Positions 1-64,000 are shown, numbered from the stretch's first letter. The stretch is 64,000 nt of DNA from Elusimicrobia bacterium RIFOXYA2_FULL_39_19 (GCA_001800285.1 MGVC01000013.1:79175-143174), one strand, 5' to 3'. Notes: generated by a model not told the origin, from the letters alone. Made by a program: numbers and translations.

Positions 1-1074
1 GAGAATTAGGAATATATTTATCGGCAAATGCAGGTTCATATCAAATATTGACTGAAAAACAATAACAATAGATGGTAGTAATAAATAGTTTATTTTATGT
101 ATTTCTTTAAAATAAAGGGTATAAAGCCAAAGAACTAATAGCAATCCAGGTATGCCAAATTCTGCGGCAATCTGCAAAAACTCATTGTGTGCAAAATTTG
201 TGGTTTTTGAATATCTTAATGTCTCCGTTTCTACAGGAAAGTTGTATTTTGGAAATATTTTTCCATAGTTGCCTAATCCTACGCCTAAAAAAGGATGGTC
301 TGCGGTCATTTTTACTGCTGATTTCCACAAATCCATTCTATAATAAGCCAAAGAGTCGCTGGTTTTCCCATATTTGATAATTAATTTGTCAGTATTAATA
401 GACAATACGGTTAATAATACAATTGAAAGCCCAACGGCACCTTTTAATTTAAACCTTTTGTAAATTAAATAAAATAATATCGGTATAAATACTATTATTA
501 CACTTCTTGATCTGCCAAAGGATATACCAGTCAAACTTAGAAATAATGATGTGAGTATTAATATTTTATTTACTTTATTAAGTTCATTTTCATGATTTAT
601 TGCATAGGAAGCTAAAAAAACGAATACTGCCGCAAGATAACCATTTACAAAATTTGGATTATTTGGCAATAGACCAAACGGGGTTTCTCCTGTATATACT
701 TGAAATAGTATGGCAAATACCTGAACAATTGAAATAATGGCTAACGTTGCAACTACTTTGGCTTTATTCAGAACGTTTATTGTTAATATAAAAACAAGAA
801 CATATACAATAATCTGCATGGTGCTTTTTAATGTTAAATATATACATGATGATGTGAAAATATTTAATATAGTCAACAAAAACATTAGTAAAAGAGGCAA
901 AACAAGATCTTTTGAAAACATAATTAATTTATTTTTACTTAATAATATCAAACCAATAATACTAATGACCACAATTGCGAGAATACTGAATTGAAAGGTC
1001 AGTTTGCCCCCACCTAGCAGGGATAAGATCACAAGAATTAATGGAATTGCATAATCAGTTAATCTTTTTTGCAT
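1..1074 (-). CDS. Partial Wzy_C/O-antigen-ligase-like polytopic membrane protein, paralog of the next gene. The 3' end lies beyond the window start; start codon at 1074 or 1086.
   Basis: Hand translation of the minus strand from 1074 down to 1 gives an uninterrupted frame: MQKRLTDYAIPLILVILSLLGGGKLTFQ...DHPFLGVGLGNYGKIFPKYN...FAHNEFLQIAAEFGIPGLLLVLWLY... It carries the Wzy_C signature H-N-x-x-L-x-x-x-x-E-x-G-x-x-G, and the aligned segment resembles ETPLFGTGIGTFELVYPKFK...AHSYYLQFASEAGIIGV in the 467-aa neighbour. It is absent from the ORF track because no stop codon falls inside the window. Confidence 0.5.
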   Translation of the reverse strand, partial: MQKRLTDYAIPLILVILSLLGGGKLTFQFSILAIVVISIIGLILLSKNKLIMFSKDLVLPLLLMFLLTILNIFTSSCIYLTLKSTMQIIVYVLVFILTINVLNKAKVVATLAIISIVQVFAILFQVYTGETPFGLLPNNPNFVNGYLAAVFVFLASYAINHENELNKVNKILILTSLFLSLTGISFGRSRSVIIVFIPILFYLIYKRFKLKGAVGLSIVLLTVLSINTDKLIIKYGKTSDSLAYYRMDLWKSAVKMTADHPFLGVGLGNYGKIFPKYNFPVETETLRYSKTTNFAHNEFLQIAAEFGIPGLLLVLWLYTLYFKEIHKINYLLLPSIVIVFQSIFDMNLHLPINIFLIL

Positions 1075-2458
1075 AATAGTATTCATGATATGGATTGTAT
1101 TTTTTAGTATTTTCAGATTCAATCAGTGCTTCATTCAAATATGAAATATATTTTGTTTTAGCAAATTTATTCATATTTATTTTCATCAGGTATTTATAAG
1201 ATAACCAGAAATTAGGCTTCATTATTTTTGTTTGTATAAAATACTTTTCCGCAGAAATAATATCTCCTGATTGATAACTAGCCTCACCTAAATTATAAAC
1301 TTTTGTTGAATTATAGATAGTTAAAACACCGTTAACATAAACACAAATAAGGAATACTATTATTATACGTATAAATAAAACATTATTTCGGGTCAAATTA
1401 GAGTTATTATTTGATTCAGATATATTTTTTATGATAATGGCTACTATAAACCAAAACAGTATGCCGTTTGCCGGTATATAAAGGCTGTAATCTATAGCGT
1501 TTTGAAGCAAAATAGCTAAAAATGCTATTTTTAAGCTTTTTTCTTTTATTTTAGTGAACAAATAAACTACAAAAGAAAGAAAAATTGATACCCCAATTAT
1601 TCCGGCTTCGCTGGCAAACTGCAAATAATAACTGTGGGCAAATATGGAATGTAACGAGCCCGTTTTGAATTTTGGGTATACTAACTCAAAAGTTCCAATT
1701 CCAGTGCCAAATAACGGGGTTTCCTTGATTATTTCTATGCTTGATTTCCACCAAAGCAGTCTGTTTGCAACATCAGGTTCCATTAACTTAAAAATAAGCA
1801 AGATAGCTATTATTACCATTGATCCAATAATTCCTTTCCATCTATATCTGGTAATTGCTACTGCTACCAGGATAGCAATCATAGAGGATATGGATTTAGT
1901 AAGAATCAATGCAAAAAAGGCAAATACTATTAAAATAGTTATAAGATTCTTTTGGATTAGCGGCCGGTCTTTTTGTACATAATAAAGTAGTGGAATAGCT
2001 AACAACAAATAACCTGCAAAAATATTTGGATTTATTAAAGTTACATCAGGCATTGCTTCATGAGCTATAAAAACCTGGTAATATGCCATAAATACCAACA
2101 GAGTTACTATTAAAACAAAATAGCTTAATATTTTATATAAATATTCTTGGGGTATTAAAAGTACAGCGATAAAAATGATGAGGTAATTCAACCAGTTATG
2201 AAGCTCGACTTCAGAATTGAATGGAATGTGTGATAAATAAGTACTTAACAGAATCAGGGAGAATAGGGTAAGTGGTATTATTAGAGGCTTTTTGAAAAGA
2301 TTTTTAGGGTGTTGCGATATTATTAAAAGTATTATTAAAACTGCTGAAATTAAGTGGACAATAGTTTTTGCCCAAATATCCCAGGACCCGTCAAGTAAGG
2401 GAGATATAAATAAAATTATTCCTAGAAGTGATGAACCAATAAGGGTGGGTATTTTCAC
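1055..2458 (-). CDS. O-antigen ligase family (Wzy_C) membrane protein with a C-terminal TPR-like tail. Candidate WaaL-type ligase or pilin O-oligosaccharyltransferase (PglL/TfpO-like).
   Basis: 467 aa with many predicted TM helices. The periplasmic loop carries the motif AHSYYLQFASEAGIIGVSIF. The C-terminal ~100 aa is hydrophilic and TPR-like (YQSGDIISAEKYF...YYYAKK). It lies 12 bp downstream of pilQ on the same strand. Confidence 0.55.
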   Translation of the reverse strand: MKIPTLIGSSLLGIILFISPLLDGSWDIWAKTIVHLISAVLIILLIISQHPKNLFKKPLIIPLTLFSLILLSTYLSHIPFNSEVELHNWLNYLIIFIAVLLIPQEYLYKILSYFVLIVTLLVFMAYYQVFIAHEAMPDVTLINPNIFAGYLLLAIPLLYYVQKDRPLIQKNLITILIVFAFFALILTKSISSMIAILVAVAITRYRWKGIIGSMVIIAILLIFKLMEPDVANRLLWWKSSIEIIKETPLFGTGIGTFELVYPKFKTGSLHSIFAHSYYLQFASEAGIIGVSIFLSFVVYLFTKIKEKSLKIAFLAILLQNAIDYSLYIPANGILFWFIVAIIIKNISESNNNSNLTRNNVLFIRIIIVFLICVYVNGVLTIYNSTKVYNLGEASYQSGDIISAEKYFIQTKIMKPNFWLSYKYLMKINMNKFAKTKYISYLNEALIESENTKKYNPYHEYYYAKKIN

Positions 2459-2470
2459 TCTAAAATCTAC

Positions 2471-4459
2471 TTAATCAGGTAATATTTTGGGTGTTATAAA
2501 TACTAAAAGTTCAGTTCTCTGTTTGTTATTAGATTTATATTTAAATATATACCCAAGGATGGGTAAGTCTCCAAGTATCGGAATTTTAGATATACTTTCT
2601 GAATCATTTTCTGTAATTAAACCACCTATTACCAGAGTATCGTCGTCTTTTACCATAACTGTAACATTTGTTTCACGGCTTCTTATTGGCGGCAATTGTC
2701 CAGCAGGTGCTGCTAATGGAACCCTAACTGAAGGAGCAACCTTTAAGGTTACCCATCCTTCCGGGCTGATAGTCGGAGTTACTGTTAATGAAACGCCTGC
2801 ATCTAAAAAGTCCCAAGATTCCTGAGAAGTACCGGTAGCATTGACTGAAGTCTTCTTGTAAGGAACTTTTTCGCCGGACATTATACTGGCTTCTTTATTA
2901 TTCAAGGTTGTAACCCTGGGATTTGACAATACTTTTGCTCTGCCTTCAGAAATTAAGGCTCCCAATCTGGCGTTAAAAGCTTCCCTGTTTGTTACATATC
3001 CAAAATTAAAAGTCCCCCCCGATGTTGGCACGGGAATTATTGATGCAGCTTCCATAACCTGCACTTTTCCTGAAGCAGATATACCATCCTGGGTTGCATT
3101 AAGAGTTTTTCCTATGGTTTGTGTTTGAGCTCCTGTAGCTGCTCCTGTACCGGCTTCCGAGTTTAACTTTTGAAGACTCCAGTTTACACCTAATTCGTTT
3201 AAATCATTTAAACTGACATCCACTATTCTTGCTTCTATCATAACCTGTTGTGGTTTAACATCAAGTTCTTCTAATAATTTTTCTACAGTTAAAAGGCCTT
3301 CTGGGCTTGCTGTTACTACAAGAGAATTAGTTCTTTGATCAGTTGTTATATTGCCTTTTATTTCACGCGCAGAAAGTACTGAGCTTATTTGTCCTTGAAT
3401 TGTGCCTGCTTCAGCATAATTCAAGGGATAAATTTTTGTGAATGTTATATCTTTCTGACGTTCTTCTTTTAAAGCTGAAGGAGTTATAACTCTGATAATG
3501 TTTGAACCAACAGTAGTTGAAGTTAAACTTTTCAATGCAAGAATTGTATTAAAGGCCTGATCAAAAGGAACATCTCTTAAAGAGATTGTTACATTACCTA
3601 TTACATCAGGACCATAAATTATGTTTATTCCGCTTCTTATAGACATAACTTGAAGCACATCTTTTATGTCAGCATCCTGGTATTCCAAAGTAACCAGTGT
3701 TTTTGGTAAGGATAATTCTTTTTTTTGTGTATTTATTGATGATTTCGAAGCAGATTCTGTAGTTTTTGAGGTTTTTGATTTTTTTGCTTGTTTTTGTGAT
3801 GGTTTAGTAACAGCACTTACTTTTTTTGTGGTTATTGATTTTTCAGGCCCTGGGTTGGTTGCTACAATAGCGTTTTGTTTTTCCTTTACAGGTTGTTCTG
3901 AATCGTTAGTTTGGACAGGTTCTGGCTCCGTATTTTTTTGTTCAGAATCAGATTGTGCCACGGGTGTTATAGTATTATTTTCTGTCGGTGGTGGCGGTAT
4001 AGCAGCTGCTATTTCAGTGATATTTGATTGAGTAGTTAATTCATTTGTTTTTTTGTCTACAAGTGAAATATTAATAATATTGTTTGATTGATTTGTTTCA
4101 TAATCTACCATTTTAATTAAATCAATAACTATTCTTGCTATTTTCTTGGGTTCATTCTGAAATTGGCCGCTTCTTATACGTTTTATAACATCGCTATTTA
4201 CTAAAAGCTCTTTTTGTTTAATGTTATGCTCTGTATTAATGAGTTCAGCAACTAATCTTGGTGGATTTGCAATTTTAAAAACATTGTATTTTACCGCACC
4301 AGATGTAATTATTTGAATAGTGTTTTTATCTACTTTTACGTCATTGAGGATTAGAAAATCGTTAACAACCTGTGCAAAAGATATGCTTATCATTGTTATC
4401 AATGAAATAAATGTAAAAATTCTTTTGCCGTAACATTGTAATTGTTTTTTATTATTCAT
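2471..4459 (-). CDS. pilQ: Type IV pilus secretin PilQ, with an N-terminal AMIN-like domain and a long S/T/P/K-rich linker.
   Basis: 662 aa. The secretin C-terminal domain is recognisable (...IPILGDLPILGYIFKYKSNNKQRTELLVFITPKIL). There is an N-terminal signal/TM segment and a low-complexity linker, AAAIPPPPTENNTITPVAQSD...KSKTSKTTESASKSS. The gene sits downstream of pilMNOP. Confidence 0.85.
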   Translation of the reverse strand: MNNKKQLQCYGKRIFTFISLITMISISFAQVVNDFLILNDVKVDKNTIQIITSGAVKYNVFKIANPPRLVAELINTEHNIKQKELLVNSDVIKRIRSGQFQNEPKKIARIVIDLIKMVDYETNQSNNIINISLVDKKTNELTTQSNITEIAAAIPPPPTENNTITPVAQSDSEQKNTEPEPVQTNDSEQPVKEKQNAIVATNPGPEKSITTKKVSAVTKPSQKQAKKSKTSKTTESASKSSINTQKKELSLPKTLVTLEYQDADIKDVLQVMSIRSGINIIYGPDVIGNVTISLRDVPFDQAFNTILALKSLTSTTVGSNIIRVITPSALKEERQKDITFTKIYPLNYAEAGTIQGQISSVLSAREIKGNITTDQRTNSLVVTASPEGLLTVEKLLEELDVKPQQVMIEARIVDVSLNDLNELGVNWSLQKLNSEAGTGAATGAQTQTIGKTLNATQDGISASGKVQVMEAASIIPVPTSGGTFNFGYVTNREAFNARLGALISEGRAKVLSNPRVTTLNNKEASIMSGEKVPYKKTSVNATGTSQESWDFLDAGVSLTVTPTISPEGWVTLKVAPSVRVPLAAPAGQLPPIRSRETNVTVMVKDDDTLVIGGLITENDSESISKIPILGDLPILGYIFKYKSNNKQRTELLVFITPKILPD

Positions 4460-4486
4460 TTTGAAATGTAAACCCTCCTGTTGAGT

Positions 4487-4957
4487 CTATTCGCTTTCAG
4501 ATATTTTATAAGTTTTGCTGAAATTATCATCTGATGTAATTATTACCGTTTTTGTTTCAACATTTCCAGAAAAACCCTTAATAACACGATTTCTGTTATC
4601 AAATAATTTTCCGTTTTTCAATATGTAACTACCAAAGGGACCTGATAGAAGGGCCATTCTAAAGTTTTTGTCAATAACTATTCCTTTTAACGACAAAGAA
4701 CTTAAATTAGGCTTTTCACCTTCACCCGATGATTGCAGTAAAGGAGAAATAACTCTTTTTTCAGTTAATGGAATAAAGGGGTCCCTGTAAGCTTCCCCTC
4801 CATATCTATAAATCTCTTCTGCTTTTTTCTCTGGCATCACCAAAGGAGCGGTTTTCCTATTTTGATCTTCAGAAATAGTATATTTTTGTTTTTTACCACA
4901 TGCAGAAAAAAACAAGGACATACAAATTAAAAAAATAAACAATCTAAAAAATATCAC
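4487..4957 (-). CDS. pilP: Pilus assembly lipoprotein PilP.
   Basis: 156 aa with a signal peptide and lipobox (LFFSAC). Its position between pilO and pilQ matches the canonical order. Confidence 0.55.
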   Translation of the reverse strand: MIFFRLFIFLICMSLFFSACGKKQKYTISEDQNRKTAPLVMPEKKAEEIYRYGGEAYRDPFIPLTEKRVISPLLQSSGEGEKPNLSSLSLKGIVIDKNFRMALLSGPFGSYILKNGKLFDNRNRVIKGFSGNVETKTVIITSDDNFSKTYKISESE

Positions 4958-4959
4958 TT

Positions 4960-5511
4960 CTATTTTCCACCTTTTGTTATAAAAGCTATAAGGGTTATTG
5001 ACCCAGATATCGTTTTTGATTTATCTTGACCAGCTTGTGAAGTGATCTGAAGGTCTTTGGTAGAAAGCAATCTTTTTTCCTGGCCAATTTCTGCTAAAAA
5101 ATGCCCAAGAGTATGAAAATTTGCTATGTATTGAATTCCAAATGGTATTTCGTCATATTCAGAGGATACAGTTGTTACGGTAGGCCTAGGCTGGAAATTT
5201 TGAATTTTTATACCAAATTTTTCTGAATCTTTTGTTATTCGCCTGATTAAATCAGGTAAATCTTTTGTTTTGGGTAATCTTTCCTGCAATTCTTTTATTT
5301 CCATTTCTAATATTTGAGACTTAACTTTAAACTCTTCAAGCTGAAGAGATTCACGTTTTGCCTGTTCGAGCATTTCTATAGTTTCTTTTATTTTTGATGT
5401 TTTTGTTTTTATACCTTTGTTAACCGGATTTAATAAAAAATTAAAGTATACGAATATAAAAGCTACTAGACCAATACCTATAAAAATGTATATCTGTTGT
5501 TCTTTTTTCAT
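4960..5511 (-). CDS. pilO: Pilus assembly protein PilO.
   Basis: 183 aa with a single N-terminal TM helix, a coiled coil and a periplasmic domain. Its start overlaps pilN by 4 bp (ATGA). Confidence 0.6.
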   Translation of the reverse strand: MKKEQQIYIFIGIGLVAFIFVYFNFLLNPVNKGIKTKTSKIKETIEMLEQAKRESLQLEEFKVKSQILEMEIKELQERLPKTKDLPDLIRRITKDSEKFGIKIQNFQPRPTVTTVSSEYDEIPFGIQYIANFHTLGHFLAEIGQEKRLLSTKDLQITSQAGQDKSKTISGSITLIAFITKGGK

Positions 5512-6068
5512 GGTTGTAATGCCTTATAGCTGAATGTCATAGTAAAAGAGAATGTATCAATTCCTTTTGAACCAGGTGCAGTTGCTATGCCACTAATTTC
5601 GATATTTCCAAATTTAGGTACACTTTGCAGGTTTGTTATAAAATCAGCTATAGCCAGAGTATCGTAAGAAATGCATGAAATATTTACAAAAAATCCATCA
5701 GGACTGGTAGTGGTATTCATGCTGTTTAACCAGATAGGTGGGGGTAGTATTGACATAAATTCTTCCATGAATTTTGGATATACTAGCCGTCCTTTCATTA
5801 AATTCTCAATAGTACTTTTTCTTGCTTCCAATTGAGCAGTAATGCCTTTTAAACGATTTACTTCATCAACAACTGTTTTATATTTATTTAATTCCTGTTG
5901 GGCTGTATTTAACTCTGATGTTAATGATTTTTCTATGCCGATTCGATAAAATAGAAAAACTATACAAAGAGATACAAAAATACCAATTCCGAGTCCAACA
6001 AGTATTATTACTCTTTGTTTTGCTGCTTTTTCTAAAGCTTCTTGTGGTACTAGATTTATTTTTATCAT
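5508..6068 (-). CDS. pilN: Pilus assembly protein PilN.
   Basis: 186 aa with an N-terminal TM helix after a short cytoplasmic segment, then a coiled coil. It overlaps pilM by 4 bp. Confidence 0.6.
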   Translation of the reverse strand: MIKINLVPQEALEKAAKQRVIILVGLGIGIFVSLCIVFLFYRIGIEKSLTSELNTAQQELNKYKTVVDEVNRLKGITAQLEARKSTIENLMKGRLVYPKFMEEFMSILPPPIWLNSMNTTTSPDGFFVNISCISYDTLAIADFITNLQSVPKFGNIEISGIATAPGSKGIDTFSFTMTFSYKALQP

Positions 6069-7186
6069 TTTTCTTTTGTGTTTCTTGTAGCTAAACCTAC
6101 AGCTATAGCATACTCGGACGGATTATCTATTTTAATCGAATGAATATCAATTTTTTTGAAAGGGTCAAATATTTCGCTTTGAATTTTCAGTTCCTGCGTG
6201 AAGTACTTTTCAATATTTTTCATACCGGCACCACCGCCTGTTAACAATACGCGGTTAAGAACCTGTTGTTCTCCCCTTTGCGAATAGAAAAAGTCAATTG
6301 ATCTATGAATTTCCCCTAAAAGGTCGTGTGCGACTGGTGTTAGTACGTTTGATACCTGCAATGCATCTTTATTATCATCTTTTAAAGCATTTTCTTTATC
6401 TTCTATAGATACCAGCAGACCATGCTTCTTTTTCATTTCTTCTGCCTGTTTATAATCAGCTTGAAAGTTTTTCTGTAATGCCTTTGTGAATGTGCTTCCA
6501 CCTATGAAAATGTCCCTTACAACACGTGATATTCCATTTTCAATAATTGTGACATTTGTTACATTTGCTCCAATATTTACAATTATTGTCATTTCTTGAA
6601 TATCAGGTTCTTTGTTTATTTCATAACAAGATTCTAAAGCAAAAGCATCAACATCAATAATTGCCGGCACTAATCCTGTTTCCTGAAGAATATCTATTTT
6701 TTGCTGAACGATGTCTTTTTTTGCAGCGACCAGCACTGTTTCAGTCTTTTTCTGTCCTTCTTCGGTTACTTCTCCAATAATATAAAAACCCAAATTTACT
6801 TCTTTTATATCAAATGGAATATATGGTTCTGCTTCAAATTGAATACTTTTTGAAAGGTCTTCTTTGCTTATTTTAGGAAATTTAACATAACGAACGACAA
6901 CAGAACTGCCAGAAACAGATATGGAGGCACTTTTTGCAGTGATTTTTTCTTGCTTTATTGAATCTTTCAATAAGGAGATTAAAATAGATTTCTTCTCGAT
7001 GGGATTGACGTCTTGGGATACTACTTCCGCAGGTATTGGTATTGTTTTTGCTTTAACTAAAGTCCATTTAAGGCCGCTACCTTTTAATTGAACCATTTTA
7101 ATTGAAAAAGAACCTATATCAATGGCAATCAAATCTTTTGAGCCAAGTAGCGAAGAAAAATCAATGTTGAATTTCATATTGAACAT
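6065..7186 (-). CDS. pilM: Pilus assembly ATPase-like protein PilM (actin/FtsA fold).
   Basis: 373 aa. The motifs IAIDIGSFSIKMVQL and LLTGGGAGMKNIEKYF are typical of PilM/FtsA-like proteins. Confidence 0.75.
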   Translation of the reverse strand: MFNMKFNIDFSSLLGSKDLIAIDIGSFSIKMVQLKGSGLKWTLVKAKTIPIPAEVVSQDVNPIEKKSILISLLKDSIKQEKITAKSASISVSGSSVVVRYVKFPKISKEDLSKSIQFEAEPYIPFDIKEVNLGFYIIGEVTEEGQKKTETVLVAAKKDIVQQKIDILQETGLVPAIIDVDAFALESCYEINKEPDIQEMTIIVNIGANVTNVTIIENGISRVVRDIFIGGSTFTKALQKNFQADYKQAEEMKKKHGLLVSIEDKENALKDDNKDALQVSNVLTPVAHDLLGEIHRSIDFFYSQRGEQQVLNRVLLTGGGAGMKNIEKYFTQELKIQSEIFDPFKKIDIHSIKIDNPSEYAIAVGLATRNTKEK

Positions 7187-7237
7187 ATTTTATAAAAAAT
7201 GCACGTTTTTGTCAATGTTTTAATAATTATAATTATA

Positions 7238-8014
7238 TTATAACAAATAACACAAGAATACAGTTAAAAATGAGCCAAGAGATAGAAAAGGACCAAAAGG
7301 AATATAATCATTCCACTTTTTTGTTTTCATAATATATATCAGAACAATCGATGTCATTGTAGCGGATAAGGAACCAAGAAAAAGCGTTAAAATAACTCCC
7401 TTTACTCCAAGAAATGCACCTATACCGCTCATTAGTTTTGTATCACCTAGGCCCATAGCTTCTTTTTTAAAAATAATTTTACCTACAAAGCTTATTAATA
7501 TTAATAACAAAAAACCAAAAACTGCACCTAATACTGAATTAGATATTTGAACCATTATACTATCTTCAAAAGTTTTATTAAAAATAGAAAATAATATACC
7601 CAAAGGAATAAGGGATATTGAAAAAAAATCAGGAATAATAAAATAATAATAATCAATTACTGAAATTACTATTAAAATATAAACAAAAACTGAAATGAAC
7701 AGAAATTCTGTGATAGTATTAGATTTAATAAATATTAATAAAAACGAAAACGCTGTAAATATCTCTATGAGCGGGTATTGTAATGATATTTTAGTGCCGC
7801 AATAACCGCATTTTCCTTTTAATAAAATATAACTTATTACCGGGATGTTGTGAAACCATTTGATTGTATTTTTACAGGAAGGACAGGTTGATCCCGGTTT
7901 TATAATTGAAAGATTTTTAGGTATTCTGAAGATTAAAACATTCGCAAAACTACCCAAACATAAACCTAAAATGAAAACAAATAATAAAAGAAATAAATGA
8001 TTATTAAATATCAT
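7238..8014 (-). CDS. pilD: Prepilin peptidase / N-methyltransferase PilD (A24 family).
   Basis: 258 aa polytopic membrane protein. An N-terminal tetracysteine zinc motif is present (CPSCKNTIKW...CGYCGTKI). It lies immediately downstream of the pilin gene. Confidence 0.8.
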   Translation of the reverse strand: MIFNNHLFLLLFVFILGLCLGSFANVLIFRIPKNLSIIKPGSTCPSCKNTIKWFHNIPVISYILLKGKCGYCGTKISLQYPLIEIFTAFSFLLIFIKSNTITEFLFISVFVYILIVISVIDYYYFIIPDFFSISLIPLGILFSIFNKTFEDSIMVQISNSVLGAVFGFLLLILISFVGKIIFKKEAMGLGDTKLMSGIGAFLGVKGVILTLFLGSLSATMTSIVLIYIMKTKKWNDYIPFGPFLSLGSFLTVFLCYLL

Positions 8015-8032
8015 AGATTTTTAGTCTTTATC

Positions 8033-8062
8033 TTAAAAAAAAGGGAGATATTGCTATCTCCC
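8033..8062 (-). terminator. Rho-independent terminator/attenuator immediately downstream of pilA.
   Basis: On the minus strand the sequence reads GGGAGATA-GCAA-TATCTCCC followed by a run of 8 T. It lies about 30 nt after the pilA stop and before pilD. Confidence 0.5.
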
Positions 8063-8093
8063 TTTTCTGTATTCTTTTTCTGATAACAGGCAA

Positions 8094-8555
8094 TTAGAAT
8101 GAACTCCAAGCAGCAGAGTTTACTCCACCACTGTTGTTATCATCTGTGTGAAAACTGCAGTTGACGCAGATATCGCCCCAGTTACCTTCGGTGCTGATAT
8201 TTTCATAGCACCATCCGGAAGTATCTGAAGGTGTTAATGCATCTGGTGAATCCGCCCCATCAGCAGTTACTGCTGATGTTGTGTCCTGGTGTGAGCCCGG
8301 AAGCACGCAATCAGGAACTTTCTTTATGTACTTTGGTACAATTGATGCCAAAGTATCATAAGGATACTTACCGTCATTGTCACTGTAATAAATGTTGAGC
8401 GTTGAACGAAGGGTACCTAAGTTCCCTTTTGTTCTTCCTTCTTTTGCCTTGTTGACAAACTGAGGAATACGCGGAGCAATAACGGCTGCAAGGATACCCA
8501 GGATAACGATAACTACCATCAACTCAATAAGGGTAAAACCTTTTGATTTTCTCAT
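8094..8555 (-). CDS. pilA: Type IVa major pilin PilA.
   Basis: The class III signal sequence is MRKSKG|FTLIELMVVIVILGILAAV, with G-1, F+1 and E+5. A Ser/Thr/Asp-rich C-terminal region with 4 Cys ends in ...AAWSSF. A strong RBS (GGAGGTG) precedes the start. Confidence 0.85.
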   Translation of the reverse strand: MRKSKGFTLIELMVVIVILGILAAVIAPRIPQFVNKAKEGRTKGNLGTLRSTLNIYYSDNDGKYPYDTLASIVPKYIKKVPDCVLPGSHQDTTSAVTADGADSPDALTPSDTSGWCYENISTEGNWGDICVNCSFHTDDNNSGGVNSAAWSSF

Positions 8556-8660
8556 GTGTTTTCACCTCCTATCCAGGTATATAATTGGGATTATATATAT
8601 AAAGCCCCAAACCTAGTACTATTATTATACTACCAATATGTTAAAAAATCAATGCTTTTC

Positions 8661-9887
8661 TTAACCTTTGCTCATTTGGTTTGTCAATTCAAACATCGGA
8701 AGGAACAGGGCCAGTACCATTGATCCGATGACCCCTCCCATAAATACTATGATTAACGGCTCAATCATGCTGGTCATGCCCTTAACAGCATCATCTACTT
8801 CTCTGTCATAAAAAGATGATATTTTAGTTAACATGATATCTAAGGTTCCCGTTTCTTCTCCAACTGAAATCATTTGTATAACCATTGGCGGAAAAATATT
8901 GCTTCTTTTTAAAGGTTCAGTAATTCTTTCCCCTTCACGAATTGATTCCCTGGCACTAAGGATTGCATTCTCAATTACCATATTACCGCTTGTTTTAGCT
9001 ACTGTTTCGAGTGCTTGTAATATAGGAACGCCTGATTTTACAAGTGTACCTAAAGTGCTTGTAAATTTAGCTATACTCATTTTCTTAATCATAAGACCGA
9101 ATACAGGTATTTTTAATTTAAATTCATCTACTTTCAATCTGAATTTAGGAAAACGTTTTATTGCTTGCTTAAAGCCTATGAATCCCAAAATTGGAAGAAT
9201 AATTAATGCAATTATGTTATTCTGCAAAAAAGCACTAAGGGCAAGCATGATTCTGGTAGGTAAAGGCAGTTTTACGCCAATTTCTGAAAATATAGCAGAA
9301 AACCTTGGAATAACACCTATCAACATAAATGCTGACGCTCCGACAGCAATAAATGCTACAACCGTGGGATACATCATGGCGCCCTTAATCTTTCCTTTTA
9401 ATTCTTCAGACGATTCAAGATATCCTGAAAGCCTGTCTAAAATAATATCTAAAATACCTCCGATTTCACCGGCTTTTACCATTGAAATATAAAGTTCGCT
9501 AAAGGCTAGAGGATGTTTTTTCATTGCATCAGCAATAGAAATACCGGATTCTATGTCTTCGCGGATTTTTGAAATAACCTTCTTAAAATTAACATTTTCA
9601 GCCTGTTCTTCGAGAATACTTAATCCTTGAACTATAGGCACTCCTGAAGTTACAAGTGTTGACAACTGTCTTGAAAATAAAGTTAATTCTTTTGAAGGAA
9701 TGCTTTTTCCGAAAGGGAGCATATTCATTAAAGCATCAAAACCGCCGGCTTTTTTTTCGTTTATTTCAAGAACCACAAAGCGCTGAGCACGCAATTTATC
9801 CATTGCAACACGTAAATCTGGTGATTCCATGGTTCCTGTAGAGATATTTCCGGAAGGTGCTTTTATTTTATAACTGAATTGTGCCAT
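8661..9887 (-). CDS. pilC: Type IV pilus inner-membrane platform protein PilC (GspF family).
   Basis: 408 aa. It shows the duplicated GspF-type architecture with three TM segments. Confidence 0.85.
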   Translation of the reverse strand: MAQFSYKIKAPSGNISTGTMESPDLRVAMDKLRAQRFVVLEINEKKAGGFDALMNMLPFGKSIPSKELTLFSRQLSTLVTSGVPIVQGLSILEEQAENVNFKKVISKIREDIESGISIADAMKKHPLAFSELYISMVKAGEIGGILDIILDRLSGYLESSEELKGKIKGAMMYPTVVAFIAVGASAFMLIGVIPRFSAIFSEIGVKLPLPTRIMLALSAFLQNNIIALIILPILGFIGFKQAIKRFPKFRLKVDEFKLKIPVFGLMIKKMSIAKFTSTLGTLVKSGVPILQALETVAKTSGNMVIENAILSARESIREGERITEPLKRSNIFPPMVIQMISVGEETGTLDIMLTKISSFYDREVDDAVKGMTSMIEPLIIVFMGGVIGSMVLALFLPMFELTNQMSKG

Positions 9888-9904
9888 ATTTAAAGCCTCT
9901 TAGT

Positions 9905-10999
9905 TTAATATTTTGGAACTGAAGTATTTTCTTTTTGAATTAATCTCTTTAAATCTTCCATGTCTGAAGTATGCATTAATGCTTCCTGATAGGTAATTTG
10001 TCTTTTCAAATATAAATTTGCCAAGCACATATTCATTGTCTGCATACCGAATTTTCCACCGGTTTGCATAGCTAATGCAATTTGTTCTGTTTTTAAATCT
10101 CTAATCAAATTTCTGATTCCCGGGGTAACTATTAAAACTTCACAGCCTAAGCACCTGCCGGTTCCGGAAGCATGAGGTATTAATATTTGAGAAAAAACAG
10201 CCTGCAACGTAAAAGATAGCTGTGAACGAACCTGGGCCTGTTGATGCGGAGGAAACACATCTACCATACGGTTTATTGAAGATGCTGCGTCAGTTGTATG
10301 TAATGTTGCGAAAACGAGGTGGCCTGTTTCTGCAATAGTTATTGCTGCCTGAATAGTTTCAAGATCACGCATTTCGCCTACAAGTATTATGTCAGGATCC
10401 TGCCTTAAAACGTATTTTAATGCCAATGGAAATGAATTTGTGTCTGTTCCCACTTCTCTCTGATTTACTACTGATTTTTTGTGTAAATGAATATATTCGA
10501 TTGGGTCTTCAATTGTCAGAATATGTGATTGGTTGTGTTCGTTAAGAAAATCTATCATTGAAGCAAGAGTTGTGGATTTACCGCTTCCGGTGGGTCCAGT
10601 TACTAAAATAAGTCCTTTAGGAATTTTCATTACTTCATAAGCTATGGGAGGAAGCCCTAATTCTTCAAAGTTAGGTATTTTATTTGATATTGAACGGAAA
10701 GCAGCACCGATAGATCCTCTCTGTCTGTATACATTCATCCTGACTCTTCCAACACCTTTAATACCAAAGGATAAATCCAATTCATTGTTTGCTTCGAATT
10801 TTTCTTTTTGAGTATCAGTTAAAAGCGAATAAATCAACCGCTGACTTATGTCGGAGGTCATTTTTTCATACTGAGTAGGTATTAATTCGCCGTCTACACG
10901 TAACATAGGCGGCAATCCTGTTGTAATATGTAAATCGCTGGCATTTTTTTCTACCATTAGCAGGAGCAAATCTTGCATATTTACTATTCCGCTGGACAT
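9905..10999 (-). CDS. pilT: Twitching-motility retraction ATPase PilT.
   Basis: 364 aa. Walker A motif GPTGSGKSTT is present. The size and motifs match PilT/PilU rather than PilB. Confidence 0.85.
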   Translation of the reverse strand: MSSGIVNMQDLLLLMVEKNASDLHITTGLPPMLRVDGELIPTQYEKMTSDISQRLIYSLLTDTQKEKFEANNELDLSFGIKGVGRVRMNVYRQRGSIGAAFRSISNKIPNFEELGLPPIAYEVMKIPKGLILVTGPTGSGKSTTLASMIDFLNEHNQSHILTIEDPIEYIHLHKKSVVNQREVGTDTNSFPLALKYVLRQDPDIILVGEMRDLETIQAAITIAETGHLVFATLHTTDAASSINRMVDVFPPHQQAQVRSQLSFTLQAVFSQILIPHASGTGRCLGCEVLIVTPGIRNLIRDLKTEQIALAMQTGGKFGMQTMNMCLANLYLKRQITYQEALMHTSDMEDLKRLIQKENTSVPKY

Positions 11000-11015
11000 T
11001 TGTTTCTCCTAATTT

Positions 11016-12770
11016 TTAAATTGATTCAACATCGGTATCACCAGTAGTCACTCTCATGACCTCTTCTACTGTAGTGGTCCCGCCTATTAACTTTCTTAAA
11101 GCGCTTTCTCTCAAAGTCAACATACCTTTTCTTCGGGCCATCTGTTTTATTTTATGTGTTGGTTCTTTATTTAGAAGAAGGTCTCTTAATTCATCGCACA
11201 TTTCAAGAATTTCGTAAGCGCCAATTCTGCCCTTGTATCCCTTTGAGCAATGTTCACATCCTTTACCCCTGTATAAAACTACATTTTGTTTGTTCCCCAC
11301 CTGATCCGGTTTAACTCCCAGAGGAATTAAATGTTCTAATGGGACTTCATATGGTTCCTTACAGTATTTACATATGGTTCTAAGCAATCTTTGTGCAATA
11401 ACCATTATTATTGTCGATGAACTTAAAAACGGTTCCACCCCCATATTTGATAAACGGGTTACGGTGCTTGCAGCATCATTTGTATGCAACGTAGCAAAAA
11501 CTAAGTGACCGGTAAGTGCGGCATTAATAGCTATTTCAGCAGTCTCTTTATCACGAATTTCACCTACAAGTATAATATTTGGGTCCTGTCTTAAAAAAGA
11601 ACGCAATCCGGCCGCGAATGTAAGGCCTATTTCTGACCTTACGTGAACCTGGTTGATTCCTTCTATCACAAATTCAACAGGGTCTTCGATAGTTGATATG
11701 TTTATGTCTGGATGATTTAGTGTAGTTAATGCCGAATAAAGAGTGGTTGATTTACCGCTGCCAGTAGGGCCTGTTACAAGATTTATACCAAATGGCATTT
11801 GAATGTTTTTTTCAAATATCGCTAGTGTTTCGGGTTCCAGTCCCAATTTATGCAGGTCTACGCACAAAGAACTTGTGTCCAAAATACGCATGACTACTTT
11901 TTCTCCGAAGGCCATGGGAAGAATGGATACACGGAAAGAAACTTCCTTGTTGAGTAATTTAATTTTTATTCTTCCATCCTGCGGTAAACGATGTTCCGCT
12001 ATATCCATTTTTGCCATGATTTTGATTCTTGATATAAGCGCATTTTGAAATTTCTTTGGCGGCGGTTGCTGTTCATGCAATACACCGTCAACCCTAAAAC
12101 GCACTCTTAATGTTTTCTCATATGGTTCTATATGGATGTCGCTGGCTTTTTGTTTTACAGCGCTTGTTAAAATAAAATTTACTATTTTTACTACCGGGGC
12201 TTCTTCAGACTGGAGTTCCAGGGATAAAGAATCCTGATCTTCTTCTTTTTCTTTAACTACTTCAATATCAACATTTTCAATTGCTTGTTCAATATCTTTC
12301 AGAACTGTATCAAACGATGATTTCGTAGTATAATACTTTTCAATAGTTTCTTTTATTTCTTTTTCCGAAGATATTACTACGCTGATATCGTAACCCGTCA
12401 TAACTTTTAAATCATCTATTGCAAATATATTAAACGGATCACACATTGCTATGGTTAAAGTTTTACCTTTTTTCTCGATAGGTATTAAAGTCTGGTGTCT
12501 GATAATGCTTTCAGGTACTGCCTTCAAAACTTCTTCTGGTATTTCGCCGAATTCCTGTAATGATATAAACTGCATGCCTGCTTGTTTTCCAAGAAAAGTC
12601 AAAAGAACTTCTTCAGTTACATAATTTAATTGCATTAGTATATGGCCTAATTTGCCTCCAGATTGTTTTTGAATCTCAAGGGCTTCCTTAAGCTGTTCCG
12701 GGGTTAATATACCCAGATTAACAAGCATTTCGCCAAGTTTCTTTAGTGGTATTACTTCTTTTGTAGACAT
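11016..12770 (-). CDS. pilB: Type IV pilus extension ATPase PilB.
   Basis: 584 aa with an N-terminal GSPII_E_N domain and Walker A motif GPTGSGKSTT. A C-terminal tetracysteine motif is present (CKYCKE...CEHCSKG). Its start overlaps the coaD 3' end by 19 bp. Confidence 0.85.
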   Translation of the reverse strand: MSTKEVIPLKKLGEMLVNLGILTPEQLKEALEIQKQSGGKLGHILMQLNYVTEEVLLTFLGKQAGMQFISLQEFGEIPEEVLKAVPESIIRHQTLIPIEKKGKTLTIAMCDPFNIFAIDDLKVMTGYDISVVISSEKEIKETIEKYYTTKSSFDTVLKDIEQAIENVDIEVVKEKEEDQDSLSLELQSEEAPVVKIVNFILTSAVKQKASDIHIEPYEKTLRVRFRVDGVLHEQQPPPKKFQNALISRIKIMAKMDIAEHRLPQDGRIKIKLLNKEVSFRVSILPMAFGEKVVMRILDTSSLCVDLHKLGLEPETLAIFEKNIQMPFGINLVTGPTGSGKSTTLYSALTTLNHPDINISTIEDPVEFVIEGINQVHVRSEIGLTFAAGLRSFLRQDPNIILVGEIRDKETAEIAINAALTGHLVFATLHTNDAASTVTRLSNMGVEPFLSSSTIIMVIAQRLLRTICKYCKEPYEVPLEHLIPLGVKPDQVGNKQNVVLYRGKGCEHCSKGYKGRIGAYEILEMCDELRDLLLNKEPTHKIKQMARRKGMLTLRESALRKLIGGTTTVEEVMRVTTGDTDVESI

Positions 12771-13252
12771 TTTTGTTTTGGATACTTTTCCTTTATTTTT
12801 TTAAACACTGGCTTAGGCACCATGTCTTCTACATTTCCGCCTAAGCTGGCAATTTCTCTTATTAGGCTTGAAGATAAATAAGTATATTTCTCATCCGGTA
12901 TAAAGAAGACCGTTTCAATATCCTTACTAAACTTACGATTCATTAAAGCCAGCTGAAACTCATATTCAAAATCACTTACCGCTCTTAAACCTCTTATAAC
13001 AATACTCGCTTTTTTTGATTTTACATAATCTACTAAAAGGCCCGAAAAAATGTCTACCTTAACATTTGGGAGATGTTTTATACTTTCTTCAAGCATTTTT
13101 TTTCTTTCTTCAACTGTAAAAGTGGGTTTCTTATTGTGGTTGTCTGTAATTGAGATGATTATTTTGCTGAATATTTTACTGCTTCGAAATACTATTTCGG
13201 TATGTCCATTAGTTGGCGGATCAAAACTTCCTGGATATACTGCAATCTTCAT
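12752..13252 (-). CDS. coaD: Phosphopantetheine adenylyltransferase.
   Basis: MKIAVYPGSFDPPTNGHTEIV is the canonical CoaD N-terminus. Confidence 0.85.
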   Translation of the reverse strand: MKIAVYPGSFDPPTNGHTEIVFRSSKIFSKIIISITDNHNKKPTFTVEERKKMLEESIKHLPNVKVDIFSGLLVDYVKSKKASIVIRGLRAVSDFEYEFQLALMNRKFSKDIETVFFIPDEKYTYLSSSLIREIASLGGNVEDMVPKPVFKKIKEKYPKQKCLQKK

Positions 13253-13290
13253 GCCATATATATATAAATTATTTTAATAATTGTCAAACT

Positions 13291-15381
13291 TTACCCTATC
13301 TGGAAAAGCTTAAATTTCCCGGCAAACCTCTGTAATAACTCATGCTTTAATAAGACATTTTCCTGAGTATTTAATTTTGGATCTGAAAGGATGACCTCTT
13401 CTGCTACTTTTTTTGTATTTGCTATAGTATCGATATCTCTGACAATATTACCTATTTTCAGTTCTGATAATCCGTGCTGGGACGTACCAAAAAATTCACC
13501 AGGACCTCTTAATTCAAGGTCAAATTCAGCTATTTTAAATCCGTCATTGGTAGAAAGCATGATATCTATGCGTTTTTTTGAATCTTCAGTTTTCAGGTTA
13601 CCTATAAGAATGCAATAAGATTCCAAATCTTTGCTTCTACCTACTCTGCCACGCAGCTGGTGTAATGTTGCTAACCCGAATCTTTCTGCATGTTCAATTG
13701 CAATCACTGTTGCATTAGGAATATCAATACCTACTTCAATTACAGTAGTAGTTGTCAAAATATCATATTTTTTCTGTTTAAAATCTGACATTATCTGTTC
13801 TTTTTCTTTGCCCGGCATCTGTCCGTGCAAAAGGCCTACCTTGAATTCTGCAAAAACTTCCTGGGCCAGGTGTTTTGCTTGGGTAACAGCTGATTTTAAT
13901 TCTACTTTGTCTGATTCCTCAACCAAAGGAAAAACGATGTATGCCTGATGGCCTTTTTTTACTTCGTTTTTTATAAATTCATAAGCCTTTATTTCATCTG
14001 TAAATATGGTTTTTACCGGTTTTCTTCCCGGAGGCATTTCATTTATCACGGATATATCCATGTCTCCGTAAAGAGTTAGAGCCAATGAACGCGGAATTGG
14101 TGTTGCTGTCATTATAAGTACATCAACATTTCCCTTTTCAATGAGTTTTTTTCTTTGATATACACCAAACTTATGCTGTTCGTCAATAACAGCAAACACA
14201 AGATTTTTAAATTTTACCTTACTTTCTATCAATGCATGAGTTCCTATTAACAAATCTATTTTCCCTTCTTCAACCTGCTTCAAAATAGTTTTTTTCTTTA
14301 GCGATGGTGTGGATGATGTTAATAATTCAAATTTAATGTTTAAACCTTCCAAGTATTGTTTTATCGTCGAATAATGCTGTTCCGCTAGAATCTCTGTAGG
14401 AGCCATGAAAACAGCTTGAAAGTTGTTTTCCAAAGCCAGTAACAGGGCACTTAATGCTACTACAGTTTTTCCCGAACCTACGTCACCTATCAACAACCTG
14501 TTCATTGGCAGTTTTGACTGAAGATTTGCAAAGATTTCATTAATTACTTTTTTCTGAGCCTGAGTGAACTCAAAAACCAGTTTGTTTTTGAATGGTGTTA
14601 AATAATGCTTTAAAAGTTTATAGGTATGTTCTTTTTCTTTTTCTGTGCGATGAAGTTTGGATATTTGCACAGCTGTTTCAAAAAGAAGGAATTCATCAAA
14701 AACAAGTTTTGTTTCAGATTTTTCCAAAATAGCATAATCTGCAGGAAAATGAATATTGGCCACAGCTGAACTGGCATCAATAAGACCATATTGTTCACGA
14801 TATTTTTTTGGTATGAATTCTGAAAATTGATTAGCGTACTCCTTAACTGCATTAAACATTATTGATCTTAAAAACTTGCTGGATAGGCCTTCTGTAAGAT
14901 CGTAAATTGGTACTATGCGGTTTGTATGAATGGTTACAACATTCGGATTAGTTATTACTTCATATTCATCGGTTCTTAACTGTTTAGTGTTTCCAAAATA
15001 TTCCACTTTTCCGTTAATAATAATATTTCGGGTAGGTTGAAAATCTTTTTTCAAGGTAGCAAAAGCATCATATCTGAAACTTGGTTTTCTGTAAAAAGTG
15101 GCATAAATGATACCGGTACTATCCGATATGGCAGCTTTAAAAACCCATAAATAGGGGTTTATTTTCACTATATCAGTAAGTTCAACCTTACCTGATATAG
15201 TGGCTGTTTGGCCATTTTTAAGGTTTGAAATTCTGGCATATGTTCTTCTGTCATCATATTCTCTGGGGTAATAGGTTAAAAGTTCTCCGATAGAATTTAT
15301 TCCTATTCTTGAGAGAATTTTTGCCCTATTGGGACCTACACCTTTAAGATATTTGACTGATTTCTCGAATAATACGTTCAT
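13291..15381 (-). CDS. recG: ATP-dependent DNA helicase RecG.
   Basis: 696 aa. Helicase motifs GDVGSGKT and DEQHKFG are present, with an N-terminal wedge domain. Confidence 0.85.
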   Translation of the reverse strand: MNVLFEKSVKYLKGVGPNRAKILSRIGINSIGELLTYYPREYDDRRTYARISNLKNGQTATISGKVELTDIVKINPYLWVFKAAISDSTGIIYATFYRKPSFRYDAFATLKKDFQPTRNIIINGKVEYFGNTKQLRTDEYEVITNPNVVTIHTNRIVPIYDLTEGLSSKFLRSIMFNAVKEYANQFSEFIPKKYREQYGLIDASSAVANIHFPADYAILEKSETKLVFDEFLLFETAVQISKLHRTEKEKEHTYKLLKHYLTPFKNKLVFEFTQAQKKVINEIFANLQSKLPMNRLLIGDVGSGKTVVALSALLLALENNFQAVFMAPTEILAEQHYSTIKQYLEGLNIKFELLTSSTPSLKKKTILKQVEEGKIDLLIGTHALIESKVKFKNLVFAVIDEQHKFGVYQRKKLIEKGNVDVLIMTATPIPRSLALTLYGDMDISVINEMPPGRKPVKTIFTDEIKAYEFIKNEVKKGHQAYIVFPLVEESDKVELKSAVTQAKHLAQEVFAEFKVGLLHGQMPGKEKEQIMSDFKQKKYDILTTTTVIEVGIDIPNATVIAIEHAERFGLATLHQLRGRVGRSKDLESYCILIGNLKTEDSKKRIDIMLSTNDGFKIAEFDLELRGPGEFFGTSQHGLSELKIGNIVRDIDTIANTKKVAEEVILSDPKLNTQENVLLKHELLQRFAGKFKLFQIG

Positions 15382-15415
15382 TATTTATTTGTAATTAGAA
15401 AAAACGGTCAATTGT

Positions 15416-15444
15416 TTGCATTTTTTGATATTTGTTTGTATAAT
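15416..15444 (+). promoter_or_regulatory. Sigma-70-type promoter, TTGCAT-N17-TATAAT, upstream of rpmB.
   Basis: Read directly from the sequence. It is followed by an RBS (GGGAGG) and the rpmB ATG at 15479. Confidence 0.4.
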
Positions 15445-15478
15445 TAGAACTCATAAAATAAAAAATCCGGGAGGATTT

Positions 15479-15670
15479 ATGTCATATAAATGTGTTGTCT
15501 GCAGTAAAGGCCCAAGAGCAGGAAAGAGTATCAGTCATTCAAAAAGAGCCACAAACAGATTATTCAGGCCCAATTTACAGAAATTAAGAATAAAGTTTAA
15601 AGGTGTAGTGCAGAAATCATATGTTTGTACAAGATGCCTGAGATCAAACAAAGTAGAAAAAGCACTGTAA
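15479..15670 (+). CDS. rpmB: 50S ribosomal protein L28.
   Basis: MSYKCVVCSKGPRAGKSISHSKRATNRLFRPNLQKLRIK... is L28-like. The ORF-track entry 15416..15670 begins at an upstream TTG; the true start is the ATG at 15479 after the RBS. Confidence 0.8.
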   Translation: MSYKCVVCSKGPRAGKSISHSKRATNRLFRPNLQKLRIKFKGVVQKSYVCTRCLRSNKVEKAL

Positions 15671-15671
15671 T

Positions 15672-17387
15672 TTATATAATCTGCAACTGATGAAGCCTTC
15701 TGTAAAGGCCCTCTTTTTTAAAAAGCTCTTCATGAGTTCCTGTATCAATAATATTACCGTTTTCTAAAACAATTATTTTATCTGCTTTCTTTATTGTGGC
15801 CAATCTGTGTGCAATAATGAGTGTGGTTCTTCCTTCCATTAAAGTTTCCAGTGCCTGCTGAACCATCTGTTCAGATTCTGCATCGAGATTACTTGTAGCT
15901 TCATCTAAAAGCAATATTTTTGGATTTCTTACAATTGCCCTGGCAATTGCTATTCGCTGTTTCTCACCTCCGCTTAAAAGCACACCTCTTTCACCAACTA
16001 ATGTATCATAACCTTTTGTTGTTTTTGTTATAAAACCATGTGCCTGTGCAAGTTTAGCTGCATTTTCTATTTCTTCCTGCGTTGCATCAGCATTTCCGTA
16101 AGCAATGTTATAGCGTATGGTTTCATTAAACAGTATGGTTTCTTGAGTAACAATAGCCATTTGTGACCTGACTGATTTTAGGGTTGCTTCCTTAGTATTA
16201 AAACCATCTATTTGAATAATTCCACCTGTTGGATCATAAAATCTCAATAACAAATTTATTATTGTAGACTTGCCTGATCCAGACGGGCCCACAATAGCCA
16301 ATGCCTGCCCCGACTTTACTTCAAAATTGATTTTCTTTAATACCGGGTGATCTTTGTCATAATTAAAACTTACATCAACAAATCTTATTTTATCTTTAAG
16401 CTGAGGCATATCCTTTGCATCAGGTACTTCAGTTATCTCTGGTGGATGATTTAAAAATTCAAAAATTCTCTCGCTGGCAGACATGGCCTGCTGTATTTGA
16501 GGATTAAGGTTGGCAAAATTTTTTATCGGCTGATAAACTGAAAATGCTGCTGCAAAAAATGCAAAGAATGACCCTGGTGACCATACTCCGGATATAACAT
16601 CTTTACCTGCAAAAAACAATACTATACCTACGGAAAATGCGCCCATAAATTCCATAAGCGGTGAGGATAAGGCTTCAATTTTAGTAAACCTCATTACCAG
16701 AGTATATAAAGACCAGTTTATTTTCTTAAACCTCTCTATCTCTGTTTTTTCACGATTAAATGCTTTTGTAATATTTATTGCCATTATTGATTCCTGCAAA
16801 TTAGTATAAACTTCTGCCATTTGTTTCTGACCTTCTTTTGATAAAAGCCTCAGCCTTCTGGTAAAATTCACAATCGGTATTGATACAAAGGGCAGTACAA
16901 TGAATGTTATAAGCGCAAACTTCCAGTTCAGGTAAAACAATATTCCTATTAATACGATTACAGTTAACCCATCGCAAACAATAGTGGCTGGTGCTCTGTT
17001 TAAGGCAAACTGCAGAGCCGTGATGTCATTAGTTAAACGGGACATGATCTTTCCCGTAGTACCTTCAGAATAAAACCTGGTAGAAAGACACTGCAGTTTT
17101 TCATAGGTTTCGTTTCTTATAGAAAGTGTCATTCTCTGGGCAATGTATGACATGAAGTATGTTTTTGCATAGTTAAAAAGCCCTAGTAGAAAATAAGCCA
17201 GCGGAATTGCAAAAACTATAAGGTATAGTGAATGAACATCTTTTGCAATAAAGACCTTATCTATCATTGGTTTTAGCAAGTAACGTATAACACCCGTAAG
17301 GCCAGACACAATAAGCATGCAAAAAAGCGCTACTGCAAACCGGGCTTTGTAATGTTTGAAATACTCATACAATTGTTTAAAAATCAT
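15672..17387 (-). CDS. msbA: ABC transporter permease/ATPase, MsbA-like lipid A exporter.
   Basis: 571 aa with fused TMD and NBD. Walker A is GPSGSGKST and the ABC signature is LSGGEKQR. It is adjacent to lpxB. Confidence 0.7.
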   Translation of the reverse strand: MIFKQLYEYFKHYKARFAVALFCMLIVSGLTGVIRYLLKPMIDKVFIAKDVHSLYLIVFAIPLAYFLLGLFNYAKTYFMSYIAQRMTLSIRNETYEKLQCLSTRFYSEGTTGKIMSRLTNDITALQFALNRAPATIVCDGLTVIVLIGILFYLNWKFALITFIVLPFVSIPIVNFTRRLRLLSKEGQKQMAEVYTNLQESIMAINITKAFNREKTEIERFKKINWSLYTLVMRFTKIEALSSPLMEFMGAFSVGIVLFFAGKDVISGVWSPGSFFAFFAAAFSVYQPIKNFANLNPQIQQAMSASERIFEFLNHPPEITEVPDAKDMPQLKDKIRFVDVSFNYDKDHPVLKKINFEVKSGQALAIVGPSGSGKSTIINLLLRFYDPTGGIIQIDGFNTKEATLKSVRSQMAIVTQETILFNETIRYNIAYGNADATQEEIENAAKLAQAHGFITKTTKGYDTLVGERGVLLSGGEKQRIAIARAIVRNPKILLLDEATSNLDAESEQMVQQALETLMEGRTTLIIAHRLATIKKADKIIVLENGNIIDTGTHEELFKKEGLYRRLHQLQII

Positions 17388-18484
17388 TTAGTTTTCTCCA
17401 TAATTAATCGCGCGGTGCGTTCATAGCACCCCGGGTTTCCCAGGATGTTCCTGATATGCCTGAATTCGGACTTCATATCTTCAAGTTTTGAAATATTTGC
17501 TAGATAATCAAGTGTTTTTCCAGCTATTAATTCCGGATCTGCTTTATCCTGGATATATTCAGGTATAATTTCTCTTCCGGCTAAAAGATTGGTAATAGTC
17601 ACATTTTTAACATTTATCATTATTTTTATAATTATATAGGTAAGCCAGGGCAAGTGATACATAACAATCATTGGAATTTCCAGCAAGGTATTTTCCAAAG
17701 CTACTGTACCGCTTGTTGTTATTGCCATATCTATTTTTTTTCTGGTCTCATTATTCTCATCAAACACTACTTTAATATCACTATGCTGTTTATAGCAGTC
17801 TTCCAGAGATTTCATGCCAAATATTTTAAATTCAATATTTGGATATTTGATTCTTATGCGTTCTGCTGTTTTATTCATTATTGGTAAGTTCCAGTTTATT
17901 ACTTGTTTTCTGGAACCAGGGAAAAGACCGATAGTAAAAGATCCTGTTTCAGGGCTTCTAACCGGTTTCTTTTCAACTTTTGCAATAGAATCAAGGACAG
18001 GATTGCCCACAAATGTTACCGGTACACCTGCTTTATCATAGATTTCTTTTTCAAATGGAAAGATTACAAACATATGATTTACTGCATTTTTAAGTCTATA
18101 TACTCTTTTGGGTCTTGTAGCCCATACTTGCGGGCTTATGAAGTAATAAACAGGTATATTTAAGCTTTTCGCGGCTTCTGCCAGATTGATGTTAAATCCA
18201 TAAAAATCTACAGTAATAACAGCTTTAATGTTGTTTGTTTTAAGGTATGGAATAATGCGGTTCTTTATCAGATATTTAAGGGCAATGCTATGTTTTATCG
18301 GTTCCCATAAACCGTGTAGATTCAAATCGACAATATTATAAATAAAGGAATCGCTTGCTAGACGCAAGTGTTTACCTCCAATGGAAGATATTTTTAGGTT
18401 CTTGTTGAGTTTTTTAAGTTCCAGGGCAAGTTTAGAGGCGTGAAAATCGCCGGAAGGGTCCCCAGCTGATATTAAAATGTCCAT
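17384..18484 (-). CDS. lpxB: Lipid-A-disaccharide synthase.
   Basis: 366 aa. The N-terminus MDILISAGDPSGDFHASKL is typical of LpxB. Confidence 0.8.
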   Translation of the reverse strand: MDILISAGDPSGDFHASKLALELKKLNKNLKISSIGGKHLRLASDSFIYNIVDLNLHGLWEPIKHSIALKYLIKNRIIPYLKTNNIKAVITVDFYGFNINLAEAAKSLNIPVYYFISPQVWATRPKRVYRLKNAVNHMFVIFPFEKEIYDKAGVPVTFVGNPVLDSIAKVEKKPVRSPETGSFTIGLFPGSRKQVINWNLPIMNKTAERIRIKYPNIEFKIFGMKSLEDCYKQHSDIKVVFDENNETRKKIDMAITTSGTVALENTLLEIPMIVMYHLPWLTYIIIKIMINVKNVTITNLLAGREIIPEYIQDKADPELIAGKTLDYLANISKLEDMKSEFRHIRNILGNPGCYERTARLIMEKTK

Positions 18485-18489
18485 ATTCC

Positions 18490-19428
18490 TTAGGTATGCA
18501 GGTGTATTTTGTTCAATACTTCAAGAGCTAATACTAAGGCATCTTTACCATATTCGCCGGTAACAAGTGGTTTCTTATCTTCCCTGACACACTCGATAAA
18601 GTGTTCCAGTTCTTTTTTCAACGGTTCAATCCGTTCAACTTTTGGGCTGGTTATTTCAATATCTTTCAATGATTCCACCTGCGGTTTCTTTTTTGTATAA
18701 ATCCTGAACCGCTGGGTCGGATAATCAACAGAAATATATGCGGTAGACTGGAATATGCGTAATTTTCTGTATTTGCCCATAGTAACACGGCTGGCTGTGA
18801 GATCCGCAACGCATCCATTATGAAATCTAAGCCTGATTTTGGCAATATCTTCATGTTTTGAAAATATTCTGGTTCCGTAAGCTTCAACATCCTTTACTTT
18901 ACTGCCTACAAGAAACGGCACAATGTCCAGATCATGAATCATGAGATCCAGTACTACGCCCACGTCGGATACTCTGGGATCATACGGCCCTAATCTGTCA
19001 GTTTCTATGAATTTTGGCTGATCAATATATTTCTGAAGGGCTAAAATAGCTCCATTAAATCTTTCTATGTGTCCTATCTGAAGCACGGTACCTTGTTTTT
19101 GCGCCAGGTGTATTAGCTCTTCAGCATGTTCAACAGATGTTGTGAATGGTTTTTCAATAAGGCAGTGTTTACCTGCCATAATAACTTCTTTGCCTATTTC
19201 ATAATGCATTGAAGTAGGTACGACAATACTTACAGCATCTGCATTTTTTATGGCTTCCTTGTAATCAGAGAAAGCATTTGTCTTAAATTGGGAAGCAATT
19301 TTTTCAAGCCGTTTTGGGTTTACATCTACTACACCTGTAAGGTTAACTCCGGGCATGGTGGAATAGTTTCTGGCATGATGCTGACCCAGATTTCCTATCC
19401 CTATCACGCATACATTAATTGGTTTCAT
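18490..19428 (-). CDS. Gfo/Idh/MocA-family NAD(P) oxidoreductase embedded in the lpx cluster (GnnA-like?).
   Basis: 312 aa. N-terminal Rossmann motif MKPINVCVIGIGNLGQHH is present. Its position between the LpxI-like gene and lpxB is the basis for the GnnA suggestion. Confidence 0.7.
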   Translation of the reverse strand: MKPINVCVIGIGNLGQHHARNYSTMPGVNLTGVVDVNPKRLEKIASQFKTNAFSDYKEAIKNADAVSIVVPTSMHYEIGKEVIMAGKHCLIEKPFTTSVEHAEELIHLAQKQGTVLQIGHIERFNGAILALQKYIDQPKFIETDRLGPYDPRVSDVGVVLDLMIHDLDIVPFLVGSKVKDVEAYGTRIFSKHEDIAKIRLRFHNGCVADLTASRVTMGKYRKLRIFQSTAYISVDYPTQRFRIYTKKKPQVESLKDIEITSPKVERIEPLKKELEHFIECVREDKKPLVTGEYGKDALVLALEVLNKIHLHT

Positions 19429-19431
19429 TGT

Positions 19432-20262
19432 CTATTTCTCCCAAGATACGCCAACTATGGATATTCTATGCTTATCTGCCATTTTTAATACTCTTTCTTT
19501 TTCAATAATACAGGTTTTACCCGATTCAACAGCTATAGCGGATGCTTTGATGTGTTTCATGACTTTAATGGTTCTGGGCCCTATTACAGGTAGGTCAAAA
19601 CGCAAATCCTGATGCAGTTTTGCTACTTTTATTATTACATTGCCAGTTCCGGAAAGTTTACCGGACCTTAGAATACAGTAATCTGTGCCTTCCAAAGCTT
19701 CTACCGCTACAACACATTTATTTTTTACCACTATTGTCTGGCCTATATCAAAACGGGACAAATCTTTTACAAGAGAAAAACCAAAACTGATATCTTCTTG
19801 GTGTTTTGGCTCAGGCTTTATTGAATTTAGTATTCCCTCGCTGGCAAGATGACCTTCCAAGAGCGGCAGAATAGGCATTAATTCTAATCCCTGATTTTTA
19901 AAAACATTACCTATAGCTCCAAGAATGGAATCCGCCCTTTTATCTTTAATGGAATCAAACATCTGTTTTGTTATTTCATCCATTTTTATGGAATTATCAA
20001 AAAGCCTCTGATGGCTTACTAATCCGGCCATGAGTACCTTATTCACATTAACAGATTTGAAATACTCCATTGCAAAACCCAACGTACCCAGCGGAAACAA
20101 TTTAAAATCAACTGAATACTTTTTGATATCTTTATTGGTTTCACCCTTAAAACCAGCGGCATAGATATCTGTTTTGGGTGCGTACTTTTTTATATTTTCC
20201 ACTATTAGTACAGGAAATTTTCCTCTGCCGGAAATTATGCCTATTCTTGTAGGTAAGTCCAT
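19432..20262 (-). CDS. lpxI: DUF1009-family protein, putative UDP-2,3-diacylglucosamine hydrolase LpxI.
   Basis: 276 aa. It lies between lpxA and lpxB, as lpxI does in Caulobacter. No LpxH-like gene is seen in the cluster. Confidence 0.5.
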   Translation of the reverse strand: MDLPTRIGIISGRGKFPVLIVENIKKYAPKTDIYAAGFKGETNKDIKKYSVDFKLFPLGTLGFAMEYFKSVNVNKVLMAGLVSHQRLFDNSIKMDEITKQMFDSIKDKRADSILGAIGNVFKNQGLELMPILPLLEGHLASEGILNSIKPEPKHQEDISFGFSLVKDLSRFDIGQTIVVKNKCVVAVEALEGTDYCILRSGKLSGTGNVIIKVAKLHQDLRFDLPVIGPRTIKVMKHIKASAIAVESGKTCIIEKERVLKMADKHRISIVGVSWEK

Positions 20263-20264
20263 GG

Positions 20265-21050
20265 TTATTTTGTTAAAGCAGTGTGACAGATGCCTCTTTT
20301 TGACGATTTTATAAAATTAATTAGGTGTGTTACTTCTGCACCCATTTTTTCTTCTTCATTCATTTTTTCTATTGCTTTTAAAGCTTCCGTAAATATTGTT
20401 TTAGATTCAAACAGCATCCAATATGCTTTTTTAAGATTTCTTATAGCCACCGGGCTAATACCGTTTCTTTTTAACCCTACTCTGTTTAAACCATATAGTA
20501 CAGCCCTGTCACCATTTGCTAGCATGTACGGCAGAATATCCTGCGTTATCATACAACCGCCGCCTATCATTGAAAGCCTACCTATGCGAACATACTGATG
20601 CGCGGCTGCCAGGGCTCCTAAAATAGCTCCTGTCTCAACCATGACATGGCCCCCTAGAGACGCACAATTCGCCATGTAAATATTATCTTCAAGAACAGAA
20701 TCATGGCCTACATGTGAATATGCCATAAGAAAGCAATTATTACCCATACCTGTAACTTCGTTAATTGATCCCCTATGAATGGTAACAAACTCACGTATGT
20801 TATTGTTATTGCCAATAACTACTTTATTGTCTCCACCCTTGAATTTCATATCCTGTGCATCATTGCCTATAGCTGCGTGGTTTGATATTTTGTTGTTTTC
20901 ACCAATTTCACTGTATTGAATAAATGTATAAGGGCCTACAGAGCAATTTTTACCAATTGTTACATTTTTTCCTATGATTGCATAAGGGCCTATTTCTACT
21001 GAAGGGTCCAGCTTTGCTGTTTTGTCAATTATTGCCGTATTGTGTATCAT
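20265..21050 (-). CDS. lpxA: UDP-GlcNAc O-acyltransferase.
   Basis: 261 aa with left-handed beta-helix hexapeptide repeats (IGPYAIIGKNVTIGKNCSVGPY...). Confidence 0.8.
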   Translation of the reverse strand: MIHNTAIIDKTAKLDPSVEIGPYAIIGKNVTIGKNCSVGPYTFIQYSEIGENNKISNHAAIGNDAQDMKFKGGDNKVVIGNNNNIREFVTIHRGSINEVTGMGNNCFLMAYSHVGHDSVLEDNIYMANCASLGGHVMVETGAILGALAAAHQYVRIGRLSMIGGGCMITQDILPYMLANGDRAVLYGLNRVGLKRNGISPVAIRNLKKAYWMLFESKTIFTEALKAIEKMNEEEKMGAEVTHLINFIKSSKRGICHTALTK

Positions 21051-21067
21051 ATTATCTCCAAAAAATA

Positions 21068-21526
21068 TTATTGGGCTTGTTTATCAACAACAATAAACAT
21101 AAACTCAGTCTCAGTAATCAGCTCTCCATTTATGAATGCCTCTCCCCGGACTGTTCCTGATCTACCGCGGGCCCTGAGAACTTCAATTTTTAATTCTATT
21201 GTGTTTGGTGGAAATGCGGGCTTGCGGAATTTTGTTTTATCTATGGTCATAAAGTAAGCTAGTTTATCCGATAAATCCGTCCTTGAAAGGAACAATACGC
21301 AGGCGGTCTGTGCTAATGCTTCTACAATTAATACTCCCGGCATTATAGGGTTTCCAGGAAAATGACCTTTTAAAAAATCTTCATTTCCTGTCAGGATTTT
21401 TTTTCCAATGGCTGATTTCCCAGCTTCGGTAACTGTTACCTTATCAATCATCAGAAAAGGCTCTCTGTGCGGAATGAACTTTTTGATTTCATCTACATTC
21501 AACTCGCGATTTATGATGTTTTCCAT
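21068..21526 (-). CDS. fabZ: 3-hydroxyacyl-ACP dehydratase FabZ.
   Basis: 152 aa hotdog-fold protein. The motif HFPGNPIMPGVLIVEALAQ is canonical for FabZ. Confidence 0.8.
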   Translation of the reverse strand: MENIINRELNVDEIKKFIPHREPFLMIDKVTVTEAGKSAIGKKILTGNEDFLKGHFPGNPIMPGVLIVEALAQTACVLFLSRTDLSDKLAYFMTIDKTKFRKPAFPPNTIELKIEVLRARGRSGTVRGEAFINGELITETEFMFIVVDKQAQ

Positions 21527-21527
21527 T

Positions 21528-22391
21528 CTACATACCTCTTTGTTTAGATTTAATTTGGTCTTTTATCAAATTTACAAAATTAATATTGTGTTTATGCCCT
21601 GAACAACTAGCTTTTATATGTGCCTTTAACGGTTTACCCAGCAAATAAAAATCACCGATGATATCAAGTAATTTATGCCGTACGAATTCGTTATTATATC
21701 TTAATTTTTGAGGATTGTGAATTTTATCAAGACCTATGATTATTGCATTATCTAAATTTCCGCCTTTTGCAAGGCCTTTTTTTGCAAGTGCTTCTATTTC
21801 AAAATCGAAACAAAAAGTTCTTGCTTTTGATATTTCGTTGATAAATATTTCAGAAGTTATTTTAAGTTCAATTTGTTGAGTGCCTACTAGCGGATGGTTG
21901 TAAATAATTGTGTAATCAACAACAAATTCATCACTTGGTGTTGCTGTTATTTCGACTTTTACTTTATCGTCGGAAATGTATTCAATAGGCTCAGTAATCC
22001 TTATATATTCCTTTGGAGCATCTAATTCTACAATCCCGGCACCTAAAAGATAATCAACAAATGGTTTTGCGCTTCCATCGAAAACCGGAGGTTCATTATT
22101 GTTTAGCAAAACCTGCATATTGTCAATACCTAACCCGCTAAATGATGCCAACAAGTGCTCTACAGTATAAACCATAGGGATTTCATTTATGCCTATAGTT
22201 GTTCCTCTTAATATATCCTGAACATTTTCTGCTAATGCGGGTATGACAGGACTGTCTTTTAAATCCGTCCGTATAAATTTAATTCCGTAGTTTATTGGTG
22301 CCGGCCTTAATGTCATTTTAGTTTTATTGCCTGTATGCAAGCCGATTCCTTTGATTGTGATTTCTTTTTTTATGGTTTTTTGCTTATCCAT
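21528..22391 (-). CDS. lpxC: UDP-3-O-acyl-GlcNAc deacetylase.
   Basis: 287 aa. The motif KQKTIKKEITIKGIGLHTGNK is an LpxC N-terminal signature. Confidence 0.85.
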   Translation of the reverse strand: MDKQKTIKKEITIKGIGLHTGNKTKMTLRPAPINYGIKFIRTDLKDSPVIPALAENVQDILRGTTIGINEIPMVYTVEHLLASFSGLGIDNMQVLLNNNEPPVFDGSAKPFVDYLLGAGIVELDAPKEYIRITEPIEYISDDKVKVEITATPSDEFVVDYTIIYNHPLVGTQQIELKITSEIFINEISKARTFCFDFEIEALAKKGLAKGGNLDNAIIIGLDKIHNPQKLRYNNEFVRHKLLDIIGDFYLLGKPLKAHIKASCSGHKHNINFVNLIKDQIKSKQRGM

Positions 22392-22396
22392 AAATA

Positions 22397-23212
22397 TTAT
22401 TTACCTCTAAGTCTTTCTAATACTTTATCGGTTAGATCTGTTCCACCAGTACCATAAAGTATGTTTGATTTTTCTATTACTATGGAAATATCTTCTTCTT
22501 TGGCTAGTTCTTCTATGATTTTGTAAAGTTCTCCTATTAAAGCCATTGTCCTGTTTTTTTCATAATCCTTTAAAGCCTTATCTGATTTCTTTTTCAAAGA
22601 TGTGTTTTCTTGTTGTTTTTTTAATACAGCATCTTTTATTAGTGCTATTTCTGTTTCCTTTTCGCTTATTCTTCTTTGAATATCTTCAATATTCGGTACA
22701 TTTTCCTGACTTTGTATTGATGAAGGGGGTGGCGGAGGTGGTGGCAAATAAGTTGTTGCCGGCGGGGGCGGTGTTGTTAGAGGCATATCGTTAATAGCTA
22801 CAGTTGTTTCGTTAGTTAGTGTTTGTGATGATACCTGAACAGGAACATTTTCAGTAAATGTCGTAGTTGAGTTTTCTAATAACTGGCGCTGTTTCTGCTG
22901 TTCCATATAAACAACCCTGTTTTTTGCAGCAATCAACTCCTGTTTTAATTGTTTTAGCTGTGTTTCAGATTCCGTAGCTGACGATTTTAATATTTCTATA
23001 TCGGTGGCTAATTTTTCAAACTCAAGTTTTTTATCGTTTTTGAGTTTTTCATAATCCTGTTTTGCTGTTTTTACTGGAGGGTAGTATTCGAAAAGCTTAT
23101 TCATGTCTACATAACCCATAGACATACCTCCTATACCCTGAAGCGGAATTTCAATTGCGTTAACCCCTGAAACAAAAACTGTAAACATTATCAAAAACAG
23201 AATATTTCTCAT
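22397..23212 (-). CDS. skp: Skp/OmpH-like periplasmic chaperone with a central polyproline insert.
   Basis: 271 aa with a signal peptide and coiled-coil-rich sequence. It sits immediately downstream of bamA. It is unusually long and contains PPPPATTYLPPPPPPPS. Confidence 0.5.
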   Translation of the reverse strand: MRNILFLIMFTVFVSGVNAIEIPLQGIGGMSMGYVDMNKLFEYYPPVKTAKQDYEKLKNDKKLEFEKLATDIEILKSSATESETQLKQLKQELIAAKNRVVYMEQQKQRQLLENSTTTFTENVPVQVSSQTLTNETTVAINDMPLTTPPPPATTYLPPPPPPPSSIQSQENVPNIEDIQRRISEKETEIALIKDAVLKKQQENTSLKKKSDKALKDYEKNRTMALIGELYKIIEELAKEEDISIVIEKSNILYGTGGTDLTDKVLERLRGK

Positions 23213-23249
23213 TCTATTCTCCGTTATAAAAACTATGTTTATATTATTT

Positions 23250-25532
23250 TTAGAATATCTGTCCTATTGAAAAATAAAATTCCGGAGGATTTCTGCCGTT
23301 TTTAACCTGCACGGGCCAGCCCCAGTCCAATCTGATTGGAAATACGGGAGTTGTAAACCTGATACCAAAACCCCAGCCGGATTTCATATAATTATCCCAT
23401 CCGGCATTTGTTCTCCACTGTTCAGTCTCACCAATGATAAATTTTACGTCTCTGTAACTTGCCCAGGCACCTCCAACATCATAGAAAAAAGCGCCCTGAA
23501 GAATAGTTCTTCTGTTTTCCTGGACTATAGGAAATTTATATTCGAAGTTTGTAACAATCATCACTTCGCCGCCGTTTGGTGGCCCTAGTTCATTGTAGGA
23601 ATAACCTCTTATTGAATCCGGGCCGCCTGAGAAGAATTTATAATTTGACTGCAGGTTATAATCGCGCAGAGCCTCTACATATCCTACAACAGCATTTGCT
23701 GAAAACACAAACTTCCAAAATGTTGGAATAAACCAGCTTGATCTGACAACCGGTTTTAAAAAGTGTACATCACCTTTAAAATCACAACCAGCTAACTGTA
23801 GAGACAAGGAATTCTTGCTTCCTCTAGAAGGATCAAAGATATTATCTCTTGAATCATAAATCAGCTGACCTGTAAAACTTGATGTTAATTCTAATACAGG
23901 TGAAATATATGTATTATTTGTTGTTGGATCTACTTGAACGTCATAAATTTGTTGTTTATCATATCCGTATATAAATTGTAATGAAAGATAATCAGTAATT
24001 CTTGGCCCCACCCTTATTTCACTGCCTTGTTTATGGCTTGAATATGCAAAATTATTGTTTATATATTCCTGCCTTGTAAGATCATATAAACTCAAACCTA
24101 AACTTATTTTTTTTCCTAAAAACCACGGCTCTGTCCATCCGATTTCATAATTTTTTCTTCTGTCACCAAATTCCCAAAGTAAATTCAAGCGTTGTGCTCT
24201 GCCAAACAAATTCATATGATTTACTTGTAAAGTACCTACCAACTTATCAACGCTTGAATATCCTGCACCTGCCTGGAGCATGCCTGGTTTCCCTTCTGTA
24301 ATACCTAATACCAGGTCCGCTGTATCTCCGGTATTTGATGGCTGAATATCTACTTTTGCTTCATCAATAAATCCCAAATTATATATTTTTTCTACTGACC
24401 TACGTAACTTCACTCCGCTAAAAGGATCACCTTCCTTTAGCAGGACTTCACGCCTTATTACATATTCCTTTGTAGTTATTAATCCATCGATATATATTTT
24501 ACCTAAATAAATAAGGTTGTTTTCCGTGATATTAAAATTTACATCTATTAAACCTTGTTCCGGATACTTGGTATATTTCGGAACGATTTCTGCTCTTAAA
24601 TATCCCTTATCGCTATAAAGTTCTGCCAAAAGCGATTGAGTAAGCTCTATATTTTCCTTTTTGTAAATCTGTTTAGATTTTAAAATTATATCCTTTCTTA
24701 ATTCTTTTTCAGTATAAATTGAGTGTCCGGAAAATGTAATGTTAGCTATTTTATACTTTGGGCCTTCAATTACATTTATATTTATAGTAGCCTTTGTTCT
24801 TTCTTCATTAAATGTGATTGTAGGAGAGGATACTTCGACACTCTCAAATCCGTTGTTTTTATAGAAATTCTCAATTTTTACAAGGTCTTCATTTAAAACT
24901 TTTGAAAGATACTTTTTCTTTCTCTTTGTCTCCATCAACTTTACAATTTTTTTAGGTTTATATTTTCTTGTCCCGGATATTTCAATTTTCTCTACTGTTA
25001 CTTTTCTTCCTTCAGTTACAAAAAAAGTTAATGTTGCTTGATTTTTTGTTTTATCCATTGATAATTCATGTACAATTTTAGTGTCTGCATAACCGGCATC
25101 ACCATATTTATCAAGTATTTTCATTATATCAGGTTCTATCTGTGATTTGTCGAGGTATTCTTTTTCCTTTACTGCAATTTCTTCTTTTAGCATTCCTTTG
25201 CCAAATTTTTTATTGCCTTTGAAATCTATTTTTTTGACATATATTTTTTCTAATATTGCAAAAGTAACTACGTATGTATTCGTGTCCACTTCTACAGTAA
25301 CATCATCAAAATATCCTAAAGCTAAAACATTATTTAGGTCAGTTTTTAGGTTTTCCGAAGAATAATATTCACCGGCTTTTGTTTTAATGGCTTTACGGAT
25401 TACCTTTTCTTTTATGTTTAAATTTCCTTTAATGTCAATTCGTGATACTTTTGATAATTCTGCAATCGACATTGTGTTTAATGTAAATAATAATATTGTT
25501 GCAATAAGGCATTTTTTTCTAAACATTTTCAT
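23250..25532 (-). CDS. bamA: Outer membrane protein assembly factor BamA (Omp85).
   Basis: About 760 aa with POTRA repeats and a C-terminal 16-strand barrel ending ...FYFSIGQIF. The start is probably MKMFRKK at 25532 rather than the upstream M at 25586. Confidence 0.8.
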   Translation of the reverse strand: MKMFRKKCLIATILLFTLNTMSIAELSKVSRIDIKGNLNIKEKVIRKAIKTKAGEYYSSENLKTDLNNVLALGYFDDVTVEVDTNTYVVTFAILEKIYVKKIDFKGNKKFGKGMLKEEIAVKEKEYLDKSQIEPDIMKILDKYGDAGYADTKIVHELSMDKTKNQATLTFFVTEGRKVTVEKIEISGTRKYKPKKIVKLMETKRKKKYLSKVLNEDLVKIENFYKNNGFESVEVSSPTITFNEERTKATININVIEGPKYKIANITFSGHSIYTEKELRKDIILKSKQIYKKENIELTQSLLAELYSDKGYLRAEIVPKYTKYPEQGLIDVNFNITENNLIYLGKIYIDGLITTKEYVIRREVLLKEGDPFSGVKLRRSVEKIYNLGFIDEAKVDIQPSNTGDTADLVLGITEGKPGMLQAGAGYSSVDKLVGTLQVNHMNLFGRAQRLNLLWEFGDRRKNYEIGWTEPWFLGKKISLGLSLYDLTRQEYINNNFAYSSHKQGSEIRVGPRITDYLSLQFIYGYDKQQIYDVQVDPTTNNTYISPVLELTSSFTGQLIYDSRDNIFDPSRGSKNSLSLQLAGCDFKGDVHFLKPVVRSSWFIPTFWKFVFSANAVVGYVEALRDYNLQSNYKFFSGGPDSIRGYSYNELGPPNGGEVMIVTNFEYKFPIVQENRRTILQGAFFYDVGGAWASYRDVKFIIGETEQWRTNAGWDNYMKSGWGFGIRFTTPVFPIRLDWGWPVQVKNGRNPPEFYFSIGQIF

Positions 25533-28500
25533 TTTTCCTTTTCTCCAGTTTCTTTCTTTTGTTCTTTTGACCAGCCAAAACGCCATTGTGGCTCTATGCG
25601 TATTTGGTATTCACCGTCTTTAAACCATGAACTTTGATTTGGTTCAAACCCGTATATTCCTCTGACAAATATATTTCCTTTCCATCTATAAGCAAGTTCG
25701 AATTCGTGTTTTAGGTCTAATTTTTTTTGTTTTTCACCTAAAGTTAAGGCATATCCTAGAAGCAAATCTCCTGTTAAATATTTTTCTAGCGTGTATTTTG
25801 TTCCTGAAAATATATCTACCATCGTAGGGTTATCTGTAGGACTTGTGTCTGTATCAGTTGTTGATGTAGGTACAGTTGTTACTCTCATAGTATCTGCTAT
25901 TCCGCTTTTTTGTAGTAATTTTCTTGCCAGAGGTGACGCAAGAGAAGCATCAAATAACCTTACCAGCTGTTTTCTGAGAACCATATTTTGTTCGCTTGGG
26001 GTCATATTTTCTGTTATCCCGTATGTAGCTGAAACGAGTTTTTCAGAAGTCATATCGGGTCTGTCTCTGGACGTAAATTGAGGCGCAATTTGGCCTATAG
26101 GGCTTCTTGGAATTATCATTTCTACTTTTCCTACTTCTTTAGCCGTAGAACCTGATTCGATGCCTGATGAAAACAAGCCTGTAGTCTCAGTGCGTGCCTG
26201 CAAGTAACATTCATTATTTATAACCTCAAATAAAGCCTCTTTTATTTCAAAAACTTTATCTATGTAACTTATGTTTCCTCTTCTTGATTCTATGTTGCCG
26301 TTTACAGTTATATCAGGATAATTACCCGCAAGATTTAATTTTCCTCCGATATTAACACTCATTAAATCACTATCGTACCAGGTATTTTCTCCGGCCCTCA
26401 AATCCATGTTCCACTTTAAACTTCTTATTGAGCTGGTAAAAATACTTCCCTTTGGAGCATTTTTGGGAGGCGGGTACGAAAAATGGGTATTATCAAGCTC
26501 GATATATCCGAGCATTTTTACGTCATTTTTTTTTCCTATTATTTGCAAGTCTATTTTTGGCTCACCAAAAGAATAGTTTTTTATTACTGTTTCGAGACCT
26601 GTTGATTTAAACAATGGATTTGTAGGAATTGGTAGTTCTTTTATGAATACTTTTATGCCTTTTTTATCAGGAGTTATTATTTTCAAGTTATACTCATCAA
26701 TATTAAAAAGCTCACCTAAGAGCATATAACCTTCAATTTCTATTTTCCCATCACCTACTTTTGCCGAACATTTTTTAATATCCAGTTTATTGTCAGAAAA
26801 TGTTATGCCTACATTTAATTTCTGCATTTTATCAAAATAATTTGATGACTGTATTTCTCCTTCTGATATTATCAGATATCCTCCGTAAGAAGGTCTGTCC
26901 GAGGGGCCTGATATCTGTAATTTTGCGTCAATTTTACCGCTAGCTGTTTTTATTTCTTCAGACATTGATTTCAATATGGAAAGGTCGCCTTTTTCAATGT
27001 CAAAAGATAATGAGATATCCTTATTATTCAGTGGGTATTTTTGTTCATCAATTGTTATTGGTACACTGCCTTTACAAGAAAGGGCCAATTGTTCTTTTCC
27101 TGTAGCATTATCTATCTTCACAAGTCTTGAATTAGGTATTTCAAGAATAAAATTATTGTAAGTAAACTGAATATTTGCATTTGTAAAAGGTATTGAATAA
27201 AATTCGCCCGCAGAAACATTCAATGAACCGGTTATATAAGGCTTTTCAATATGTCCTTTATAAATTACCGTAAAATCCGTATACCCATTTAAAGGCAGCT
27301 GCAAATCAATTATGCTTGAAATAAAATCAAGGCTTATATTTGTGCCTTCGGCTGACAGGTTTGAATTTGTTTTTGTAAAATTACCGTTTAGTTTAAAATC
27401 AGCATTATTAGAGCCTTTTGTATATCTGTAATTTATATTTGAAAATATTATTTTATCCGAATCAGAAAAATCAATCTTACCGGAGAGAACACTATCCTGA
27501 TCTTTTAAAGGCATAAATTCTATTTCTTTTTTAGAATTCTTGTTATTGAACTGCACTTTTAGGTTTGTGTTTTTTATGTTTTGCTGATTTATCCAGAGAT
27601 TATCTATGTTTATGAGAGATGTAATAAATATGTTGTCGTTATTCGTATTTATTTCACCGGATAGATTAATGTTACCAAATATATTTAGTGGTTTTATATT
27701 AAAATTTTTTGTGCTCAAACCTGCTTTATATTTTACGGAATTGTTTCCAAAATCAATTACACTATCTTTGGTTATAGATATTTTTTGGTCATCTGATTCA
27801 ATATCAAAGCGTATGATTTTTGCTTGATTCATCTCATTATTAAATTCAGTAATGATACTTAACCCAGTCCAATGTTTGGGAAGGATTTCAGCGTCATAAA
27901 TTAACCCTGCTGAATTTAAAGATATTGTAGTTATCGGAGCTTTTAGGCTTCCTGTTATTTCAAACATAGAATCTATTTTTCCTTCGAGTGGAAGACTGAA
28001 ATTGATAAGATTTGTTAATATTTTATTAAATGAAAGCATATCCATGGAATTGAAGGAAACAGTTGAATTTATTTCTGGATTTTCCGTTATTTTAATTATA
28101 TTCATATTAAATAAACCTTTTTCTTTTGTGTCTGTTTTAATATCTCCGGATATTTTTAGTGAATCCGAAGCAAATTGGCCTTTACCATTTAATTTAAGTT
28201 TCATTTTTTTTAAGGTAATATTATCCGAATTACCATAAAAGTATATTTCAGGCTTTTTTAATGTCCCCACTATTTTTGCATTGCAATTCATATTTCCTGT
28301 AAGTTCTGATACGTTCAATCTGCTTAGGTCGTAATTTTCTATAGCAATATTTCCGCTCAGTTCCTGGTTTTTCGTATTACAAATCATGTTTAATTCTGCA
28401 GATTTATTTATTTTTAAGTCGCTTATTGTAATCATGTCCTTTACATAGACAATACTGCCGGCTATTTTATCTGTGTAATATTTATTAATAATAACATTTT

Positions 28501-30061
28501 CACCGGACAAATTCCCAGTAAAGGAAAAATCTGTCATATTTATCTTACCAAGCATGCTAATACGTCCGGTAAGAGGTATTTTTTCAAAAACATAGTTATT
28601 GAGTTTCATGGTTATATTAAAATCGTTAAAGATGTTTTTTTTTAAACCTGAGTAAAAAGATAATTCTACTACAGGTATTATTTTATTTGCTTCAAATAAC
28701 CGGCAATTTGCAAGGGTTAACTGGTCATTATTTACATTAAAACTTCCTGTAAATTTGCTTAATCCGCTTATATCAAAATTTCCGGAAAACCTGGAAACAT
28801 TATTAAAACTGTTCTGTGTTGCATTTATTGACAGTTTATACTTTTCATTGTTGTGAAGGACATTCCCGGATACTTTTAACATTTTGTCTTTGAAGGTCAA
28901 ATCTATTTTTGTTTGTTTTATTGATAACGTTTTGTTTTCATTACTCATTTCTTCTGAATTAATCCTTGCTGTTATGACAGGTCTTTTAAATGATCCCGTT
29001 ACATAACATTCCACATCAGCCTTTCCGGACATTGATTCAATAAAGTCCTTTATTACTATATTTGTCGCTGTTGCCCTTAAGTTAAACTCGTCGCTTCTTA
29101 TGTTTCCATTCATGTTAAGTCTTGAGTCATCTTTAGATAAGGTCAAATCTTTTAATTCAAATGTATTACTTGAGAAAACAATGTCTACAGATCCGTTATA
29201 ATTTTTGTTTTTATATTTCACTGATAACGGGTTTAGTATTGCTTTAAAATCCGGTTTTGTGAAAATTCTGTCTATGTAAAACACGCCATTACCTGTTAAA
29301 GATAGACTTTCATTTGATTTTGTATCTATTTTAATAACACCGCTTAAAGTATTGCCCGCAGGATAATCTCCGTGCAAATCAAATATTATATTTGTATTGT
29401 TTATGGTTTTTTTTGCTTTTGTAAATAAGATTTTTTTTTCAAGTGTTAGCGGAAACCCGTTTGAATCAATTTTTAAACGCCATTTTTTTTCAGAGTTATC
29501 AGCTACAAGTTTTATTTTTGCAGCCCCTATGTCCTTTATTTCAATATCTGAATCCAATGAATTCATTTTATCTGAAAGATTTATTCTTCCGAAGCTGCTG
29601 TATATAACCTTATTTAATTTAACGATGTTTATGGTTGCATTTTTCCAGTTAAATCTGAAATCAGTATTGTCATTGTTTGTTGCAGATATACCTATAGGAA
29701 TATTGTTCGTATTATCTATAGTTATATTGGGTTCATAAAGATAGATATTTGATAATGCTTTTTGAGTGTTTTTTGATTTTAAAAGTCTGAAGGGATTAAA
29801 GTATAAATACAATTTTGCAGCATTTAAACTTGAATTGCCTTGAATCAAAGAAATATTTTTTAAGACTATTGAAGGCGGAAAGGACATATATATTGAATCT
29901 GCCTTAAAAATAATATTTTTTTCCGCAAAGTACAGAGTGGCGTATTTACCTGCTATTCCCGGTAAATATAAAAAAAACAAGTAAAATCCAGAAATTATTA
30001 CCATTGCTGCGATTGATAATAATATTAATAACCTTTTTTTCATTAAAAGTGACCCGCACAA
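25529..30061 (-). CDS. tamB: TamB/AsmA-like giant inner-membrane-anchored periplasmic protein.
   Basis: 1510 aa with an N-terminal TM anchor and a long repetitive beta-rich body. Its stop abuts the bamA start. Confidence 0.55.
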   Translation of the reverse strand: MCGSLLMKKRLLILLSIAAMVIISGFYLFFLYLPGIAGKYATLYFAEKNIIFKADSIYMSFPPSIVLKNISLIQGNSSLNAAKLYLYFNPFRLLKSKNTQKALSNIYLYEPNITIDNTNNIPIGISATNNDNTDFRFNWKNATINIVKLNKVIYSSFGRINLSDKMNSLDSDIEIKDIGAAKIKLVADNSEKKWRLKIDSNGFPLTLEKKILFTKAKKTINNTNIIFDLHGDYPAGNTLSGVIKIDTKSNESLSLTGNGVFYIDRIFTKPDFKAILNPLSVKYKNKNYNGSVDIVFSSNTFELKDLTLSKDDSRLNMNGNIRSDEFNLRATATNIVIKDFIESMSGKADVECYVTGSFKRPVITARINSEEMSNENKTLSIKQTKIDLTFKDKMLKVSGNVLHNNEKYKLSINATQNSFNNVSRFSGNFDISGLSKFTGSFNVNNDQLTLANCRLFEANKIIPVVELSFYSGLKKNIFNDFNITMKLNNYVFEKIPLTGRISMLGKINMTDFSFTGNLSGENVIINKYYTDKIAGSIVYVKDMITISDLKINKSAELNMICNTKNQELSGNIAIENYDLSRLNVSELTGNMNCNAKIVGTLKKPEIYFYGNSDNITLKKMKLKLNGKGQFASDSLKISGDIKTDTKEKGLFNMNIIKITENPEINSTVSFNSMDMLSFNKILTNLINFSLPLEGKIDSMFEITGSLKAPITTISLNSAGLIYDAEILPKHWTGLSIITEFNNEMNQAKIIRFDIESDDQKISITKDSVIDFGNNSVKYKAGLSTKNFNIKPLNIFGNINLSGEINTNNDNIFITSLINIDNLWINQQNIKNTNLKVQFNNKNSKKEIEFMPLKDQDSVLSGKIDFSDSDKIIFSNINYRYTKGSNNADFKLNGNFTKTNSNLSAEGTNISLDFISSIIDLQLPLNGYTDFTVIYKGHIEKPYITGSLNVSAGEFYSIPFTNANIQFTYNNFILEIPNSRLVKIDNATGKEQLALSCKGSVPITIDEQKYPLNNKDISLSFDIEKGDLSILKSMSEEIKTASGKIDAKLQISGPSDRPSYGGYLIISEGEIQSSNYFDKMQKLNVGITFSDNKLDIKKCSAKVGDGKIEIEGYMLLGELFNIDEYNLKIITPDKKGIKVFIKELPIPTNPLFKSTGLETVIKNYSFGEPKIDLQIIGKKNDVKMLGYIELDNTHFSYPPPKNAPKGSIFTSSIRSLKWNMDLRAGENTWYDSDLMSVNIGGKLNLAGNYPDITVNGNIESRRGNISYIDKVFEIKEALFEVINNECYLQARTETTGLFSSGIESGSTAKEVGKVEMIIPRSPIGQIAPQFTSRDRPDMTSEKLVSATYGITENMTPSEQNMVLRKQLVRLFDASLASPLARKLLQKSGIADTMRVTTVPTSTTDTDTSPTDNPTMVDIFSGTKYTLEKYLTGDLLLGYALTLGEKQKKLDLKHEFELAYRWKGNIFVRGIYGFEPNQSSWFKDGEYQIRIEPQWRFGWSKEQKKETGEKEK

Positions 30062-30065
30062 TGAG

Positions 30066-32570
30066 TTATATGTTTTTTATAACCGGGTATTCGGAAACAG
30101 TAAAAAATACTTTCTTTTTTCCTTCGTCATAATCAGCATATATGTTTGTTAGCTTCTCTCTTTTACCGCCAACAATATTTTTTGAAAGAATTTCTTCCGC
30201 TATGGAATCTTCCATGCATCTCTGGATGGTTCGTTGTAACGGCCTGGCCCCATAATTGGCATCAAACCCGGTTTCTAAAAGAAAATCTTTTACTGCATCT
30301 GATATTTCTATGGCAAAACCTTGTTCTTTTAAGCGGATCCTGACTTTATTTAGTAGCAAATCTAATATTTTCCTCATATCAATTTTACTCAAAGGATGAA
30401 AGACTATCATATCATCAATCCTGTTTAAGAATTCCGGATTGAAGGTCTTTCTAACCTCATCCATTATAGTTCCTTTTATGTTCTGATAATCTTTTCCTAC
30501 GTCTTCCTGGACTAAAAATCCGAGTGATTTTCCTTTTGAAATCAATCTGGCCCCGACATTTGAAGTCATGATAATTATTGTATTTTTGAAGTTAACTTTA
30601 TGACCCAGGCTATCTGTCAAATTACCTTCTTCTAGTATTTGAAGCAGTAGGTTAAAAACTTCCACATGCGCTTTTTCTATTTCGTCAAGAAGTACTACGG
30701 AATATGGTTTGCGCCTCACTTTTTCGGTAAGCTGGCCGCCTTCTTCATAGCCCACATATCCGGGTGGGGCACCTACCAATCGTGACACTGAAAACTTTTC
30801 CATATATTCTGACATATCTACTCTTATAAGCGCTGTTTCGTCACCGAACAAAAATTCAGCCAGTGTGCGTGCAAGCTCTGTTTTTCCTACACCTGTGGGC
30901 CCTAAAAATATAAAGCTGCCTATAGGTTTTTTTGGGTCTTTTAAACCGGTTCTTGACCTGCGGATAGCCTGCGATATGGAATGAATAGCTTCGTCCTGGC
31001 CGATAACACGACAGTGAAGTTCATCTTCCATTTTTACCAGTCTTTCCTGTTCTTTTTCCGTTATTTTATTTATAGGTATGTTAGTCCATTTTGAAACTAT
31101 AAATGCTACGTCTTCTTCAGAAACACTTGGAAATACTAAATCCCTTTTTTCCCGCCACTTCTTTTTCATATCTTCAATGAAGCGTTTCATTTCTCTTTCT
31201 TTATCGCGTAAGCGTGCTGCTTTTTCATATTCCTGTTTTGAAATAGAAGATTCTTTATCTTTTACAATAACATCCAGCTCATCTTCTTTTTCCTTTATTT
31301 CCGGAGATGACTGTGAAACCTGCAGACGGGTTCTTGAACCGGCCTCATCAATAATATCAATTGCTTTGTCAGGAAGAAACCTATCGGAAATAAACCTGTC
31401 AGAAAGCACAGCTGCCGCCACAAGCGCCTCGTCTGAATATTTAACTTTATGGTGCATTTCATATTTCTCTTTTAGACCTTTTAATATAGCTATAGTAGAT
31501 TCAATGCTTGGCGGTTCAACCAGAATGGGCTGAAATCTTCTTTCCAAGGCTGCATCATGTTCAATGTGCTTCTTGAATTCATCCAGGGTTGTTGCTCCGA
31601 TACACTGTAATTCTCCTCGGGCTAAAGCCGGCTTTAGCATATTTGAAGCGTCTATAGCTCCTTCAGCAGCACCTGCGCCTATGACCGTATGCAATTCATC
31701 AATAAATAGTATAATTGAGTTTTTAGAACGGCGTATTTCATCCGTTATGTTTTTAAGCCTTTGTTCAAACTCACCTCTATATTTAGTTCCGGCTACTACG
31801 GAGGAAAGGTCAAGCATAATCACTCTTTTCCCTAAAAGTATTTCCGGCACTTCACCTTTTGCTATTAGCTGCGCCAATCCTTCAACAATGGCGGTTTTAC
31901 CCACTCCGGGATCACCGATTAGTACCGGATTGTTTTTTGTTCTTCTGGAAAGAATTTGTGTCAGGCGTTCTATTTCATTGTCTCTGCCTATTACCGGATC
32001 CAAGTTATTTTCTTTTGCCATGGTAGTTAAATCTTTTGAAAATTCGTCAAGCGCAGGTGTTTTTGTTTTTGCTTTTGATGCAGACTTGTGCTGACCATGA
32101 TGACCTGATGGTTTACTTGATTCTCCTAACAATCCTATAACTTCTTCTTTTACATCATCAATTTTAACATTCAAGTTTTCTAACACCCGGGCAGCTATAC
32201 CTTCTTCTTCCTTGAGCAAGCCTAATAGCAGATGTTCAGTACCTACATAATAATGACCCATGGTTCCTGCTTCGTCTACGGCAAGTTCCAGGACTTTCTT
32301 TGCCCTGGGACTAAAAGGAATTTCACCCAGAAGCATTATATTGTCGCCGGTACCCACAACTTTTTCTACTTCATTTCTTAATTTTCTTAAATCAACGCCA
32401 AGATTTGATAATACTTGCGCAGCCACACCTTCACCTAAGGCCACCAAACCAAGAAGTATGTGTTCTGTGCCTACATAATCATGGTTAAGCCTTTTAGCTT
32501 CTTCCTGTGCGATTAAGATTACTTTTTGGGCTCTTTCGGTAAATCTGTTCATAAAACTCTTCTCCTGCAA
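30066..32570 (-). CDS. clpC: ATP-dependent Clp protease ATP-binding subunit ClpC.
   Basis: 834 aa with a double Clp-N repeat and two AAA modules (GDPGVGKT and GPTGVGKTE). Confidence 0.85.
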   Translation of the reverse strand: MQEKSFMNRFTERAQKVILIAQEEAKRLNHDYVGTEHILLGLVALGEGVAAQVLSNLGVDLRKLRNEVEKVVGTGDNIMLLGEIPFSPRAKKVLELAVDEAGTMGHYYVGTEHLLLGLLKEEEGIAARVLENLNVKIDDVKEEVIGLLGESSKPSGHHGQHKSASKAKTKTPALDEFSKDLTTMAKENNLDPVIGRDNEIERLTQILSRRTKNNPVLIGDPGVGKTAIVEGLAQLIAKGEVPEILLGKRVIMLDLSSVVAGTKYRGEFEQRLKNITDEIRRSKNSIILFIDELHTVIGAGAAEGAIDASNMLKPALARGELQCIGATTLDEFKKHIEHDAALERRFQPILVEPPSIESTIAILKGLKEKYEMHHKVKYSDEALVAAAVLSDRFISDRFLPDKAIDIIDEAGSRTRLQVSQSSPEIKEKEDELDVIVKDKESSISKQEYEKAARLRDKEREMKRFIEDMKKKWREKRDLVFPSVSEEDVAFIVSKWTNIPINKITEKEQERLVKMEDELHCRVIGQDEAIHSISQAIRRSRTGLKDPKKPIGSFIFLGPTGVGKTELARTLAEFLFGDETALIRVDMSEYMEKFSVSRLVGAPPGYVGYEEGGQLTEKVRRKPYSVVLLDEIEKAHVEVFNLLLQILEEGNLTDSLGHKVNFKNTIIIMTSNVGARLISKGKSLGFLVQEDVGKDYQNIKGTIMDEVRKTFNPEFLNRIDDMIVFHPLSKIDMRKILDLLLNKVRIRLKEQGFAIEISDAVKDFLLETGFDANYGARPLQRTIQRCMEDSIAEEILSKNIVGGKREKLTNIYADYDEGKKKVFFTVSEYPVIKNI

Positions 32571-32578
32571 TTTAGACC

Positions 32579-33622
32579 TTAGTGGAATAAACGCTTTCTG
32601 ATTATATCTGCTCTGGCAATGTCTCTCTGTTGAGAGTTCAGTTCGCTGTTTTGGATTTGCTGCAGATGACCCGGCTGAATAATAAATATTAACTGGTCTA
32701 TCTGGTCCTTATCAAAATTGAGTTCAATATTAAGTTCGTTTGCAAGTTTTAAGGAGGTTAAATGCAGTATTGCTTCTTCTGAATCTATGGTTTTTGCATA
32801 AGATAATATACCATAGGCGCGATGAATCCGGTCTTCAATTTTGTGACGGGCTTCTTTTTGCAGAAGCTTTTCGCGCGCTTCCTGCTCATATTTACTTACG
32901 GTGTGTATAACTTTTATAAATGATTCAATAATTTCGTTTTCAGTTTTTCCCAGAGTTACGGAATTCGATATTTGAAATATGTCTCCTAAAGGCTGGCTGC
33001 CTTCGCCGTAAAAACCGCGTACGCTTACATTTACTTTTGTCAGGCCGTTTACCAGCTTGTCAATATTTTCCGTCATTGCAAGGGCCGGTAAATGCAGCAG
33101 GCACGACACTCTTATGCCGGTGCCCACGTTTGTAGGGCAGGCGGTAAGGTAACCAAATCTTTTATGAAATGAAAAATTAAGTTTTGCGTTTAGTTCATCA
33201 TCAATCTTTGATAACGTTTCCCATGATTTTTTTAGTGACAGCTCGGGAGTTATTATCTGAAGCCTGTAATGATCTTCTTCGTTTATCATTATGCTTACTT
33301 CTTCTGTGTTTTTATAGACAAGGCCGGGTTCTCCGTTAGTTTTTACTGCCAGCTCATGTGAAATAAGGTGGCGTTCCATAAGCAGGCGCCTGTCTATTTT
33401 ATCGAAATCATTTAGTCTTAATACCTGGGCATTCCTAAGCTCTGCTACTTCAGGTATTACAGCTACCAGCGTATCAAACACATTTACTTGTGTGCTTTTA
33501 TCCGCTTTTGATGGAAATTGCACTCCGGGAATATTTCTTGCCAGACGTATGCGGGAGGATATTACTATTTCCCCGTGTTCTATCCATGGAATCTTGTGCA
33601 TTGCCAAAGTATTTAGTTTCAT
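32579..33622 (-). CDS. mcsB: Protein arginine kinase McsB.
   Basis: 347 aa phosphagen-kinase-like domain with the active-site motif CPTNVGTGIR. Confidence 0.8.
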   Translation of the reverse strand: MKLNTLAMHKIPWIEHGEIVISSRIRLARNIPGVQFPSKADKSTQVNVFDTLVAVIPEVAELRNAQVLRLNDFDKIDRRLLMERHLISHELAVKTNGEPGLVYKNTEEVSIMINEEDHYRLQIITPELSLKKSWETLSKIDDELNAKLNFSFHKRFGYLTACPTNVGTGIRVSCLLHLPALAMTENIDKLVNGLTKVNVSVRGFYGEGSQPLGDIFQISNSVTLGKTENEIIESFIKVIHTVSKYEQEAREKLLQKEARHKIEDRIHRAYGILSYAKTIDSEEAILHLTSLKLANELNIELNFDKDQIDQLIFIIQPGHLQQIQNSELNSQQRDIARADIIRKRLFH

Positions 33623-34143
33623 GTGTTTTTTATGTCGTTTTTAATTTTCTTCTTAAGTTCTTTAATTTGATCGCGCAAATTTGCCGCCTCTTCATAATTC
33701 TCTTTCTTAAGCATTTCATCAAGTACTCTTTTATATTCAGACAGCTTCTGCCTAAGCAAATCCTGGTCGTCCTGCACTCTTACGTTAGCCAGTGTACGCT
33801 TGCCTGAATATTTTGTTGAACCATGAATCTTTTCAAGCAGAGGAGTTATGTAATAGCCGAAAGTTGTATAACAGTTACTGCATCCGAAACGGCCAGTTTG
33901 CTTAAATTCGGCATAAGTGGTTCCGCAGGATGAACAGGCAGCAGATTTCTTGTCTTTTGGAACCGAAGGTGAACCCAGGTCACTGAGGGTTGATATAAAT
34001 TCTCCCATGGTAAATTCAGGTTTGATATCAACACCTTTTTTTATAGCACACTCTTCACAAAGGTCCATTTTCATTGTTTGATTATTGAAAATACCCTTAA
34101 AGTGTATTATAGCTTCATTTTTATGACATACATCGCAAATCAT
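33619..34143 (-). CDS. mcsA: McsA-like activator of McsB, with zinc fingers and a UvrB/UvrC motif.
   Basis: 174 aa. CxxC pairs are present (CDVC...CEEC; CSSC...CSNC). The C-terminal UvrB/C motif is EEAANLRDQIKELKKK. Confidence 0.6.
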   Translation of the reverse strand: MICDVCHKNEAIIHFKGIFNNQTMKMDLCEECAIKKGVDIKPEFTMGEFISTLSDLGSPSVPKDKKSAACSSCGTTYAEFKQTGRFGCSNCYTTFGYYITPLLEKIHGSTKYSGKRTLANVRVQDDQDLLRQKLSEYKRVLDEMLKKENYEEAANLRDQIKELKKKIKNDIKNT

Positions 34144-34158
34144 AAAACCTCTTCGTAA

Positions 34159-35037
34159 TTAGTAGATAGGAACGCCGGTGGAACGTGTAAGATCCTTAAA
34201 TTCCCTGATTAATTCAATGGTTATTTTTCCGGGTTTTCCGTCACCAATAGTTCTGCCGTCAACTTTAGCTACAGGAATCACCTCAGCCGCTGTTCCGGTA
34301 AGGAAGCATTCATCTGCGGTGTAGATATCATAAACCGTGAAAATTTCTTCCTTCACTAAAAGTTTCATGCGTGTTTTTGCCAGGTCCATTACCGCTTCTC
34401 TGGTAACACCCTGTAAAGCTCCTGCCCAGGTAGGCGGAGTGATTAAGGTGTTATGTTTCAGAATGAAAATATTATCTCCTGTACATTCAGCTACATAACC
34501 GTCTTTATTAAGCATGATTGCTTCTGGAGATCCCATTCTGATAGCCTCAATCTTTGCAAGAATGTTATTTAAATAATTAAGAGACTTGATACAGGGGTTG
34601 ATTGCATTGACCAGATTTCTTCTGGTAGATACGGTAAACAGGTCCAATCCTTTTGTATAAAACTCTTCCGGGTACAGTGCAATTTTGTCCGCAATTACAA
34701 AAACAGTAGGCTTCGGGCATTTTCTCGGGTCCAGGCCGAGATCCCCAACCCCGCGAGTAACAACAAGCCTGATATAAGCATCTTTAAGTTTGTTGGCTCT
34801 GATTGTATTTAGGACAGCTTCTTCCATCTGGCGTTTTGAAAGCCCGATATCAAGCATGATAGCTCTGGCTGAGTGATATAATCTGTCTAAATGTTCTCTT
34901 AATTTGAACACCCTGCCGTTATAGGCTCTGATACCTTCAAACACACCGTCGCCGTATAAAAGTCCATGATCAAAAACAGAGATTTTTGCATCTTCTTTTT
35001 TAACAATATTTCCGTCTAAATAGATAAATTTTGCCAT
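34159..35037 (-). CDS. ilvE: Branched-chain amino acid aminotransferase (class IV).
   Basis: The sequence begins MAKFIYLDGNIVKKEDAKISVFDHGLLYGDGVFEGIR... The longer ORF-track version (to 35154) overlaps lysS by 100 bp and is a start-codon over-extension. Confidence 0.8.
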   Translation of the reverse strand: MAKFIYLDGNIVKKEDAKISVFDHGLLYGDGVFEGIRAYNGRVFKLREHLDRLYHSARAIMLDIGLSKRQMEEAVLNTIRANKLKDAYIRLVVTRGVGDLGLDPRKCPKPTVFVIADKIALYPEEFYTKGLDLFTVSTRRNLVNAINPCIKSLNYLNNILAKIEAIRMGSPEAIMLNKDGYVAECTGDNIFILKHNTLITPPTWAGALQGVTREAVMDLAKTRMKLLVKEEIFTVYDIYTADECFLTGTAAEVIPVAKVDGRTIGDGKPGKITIELIREFKDLTRSTGVPIY

Positions 35038-35054
35038 TTTAATTCTCCTTGTTT

Positions 35055-36557
35055 TTATGAACGTAATAATGGGAAGAGTATAACTTCCCGGATTGATGTT
35101 GAATTTGTAAGCAGTATTGTGAGTCTGTCTATTCCTATTCCCAACCCGCCGCACGGCGGCATGCCGTGTTCCAGAGCAGTTACGAAATCATCATCCATAG
35201 GGTGTATTTCGTCTTTCTGCGTTTGGTTCTGGTTTTGATTTGCAAACCTTTTTCTTTGTTCCTGCGGGTCATTTAACTCCGAATAAGCATTGGCCATTTC
35301 CTCTTTGGCTATATAAAGTTCAAATCTGTCCGCTGTAATATCATCTTTTGCTTTTGCCAGCGGTGAATATGCAAGCGGGTGGTCCGTTACAAATGTCGGG
35401 TTAATTAGTTTTGGCTGAATAAACTGCTCAAACAGATGATCGAATATTTTTTTGTCATTGGTTTCAGTACCGGCATCAAAATGAACCTCTTTTGCAAAGT
35501 CACGTATTCGGTTGTTAGCCACAAGCTCAAGTATGTTTACATTTTTACCGAATGCTTCTGTAAACAGTTCATTCATGCTTGCTATTCTGAATTCCGCAAA
35601 GTTAAGTACCTGACCTTCAAACATTACTTTCTCGTTTAAATCCAAAGCATTAACAATACCTTTTATCAGATTTCTGCAAAGCTCTATCATCCCCGCACAG
35701 TCTGAATAAGCCTGATATATTTCTACCATGGTAAATTCAGGGTTATGCTGCCTGTCTATCCCTTCGTTGCGGAAAGACTTACCAATTTCAAATACTCTTT
35801 CAAGTCCGCCTACCACAAGCATTTTCAGGTATAACTCCGGCGCAATACGCAGAAATAAATCTGTGTTGTACGTGTTGTGAAAAGTCTTAAACGGCCTGGC
35901 CAGTGCTCCGCCGGCAAGCCTTTGAATAATTGGTGTTTCAACTTCCAAAAAAGCATTGTTATTTAGTTGATCACGGATAAGATTTAAAATCCTAGCCCTT
36001 TTAATAAATATTTCTTTTACTTCCTGATTTGAAATCAAATCCAGATATCTCTGCCTGTAACGGGTATCAACATCTTTTAACCCATGCCATTTTTCCGGCA
36101 ATGGCCTTAAAGCTTTTGAAAGTAATGTATAGTTTTTTACATTTACAGTCAGTTCGCCGGTTCTGGTTCTGAATAATTTACCGGTCACTCCGATAAAATC
36201 ACCTATATCTACAGTATCAATGAAGTTTTTATAGGTTTCAGACCCTACATTGTCCATTTTAAAGTAAAGTTGCAGCTTTCCGGTAAAATCCTGAATATGA
36301 CTGAAAGTGGCTTTACCCATATCTCTTCTGGCAATAATCCTGCCGCAGACCTTCACTTCGGTTTCAGTAGATTGTTCTTTTTGCAGGTTTTCATATTCTG
36401 TTTTTAAACTCTGCAGATTGTGGGTATACTCAGATTTTACTGGGTACGGGTTTACTCCAGACGCTTTTACTCTTTCGAGTTTTTCTTTTCTGTTTTCAAC
36501 AATTTTTTCAATCGGCTGTACTGTTTCCTGAGCCTGCTCTTTTTCTTTAGTTTCCAT
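35055..36557 (-). CDS. lysS: Lysyl-tRNA synthetase, class II.
   Basis: 500 aa with an N-terminal OB anticodon-binding domain and a class II catalytic core. Confidence 0.85.
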   Translation of the reverse strand: METKEKEQAQETVQPIEKIVENRKEKLERVKASGVNPYPVKSEYTHNLQSLKTEYENLQKEQSTETEVKVCGRIIARRDMGKATFSHIQDFTGKLQLYFKMDNVGSETYKNFIDTVDIGDFIGVTGKLFRTRTGELTVNVKNYTLLSKALRPLPEKWHGLKDVDTRYRQRYLDLISNQEVKEIFIKRARILNLIRDQLNNNAFLEVETPIIQRLAGGALARPFKTFHNTYNTDLFLRIAPELYLKMLVVGGLERVFEIGKSFRNEGIDRQHNPEFTMVEIYQAYSDCAGMIELCRNLIKGIVNALDLNEKVMFEGQVLNFAEFRIASMNELFTEAFGKNVNILELVANNRIRDFAKEVHFDAGTETNDKKIFDHLFEQFIQPKLINPTFVTDHPLAYSPLAKAKDDITADRFELYIAKEEMANAYSELNDPQEQRKRFANQNQNQTQKDEIHPMDDDFVTALEHGMPPCGGLGIGIDRLTILLTNSTSIREVILFPLLRS

Positions 36558-36559
36558 AA

Positions 36560-36946
36560 TTATCCTATCAGTTCCTTTATTTTATCTCTGAGCATTTTCG
36601 TATTAAATGGTTTTGAAAAAAAATGTTTAACATTTCTTGACATCAAAAACAAGTCTGACATAAGCGGTTTTGCTGTTACAACAACAACGGGAAGATCAAA
36701 AAGCGCGGGTACCAGCTCCATTTTTTTCAGTATGGTGTAACCGTCAACTTCAGGAAGCATTATATCAAGCAGTACAATATCCGGTATTATAACGTCTTTA
36801 CCGGTTTTTTCTATACCAAGAATTTCCAGTGCTTCTCTGCCATTTTCTACCTGAATAATGTTGTATCCTTCTTTTTCAAGGATAAAACGCAGAAGGGTCT
36901 GGACTTCCTTGTCATCTTCAATGATTAGTATTGTTTTATTAATCAT
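36560..36946 (-). CDS. Stand-alone CheY-like receiver protein.
   Basis: 128 aa. It has the EDD acidic pocket, the phospho-acceptor Asp in VLLDIMLPEVDG, and T/K in VVVTAKP. It abuts the lysS start. Confidence 0.75.
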   Translation of the reverse strand: MINKTILIIEDDKEVQTLLRFILEKEGYNIIQVENGREALEILGIEKTGKDVIIPDIVLLDIMLPEVDGYTILKKMELVPALFDLPVVVVTAKPLMSDLFLMSRNVKHFFSKPFNTKMLRDKIKELIG

Positions 36947-36999
36947 AGTAATAAATATTATATATTAATATAAATAATTATAATAATTGTACAATTTTA

Positions 37000-38116
37000 C
37001 TATTTTTCGAGTTTTTTTGCAAGGTAGGCTTCTATAAACAGGTCAATGTCTCCATCCATAACATTCTGGACATTCCCTATTTCTGCGCCCGTGCGGTGGT
37101 CTTTAACTAACTGGTATGGCATGAAAACGTAGGATCTGATCTGACTTCCCCAGGCTATATTGCCTTTTTCGGAGTAGTGTTTCTCTATCTGAGAACGAAG
37201 CTTATCCTGTTCTACTTCATAAAGCTTTGCTTTTAAAATTTTCATAGCAAAGGCTTTGTTTTTATGCTGGGACCGCTCGCTCTGGCTTTGAGTGACTATT
37301 CCCGAAGGCAAGTGTGTAATTCTTACTGCAGAATCTGTTTTTTGAAGATGCTGTCCTCCGTGACCGGAGGCGCGGTAAGTATCTATTCTTAAATCTTCTT
37401 CTTTTATTTCAATTTTTATTTCATCTTCAATTTCAGGAATAACATCGCACGAAGTAAATGATGTATGCCTGCGCTTATTGGCATCAAAGGGTGATATACG
37501 CACCAACCTGTGAACGCCTAATTCACTTTTTAGCAAACCATAAGCATAAGGCCCGCGGACAAAAAATGTTATGCTTTTTATTCCCGCGCCGTCACCGGGA
37601 AGCATATCCGTGGCTTCCAGTTCAAATCCTTTTTTTTCTGCCCATCGCGCATACATTCTGTAAAGCATTTCTGCCCAGTCACAGGCCTCTGTTCCGCCGG
37701 CCCCTGCATGAATGGATACGATGGCATTTAATTTATCCTGCGGCAACGATAATTTTGTTTTTACTTCTAGAAGTGAGATGTCTTTTTTTAGAACGGTTAA
37801 CTTATCAATAAATTCCTGTTCAAAATGCTCATCAAGTTTTTCGCCTTCGGATAACTCAAGAATTGTAATTAAATCTGAGAGCTCTTTTTTGAGGTTGGTG
37901 TATGAGGCTATATCGGACTTCAATAAATCCAATTCCCTCATAATTAGCTGAGCTTCCTGGGTGTTATCCCAGAAATTTGATTTTGCAGAAATTGCCTGAA
38001 GTTCTTTTACTTTTATTTCTTTGTTTTCAACGTCAAAGAAACCTCCTGAAGTCATCAATTTTCTTAGATGAACCGGAAATTTCTTCGTTTAATTCTCTTA
38101 TTGTATAATGTTGCAT
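37000..38116 (-). CDS. prfB: Peptide chain release factor 2, requiring a programmed +1 ribosomal frameshift.
   Basis: The zero-frame start codon is at 38116..38114 and encodes MQHYTIRELNEEISGSSKKIDDFRRFL, followed by UGA. The +1 frame continues DVENKEIK... through the GGQ motif (SGHGGQHLQKT) to the stop at 37000. Confidence 0.8.
38032..38047 (-). promoter_or_regulatory. prfB autoregulatory +1 frameshift site, AGGAGG-TTT-CUU-UGA-C.
   Basis: Read directly on the minus strand. It matches the E. coli RF2 recoding site (internal SD, then CUU UGA C). Confidence 0.7.
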
Positions 38117-38126
38117 ATTCCGTCCG

Positions 38127-39695
38127 TTATTTCGAGATTTTTAAGAGCCATATTTTAACAATTTTAAACAATATTATCAAAACATTTGTCTGGTATAGCA
38201 GATAAAAAAACGATAACAAAACAAAAATATCACCATAAATCGCATAAATTGTTTTTATTTTGTTTGGTGAAATAGAATAAGTTTGAAAGGTTGTTTCAAA
38301 TAATTCTGTTTTATTAATTACTCGCCCGGTTTTATCAATATAGGCTGAAATACCTGTATTTGCACAGCGAATAAGAGGCTTTCTGTTTTCAATAGCCCTG
38401 AAAGTATTAAAAACAAAATGCTGATAGGGAGCTGAAGTTTTCAAATACCAGCCATCATTGGTTATATTGACGATAAATTCATGATTTTCAAATTTACTTA
38501 TTAGGCTTGGGAATATTGCCTCGAAACAAATATTAGCTGAAAAGGCTGTTTTTGGTTCATTAGAAATATTAAAAACCGTCATCTTTTTACCAGCCGTAAA
38601 ATCACCTAGGCTATTTAATGCACTTATGTATTTTGAGAGAACACTTTTTAACGGCACCAATTCCCCGAAAGGTACAAGATGAATTTTATCATACTTATCT
38701 TTTAGTTTACCTTCCTGCGAAATTAAAACTGCCGAGTTATAATATTTTCCATTCTGGTAATCAGGAGAACCAATAAGATGACAGGTTTTTGATTTGCTAA
38801 TAAGGTTTTTAAGCCACAGAGATAGGTGTTCGTTTTCAAGAAGATACCCGGGCACAGATGATTCGGGCCAAACTATTAAATCCGGACTGTCTTTTTTATA
38901 AGCATCTGCAGATAAAACAGAATATTTACAAAGGATTTCCGACACATATTGTTCATCCCATTTTTTATATTGGTCTACATTTCCTTGCAACACTGTTATT
39001 TTTACAGTGTTTTTCTGCGGGGTTTTGCTGATAAAGTATAAGCGGATATCGCCGTAACGCAGGAATACAATTATTAGTAAAGATGAAATAATCATTAATA
39101 AGTAAGTTTCGGAAAGCTTCTTATTTTCAACTATTGATTTTACAACGTATTTTTCCTTTGCTAGAAGTATTGAATAATACAAAGTTATGTTCGCAAATAT
39201 TATGACAAAAGATATACCGTAAACACCTAATATATCCGAAGATTGAATTAACCATAAATTATTCCATTGAGTGTAACCGATAATTCCCCACGGAAATCCT
39301 GTAAATAAACATCCTCTCAGATATTCCAGGACTACCCAAAGACAGGAAACAAGAAAAGCAGTTTTCAAAATGGTATTAGTTTTCGAAAAAGCATTGAAAA
39401 GAAGAGAAAACACTGCAAAGTATAATGCAAGGTACGCAGAAAATATCAACAACGCCGGCAGGCTTACAAGCAAAGGCTCTCCAGCTGTTTTAAAAGTAGG
39501 CAAAATCCAGTAGAGTAATCCGCAAAAAAATACTACTCCTGACAAAAATCCGTAAATAAATGATTTAGTTTTATTTGCATTGCGTGCTGAATACAGAAGA
39601 GGTATAAACGATATCCATGAAAGGAAGGAATAATTGAATTTCGGAAAACTCAAGACAAGCAGGATACCTGTTAAAACCGATAAAACATAGTTCAT
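38127..39695 (-). CDS. lnt: Apolipoprotein N-acyltransferase.
   Basis: 522 aa. N-terminal multi-TM segment plus a C-N hydrolase domain with E (VWPESSVP), K (KIHLVPFGE) and C (ANICFE). Confidence 0.8.
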   Translation of the reverse strand: MNYVLSVLTGILLVLSFPKFNYSFLSWISFIPLLYSARNANKTKSFIYGFLSGVVFFCGLLYWILPTFKTAGEPLLVSLPALLIFSAYLALYFAVFSLLFNAFSKTNTILKTAFLVSCLWVVLEYLRGCLFTGFPWGIIGYTQWNNLWLIQSSDILGVYGISFVIIFANITLYYSILLAKEKYVVKSIVENKKLSETYLLMIISSLLIIVFLRYGDIRLYFISKTPQKNTVKITVLQGNVDQYKKWDEQYVSEILCKYSVLSADAYKKDSPDLIVWPESSVPGYLLENEHLSLWLKNLISKSKTCHLIGSPDYQNGKYYNSAVLISQEGKLKDKYDKIHLVPFGELVPLKSVLSKYISALNSLGDFTAGKKMTVFNISNEPKTAFSANICFEAIFPSLISKFENHEFIVNITNDGWYLKTSAPYQHFVFNTFRAIENRKPLIRCANTGISAYIDKTGRVINKTELFETTFQTYSISPNKIKTIYAIYGDIFVLLSFFYLLYQTNVLIILFKIVKIWLLKISK

Positions 39696-39713
39696 AATAT
39701 GCCGGGAATAAAA

Positions 39714-42341
39714 TTATGACTCATTAATACCGCAACATCTTTTATATTTTTTTCCGCTTCCGCAAATACAAGGGTCATTGCGGCCTATCTTACTTGCTGG
39801 TTCAATTTTTGGTTTTTCTGGCTGCTTCTGTGGTTTCTGCGTATTATTTATGTTCATTTTGGGCACATTCTTTTGCTGTACCGGAGCTCTGCGGACGGTA
39901 TCTGTTAAAGGCTGAATTTTAAACACGTATTCTACTGTACTTTCACGTATGCGGGTCATCATCTGACTGAATATTTTATATGATTCCTTCTGATATTCTA
40001 TTAGAGGATCCTTTTGACCGTAGGCACGCAGGCCTATGCCTTTTTTTACCTGATCAATTTCATACAGGTGTTCTTTCCATGCCACGTCTATCATATGCAG
40101 TAATACCATGCGTTCAAGTTCCCTGATAGTGCCGGCACCAAAATTATCTTCGCGCGTTTTATAAACACTAATTATTTTTTCATGCAATGTTTCCGTTAAA
40201 TATTGCTTGTCAAATTTTAATATCTCCTCTTCCGTAAGGCCTAGAGAAAAATCAAAAACTCTTTTCAGCCATAACTCCAGGCTTTGCCAGTCCCATTCTT
40301 CAGGATGTTTATGTGATGCCCACTGCTCAGCCTTTTCTTCTATAGATTCGTTTATCATATCCTGTATCTGGGTTGAAATATCCTCGCCCTCAAGGATTTC
40401 ATTTCTTAAAGTATAGACAGCCTCTCTCTGCTTGTTCATTACATTGTCATATTCAAGCAGCTGTTTTCTTATATCAAAGTTCATTGCTTCTACTTTTTTC
40501 TGTGCGTTTTCAATGGCTTTAGTAATCCACGGATGTTCAATGTTTTCACCCTCTTTCATACCCAGGCGTTCCATAAGGCCGGACATTCTTTCTCCTCCAA
40601 ATAAACGCATCAATTCATCTTCCAGCGATATGTAAAATCTTGTTGAACCGGGGTCTCCCTGCCTGCCTCCTCGGCCTCTTAGCTGATTGTCAACTCTCCT
40701 GGCATCATGTCTTTCAGTTCCTATTACATGCAACCCGCCTAAATCAACCACCAATTGCTGTTCATTAGAATCCGGAGGTGTTCCGCCTAAAATAATATCT
40801 ACTCCGCGGCCCGCCATATTTGTTGCTACCGTAACAGTACCTTTTTTACCTGCCTGAGATATTATCTGTGCTTCCTGTTCATGAAACTTTGCATTCAATA
40901 CCTGGTGCGGGATTCCTCTCCTGCGCAGCATACCTGAAAGTTTTTCATTTTTTTCAATAGACCTGGTGCCTACCAGTACCGGCTGGCCTTTTTTCCAGGA
41001 TTGTTCTATATCATCAACCAGAGCGCTCCATTTTTCTTTTTCTGTACGGTAAATAACATCAGAATTGTCGATTCTTATATTGGGTTTGTTTGAAGGTATT
41101 GCAATTACGTCAAGTTTATAAATATCCCAAAACTCTGCCGCTTCAGTTGAGGCAGTACCGGTCATGCCGGAAATTTTTCCATACATTCTGAAATAGTTCT
41201 GGAAAGTTACAGTAGCAAGTGTTTGGTTCTCTTCTGCGACACGCATGTTCTCTTTTGCTTCTACTGCCTGATGAAGACCGTCAGACCAACGGCGTCCGGG
41301 CATAAGCCTGCCTGTAAATTCATCAACTATAATTACTTCCCCGTCTTTAATTACATAATCAACATCTCTTTTAAAAAGATTGTGTGCCCTTAAAGCCTGA
41401 TTAACATGGTGCACCCATTCTGACTGGATATCATCATACAGGTTTTCAACGCCAAGCAGTTTTTCGCATTTTGCTACACCCTGCTCTGTAAGCGTGACAC
41501 TATGGGCTTTTTCATCAACTATGAAATCATAGCCTTTTGCCAGATCTATGCCTTTATATTTTGCTTCCATTTCTTCGGATTCAGTTACAAATTTTCCGCG
41601 CAAGTGTGGAATTAATTTGTTTGCCACGGAATACTTTTCCGTTGACTCTTCTGCAGGACCCGATATAATTAGAGGTGTCCTGGCTTCATCTATTAATATT
41701 GAATCTACTTCGTCTATAATTGCGTAATTCAGGGGCTGGAGCACGCGGTCTTCTTTTCTGATAACCATGTTGTCGCGCAAATAATCAAATCCGATTTCGT
41801 TGTTGGTTACATAGGTTATATCACAGCGGTAATTCTGCTGTCTTTCATCATTGGGCATATCATGCTGGACGTAACCTACGGTCAGCCCAAGCATTTCAAA
41901 TACAGGCCCCATCCAGTCTCTGTCACGTTTTGCCAGGTAATCATTTACGGTTACAATATGCACGCCTTTATCTGTTAAAGCGTTTAAATAGGCAGGCAGC
42001 GTTGCCACCAGCGTTTTTCCTTCACCGGTTTTCATTTCAGATATTCTGCCCTGATGAAGCATAAGACCGCCCACAAGCTGAACGTCGTAATGGCGAAGTT
42101 TTATAGCTCTAACAGAAGCTTCCCTTACACAGGCAAAAGCTTCCGGAAGAATGTCATCCATTGTTCTGCCTTCGTTTTTCAGACGGTTTTTAAATTCTGT
42201 TGTTTTGTTTTTGAGCTGTTCATCGGAAAGTTTTTTTGTTTCTTCTTCCAATTCATTAATTTGTTCAACGATTGGATCAACTTTCTTTAAAACTCTCTGG
42301 TTTTTTGTTCCAAAAACTGTTTTTAAAATTAAATTTATCAT
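39714..42341 (-). CDS. secA: Preprotein translocase ATPase SecA.
   Basis: 875 aa. DEAD-like motor motifs are present and the C-terminus has a zinc finger ([14 protein letters not shown]). Confidence 0.9.
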
Positions 42342-42419
42342 GTTTTACTTGATTTAACGGTTATTTTTCAATAAAAGTATCGGATTCCGTCAAACATTTC
42401 TCCTGCCTTGGTATTATAC

Positions 42420-42450
42420 AAAAAAACCTCTGTTCTAACAAATCAGAGGT
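42420..42450 (-). terminator. Rho-independent terminator closing the long RR-gal-LOG operon.
   Basis: On the minus strand, a CCTCTG...CAGAGG hairpin is followed by a run of 7 T. It lies about 50 nt downstream of the LOG gene stop. Confidence 0.45.
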
Positions 42451-42498
42451 TCTGAGTTAATCATAGTTGCTCGTAACAACAGCTAATCAGTATTTATA

Positions 42499-43167
42499 TT
42501 ATCTATGAAATTTACTTTTTTTAATTACTTTTAATGCTTCTTCAGGAGTGTCAACAAGTTTATATATCAACAAATCGTCTTTTGATATACATTCTTCTTC
42601 CAAAACCTTACTTTCCAGCCACTTCACCAGGTCTTTCCAGTAGTCTTTTCCAACGAGTATTACAGGAAAAGGGTCAATACGTTCAGTCTGAACAAGTGTA
42701 ATAGCCTCAAAAAATTCATCAAGTGTTCCGAATCCGCCAGGCAGAACTATAAAAGCTTTTGCATACTTTGCAAACATTACTTTCCTTACAAAAAAATATC
42801 TAAATTCCAGCATTATGTTTATATACGGATTTGGTTTCTGCTCCATGGGCAAAAGTATGTTCAGCCCAACGGATTTTCCGGCTGCTTCCATAGCACCCTT
42901 ATTAGCTGCTTCCATAATTCCAGGGCCGCCGCCAGTAATTACTGCATAGCCGGCCTTTGACAGAAGATATGCTGTTTTCTCGGCTGTTTTATAGTATTTA
43001 TTATCTGTTTTTAATCTGGCAGAACCAAATACACACACAGCTTTACCTAACTTGGTAAGCATTTCAAAACCTTCTACAAATTCTGCCATTATTCTAAATA
43101 TTCTCCAGGTATCTTCTTGAGAAAAATCATCTTTTTCGTAATGGTTAAACCTTCTGAAATAAGGCAT
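42499..43167 (-). CDS. LOG-family protein (cytokinin riboside 5'-monophosphate phosphoribohydrolase-like).
   Basis: 222 aa. The motifs GGGPGIMEAAN and PGGFGTLDE are present. Confidence 0.75.
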   Translation of the reverse strand: MPYFRRFNHYEKDDFSQEDTWRIFRIMAEFVEGFEMLTKLGKAVCVFGSARLKTDNKYYKTAEKTAYLLSKAGYAVITGGGPGIMEAANKGAMEAAGKSVGLNILLPMEQKPNPYINIMLEFRYFFVRKVMFAKYAKAFIVLPGGFGTLDEFFEAITLVQTERIDPFPVILVGKDYWKDLVKWLESKVLEEECISKDDLLIYKLVDTPEEALKVIKKSKFHR

Positions 43168-43179
43168 TATTCCCCCAAT

Positions 43180-44589
43180 TTAAATTACTTTGCCTGCGTG
43201 TTCTGTTGGATATACTTCAAATATTTGCGGCTTCAATTTACGTTTATTGTAATAAAGTTTTTTAATCGCTTTAATGAATTTTGTTCTGGTTCTTTTGGTG
43301 ACAAGATTTATGGTACATCCGCCAAAACCTGCACCGGTTAAACGGGATCCGAAAGCACCGTTGTTTCCAGCTATTTTTACCATTTCATTTAGTTCCGGAC
43401 AGCTGACTTCATAATCCATATCCAAACTTAAATGAGATTGATTCATAAGCTCACCTAATTTTGCCATATCACATTTTTTAAACGCTTTCGTGCTTTCTTC
43501 TACTCTTTTCCATTCAAGTAATACATGTCTGCACCGGGATTTAATCTTATAATATCCGTCATCGGACCGAAACGGCTCTCCGTTTTTGAGTTTAAGGTGT
43601 TTGGCCCGCAACTCTTCTACGGTTAGTTCAAGGCTTTGTGCTATTTCAACTTCAGTACAGGTTTCTTTCTGAAATACTTTATTAATGATTTCTTCAATTT
43701 TATTCGTTATTTTTTCAAATTTCTTAAAACGCAGGTCACCTAATTTTGTTATGGCGTACTGGGTCCCGAATTTTTCTGTTATGTATTTATTTAACATCAA
43801 TACACCAAGCCTGCATTCAAAAACTCTCATATTATAAGATTGCCTTGCGTGACCTGATTTTGGAGCAGATACCATGCTGTTGCAGGCCACAAATATCATT
43901 TCTTCCGGTACAGGGATGGATTCTACTTCCATCGGATAAAAATCTATTTTTAATGCTTTGCCTCTGTTTCCAAGTAAAGAAATGGTCTGATCCATACCTC
44001 CGCCTTGTGTTCCTACATACCATTCTCCGTCAGCAAGTATTTTTGCAAACTCCAGGCCTTTAAATTTTATTCTGTTGATATCTGCAAAAGCTACTGCATT
44101 AGCAACGATTAAAGCAGAAGATGAGCTTACCCCGGAGTTTGACGGCACATTTCCAGAAATCATGGCATTATAGCCTGTGTATTTATTTTTTGGCTTTGAG
44201 TCTACTACAAGCTGAACGGCGGCTTTCAGGTAATTTCCCCAGTCACCCGTAGTGTAGGGGTGTATCGTTTTTTCAATAATAAAATTTCTGTCCTGGAAAT
44301 TTTTTGAATCAACATTTTTATAAATTACTTCATTGTCCTTTCTTGGTGCGGCTATTATCACAATATCTTTGTCAATGGTCATGGGAAATACAGGCATACC
44401 ATTATAATCTGTGTGTTCGCCGATTATGTTTATTCTGCCCGGAGCCCTGTAAATTGAAAACCTTCCCGCTTTTGGATAGACTTTTTTAAACTGCTTTATC
44501 AGCCCTTCATAACGATTGATTGTTTTTTTTAATTCCGGGTAATGCTTTCCGTAAATTTGTTCGATACGCTTTTTCAAATTAATTGTCAT
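43180..44589 (-). CDS. galK: Galactokinase (GHMP family).
   Basis: 469 aa. The signature GRINIIGEHTDYNG is present, together with GHMP motif 2. Confidence 0.8.
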   Translation of the reverse strand: MTINLKKRIEQIYGKHYPELKKTINRYEGLIKQFKKVYPKAGRFSIYRAPGRINIIGEHTDYNGMPVFPMTIDKDIVIIAAPRKDNEVIYKNVDSKNFQDRNFIIEKTIHPYTTGDWGNYLKAAVQLVVDSKPKNKYTGYNAMISGNVPSNSGVSSSSALIVANAVAFADINRIKFKGLEFAKILADGEWYVGTQGGGMDQTISLLGNRGKALKIDFYPMEVESIPVPEEMIFVACNSMVSAPKSGHARQSYNMRVFECRLGVLMLNKYITEKFGTQYAITKLGDLRFKKFEKITNKIEEIINKVFQKETCTEVEIAQSLELTVEELRAKHLKLKNGEPFRSDDGYYKIKSRCRHVLLEWKRVEESTKAFKKCDMAKLGELMNQSHLSLDMDYEVSCPELNEMVKIAGNNGAFGSRLTGAGFGGCTINLVTKRTRTKFIKAIKKLYYNKRKLKPQIFEVYPTEHAGKVI

Positions 44590-44603
44590 AGTAATCCACC
44601 AGT

Positions 44604-45530
44604 TTATTTTTTATATTCGCCTACAAAAAATTCGACAGTTGCTTTCAATCCTTCTTCCAAACTTGAACTGGGCTTAAAACCCAGTTTTTTTATTTTGCTA
44701 TTATCTGCAAGGGAATGTTTAATATCTCCAGGTCTTTCTTTTTCATGGATTATTTTTGACTTGGAACCGGTAAGTTTAATAATTTTTTCTGCCAGTTCAT
44801 TAATAGTGATTTTTGAGCCATAGGCAACATTGTAAACGCTGTCGCCTTTTTCCGACACCAGCACATTTGCCTGAACTACGTCTTTTACATAAACAAAATC
44901 CCTTGTCTGTTCTCCGTCACCATATATTAAAATGTCTTCATTTTTGATTGCTTTTAAAATAAATATTGGCACAGCCGCCGCATACTGGGATTTTGGATTC
45001 TGCCTCGGACCGAACACATTAAAATATCTGCAACACGCACTGGGCACCCCCCACTCTTTCCGGTAAAGGGACAAATAGTATTCACCGTCAAGTTTTGTAA
45101 CAGCATAAGGGCTTTTTGGCTCGGGAAGCATGGTTTCAACTTTCGGCATAACCGGATTATCACCATAAACCGCCGCAGATGAAGACAATACTATTTTCTT
45201 TACAGTTCCTGATTCTTTGGCAGCTTTTATCAGATTTATTGTTCCAATAGCGTTTAGGTTTATGCATTCAACGGGTTCAAAAATGCTTTCAGGTACGCTT
45301 ATCATAGCAGCCAGATGAAATACATAATCCACGCCTTTCATGGCATTTACGCAGGCCTTATAATCCGTTATGCTTTCTTCTATAAACTCTACACCAAACT
45401 TTTCTATGTTTTTTTTAAACCCTGACCTCAGGTTATCCATTACGGCTACTTTTGTATCCGCTTTGTTTGAAAAATGTTCTACAATATGACTCCCGATAAA
45501 TCCAGCACCGCCTGTTACAAGTACTTTCAT
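44604..45530 (-). CDS. galE: NAD-dependent sugar epimerase (UDP-hexose 4-epimerase, GalE-like).
   Basis: 308 aa. MKVLVTGGAGFIGSH Rossmann motif and YxxxK (YAVTK) are present. Confidence 0.7.
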   Translation of the reverse strand: MKVLVTGGAGFIGSHIVEHFSNKADTKVAVMDNLRSGFKKNIEKFGVEFIEESITDYKACVNAMKGVDYVFHLAAMISVPESIFEPVECINLNAIGTINLIKAAKESGTVKKIVLSSSAAVYGDNPVMPKVETMLPEPKSPYAVTKLDGEYYLSLYRKEWGVPSACCRYFNVFGPRQNPKSQYAAAVPIFILKAIKNEDILIYGDGEQTRDFVYVKDVVQANVLVSEKGDSVYNVAYGSKITINELAEKIIKLTGSKSKIIHEKERPGDIKHSLADNSKIKKLGFKPSSSLEEGLKATVEFFVGEYKK

Positions 45531-45546
45531 TGGTATTCTCCCTGTA

Positions 45547-46746
45547 TTATATTTTTTTTAATTCATCTCTTATAAATTTAAACTCTTCCAATGGTGCAGA
45601 GGTATCTTTAATTAAATGACAGTAATCTGCATAAGTAATTCTTTTGAAAGTTGACAAATCCGACGTGCTTCCCCTTCCGGCTGTTTCAACAGAAGCAGGA
45701 ACTATGATAAATTCGTTTTTTTCGCTTTCATTTTTTGCATTATAGGCATTCATATCTTTCGGAAATGTATCTGATTTCCATTTCCATTTTGGAAGCACAA
45801 ACACTCTGGCAATATCGCCTTTTCTTGCAAAGATCAGATAAAACGGCACAAACCGGTCAATTTCTTTCACTTGACGACTGTCGCATAATTCCATAATTTT
45901 ATTCACCAGCAAAGAAACTCTTTTTTTATCATTACCTTCTACCACAAAACCGGTAGCCGGGTATGACGGGTCAAATTCACTGACTCCGGTATTTCCAATA
46001 GCCACAGTTTTAATATTTTCTATAGGAAAGGTGCCGCTGAAAGCCTGCACGTGCCGGTGCTTATCTAATGAACCGGGCCTGTTAAAATACGGCCTGCAGA
46101 AATCAAACATAAAATTCAAATCAATAATATCTTCCATAAACTGCCGGTCCATAGACTGCAAACCGTGTTTTTTATAAGTTACCATAAGGTGGTTTTCTAC
46201 AATTGGCGCATGATTGCCGAATAAATAATAATCTCTCCAGAACCATACCTTTTTGTTTGTGTTAATGAAGGACTGGTAACAAATTGGGCAGCTGTCTACG
46301 TACTCATTTTTGTTGTGTACAACTGTAGAACTTCGTTTTCTTGCGGAATTGCAGTAAATCACAAAGTCTCCGGGTGACAGTACCTTTGACTGCACCTTAG
46401 CTAAGGATTCACCGTCAATCTTTTTTTCAATTATCTGGTGGCGTATAAGGGCGAACATTATATCCTGAAGGCTAAAATTATCTGCAATGATGCGGGTCTT
46501 AAACAAATCATCCTTTGTCCCCATCGCAGGGTTTCCGGCCATTTCAAGCGCAAATTCTAAATTATTTACAATATCGGATTCTTCTATTGTATCTTTCAGA
46601 GTAACAGTCAGCAGGTTATCCAGCGCTTTTGGTGCGCTCAGGTTAAATTCATTGAACTTCACAGATAACTTTTCAGCCAGCTGATAAATTTTAGAACCTG
46701 TCTTTATACCGTGTTTTGAAACAATTTCAATAATTTGTTTATCCAT
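45547..46746 (-). CDS. galT: Putative galactose-1-phosphate uridylyltransferase, family 2 (Gram-positive type).
   Basis: 399 aa. CPICYQ...WFWRDYYLFGNHAPIVENHLMVTYKKH resembles the type 2 GalT motifs CQLC...YAYFNEHSILLNAKH. The Leloir-pathway neighbours (galE-like, galK) support the call. Confidence 0.45.
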   Translation of the reverse strand: MDKQIIEIVSKHGIKTGSKIYQLAEKLSVKFNEFNLSAPKALDNLLTVTLKDTIEESDIVNNLEFALEMAGNPAMGTKDDLFKTRIIADNFSLQDIMFALIRHQIIEKKIDGESLAKVQSKVLSPGDFVIYCNSARKRSSTVVHNKNEYVDSCPICYQSFINTNKKVWFWRDYYLFGNHAPIVENHLMVTYKKHGLQSMDRQFMEDIIDLNFMFDFCRPYFNRPGSLDKHRHVQAFSGTFPIENIKTVAIGNTGVSEFDPSYPATGFVVEGNDKKRVSLLVNKIMELCDSRQVKEIDRFVPFYLIFARKGDIARVFVLPKWKWKSDTFPKDMNAYNAKNESEKNEFIIVPASVETAGRGSTSDLSTFKRITYADYCHLIKDTSAPLEEFKFIRDELKKI

Positions 46747-46750
46747 AGCT

Positions 46751-47125
46751 TTAATTCTGACCTAACAGAGTTTTAATCTTTCCTGTAAGGTCATTTAACT
46801 TAACAGGTTTTATCAGATAATCCGTAGCGGTATTAATAAGCACATTTATACCCACGGTCTGTTCCAGTTTTTCCTGGTCAAAAGCCGTGCAGATAATAAC
46901 CGGCATTTTGGGATACTGTTCTCTTGTTTTTTGCAGGACTACCAGTCCGCTGGCATCCGGGAGTTTAATATCCAGCAGAATTAAATCAGGTTTATTTTTT
47001 GATAAATTGTCTAAAGCATGGGCTACGGTGTTTACTACGGTTGTCTGAAACCCGTACTTCTCAATGGCTGTAGCATAAATTTCACTAAGAGCTTCTTCAT
47101 CTTCTACAATAAGAACCTTTTTCAT
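46751..47125 (-). CDS. Stand-alone CheY-like receiver protein.
   Basis: 124 aa. VEDEE pocket, Asp in ILLDIKLPDASG, T in VIICTAF, K in YLIKP. Confidence 0.75.
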   Translation of the reverse strand: MKKVLIVEDEEALSEIYATAIEKYGFQTTVVNTVAHALDNLSKNKPDLILLDIKLPDASGLVVLQKTREQYPKMPVIICTAFDQEKLEQTVGINVLINTATDYLIKPVKLNDLTGKIKTLLGQN

Positions 47126-47901
47126 CTTAACTCCTTTTTTATAAATATTTTTGTTTTTTCAAGAACCTGTTTTTCCCAGTTATAGGAAGCAAAAGTATGA
47201 TTGGCATCTTTTATTATTGTCATACTACAGTTACTGCCGTTTGATTTCAGCTGATTTACATACTTAAAGGCATGAGTCAAAGGCACCACTGTATCCTGTT
47301 CTCCGTGTATAATTAATGCGGAATTTTTAAAGCCGTCTAAATTGTCAATTTTTTTAAGTTTTTTCAAATCAGTTATAAACCGTTTTCCTATTACCTCTCC
47401 TGCCTGGTCATAGTAATTTTTTAACTTGCCCGGTGTTTTTATTAGCATTACCCTTTTTTGTATTAATTTTTCTTTAAATATTTCATAGGGGTCATAAACC
47501 GGCGCCCATAAAACAAGGGCCTTTATGTTTTTTGCTTTATTGGCGGTATTAAAAGCCACATAACCGCCCATACTAAACCCTTGCAAAGAAACATTTTTTA
47601 CCCCTTTCTGTTTTCTTGTAAAATCTACCGCTTTCAGGGCATCAGAAATCTCATCGGAAAGTGTCATATTGTCAAACGTACCGTTGCTTTCACCGGACCC
47701 GCGAAAATCAAACCGCAGTGACGCAACACCTATAGAAAGCAGTTCATGCGATAACTTTACAAAAAATTGATGGCTTTCTACCTTGTTGCCTGTAAAACCA
47801 TGGCAGGTAACAACAGCCGGAAAACTTTTCTTGTTTTCCGGGTAATGCCACATGCCGTATAGCATGCCATTTTTATTTCTGAAAGCTATCTGTTTTTCCA
47901 T
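47122..47901 (-). CDS. Alpha/beta-fold hydrolase.
   Basis: 259 aa. The nucleophile elbow GFSMGG (GxSxG) is present. Confidence 0.6.
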   Translation of the reverse strand: MEKQIAFRNKNGMLYGMWHYPENKKSFPAVVTCHGFTGNKVESHQFFVKLSHELLSIGVASLRFDFRGSGESNGTFDNMTLSDEISDALKAVDFTRKQKGVKNVSLQGFSMGGYVAFNTANKAKNIKALVLWAPVYDPYEIFKEKLIQKRVMLIKTPGKLKNYYDQAGEVIGKRFITDLKKLKKIDNLDGFKNSALIIHGEQDTVVPLTHAFKYVNQLKSNGSNCSMTIIKDANHTFASYNWEKQVLEKTKIFIKKELR

Positions 47902-47902
47902 T

Positions 47903-48298
47903 TTATACCACTAATAATTTACCGGTACCCGTTGCAACCAAAGAACCTTCCGCGTTTGTTACAGACGCTTCAGTAAAAATAATCTTTTTTGAATCGTCTT
48001 TTATTTTACCAGTGAAGGTAAGTTCTGAGTTTACAAGGGCAGGTTTAATAAATTTTACTGATATTTCAGCTGTAACTGCCGGAATACTTAATTTAAAAGC
48101 CAGATTAGCCATAACTTCATCAATTATCAGCGCAATTATACCACCGTGAACAATATCTTTGAAACCCTGATATTTTTTTGAAGGTGTAAACTTTGCGGTG
48201 AGGGTTTTATTTTGTGTGTCCAGTAGAAAATTTAGATTAAGGCCTTCAGGATTTCTTTCCCCACAGGCAAAACACATATGATCGTCAAGAAGTTCCAT
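47903..48298 (-). CDS. PaaI/4HBT-type hotdog thioesterase.
   Basis: 131 aa. N-terminal HMCFACG motif with a hotdog core (VHGGIIALIIDE). Confidence 0.6.
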   Translation of the reverse strand: MELLDDHMCFACGERNPEGLNLNFLLDTQNKTLTAKFTPSKKYQGFKDIVHGGIIALIIDEVMANLAFKLSIPAVTAEISVKFIKPALVNSELTFTGKIKDDSKKIIFTEASVTNAEGSLVATGTGKLLVV

Positions 48299-48324
48299 TT
48301 TAATTGTAATTATAACAGGAAAGA

Positions 48325-48696
48325 TTATTTGCCTTCAAGGACTTCTTTTACTCTTTTTTTTAATTCAGAAAGATTAAAGGGTTTAATCAACAGGTCTACA
48401 ACCTGAGTGGAATCTATTTCATTCATATCTTTCGGATCCATGTAACCTGTACAGAATATTACAGGGAGCCCGGGATGGGTTTGTTTTAATTCTTTGGAGT
48501 ATGAAAGCCCTGTTTCTTCAGGAAGTTTCATATCAAGGATTGCAAGGTCAATTGTTTTATCCTTAATCATTTCTCTTGCTTCTTTTACACTTGTGGCAGG
48601 AATAATGTTATATCCCTGATTTTTAAGAGCAGTTGAAATGATTTCTCTGAAGCTGTCTAGATTTTCCAGTATTAGTATAGTTTTGTTTGTTGTCAT
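48325..48696 (-). CDS. Stand-alone CheY-like receiver protein with an atypical acidic pocket (ENLD).
   Basis: 123 aa. Asp in AILDMKLPEETG, T in VIFCTGY, K in LLIKP. Confidence 0.7.
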   Translation of the reverse strand: MTTNKTILILENLDSFREIISTALKNQGYNIIPATSVKEAREMIKDKTIDLAILDMKLPEETGLSYSKELKQTHPGLPVIFCTGYMDPKDMNEIDSTQVVDLLIKPFNLSELKKRVKEVLEGK

Positions 48697-48734
48697 ACTG
48701 AAATTCTAACAAATAATAACACTTTTTTCAATAT

Positions 48735-48763
48735 TTGATATACCCGCTAAAAATAAGTATAAT
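48735..48763 (+). promoter_or_regulatory. Near-consensus sigma-70 promoter, TTGATA-N17-TATAAT.
   Basis: Read directly. It lies about 30 nt upstream of the AAGGA RBS and the ATG at 48796. Confidence 0.5.
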
Positions 48764-48795
48764 TTAAGAAATAATTAATATATTTAAGGAAAAAT

Positions 48796-49842
48796 ATGAA
48801 ATACAAAGGCATTTTTAAAACATTTGATAACTCAAAAATCAGAACCTACCCGCTAAACAAAAGAAAAAGCAAGGTCTCCCTGGAATTTGCCGTTGACTGC
48901 AAACATTTAGCTAAACAAAAAATTACCCATCCCAACAAAGACATTGAAAAAATAGCATTAGGAGTAATAAAAGCCCGCAAACAAAACAAACCCGTCATAA
49001 TAATGTCAGGCGCACATCTGGTAAAAAATGGTTTATCACCCATTATTGTTGATTTGATGGAAAAAAGACTGATTACCCTATTTGCTACCAACGTTGCATC
49101 CTCTATTCACAGTTTTGAATTATCTCTCATAGGCCAGTCCAGTGAAAATGTAGCGAAAGGCCTGCCTAAAGGCGAATTCGGTATGGCGTTTGAAACCGGA
49201 ATGTATTTAAACCAGACACTTATTGAAGGGCTGAAAGCAGGTATTGGATTTGGTGAATCCATGGGCCGGCTTTATGGTGACAAAAAATTTAGAAAAAAAG
49301 TTATTGATAATGCTTTAAAAAATGAAAAGAATACCGATAACTACTATAAACCTTACGGCGCTTTCCGTTTTGCGGACAGCTGTATTTTTGCAAAAGCTTT
49401 TGAACTCAAAATCCCTGTTACTGTACACGCTTCTTTAGGCACTGATATAATTGACCAGCACAGAAACTTCAACGGCAGAGCCAAAGGTGAAACCAGCGGA
49501 AAAGACTTTCTCATTTTCGCTAACGAAATCACCAAACTTACCCATGGCGGTGTAATAATAAACATCGGCTCTGCGGTTATGGGCCCGGAAGTACTGCTTA
49601 AAGCGGTATCTATGGCGGCTAATACTGGCAAAGTTCCAAACAAAATAATCACTGCAGATTTTGACTTACGCCCTTTCGGTAATAATGCTGCTGATGAAAA
49701 AAAATATCCCTACTATTTTCGCGACCAGAAAAGCATAGTAAATAGAATACCGGAAAGTTACCACGGTACCGGCTACTACATACAGGGCAACCAGAAAGAA
49801 ACTGTCCCTTCCTTTTATAAGTACATAATCAGTCATTTCTGA
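48796..49842 (+). CDS. Deoxyhypusine-synthase-like (DHS/homospermidine-synthase fold) protein.
   Basis: 348 aa. Several segments align by eye to DHS: [27 protein letters not shown] against [43 protein letters not shown] against [27 protein letters not shown] against MIILGGGVVKH. A partial arginase-like SxDxD pattern (TADFDLRP) was considered and rejected. No search was run. Confidence 0.4.
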   Translation: [348 protein letters not shown]

Positions 49843-49945
49843 CACCCCCTCTGTTATACAATTATTGATTTTTCTACTGATTATTGCTTTAATAGTAGAC
49901 AAGTTTTAAAAAAACACAAAACTATACCAATCTTGAGGAGGAGCA

Positions 49946-51349
49946 ATGGCAAAAGAATATGCATTAAAAGTAAAAAAAATCAAAAAGGTAAACACACCAT
50001 TTAGAAAAATGGTAACACCGGAATTTCCCGTAAAACAGTCTGTAGCTATAATTGAAAAACTAAGAAAATACGAGCCCCGGTCTATGTCAGGCCAGCCGCT
50101 GGCACTGTGGGACCACGCAGACGGCATTAACGTGTTTGATAAATACGGCAATAAATGGCTGGACTGGAGCTCCGGCGTATTGGTAACCAACGCAGGCCAC
50201 TCTAACCCGGAAATAAAAAAAGCCATTATCAAACAGGTAAACAAAGGATTACTGCATAACTATTGTTTCCCGTCAGAACTAAGAGCTATATTAACTGAAA
50301 AAATAGCTAAATTAGCACCTGCACCGCTAAAAAAAGTATTTTTACTTACCACCGGAGCAGAAACCACTGAAGCTGCAGTAAAACTGGCAAGAACCTATGG
50401 GGCAAAAGAAGGCGGATCAGATAAAATAACCATAGTTTCTTTTTCCGGCGCATTTCACGGCAGAACCATGGGTGCCCAGATGATAGGTGGCTCACCGGAT
50501 TTGAAAAAATGGATAGTAAACCTTGACAAAGATATGGTACAGGCACCTTTCCCGTTTTGTTTCCGCTGCCCCTGGGGTAAAGACAAATATAACAACTGTG
50601 ATACAGAGTGTTTCGGCAAGTTTATAAATTTTCTGAAAGAAAAAAACATAGATCCTAAAAAGAATCTGGCGGGTGTAATATCTGAAACGTATCAGGGCGG
50701 CAATGCCATGTTTATGCCGAAAAAATTTGCCCAACTGTTAAGAAGTTTCTGTACTGAAAACAACGCTCTGCTAATATTTGACGAAGTACAGGCGGGATTT
50801 GGCAGAACAGGCAAAATGTTTGGCTTTCAGCACTATGACGTAGTGCCGGACATCACCTGCTGCGGTAAAGGCATATCAAGCTCACTGCCTATATCTGCTG
50901 TAATAGGCCGCGCTGACGTAATGGACATTTATGAACCAAACACCATGACCAGTACCCATACCGGCAACCCAGTATGTGCAGTAGCCGCCATTGCCAGCAT
51001 AGACTACATAGTAAAACACAAACTTACCCAGAACGCTGCAAAAGTAGGCAAATACCTTGAAAAAGAATTAATGAAAATTGCCGCTAAATATCCGTCCATT
51101 ATTGGGCACGTGTCCGGCAAAGGACTGGTTTACAGCTTACATATAGTAAAACCCGGCTCTAAAGAAACTAACGCAGACCTGGCACATGATATAGTAGGCA
51201 AATGTGTAGAAAAAGGATTGATGGTATTTGCACCTGTAGGGACGGGCAGCGCATCTTTTAAAATATCGCCCCCGTTAATTGCCACAGAAGCTTCCATAAA
51301 AGACGGCATACAAGCCGTGGATGAAGCCATTGCTGAATGCCTGGCCTAA
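49946..51349 (+). CDS. PLP-dependent class III aminotransferase (omega-amine:oxo-acid type).
   Basis: 467 aa. The motif DEVQAGFGRTGKMFG contains the PLP lysine, and SFSGAFHGRT is present. An unusual Cys4 insertion (FPFCFRCPWGKDKYNNCDTEC) is also present. A strong RBS (GGAGGAG) precedes the start. Confidence 0.8.
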   Translation: MAKEYALKVKKIKKVNTPFRKMVTPEFPVKQSVAIIEKLRKYEPRSMSGQPLALWDHADGINVFDKYGNKWLDWSSGVLVTNAGHSNPEIKKAIIKQVNKGLLHNYCFPSELRAILTEKIAKLAPAPLKKVFLLTTGAETTEAAVKLARTYGAKEGGSDKITIVSFSGAFHGRTMGAQMIGGSPDLKKWIVNLDKDMVQAPFPFCFRCPWGKDKYNNCDTECFGKFINFLKEKNIDPKKNLAGVISETYQGGNAMFMPKKFAQLLRSFCTENNALLIFDEVQAGFGRTGKMFGFQHYDVVPDITCCGKGISSSLPISAVIGRADVMDIYEPNTMTSTHTGNPVCAVAAIASIDYIVKHKLTQNAAKVGKYLEKELMKIAAKYPSIIGHVSGKGLVYSLHIVKPGSKETNADLAHDIVGKCVEKGLMVFAPVGTGSASFKISPPLIATEASIKDGIQAVDEAIAECLA

Positions 51350-51560
51350 GAATTGAAGCACCCGCCTTCGCAGGCGTGGATTCTAACTTTATTTTCATCG
51401 CAGCAAAAACCCTACGCTGAAATACCCGGAGCGGACTTAATCGCTATACATCCATGCCTTTACCGGGCAGGTATCCAGTATCATTTTATAAAAGGAAGAA
51501 ACTGGATAGACACGGATTTCCGCGAAGGGTGTTAAATACAAAATATAAGTAATAGCAACA

Positions 51561-51594
51561 AAAAAAGCGCCCTTTAAAAGGCGCTTTTTTTTGA
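51561..51594. terminator. Bidirectional rho-independent terminator.
   Basis: The sequence is AAAAAAA-GCGCC-CTTTAAAA-GGCGC-TTTTTTTTT. It sits between the convergent aminotransferase (+) and tkt (-) genes. Confidence 0.7.
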
Positions 51595-51613
51595 TGTATT
51601 ATGCTGTGTTTCT

Positions 51614-53647
51614 TTATTTCTTTTTTGCGGCAACTATTTTTCTGGCTCTTTCCACAAAAAACTCAGCTGTTAAACCAAATATTTTCATCAGTTCCCATGG
51701 CTGGCCGGAATCTCCGAAGGTATCGTTTATGCCTATCATGTCCATTAAAAGAGGCGTTTTGTATTTTTTGTTGCGTGCAATAGCACCCGCTATTATATTG
51801 CCCAATCCGCCTGCCTGATGCTCTTCTGCGGTAACAATAGCACCTGTTTCTTCTGCGGCTTTTAGTATAGCCTTTACATCAAGCGGCTTTACTGTATGAA
51901 CATTAAGGACTCTGGCTTCTATTTTAAACTGTTCCTTTAATATCCAGGCTGCGCGCATAGCTTCAGGCACCATAGGTCCGCAGGCTATTATAGTAAGCTG
52001 TTCTTTCTCTGATTTATATTTTTCTGCCAGTTTAATTTCAAAGGCATCTACAAATTTCTCCGTAACTTTTCTAAAACGGATTACATTGGCCTTGCCGAAA
52101 ACAAACGGGGTGTCTTTTTTGGTGGCTATGGGTGTGGCTTCCCTGGCATACCTGATGCATGACGGGCCTTTTACTATTGCCATGGCATGGGTAGCTTTTT
52201 CTGTTTCAATGGAATCACAAGGAACGGTTAAGGTCATTTTGGGAAGGTACGCCATAAGAGCTATTTCTTCCAGTGCCTGGTGCGTGGCGCCATCCTGCCC
52301 TACGGATATGCCCGCATGGGCTGATGCTATTTTTACGTTAAGGTCGTTATAACAGAGAGTTGTTCTTATCTGGTCCCAGTTTCTGCCGGTTACAAATACA
52401 CCGTAGGAACCAATAAATGCTGTCTTGCCTTCTTTTGCCAGGCCTGCGGCTACTACCGTCATATTCTGTTCTGCAATACCCATGCTGAAAAAACGGTTTT
52501 TTCTTTCGGGATGGTTCTTATAGAAATCATCCATTTTGATTGATGAAGTAATGTCTGACCCGTGGGCTACTACATTTTTATCTTCCCCTATTATTTCCAG
52601 GGCTTTGCCAAAACCGAATCTGGTAGGTTCCATATCCACTTTCATCATTGGATCTGCGTTCCACCAGTAATTCTTTTTAAACTTCGGCAGTTTGGCTTCA
52701 ACTTTTTTATTTACGCCTTTCTGGTAATTTTCTACACTTGCAAAGATGGCATCCAGCCTTTCTTTTGGAAATTTGTCTGCTATGCCTATGCTTTTCAGCG
52801 CGCTTTCTAAAGATTCGTCGCCGCATCTGCCGTGTTTCGGAGGCACACCATGATAACCTGCTACGTTTTCCGCGTAACAAATACCTTTGCCTTTTACCGT
52901 TTCAAATATTATCACGGTGGGCTGGCCTTTGACGGTTTTTGCTTGTTCAAAAGCTTCTACAATTTTTTGCATATCATGGCCGTTAGTTACTATTACATTC
53001 CAGCCAAATGATTTATATTTATCTTCAAGCGGTTCTACGTTCATTACATCTGCTACTTTGCCGTCTATCTGCAGTTTGTTGCGATCAAGGATGCCTACCA
53101 GGTTATCAAGTTTGTAATGAGCTGCAGACATTACTGATTCCCAAATAGAACCTTCCTGCTGTTCGCCGTCACCCATGATGCAGTAAACCCTGTAATCCTG
53201 TTTTTCCAGTTTTGCGTTTATGGCGCTTCCTACGGCAACACCTAAACCCTGGCCCAGGGACCCGCTGGATAATTCAATTCCAGGCAGCTTGAATCTATTG
53301 GGATGGCCTTCAAAACCTGACCATAATCTTCTAAGTTTTGCTGTTTCTTCTATATTGTAATAACCTGCCGCGCCCAATGCCACGTACAATGCCGGAGCTT
53401 TGTGGCCGGTAGACCAGAAAGTTCTGTCTCTGTCTTCCCATATTGGATTTTCCGGATCGTGCTTCATAATTTTAAGGTATAAAGCTGCCGTGATATCCAT
53501 AATGGACATGGTACCGCCGGTGTGACCTGATTTTGCCAGAGTGATACCTATCATGTTCCACGCACGCATTTCTTTTGATTTTTCAATCAGTTCGCTGATT
53601 GAGTAGTCTTTTCTTACTTCACTCGTCTTTGAGTTGATTAATGACAT
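51614..53647 (-). CDS. tkt: Transketolase (single-chain).
   Basis: 677 aa. TPP-binding motifs GHTGGTMS and GDGEQQEG are present, with a C-terminal Tkt domain. Confidence 0.85.
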   Translation of the reverse strand: MSLINSKTSEVRKDYSISELIEKSKEMRAWNMIGITLAKSGHTGGTMSIMDITAALYLKIMKHDPENPIWEDRDRTFWSTGHKAPALYVALGAAGYYNIEETAKLRRLWSGFEGHPNRFKLPGIELSSGSLGQGLGVAVGSAINAKLEKQDYRVYCIMGDGEQQEGSIWESVMSAAHYKLDNLVGILDRNKLQIDGKVADVMNVEPLEDKYKSFGWNVIVTNGHDMQKIVEAFEQAKTVKGQPTVIIFETVKGKGICYAENVAGYHGVPPKHGRCGDESLESALKSIGIADKFPKERLDAIFASVENYQKGVNKKVEAKLPKFKKNYWWNADPMMKVDMEPTRFGFGKALEIIGEDKNVVAHGSDITSSIKMDDFYKNHPERKNRFFSMGIAEQNMTVVAAGLAKEGKTAFIGSYGVFVTGRNWDQIRTTLCYNDLNVKIASAHAGISVGQDGATHQALEEIALMAYLPKMTLTVPCDSIETEKATHAMAIVKGPSCIRYAREATPIATKKDTPFVFGKANVIRFRKVTEKFVDAFEIKLAEKYKSEKEQLTIIACGPMVPEAMRAAWILKEQFKIEARVLNVHTVKPLDVKAILKAAEETGAIVTAEEHQAGGLGNIIAGAIARNKKYKTPLLMDMIGINDTFGDSGQPWELMKIFGLTAEFFVERARKIVAAKKK

Positions 53648-53704
53648 TGACTGTGTTCTCCTATTTAATTTAATGTTTTAAGCAGCCGTTGCGGCCTGCG
53701 TTAT

Positions 53705-54097
53705 TTATGCTTTTTCTATGGATACTTTTGCGCCTGATTTAACTTTTAAAAAATCTTTCGGGTTGCCTAAAAGTTTCCCAACTACGTTTACGGCACTGGC
53801 CGGCCTTATTTCATCACCCGTGCTGGCTGGCGTTTTACCGAAAAAAATGCAGAATGCGTTTCCCGGGGGCCAATAGGCTATATCACCGCAATTTACTACT
53901 TCACAGCCGTTTTCTTCACCTACATGTACTGGAATAGAAAAATAGATTTCTTCCCCCCAGGTGTTTCCTTTGGCATTTATGGCTAAAGCTTCATAAATTG
54001 CCTGCGCAGTTTTTGAATCATTCAATTCTGCAAGCATAGATACTTCACCAGCAGTGATTTTGATTTTGTTTCCAATTGTTATCACAGATTGGACCAA
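53705..54097 (-). CDS. Small conserved hypothetical protein, tentatively cyclophilin-like fold (PF04126-like).
   Basis: 130 aa, beta-rich, with no signal peptide. Motifs GDIAYWPPGNAFCIFFG. The assignment is from memory of Thermotoga-type cyclophilin-like proteins and is weak. Confidence 0.3.
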   Translation of the reverse strand: MVQSVITIGNKIKITAGEVSMLAELNDSKTAQAIYEALAINAKGNTWGEEIYFSIPVHVGEENGCEVVNCGDIAYWPPGNAFCIFFGKTPASTGDEIRPASAVNVVGKLLGNPKDFLKVKSGAKVSIEKA

Positions 54098-54999
54098 GCT
54101 TCTCTAAGCACTCTTTTTGAGTTTGCAATAAGCACTTCAGAGTTTTCACCCGGCAGAGGTTTCACTTCAAAACTTACTATGGGCAGGTTATCTGTTTTTT
54201 TGCCCAGGTAGCCGATATCAAAAAGGCATTTTAAAAATTCCGTAAGTTCTTTTACGCCATTTTCACCGGTAGATATACCAAATCTGGGGTGCTGATCACC
54301 ATAGCCTGTCATAGCTTTATCCTTCATTATACAGTTACCCATGTGGATGTGAACAAGGTAATCTTTTACAGCGGTCAATGACTGCTTTGGTGTTTCGTTA
54401 AGTAACGGCATATGGCTTAAATCTACCATCAGTCCGAAATTTTTGCAGGTTTTTCTTACTTCTTTGGCTATTTTCACAGCTTCATCTGAGGGGCCAATAA
54501 GAGCTTTTTTGTCTATGTCACGGTCAAAAGTTTCAAGCACAAAATTAAGGTTTTTTGTCTGGGCATAATTTGAAAGTTCTACAAGAGATTCTACCAAGGC
54601 TTTTTTGGCTTCTTCTCTTTTTTCAGGGCCCGGGTCTGCTCCGCTAAGGATGGCTACAGCTTTTGCGCCGAGTTCTGAAGCTTCATTTATTCTTTCTTTT
54701 AAAAATTCCACTACTTTCTTTCTTTCTGCCTGGTCCAGGGAATTTACGTTATATTTATTTACAAGCAAAGTGGGCTGGGCTCCGTAAGCCACGGTTAAAT
54801 GGCTCTGCTCCAGCAATTCCTTGGCTTTTTTTCTTACTTCTGCGTCTTTCATCCAGGAAATTTCAATGGCTGAGAAAAAATCATCTTTGCAGATTTTTTC
54901 CAGTGTTTCAAGGATTGGGCCTTCACCCTTCATTGTTTCAGGGTAAATCATGAAGTGGATTATGCCTACTTTCATGTAATCGTGAATTGAATCTTTCAT
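54082..54999 (-). CDS. Sugar-phosphate isomerase/epimerase of the xylose-isomerase-like TIM-barrel family (ketose 3-epimerase / UlaE-like).
   Basis: 305 aa. TIM-barrel-like periodicity, with acidic and His residues in the expected positions (...LETFDRD..., ...VDLSHMP...). Confidence 0.45.
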   Translation of the reverse strand: MKDSIHDYMKVGIIHFMIYPETMKGEGPILETLEKICKDDFFSAIEISWMKDAEVRKKAKELLEQSHLTVAYGAQPTLLVNKYNVNSLDQAERKKVVEFLKERINEASELGAKAVAILSGADPGPEKREEAKKALVESLVELSNYAQTKNLNFVLETFDRDIDKKALIGPSDEAVKIAKEVRKTCKNFGLMVDLSHMPLLNETPKQSLTAVKDYLVHIHMGNCIMKDKAMTGYGDQHPRFGISTGENGVKELTEFLKCLFDIGYLGKKTDNLPIVSFEVKPLPGENSEVLIANSKRVLREAWSNL

Positions 55000-55018
55000 T
55001 TACTTCCTCCTGTTTTGG

Positions 55019-55525
55019 TTATTTTGAGTATGTTAATGCCAGGTTAAACTCTTCATTGCTTACTACTTTTACTTCTGTTCTGCCTGTATCTTCATTAAAA
55101 TAATCTACTGCTCGGTGTAAATACTCTAACGAATGACTGTTTTCTATTTCATCGTTAATTATGGTTACTGCACCTAAAACATAAAACAAAATGCCTTCTG
55201 ACTCAGCTCTGGTTATTCTGCTTCTTTCTGCAGGGTCATATGTACCGCTTTCATTATATCTGTTATAAGCATAAGAACCCATAAGTATGCCTATAAACCA
55301 GCCACCGCCGTGTTCCCGATATAAACACATCTGCTCCAGCGCTCTGGGTGATTTACTGGCGGTTAAAGCTTTGAATTCTTTGATAGTGTATTCTGTACCG
55401 TCAACACTGACGCGGTAAGTTTTAAAAAACTTTGGCGCTATTACATAGGCCTTGTTTGTTTCTGTCTGGGCTATTACTGTAAACATTGAAAGTAAAACGG
55501 TTAAAAGCAGTGATTTCTTTAACAT
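55019..55525 (-). CDS. Secreted hypothetical protein.
   Basis: 168 aa. N-terminal signal peptide MLKKSLLLTVLLSMFTVIAQT. No recognisable motif. Confidence 0.4.
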   Translation of the reverse strand: MLKKSLLLTVLLSMFTVIAQTETNKAYVIAPKFFKTYRVSVDGTEYTIKEFKALTASKSPRALEQMCLYREHGGGWFIGILMGSYAYNRYNESGTYDPAERSRITRAESEGILFYVLGAVTIINDEIENSHSLEYLHRAVDYFNEDTGRTEVKVVSNEEFNLALTYSK

Positions 55526-55526
55526 C

Positions 55527-56699
55527 TTATCCTTCTGTATGAAGTTTTATGTGTTTTTTAAATATCTCATAATGTTCTGCTGAATTATTTTTTAACACTT
55601 CATAACAGCCGTCAAAGTATTTATCTACCGTTAATATTGAACCGTAGGTGACATGCAGTGCCTGCCTTAAATCACCGTTGCCGGTTTTTGAATCCATTAA
55701 ATTGAATATTTCTTCTCCTTTAAGTTTGGAAATATCAGGAATATTTGCAACGTTGGTGGTAAGTTCATAGCTGGCGCGGTCTTTTTCAAACTGTTTCATG
55801 GAAATAGCGTATATTTCCTTGAAAAGGTCCGGATTATGTTTGGCTACAAGGCGTAATTCCTCCAGATAGTAGGTACCGGCAGATTTTAAGTGATAGTTTC
55901 CCTTTGTGTGCTTTGAAAGAATAGGATAAATAGAAAATTTGTCACTTCCTGAGTGCACGCATAAACGGACACCGAAGTCATTTAATATTTTAAGTATTTC
56001 TTTCAGGTAGGTTTCAAACTCATCCAGTTTTTTATCGTTTTTCTTCTGCAGGTAATAATCTATGGCTTTTTCAAAGTACCCGGGAAACCTGGGGGCCAGC
56101 TCATCAACGCGGATATTACGTTTTTTAAGTTCTTCCAGCGCAAAGCTAACTTCATCAAATTTTGTGGTGTATTCGGTTTCATCAAAAGACACTTCTACGC
56201 TGAAATCTGCGCCTTTTTTCAGCTCTTCGGTTAGTTTTATAAGTTTGGTAAGTTGTTCAACCGCTTCCTTAATACTTTTTTTAAGCTCATTTGAAACATC
56301 ATAAGTAAAATGTGTACAACCACCGGCTACCGCCATTTTAATATGCTCTTCTGTTTTCAAATGGTCGCCATCTGCGGACCAGGGAAGCGTAAGATTGGCA
56401 GTATAAGAGGAATAGGTACCCAGGTCAATTACGTTTTCATAGGTGCGGTTGGTTCTCTCCAGTTCTCTGGCAGATTGCTGGGCCAATACTACCTGCACGC
56501 CAAGTTCTTTGGCGGCTTTTGCCTGCATAACATTGCCAAGGCCGTAAGCGCACCGGTACCCGGTACCAAAGACAAAACCTTTTCTGATAACAGACGGGTT
56601 GGTGTTTTTATGGTTTTTGCGCAATTCTACAGCTTCTTCGTGTGTAACAGGAACCTTATTGCTGGTTTTCAAGTTCTTCTCCCAGTAAATTAAAATCAC
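55527..56699 (-). CDS. GatZ/KbaZ/UxaE-family protein (tagatose-6-phosphate 4-epimerase or tagaturonate epimerase-like).
   Basis: 390 aa. The family assignment is from overall similarity recalled from GatZ/UxaE-type proteins (...HSGSDKFSIYPIL...). The start is uncertain because the ORF overlaps the upstream gene by 44 bp. Confidence 0.35.
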   Translation of the reverse strand: MILIYWEKNLKTSNKVPVTHEEAVELRKNHKNTNPSVIRKGFVFGTGYRCAYGLGNVMQAKAAKELGVQVVLAQQSARELERTNRTYENVIDLGTYSSYTANLTLPWSADGDHLKTEEHIKMAVAGGCTHFTYDVSNELKKSIKEAVEQLTKLIKLTEELKKGADFSVEVSFDETEYTTKFDEVSFALEELKKRNIRVDELAPRFPGYFEKAIDYYLQKKNDKKLDEFETYLKEILKILNDFGVRLCVHSGSDKFSIYPILSKHTKGNYHLKSAGTYYLEELRLVAKHNPDLFKEIYAISMKQFEKDRASYELTTNVANIPDISKLKGEEIFNLMDSKTGNGDLRQALHVTYGSILTVDKYFDGCYEVLKNNSAEHYEIFKKHIKLHTEG

Positions 56700-58701
56700 C
56701 TATAAAACCGGTTCTTATGGCATTTTTTTCTGCTTCAGTTGCCGGAAAGGCATCTACCACTTTTGCAAACAAGGTCTGCTGCGCAAACGCATGGCTTGCC
56801 AGTTTATCTGCGGTAATACCTTTTGAACCGTAAGGCTGTTTATAAATGTCAAAGAAAATCAAAACCTGCTTTAGCGCTTCATCTACTTCATATGCCTGGG
56901 CAAATTCTTCTGCAATAATTGAACTGTAAAGCTGTTCAATCATGGTTTTATTTACTTTTTTTTCTACATTTTTTCTGTTAATTTTCATTTCTTTCCAGAG
57001 TTCTATGTTGAGCGCGCAATCCGGGAAGTGGCCCTGGGAGAACATGCCAAGCAAACCTTCAACGTGAGGAAATCTGTTGCCGTACGGAGGCCTCATGGAT
57101 GCCTGCAAGTCGCCGGTTTCCCATTCCTGCACACCCTGTTTTTTCATTATGGGTGATTTTTTAAGGGCTGTCATTATCTTGTGTGACCTTTTGGATATGG
57201 CTTCCGCTATGGTGCAAATGGCCAGGTCCTGCGGAAAAAGTTTGCCTTCGTGGTTTTCATATTCTGCCGGAGTTATTTCTTCCGGAAGTATCAGGCCGGC
57301 CTCTTTGGCAAGTTTTCTTGCTTCAGGGGCATCTAAAGTACCGTTTTTCTTATTATCAATTTTCATTACTTCTTCAGCTTTTGCGGTGTTGCCCTGTTTT
57401 TTATAAACATCGGCAAGTTTCTGTATGGCATACCATCTTAATGCGGCTTCTATACGGCCGCCCATTTTGGTGATAATAGAATGGGTGATTAACAGGCCTT
57501 TCTTGCGGGCTTTGGCGTGGCCTCTTAACTGGCAGAAAAATGAATACAGGCCGTCTGTCATAAAACCGGCTACGGTAACATTGTTATTAGCACCTTCTGC
57601 CATAACCTGTTCCATGGCACTGCCTGAATCCCCTTCGGCTAAATCAAAATTGCCTTTTTTTACCTGTTCTACCATCAATTTATCTACATCCCCGTAAACG
57701 GATTTTGCTGAGCCGTCAACTTTGTAAAATACGTGGGACTGGCCTTTTCTGGCTTTTATTTCTTCCGGGGTTAAGGTATCTTCAAGGAATAAACCGGAAT
57801 CATATTTCATACATTCATCATTGAATTCTTTGTGAAGGGTTAAAATATCGCTTTTAAGTTTTTCCGGCTGATTGTAAGTTCTGGGGTTTACCTGAAAACT
57901 GATTTTGCCTTTTTCTGTAAGTAAAAATACCGCTCTCTGCGCTAAACGGGCTTTATAACCGGCTATTTTTGTGGCACCGCGTACCAGTTCTTCGCGGGAT
58001 AGCTTTCCTTTATTATCAAGGGCAAACTGTCTTTTCATGGCCTGAAGCACATCATCTTCTGCTAAAGCCAAGCGGGCCAGTGTAGGGTTCATCATAACCA
58101 GGTCTGCACCCCAAAGGATACGCGCTTCTATAATGCCTAAACCGTAATCTACACCTACTATCATATTAGCTTTTTCTTTGATTTTTCTAAGGTTGGATTT
58201 TTTGCCGAATTTGGCCCAGAATTTAATCCAGGCTTTTACGGAGGTGGCTTCAATTTCTTTGGATTTTTCTGCCAACAGGCCTTTACCGGCCGAGGCCATA
58301 ATTCTGCCCATACGGGTTTTTTCCTTATTAAGCAGGCCGGACATAACATTTTTATGTTTTGCTTCAAGTTTTTTAAGGAGTTTGTAAAGGTTTCTTACTT
58401 CTGGTTTGAGCACTTTGTCCGGAACGATATTGTTTTTATGCCTTTCTTCGTTTTGCAAGTTAAGAGTAAGTTCGTAAGAGCCATCAAGAGCCATGGTAAC
58501 CCAGATAAGGAAAAGAAATACTTTCTCTTTTTCTTCTTCTGTATAACCGGATATTTCGGAAACTATTGTTTCCTGGATTTCTTTGATTCTTGCAGGAAAA
58601 TCCTTGGGGTTGGTAAAACACGTTACATTGTCAAATGCCTGTGCCTGTGAAAACAAATCACCTTTTGCCTGGTCAACAATTTTTCTTACTTTTGGATCCA
58701 T
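56656..58701 (-). CDS. Long transaldolase-family protein with about 190-aa N-terminal and about 200-aa C-terminal extensions.
   Basis: The core aligns by eye to TalB. IVGVDYGLG...GADLVMMNPTLARLA matches VVADTGD...DATTNPSLILNA. GKISFQVNPRTYNQ matches GRISTEVDARLSYD. VFYKVDGS matches ILIKLAST, the Schiff-base Lys region. ...IITKMGGRIEAALRWY matches ISPFVGRILDWY. Strong RBS AAAGGAGAACG. Confidence 0.5.
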   Translation of the reverse strand: MDPKVRKIVDQAKGDLFSQAQAFDNVTCFTNPKDFPARIKEIQETIVSEISGYTEEEKEKVFLFLIWVTMALDGSYELTLNLQNEERHKNNIVPDKVLKPEVRNLYKLLKKLEAKHKNVMSGLLNKEKTRMGRIMASAGKGLLAEKSKEIEATSVKAWIKFWAKFGKKSNLRKIKEKANMIVGVDYGLGIIEARILWGADLVMMNPTLARLALAEDDVLQAMKRQFALDNKGKLSREELVRGATKIAGYKARLAQRAVFLLTEKGKISFQVNPRTYNQPEKLKSDILTLHKEFNDECMKYDSGLFLEDTLTPEEIKARKGQSHVFYKVDGSAKSVYGDVDKLMVEQVKKGNFDLAEGDSGSAMEQVMAEGANNNVTVAGFMTDGLYSFFCQLRGHAKARKKGLLITHSIITKMGGRIEAALRWYAIQKLADVYKKQGNTAKAEEVMKIDNKKNGTLDAPEARKLAKEAGLILPEEITPAEYENHEGKLFPQDLAICTIAEAISKRSHKIMTALKKSPIMKKQGVQEWETGDLQASMRPPYGNRFPHVEGLLGMFSQGHFPDCALNIELWKEMKINRKNVEKKVNKTMIEQLYSSIIAEEFAQAYEVDEALKQVLIFFDIYKQPYGSKGITADKLASHAFAQQTLFAKVVDAFPATEAEKNAIRTGFIGDFNLLGEELENQQ

Positions 58702-58887
58702 TTACGTTCTCCTTTATTATTAGTTTCAAATTCTCTTACTTTTGCTTCATAGCAACTGCTGATTTTTTTTGGCTATGAAATGGATAATTTTTGTTATTGT
58801 GCTGGAAGGACTAAATACTACTATTTTATTTAATTTTTGTCAAAATGTTTTAATTAATGTGTTAAAAAGCTCGGAAAATGAACTTTT

Positions 58888-59226
58888 TTACAATTTTTTG
58901 CATTTTTCTCTTTTCAAAATTGCCGTTTTTGCTTTAATCCCGCCAGTTCCAGAATACCCGCCTATCTCTCCGTTTGATTTTATTACTCTATGGCAGGGAA
59001 TGACAGGTGCAAAAGGATTTTTTGCCAGAGCAGTTCCCACCGCACGGTATGCCTTAGCCCGGGCAATCTGGCGGGCTATCCATTTATAAGATTTTGTCTG
59101 CCCTTTTGGTATTTTCAGGCATGCCAACCATACCTTTTGCTGAAATTCGGTGTATTTCTTGATTTTTTTTAGTACTACGGAAAGTTCATTCATTGAAAAA
59201 GTACATATATCCGGTAGAATCTTCAA
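58888..59226 (-). CDS. ogt: Methylated-DNA--protein-cysteine methyltransferase (short Ogt, active-site domain only).
   Basis: The active-site motif IPCHRVI is present. Confidence 0.7.
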   Translation of the reverse strand: MKILPDICTFSMNELSVVLKKIKKYTEFQQKVWLACLKIPKGQTKSYKWIARQIARAKAYRAVGTALAKNPFAPVIPCHRVIKSNGEIGGYSGTGGIKAKTAILKREKCKKL

Positions 59227-59734
59227 AAGAATAGATTTTTTTGCGTTGTATAAAATTATTTCTTTTATATTGCTTATAATACTTTTTTACTAATTTCACG
59301 TAATTTGCTGTTTCTTTATAAGGAGGTATGCCGTCATACCGGTTTACGGCGCCTAACCCGGCATTATAAGCGGCAATCGCGTAGTCCAGGTCACCGTTAT
59401 ATACTGCTATAAGTATGGATAAATGCCTGGTGCCTGCGCCGATATTTTCGTGCGGGTCAAAAGCGTTGCGGACCCCCTGCATTTTCAGCACGCCCGGCAT
59501 TAACTGCATAAGGCCTTTTGCCCCTTTGCAGGAAACGCTTTTGTGGTAAAAGTTTGACTCTACCTTTATAAGCGCTTTTACCAGAAACGGGTCAACACGG
59601 TTTCTGTGGCTGTGAAAAAGAATGATATCATCATACTTAGATTCAGAGCTGTTTTTTTTGCTTTTTGCGCAGATATCACTGGCATCACTGATAAAAAGAA
59701 AAAAGGTTAATAGTAAAAGGGCAGTTTTTTTCAT
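59186..59734 (-). CDS. Soluble lytic transglycosylase (SLT-domain) protein.
   Basis: 182 aa with a signal peptide. The SLT catalytic motif ESNFYHKSVSCKGAKGLMQLMP is present. Confidence 0.7.
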   Translation of the reverse strand: MKKTALLLLTFFLFISDASDICAKSKKNSSESKYDDIILFHSHRNRVDPFLVKALIKVESNFYHKSVSCKGAKGLMQLMPGVLKMQGVRNAFDPHENIGAGTRHLSILIAVYNGDLDYAIAAYNAGLGAVNRYDGIPPYKETANYVKLVKKYYKQYKRNNFIQRKKIYSFEDSTGYMYFFNE

Positions 59735-61041
59735 TTTTGTGCCAGGGATCCTTTGAAAGCTTTTTTTCTTACAAGCCGGTGATAGGTTATAGCAAATCTG
59801 TGCGCTTCGTCTCTTATATGCTGGAGCAGTTGTAGCGCAGGATTATCTTTTGTCAGTGCCAGCGGTTCGCTTTTATCGGTAGTAAAAATTAGTTCATCTT
59901 TTTTTGCCAATGAAATAACCGGCAGAGTTTTCAGATTTAGGCTGGTAAGCGTTTTTTTTGCGGTATCCAGATGGCCTTTTCCTCCGTCAATCATTACCAG
60001 GTCAGGCAGCTTGCGGTTTTCTTTGATAAGACGGGAATACCTTCTCTGCACAACTTCCCTCATCATGGCATAATCATCTATAGCGCTGACTGTTTTTATT
60101 TTAAACCTACGATAATTGCTTTTATCAGGAAGCCCGTTATTAAACCTTACTACCGAACCCACCGCCTGCTGGCCTTGAATGTTGGAAATATCTATACATT
60201 CAATTTCTACCGGTACGGTTTTAAGGAAAAGATAATTTTTAAGATTGCTTAACGTACGCGCTGTTTCCATTTTTTGCGCAAGTTCCGGCTCTTTTATTTC
60301 GCGGAACCGTATTCTGTCAAACATGCCTTCAAGTGTTTTTATATTATCCCGCAATTGGGCGGCTTTTTCGTATTGCATTTTTTTACTTAAATCAGCCATT
60401 TCTATTTTAAGCACCGCTATTAACTGCGGGTATTTCCCCTGCAAAAACAGCTGGGCTTTTCTTACATTCTTCATATAATCGGTTTTAGTTATCTTGTTCA
60501 GGCAAGGCGCAGTGCATTTTTTCAGCTGGTAATAAATACAGTTGCCGTACTTGGCATTTTTAGCGGAGTTTTCCAAGATCACGCTTTTGCACGGCCTCAG
60601 GTTAAACGTAAAGGTGAGATATTTAAGCAGTTTTGCAGTATTGCCCAGGTTATGATAGGGGCCGTAACACCTGGCTTTGTACATTTTCCCTTTTCGGGAG
60701 ATTATAAGCTTTGGAAAATCTTCGTTTAATGTAACGCAGATGAACGGGTAGGTTTTATCATCGCGCCACATGATATTATACTTGGGTTTAAACTTTTTTA
60801 TTAGTTTATTTTCAAGCAAAAGCGCGTTTTTTTCTGATTCCGTGATAATGTAATCTACAAGGCGGATATTGGAAACCAGGGCGGCGGTTTTCTGGGAGTC
60901 ATGATGGCGGCCGAAATAAGTGGATACCCGTTTCTGGAGGTCTTTTGCTTTACCAACGTATAAAATCTGGTTGGCATAATCCCGCATAAGGTATACGCCG
61001 GGATTGTGAGGCAGGTTTATAGAAAGTTTCTGCATAATCAA
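59731..61041 (-). CDS. uvrC: UvrC-like excinuclease lacking the C-terminal (HhH)2 domain.
   Basis: 436 aa. GIY-YIG domain (GVYLMRD...ILYVGKAKDLQKRVSTYF), UvrB-interacting motif (YEKAAQLRDNIKTLE) and RNase H-like endonuclease domain are present. The protein ends ...RDEAHRFAITYHRLVRKK..., followed by a stop. Confidence 0.65.
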   Translation of the reverse strand: MIMQKLSINLPHNPGVYLMRDYANQILYVGKAKDLQKRVSTYFGRHHDSQKTAALVSNIRLVDYIITESEKNALLLENKLIKKFKPKYNIMWRDDKTYPFICVTLNEDFPKLIISRKGKMYKARCYGPYHNLGNTAKLLKYLTFTFNLRPCKSVILENSAKNAKYGNCIYYQLKKCTAPCLNKITKTDYMKNVRKAQLFLQGKYPQLIAVLKIEMADLSKKMQYEKAAQLRDNIKTLEGMFDRIRFREIKEPELAQKMETARTLSNLKNYLFLKTVPVEIECIDISNIQGQQAVGSVVRFNNGLPDKSNYRRFKIKTVSAIDDYAMMREVVQRRYSRLIKENRKLPDLVMIDGGKGHLDTAKKTLTSLNLKTLPVISLAKKDELIFTTDKSEPLALTKDNPALQLLQHIRDEAHRFAITYHRLVRKKAFKGSLAQK

Positions 61042-62609
61042 TCATCGCCGAGAAGAGACTGAATTTTCAAAAACTCAAAAACAGGCTTGCGTTCTTCTAT
61101 TTTAAGTATTCTTGATGAAACAAAATATGTTAAGACACCTAATATTATGGCTGATGGAACGGAAATCATTATACTTAGTTTTGGAATAGAAACAACAAGA
61201 TAAATTACCACACCCATTATGGCGCTGGCGGTAGTAACCTTAAAGAAACTTTCCAGTATTTTTGCTCCGCCAATCAAACCTATTCGTTTTCTTAAATAGT
61301 AAAACAAAATTCCCATATTAACATAAGAAGCAACAGAAGTTGCCAGGGCCAGCCCGCCAACGCCAAGAGGCCACATTAAAATTAAGCTTAGTACAACATT
61401 TACAGCTACTGCAATAAGCGCTGATCTTACAGGTATTTTTGTTTCTTTCATAGAGTAAAACACGCTTACAAGAATTTTTACAAATGAATAGGCCAGTAAG
61501 CCCAAGGAAAAAAAGGCCAGTGCTGAATAGGTCATTAAACTGGCTGAGTAACTAAATTTCCCATGTTCAAACAATAAACGTATTATAGGAAGGCCGATAA
61601 CGATAAGGCCTATGGTTGCCGGTATAAGTGTGTACATTACCAGGCATAACGAAAAATTCAGTGTTTTCTTAAGCTGGTTCATGTCATTTTTTGCAAAACT
61701 CTGCGACATTAAAGGCAGGCTTACGGTGGCCATAGCAATACCAAAAAGCGCTAAGGGAAGCTGCATAAGCCTGTTTGAATAATATAAAGCGGTAATTGAG
61801 CCTTCCGCAAGAAATGATGCACAAATGGTATCTACAAATGCGTTTATCTGGTCTGCTGAAAAACTGATAATCGTAGGAATGATGAGCGTAAACACTTCTC
61901 TAAGGCCGGGATGTTTCAGGTTAAGGCTGAACTTTATTTTAAAGCCGTAACGGAAAACATCCAACTGCTGAACCACATACTGCAATAACCCGCCTACTAC
62001 CACACTTATTGCCAATCCTTTAATCTGCGCTACATCCGGGAGCGTGATAAAATAAGTTATCAGAAACACATACCCCACTTCTGCTATGCTTAAAGACGCA
62101 GGAGCTACTGCAGGCAGAAAAAATTTCTTTAAAGAATTCAAAACACCCAGCATTAAAGCAGCCAGACAGGCAAACAGCAGAAACGGAAACATTAAACGCG
62201 TCAGGATTACCGCTATTTCCATCTTTTCAGGAGTATCTGTAAAACCAAATGCAATAAGTTTTGTAATAGGCCCGGCAAAAATCATACCAAGAGCCGTTAT
62301 TACTAAAAGTATAAGGAAAAGGGCTGTAAAAACGTTGTTTAAAAGGTCCTGGGTTTCTTCTTTGGTTTTTGTTTCAAGGTAATTGCTGAAAACAGGTACA
62401 AAAGCGGTAGAAACTGACCCTTCTCCCAGTAATCTACGGAAGAGGTTGGGTATGCGGTAAGCGGCATAAAAGGCATCTGCAAATATGCCTGCACCAAAAA
62501 TCTGCGCTACCAGCATATCACGGATATAGCCGAGAATACGGGATATTCCTGTAGCTATTGATACACTGCCTGCAAATTTTGTTATTTTTTTGTGTTCTGT
62601 TACTGACAT
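61038..62609 (-). CDS. murJ: Lipid II flippase MurJ (MviN).
   Basis: 523 aa with 14 predicted TM segments. The MurJ N-terminal signature is present (...SRILGYIRDMLVAQIFGAG...AFYAAYRIPNLFRRLLGEG). Confidence 0.8.
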   Translation of the reverse strand: MSVTEHKKITKFAGSVSIATGISRILGYIRDMLVAQIFGAGIFADAFYAAYRIPNLFRRLLGEGSVSTAFVPVFSNYLETKTKEETQDLLNNVFTALFLILLVITALGMIFAGPITKLIAFGFTDTPEKMEIAVILTRLMFPFLLFACLAALMLGVLNSLKKFFLPAVAPASLSIAEVGYVFLITYFITLPDVAQIKGLAISVVVGGLLQYVVQQLDVFRYGFKIKFSLNLKHPGLREVFTLIIPTIISFSADQINAFVDTICASFLAEGSITALYYSNRLMQLPLALFGIAMATVSLPLMSQSFAKNDMNQLKKTLNFSLCLVMYTLIPATIGLIVIGLPIIRLLFEHGKFSYSASLMTYSALAFFSLGLLAYSFVKILVSVFYSMKETKIPVRSALIAVAVNVVLSLILMWPLGVGGLALATSVASYVNMGILFYYLRKRIGLIGGAKILESFFKVTTASAIMGVVIYLVVSIPKLSIMISVPSAIILGVLTYFVSSRILKIEERKPVFEFLKIQSLLGDD

Positions 62610-62692
62610 TAGGGTTTTTCCTGTATGTTTTTACGTATTTGGAGTCCGTTAAAACCTAAAATATGGCATGATTTTTATTGCTGTTTTTCGTG

Positions 62693-62721
62693 TTGACTTT
62701 TAATGTTTCATATACTATAAT
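62693..62721 (+). promoter_or_regulatory. Sigma-70 promoter, TTGACT-N17-TATAAT, for rpsT.
   Basis: Read directly. An RBS (GGAGAGGAAG) precedes the ATG at 62761. Confidence 0.5.
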
Positions 62722-62760
62722 ATTTCATCGTAAAAATCAAAAAACGGAGAGGAAGCAGAA

Positions 62761-63039
62761 ATGGCAAAATTAAAAACAGGCAGGCATACGTCGGGTATTA
62801 AAGAATTAAGAAAAAACAAAAGAAGATACAAATTCAACAAAAAGTTCAAAGAAACTGCAAGAGACCTTGCAAAACAGATGAAAAAAGCAGTGAAAACCGC
62901 TAATAAAGAAGAAGCAAAGAAACTTCTTATTGATGCAATCAGCAAATATGACAAAGCCGTAAAACATAATATCTTTCACAAAAATATGGTAAACCACAAA
63001 AAGTCCCAGCTAATGAAACTCATCAACACCCTTAAGTAA
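62761..63039 (+). CDS. rpsT: 30S ribosomal protein S20.
   Basis: 92 aa, basic and helical. MAKLKTGRHTSGIKELRKNKRRYKFNKKFKE... matches the S20 family. Confidence 0.8.
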   Translation: MAKLKTGRHTSGIKELRKNKRRYKFNKKFKETARDLAKQMKKAVKTANKEEAKKLLIDAISKYDKAVKHNIFHKNMVNHKKSQLMKLINTLK

Positions 63040-63067
63040 ACTTCAATTTCAATGAATAATAAAAAAA

Positions 63068-63096
63068 GAACCCAGTATAATATGGGTTCTTTTTTT
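63068..63096. terminator. Bidirectional rho-independent terminator between rpsT (+) and holA (-).
   Basis: The stem GAACCCA...TGGGTTC is flanked by an A-run on one side and a T-run on the other. Confidence 0.55.
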
Positions 63097-63114
63097 ATAT
63101 CCTAACTCACTTTA

Positions 63115-64000
63115 TTAGATCAATTCAGCTATTACTGTTCGCAGGTCAGGGTTTTCAATCTTGCCGGACTTTACCGCCAGCTCTGTTTCCAGCAATACTT
63201 CCATTTTTTTGACTATATCTGCCATTTTAAATTTCTTAACTTTAGGTACAAAATTGCGGTCATAAACCCTGAGTTTTTTCATTATAGTGTCTGTCGGCAC
63301 ATTTTTATTTGCCATATCAATAGCCATTATCATTTTTCTGTACGTTCTGTAAAGCAGACTGTATAAATGGAAGTATTCACTGCCGGAATTAAGCAGGTTA
63401 TCTACCAGCTCCAGTGCTTTACGCTTGTCGTTATTTATTATGACATCGGTAAACTGGTATATGTTTTCCTGTTTAATGAAACCGCTGCACTCAAAAATAT
63501 CCTTGGACTCTACTTTAGGGTTTTCTTTTGTAAATAACAAAAGTTTCTCTACTTCGTTTTTAATGTCAAACAAATTATCGCCAGAAAGCTGGTAAAGGTA
63601 TTCAGCGTCCGGGTAGGCAATGGTTTTATTATTGTTTTTAAATTCGTTTATTATGAAGTTTATGCATTCATTTGGATATAAAGGGCGGAATTCTACTACG
63701 TCTCCGATATTTGATATGGTTTTTATAAGCAGGTTTGAATAAAGCTCATCTCTTCTTAACTTAAGCGGATTTATAAAGATTATATAAGGAGTAAAGTTGC
63801 CTGCGCCCAGAGCAGAAACTATCAGTTTCACTGTGGCAGCTTTTAGTTTATTGGCATCTTTTACAATGGTTACCTTTTCTTCACTGAACAAAGACATAGA
63901 TGCAATGGTGCTCATAAACTCATCTATGTCAAAACCGTTGCCATAAAAAACTGCCCGGTCTGTTTTCTGCGCCAAAGCTTTCTGCAGGTTATTTACAAAC
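63115..64000 (-). CDS. holA: DNA polymerase III delta subunit (HolA-like), 5' end beyond the window.
   Basis: Clamp-loader delta-like sequence. The frame stays open upstream of the track's TTG at 63975 through position 64000. Confidence 0.55.
   Translation of the reverse strand, partial: FVNNLQKALAQKTDRAVFYGNGFDIDEFMSTIASMSLFSEEKVTIVKDANKLKAATVKLIVSALGAGNFTPYIIFINPLKLRRDELYSNLLIKTISNIGDVVEFRPLYPNECINFIINEFKNNNKTIAYPDAEYLYQLSGDNLFDIKNEVEKLLLFTKENPKVESKDIFECSGFIKQENIYQFTDVIINNDKRKALELVDNLLNSGSEYFHLYSLLYRTYRKMIMAIDMANKNVPTDTIMKKLRVYDRNFVPKVKKFKMADIVKKMEVLLETELAVKSGKIENPDLRTVIAELI

Follow-up and report, generated by a model that had tools for sequence, protein, structure and literature searches.

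The gene studied here encodes a protein of 681 amino acids, about twice the usual length of a transaldolase, within an operon that ends in a transketolase, and the question it raises is whether the product is the ordinary transaldolase of the organism or an enzyme of another kind. The window, as used here, is the whole stretch of DNA that was analysed (64 kb). Our conclusion places this protein in the transaldolase/fructose-6-phosphate aldolase (FSA; class I, Schiff-base) superfamily, as a long and highly divergent member with a genuine transaldolase-type barrel. Its role is probably not that of the housekeeping S7P/G3P transaldolase but that of an uncharacterised enzyme which cleaves or transfers sugars.

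Operon and gene content of the window

The gene has a ribosome-binding site (AAAGGAG) 5' of its ATG. Five further ORFs lie 3' of it on the same strand, the successive gaps being -44, 1, 19, -16 and 57 bp, and the transketolase gene is the last (Table 1). A promoter-like site upstream of the 681-aa gene (58843-58815) and a terminator with a 14-bp stem 3' of the transketolase gene (51591-51560) may mark the limits of this operon; the promoter/terminator scan was overall not enriched compared with shuffled sequences, and only these two sites at the operon boundaries were used. The gene next to the 681-aa gene overlaps it by 44 nt and encodes a UxaE-family epimerase homolog, matched in the PDB by a tagaturonate/fructuronate epimerase (9lhw; E 2.6e-60). 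The small ORF that comes after it gave no Pfam or NCBIfam match and has a homolog (50% identical) at the same position of another locus (L006). The TIM-barrel protein matched D-tagatose 3-epimerase (1.8e-10) and TM_0416 (4.5e-5) in the PDB, and its NCBIfam matches (IolO, psicose 3-epimerase and hydroxypyruvate isomerase) were weak and all far under the cut-off. Genes for such AP_endonuc_2 TIM barrels also lie within the operon at L002, L006 and L008; the cyclophilin-like gene was seen in the operon at none of the other loci. The transketolase carries the Pfam domains Transketolase_N, Transket_pyr and Transketolase_C. No canonical tal or fsa was found by tblastn within the 64-kb window, part of a 229-kb contig, and no uxaC, uxuA, uxuB or kdg gene lies near in the window. 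Since no kinase is encoded in the operon, any phosphorylated substrate would need to come from elsewhere.

Table 1. Positions in the window of the 681-aa gene, its parts and the genes that follow it.
Feature	Position	Strand	Evidence or remark
Whole gene, 681-aa long-form transaldolase/FSA-superfamily protein ('X clade')	56656..58701	(-)	
All-helical N-terminal extension, residues 1-180	58162..58701	(-)	
Barrel beta-1 to beta-6 with helices, residues 181-430	57412..58161	(-)	Predicted strands, hhalign to TalB, conservation over 29-30 sequences
Codon of Gln270, site of TalB Glu96 / FSA Gln59	57892..57894	(-)	hhalign and conservation
Codon of Lys327, predicted Schiff-base lysine (TalB K132)	57721..57723	(-)	hhalign and conservation
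Insertion of ~100 aa, helix 6 to strand 7, residues ~431-528	57118..57411	(-)	Spacing compared with TalB; mostly helical in model
Beta-7 and beta-8, residues 529-570	56992..57117	(-)	A534-S535-M-R537, F559-P560; motif alignment
C-terminal helical region, residues 571-681	56659..56991	(-)	
UxaE-family epimerase homolog, 390 aa, start codon uncertain	55527..56699	(-)	PF16257, 311 bits
168-aa ORF, hydrophobic N-terminus	55019..55525	(-)	Homolog in L006
Xylose-isomerase-like TIM barrel (AP_endonuc_2), ketose 3-epimerase/isomerase-like	54082..54999	(-)	PF01261, 82.9 bits
Cyclophilin-like protein	53705..54097	(-)	PF04126, 148.8 bits
Transketolase, last gene of the operon	51614..53647	(-)	NCBIfam NF004559, 614.9 bits, cut-off 488

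Superfamily membership, domain layout and active site

Membership of the superfamily rests on a fold search, on transitive sequence links and on profile alignment taken together. The best 15 matches of a Foldseek search of the PDB were all transaldolases (E 3e-5 to 6e-3), which identifies the fold as a transaldolase-type (beta/alpha)8 barrel. PF00923 does not match the 681-aa protein even at E<=1, and sequence and profile searches of Pfam, NCBIfam and the PDB with the protein and with a 13-member alignment returned nothing significant (sub-threshold matches to EF-hand, THAP4 and CSN8 were dismissed as noise). The protein does match two relatives, P0031 (E 1.8e-9) and P0033 (E 5.8e-4), that score 80.7 and 69.9 bits, respectively, with PF00923 (cut-off 27). 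Aligned to TalB with hhalign, the superfamily profile reaches a probability of 83% (E 8.8e-6), a value that needs the PF00923-positive intermediates in the profile and is not fully independent of them; a profile of the X clade only reaches just 15-23% against the single TalB sequence, which is insufficient alone, and E. coli FsaA gave no significant alignment (probability <1%).

A preliminary description of this DNA had proposed a transaldolase-superfamily protein about twice the normal length, encoded by the first gene of an operon whose last gene is that of transketolase, and both proposals are borne out. It had further expected profile searches to detect a transaldolase domain, which PF00923 fails to do in this protein and which hhalign with intermediates achieves. 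The domain layout that it gave, a core at residues 190-480 between unique N- and C-terminal extensions, had to be redrawn. The barrel covers about residues 183-570 and is interrupted by the insertion, the spacing from R416 to S535 being 119 residues as against 45 from R181 to S226 in TalB. Strands beta-1 to beta-6 are predicted at residues 183-185, 201-204, 266-270, 324-329, 372-377 and 409-412, a segment that bears D185-Y186, N205-P206, Q270, K327, N374/T376 and T411-K-M413-G-G-R416; beta-7, with AS-x-R at 534-537, and beta-8, with F559-P560, lie beyond the proposed core (model confidence is low at residues 541-558). What had been read as a 200-aa C-terminal extension is really the insertion, the rest of the barrel and C-terminal helices. 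The extensions are also not unique: relatives have the N-terminal domain too, among them P0031, whose residues 41-343 align to residues 4-289 of the query with the N-terminal helical extension included. Residues 1-180 make up a helical-repeat bundle of a generic kind, without a second catalytic fold, so that the second catalytic activity suggested for the extra domains finds no place there and the protein is not a fusion of the Tal-Pgi type, in which a second catalytic domain is joined to a Tal barrel.

The landmarks picked out by eye in the core correspond to real transaldolase positions, namely NPTL (N205, aligned to TalB N35), GKISFQV (Q270, E96), VFYKVDGS (K327, K132) and GGRI..WY (R416, R181), to which hhalign adds NNNVTV (N374 and T376, aligned to N154 and T156). 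The Asp of the VDYG start (D185) is invariant and lies on the predicted beta-1 strand, as had been supposed, and its equivalence to TalB D17 is a matter of position only. A534-S535-x-R537 matches by motif the anion site A-S226-F-R228 of TalB, in which R181 and a two-Arg-plus-Ser site bind the phosphoryl group (PMC3962226). K327 lies on beta-4, and Lys is found there in 29/30 long-family sequences (29/29 without P0013, which has Asn at this position and has lost the Arg too) and at the equivalent position of 118/120 proteins of a sister clade. Over a set of 29 sequences that takes in modules from giant proteins, conservation reaches at least 90% at D185, Y186, N205, P206, Q270, K327, T376, M413, G415, R416, A534, R537, F559 and P560 (28/28 for each of the last four), and the active-site signature is kept in 110-118 of the 120 sister-clade proteins (AS-x-R in 112/118).

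The site of the acid/base residue sets the family apart. The strand proposed to carry 'E/Q' is real and carries Gln, not Glu, in 29/29 long-family members (116/120 in the sister clade), at the position held by E96 in TalB and Q59 in FsaA, and the expected Lys/Glu/Asp triad is thereby incomplete, with Lys327 and Asp185 in place and Gln270 instead of the Glu. The site of FSA Tyr131 and TalB Phe178 is an invariant Met413. The protein thus has what the superfamily shares (the beta-4 Lys, the beta-1 Asp, beta-2 Asn and beta-5 Asn/Thr, and the Arg/Ser/Arg anion site), and has neither the beta-3 catalytic Glu of transaldolase proper nor the full FSA pair of beta-3 Gln and beta-6 Tyr, the Gln being present and the Tyr replaced. 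The reaction type of Tal and FSA is thought to hinge on the acid/base residue, Glu96 versus Tyr131, and changes of the Glu96 to Gln type strongly impair transaldolase turnover, as in mutants of TalB E96 and of Thermoplasma acidophilum Tal E60. Our guess is that Y186 might act as acid/base in place of Glu96/Tyr131.

Relatives, neighbourhoods and probable function

The long family is rare: a set of 1.8 billion proteins yielded 21 representative clusters of it. Its sister clade, represented by P0031, comprises at least 296 PF00923-positive proteins of ~580 aa from Planctomycetota, Aerophobetes, Anaerolineae, Tectimicrobiota and others. The long-family module also occurs as a tile in giant multi-domain proteins, where its fusion partners (hexokinase+PGI, PGM, FBPase+FBA, PfkB and GlmS-like) all make or use hexose phosphates, whereas the operon partners point to acid sugars. 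One such giant protein, P0022 from Omnitrophota, holds in one polypeptide both an X-type module and a canonical TAL_FSA domain, the latter bearing Glu (GYVSIEVD), which argues for distinct functions of the two.

We sampled roughly 17 neighbourhoods over both clades. Of seven informative X-clade loci, six have a UxaE-type gene directly 3' of the X-clade gene (the window, L001, L002, L003, L007 and L008; none at L006), and the two genes overlap or abut. The UxaE-type gene is found in the cluster at four of six sister-clade loci sampled (L012, L013, L015 and the P0127 locus) and is missing from L010/L011 and L014. Transketolase shares the operon in the window, L002, L006 and L017, and is not found at L001, L003 and L008. 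Other neighbours include a 2-hydroxyacid dehydrogenase near the gene at L008 (fused in P0017), glycerate kinase (L012 and L015), GntR/FCD regulators in sister-clade neighbourhoods (the P0127 locus among them), a DUF1537-type acid-sugar kinase at L010 and enolase-superfamily genes at L015; the operons carry transporters and no sugar kinase. A literature search, made also under tagaturonate epimerase, found nothing on a pairing of UxaE with a transaldolase.

The replacement of the catalytic Glu by Gln and the near-constant sugar-acid epimerase neighbour are what lead us away from a housekeeping role. The reading that we favour, by a modest degree of belief, is that of a class I enzyme, distinct from the housekeeping Tal, that works with the UxaE-type epimerase and removes a dihydroxyacetone unit, by cleavage or by transfer, from a ketose which the epimerase supplies. 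In the proposed reaction a 2-ketose with an anionic tail (phosphate, possibly carboxylate) would be bound at its C2 carbonyl by K327 as a Schiff base, the C3-C4 bond would then be split, and the three-carbon dihydroxyacetone unit would be either freed as in FSA or passed to an acceptor aldehyde as in transaldolase. The protein and its translationally coupled epimerase would operate as one unit, usually together with the ketose-3-epimerase-like TIM barrel; the epimerases probably supply the D-threo (3S,4R) form that Tal/FSA and transketolase need, starting from a ketose or keto-acid sugar taken up by the cell, and the transketolase would then process the products. The N-terminal bundle and the insertion after helix 6 are probably structural additions (a lid, an oligomerisation or a partner-binding surface) rather than second catalytic domains.

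The preliminary description had presumed the protein to be the transaldolase of a non-oxidative pentose phosphate module, together with the operon's transketolase. In its simplest form this makes it the ordinary enzyme (S7P + G3P <-> E4P + F6P), with extensions that are decorative. The fold, most of the active-site residues (the phosphate site included), the bona fide transketolase at four of the loci, the want of a canonical tal or fsa inside the window and the hexose-phosphate enzymes fused to the module in giant proteins all agree with this, but the acid/base Glu is Gln throughout the long family, the constant partner is UxaE and not rpe, rpi or another pentose phosphate gene, three loci have no transketolase, P0022 has a Glu-type domain of its own beside the X-type module, and such rarity would be odd for a housekeeping enzyme. 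We therefore regard this explanation as unlikely. We consider it very improbable that the protein is a transaldolase derivative without catalytic activity, a scaffold or regulator whose task is to bind a sugar ligand or to hold the UxaE-like enzyme: having neither the Glu nor the FSA-type Tyr, the large non-catalytic helical additions, the use as a tile in giant proteins and the loss of Lys and Arg in P0013 would fit it, but D185, N205, Q270, K327, T376, R416 and R537 are near-invariant across clades of <30% identity, as one would expect if the active site functions, and the lysine is lost in just one of the ~150 sequences examined.

It is also conceivable, though we would not expect it, that the substrate is a non-phosphorylated keto-uronate, e.g. 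D-fructuronate that the UxaE-like and IolO-like epimerases would make out of tagaturonate or 5-keto-gluconate, with its carboxylate in the former phosphate site, the enzyme being an acid-sugar analogue of sulfofructose transaldolase. The close homology of the partner to characterised tagaturonate/fructuronate epimerases speaks for this, as do the weak IolO (5-keto-L-gluconate epimerase), hydroxypyruvate isomerase and TM_0416 matches of the TIM-barrel partner, the dehydrogenase, kinases, regulators and enolase-superfamily genes of the neighbourhoods, and operons that have transporters and no sugar kinase. This evidence is all contextual, however; UxaE-family members may have other substrates, the giant-protein fusion partners are sugar-phosphate enzymes, the known hexuronate genes looked for are missing from the vicinity in the window, and carboxylate and phosphate binding look alike in sequence. 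With a similarly low expectation, the long Tal-like family and the UxaE-type epimerases may form an undescribed route of acid-sugar (hexuronate or inositol-derived keto-uronate) catabolism, a 'urono-transaldolase' pathway. Cleavage of D-fructuronate at C3-C4 by the Schiff-base enzyme would then give a dihydroxyacetone unit, to be set free or handed to an acceptor aldehyde, and also tartronate semialdehyde, which could pass to hydroxypyruvate and transketolase or to glycerate and glycerate kinase; Gln270, together with Tyr186 or some other residue, would take the place of Glu96/Tyr131 in an acid/base arrangement of a new kind.

Implications and comparison with known systems

Both transaldolase and FSA are textbook enzymes that matter as biocatalysts, and here a natural family retains the anion site together with the Schiff-base machinery yet has no residue of the Glu96 or Tyr131 type. 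It spans several phyla, as the X clade, the sister clade and the modules of Omnitrophota giant proteins. Its characterisation could reveal a third catalytic solution in this fold and a new substrate class, and could fill a missing step of sugar or acid-sugar catabolism in uncultivated Elusimicrobia, Actinomycetota, Planctomycetota and Omnitrophota. Annotation based on PF00923 misses part of the superfamily, which bears on how the completeness of the pentose phosphate pathway is judged in metagenome-assembled genomes.

Among known systems, the long (type 2) bacterial transaldolases of Neisseria gonorrhoeae (PDB 3clm, 7bbw) and Corynebacterium glutamicum (3r5e), with E. coli TalB as the sequence reference, share in register with the 681-aa protein the beta-4 Lys, beta-1 Asp, beta-2 Asn-Pro, beta-5 N-x-T, beta-6 G-R and beta-7 S-x-R, at 11-17% identity. 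From TalB to this protein Glu96 becomes Gln, Thr18 Tyr, Phe178 Met and Ser176 Thr, the N-terminal helical domain and the insertion are added, and, unlike the transaldolases, the gene is tied genomically to a UxaE epimerase. FSA (E. coli FsaA; PDB match 9v4b) has the beta-3 Gln in common with it but is a protein of ~220 aa with the catalytic Tyr131 where the long protein has Met413. The 6-deoxy-6-sulfofructose transaldolase (SF-TAL, PDB 8bc3) is likewise a short form (217 aa), and the operon studied here has no sulfoglycolysis genes; the sulfo-TAL and sulfo-TK routes are proposed as analogues of the possible 'urono-transaldolase' pathway. A further system is the ~580-aa 'transaldolase family protein' clade, itself apparently uncharacterised, which shares the N-terminal helical extension, the D-Y / NP / Q / K / M-x-G-R / AS-x-R signature and the UxaE, AP_endonuc_2 and transketolase neighbours. 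It differs in length (~100 aa less), in the insertion that follows helix 6, which is smaller, in being detected by PF00923, and in sequence (~27-34% identity to the query), with TTNP and MNGR where the 681-aa protein has MMNP and KMGGR.

Membership of the Tal/FSA superfamily

By its fold and active-site layout, the 681-aa protein belongs to the superfamily of transaldolase (Tal) and fructose-6-phosphate aldolase (FSA). The Pfam check proposed in the preliminary description found nothing, as PF00923 did not match the protein even at E<=1; NCBIfam gave no match either, nor did PDB sequences, whether searched with the protein itself or with a 13-member family profile. When 1.8 billion representatives were searched exhaustively with phmmer, only 21 relatives were recovered. 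One relative, P0031 (E 1.8e-9 to the query), stands for a sister clade with at least 296 members, which are ~580 aa long, bear the label 'transaldolase family protein' and occur in Planctomycetota, Aerophobetes and Anaerolineae, among others. P0031 scores 80.7 bits on PF00923 (cut-off 27 bits), and the distant relatives P0033 and P0034 score 69.9 and 34.4 bits. Using hhalign, a 30-sequence superfamily profile that contains such PF00923-positive intermediates matched single-sequence E. coli transaldolase (TalB) at 83% probability (E 8.8e-6), whereas a profile of the query's own clade reached just 15-23%. The 83% alignment pairs N205 with N35, Q270 with E96, K327 with K132, and N374 and T376 with N154 and T156; a separate alignment to TalB pairs T411/S176, M413/F178 and R416/R181. 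The intermediates' scores and the TalB profile alignment show that the transaldolase landmarks originally picked by eye were essentially correct, and we regard the homology as solid.

The predicted strands (residues 183-185, 201-204, 266-270, 324-329, 372-377 and 409-412) carry the conserved motifs VDYG, MMNP, SFQVNP, FYKVDGS, NVTVAG and TKMGGR. Strand 7 bears A534-S-M-R537, the counterpart of the TalB A-S226-F-R228 phosphate site, and strand 8 bears F559-P560. Since these last two strands come later than the core first placed at 190-480, the barrel spans ~183-570; it is broken by a ~100-residue insertion (431-528), so that R416 and S535 lie 119 residues apart against 45 in the equivalent TalB span. 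Residues 1-180 form a separate eleven-helix bundle. The N-terminal extension had been described as unique, but query residues 4-289 align to P0031 41-343. It had also been suggested as a regulatory or second catalytic unit; a structure search with the bundle modelled by itself (pLDDT 84.8) gave no sign of a second catalytic domain or of a known regulatory one, the matches being generic helical-repeat domains only (THO2, MIF4G/MA3, CID; Z <=9.0, 3-15% identity).

Operon and gene neighbourhoods

The gene lies where it was first placed, and its product matches a hypothetical protein of Elusimicrobia bacterium RIFOXYA2_FULL_39_19 at 100% identity. Five same-strand ORFs follow, with gaps of -44, 1, 19, -16 and 57 bp, and the operon does end in transketolase as had been described.

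Features of the operon and of the surrounding window
Feature	Coordinates	Strand	Description
Promoter-like sequence	58843-58815		TTGACA-17-TAGTAT, on the 681-aa ORF side of the operon
ORF 1	56656-58701	-	681 aa, ATG start, preceded by AAAGGAG ribosome-binding site
ORF 2	55527-56699	-	UxaE family (tagaturonate/fructuronate epimerase), PF16257, 311 bits
ORF 3	55019-55525	-	168 aa, without known family
ORF 4		-	AP_endonuc_2 xylose-isomerase-like TIM barrel
ORF 5	53705-54097	-	Cyclophilin-like, PF04126
ORF 6		-	Transketolase, NCBIfam NF004559, 614.9 bits (cut-off 488)
Terminator	51591-51560		14-bp stem
Aminotransferase	49946-51349	+	Class III, convergent with the operon
Leloir-like cluster	43180-46746	-	469-aa GalK-type GHMP kinase, NAD-dependent sugar epimerase, DUF4922 protein
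Long ORF	30066-32570	-	834 aa, TTG start
Long ORF	25529-30061	-	1,510 aa, TTG start

The UxaE-like protein is clearly homologous to crystallised tagaturonate/fructuronate epimerases (PDB comparison, E 2.6e-60), and the TIM barrel is distantly related to ketose 3-epimerases and to TM_0416. The UxaE-like product has only ~390 aa, whereas the Pfam model and the crystallised proteins measure 475-507 aa, so it is missing part of the N-terminal region; its listed GTG start, which gives a 44-nt overlap with the upstream gene, is uncertain in position, and partners at the UxaE position elsewhere range from 384 to 606 aa. The 168-aa ORF, unmatched in Pfam or NCBIfam, has a hydrophobic signal-peptide-like N-terminus, and a putative exported small protein between the UxaE-like and TIM-barrel genes is an oddity among cytosolic sugar-enzyme genes. 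The cyclophilin-like gene begins 16 nt before the TIM-barrel gene ends and has no counterpart in the equivalent operons of loci L002, L006 and L008.

In the query's own clade, a UxaE-family gene directly follows the long TAL gene, usually overlapping it, in the window, L001, L002, L003, L007 and L008 (Ca. Hakubella thermalkaliphila, Actinomycetota). L017 shares the ORF layout of L002 and has a 384-aa ORF at the UxaE position, a putative partner by this layout. The exception is L006 (Elusimicrobia), where a 50%-identical homolog of the 168-aa ORF (4272-4694) takes the place of UxaE. The AP_endonuc_2 barrel lies downstream in the window, L002, L006 and L008, and transketolase in the first three of these. 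ORFs of fitting size, putative equivalents, occupy those positions in L017 and L007, and L008 has a 2-hydroxyacid dehydrogenase downstream. In the sister clade, L012 and L015 combine long TAL and UxaE with SDR, Fe-ADH, LarA and glycerate kinase, L013 reads GntR, long TAL, cupin, SDR, UxaE and ABC transporter, and the P0127 locus has AP_endonuc_2 and, further on, long TAL, UxaE, transketolase and GntR. L010/L011 and L014 are without UxaE and carry AP_endonuc_2, Asp/Glu racemase, a DUF1537-type kinase, SDR and Fe-ADH. These operons include sugar transporters but no sugar kinase.

The class III aminotransferase next to the window operon recurs in the same convergent arrangement in L002, L017 has a 466-aa ORF at that position, and the long TAL gene of the P0127 locus has a DegT-type aminotransferase ahead of it; a link to amino sugars is possible. 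In the Leloir-like cluster, ~10 kb from the operon, the DUF4922 protein may stand in for a uridylyltransferase.

Fusion proteins

P0074 (Tectimicrobiota, 821 aa) joins an AP_endonuc_2 barrel and a long TAL-like domain in one chain, an independent fusion link between two families that share the window operon. The whole 680-aa module, with intact active-site residues, is also found inside giant proteins of 2,000-4,400 aa, large parts of which have no Pfam match. Its Pfam partners are GlpX FBPase, canonical TAL_FSA and class II FBP aldolase in P0022, hexokinase and PGI in P0024, PGM in P0020, 2-hydroxyacid dehydrogenase and PfkB in P0017, a GlmS-like GATase/SIS pair in P0023, and ELFV dehydrogenase, HEAT repeats and RNAP alpha CTD in P0016; a further giant, P0019, is annotated as Candidatus Omnitrophota, a phylum in which 'multi-enzyme metabolic cluster' giants were described in a 2026 preprint. 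The canonical TAL domain of P0022 has Glu (GYVSIEVD) where the module of the same chain has Gln, so redundancy of the two is unlikely.

Proposed function and comparison with TalB and FSA

Across 29 long-family sequences, many <30% identical, the positions at least 90% conserved (D185, Y186, N205, P206, Q270, K327, N374, T376, T411, M413, G415, R416, A534, R537, F559 and P560) are almost all Tal active-site positions. Among 120 sister-clade proteins, 110 keep DY, 116 the Gln, 118 the Lys and 110 M-N-G-R; of the 118 scorable for AS-x-R, 112 have it. Because of this conservation pattern a pseudoenzyme is very improbable. In P0013, Asn replaces the Schiff-base Lys, Gly replaces R416 and WVC stands instead of the SMR anion motif; judged by these residues P0013 may be inactive, being either a decayed paralog or a poor-quality sequence.

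We found no literature that describes a pairing of long Tal-like proteins and UxaE. Our data somewhat favour a class I enzyme that would form a Schiff base at K327 and break the C3-C4 bond, or transfer across it, in a 2-ketose that has an anionic tail, with a UxaE-type epimerase, often plus a ketose-3-epimerase-like barrel, as its functional partner. Plausibly, the epimerases could convert an imported ketose or keto-acid sugar to the (3S,4R) form accepted by Tal/FSA enzymes and transketolase. A plain transaldolase of the pentose phosphate pathway seems unlikely given the Gln at the Glu96 position, the coexistence of the module with a canonical TAL domain in P0022, the rarity of the family and the UxaE linkage. 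A keto-uronate aldolase or transaldolase yielding tartronate semialdehyde would suit the acid-sugar neighbours (glycerate kinase, 2-hydroxyacid dehydrogenase, GntR/FCD regulators) and the weak hydroxypyruvate-isomerase-like matches, and has a precedent in sulfofructose transaldolase (PMC7491151), but is at odds with the sugar-phosphate enzymes among the fusion partners, and we consider it doubtful.

The aligned residues indicate that the long family keeps the Schiff-base and anion-binding machinery without a Glu96- or Tyr131-type acid/base; Tyr186 is a speculative candidate for that role. Without a Glu96 equivalent, the query falls outside transaldolase proper, and the lack of a Tyr131 equivalent, the wrong size and undetectable sequence similarity set it apart from FSA. 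FSA resembles the long family in having Gln (Q59) at the Glu96 position, but has Tyr131 where TalB has Phe178 and depends on it; an F178Y switch has been described in transaldolase (PMC3962226). Three substitutions relative to TalB are fixed in the long family: Tyr for Thr18, Gln for Glu96 and Met for Phe178.
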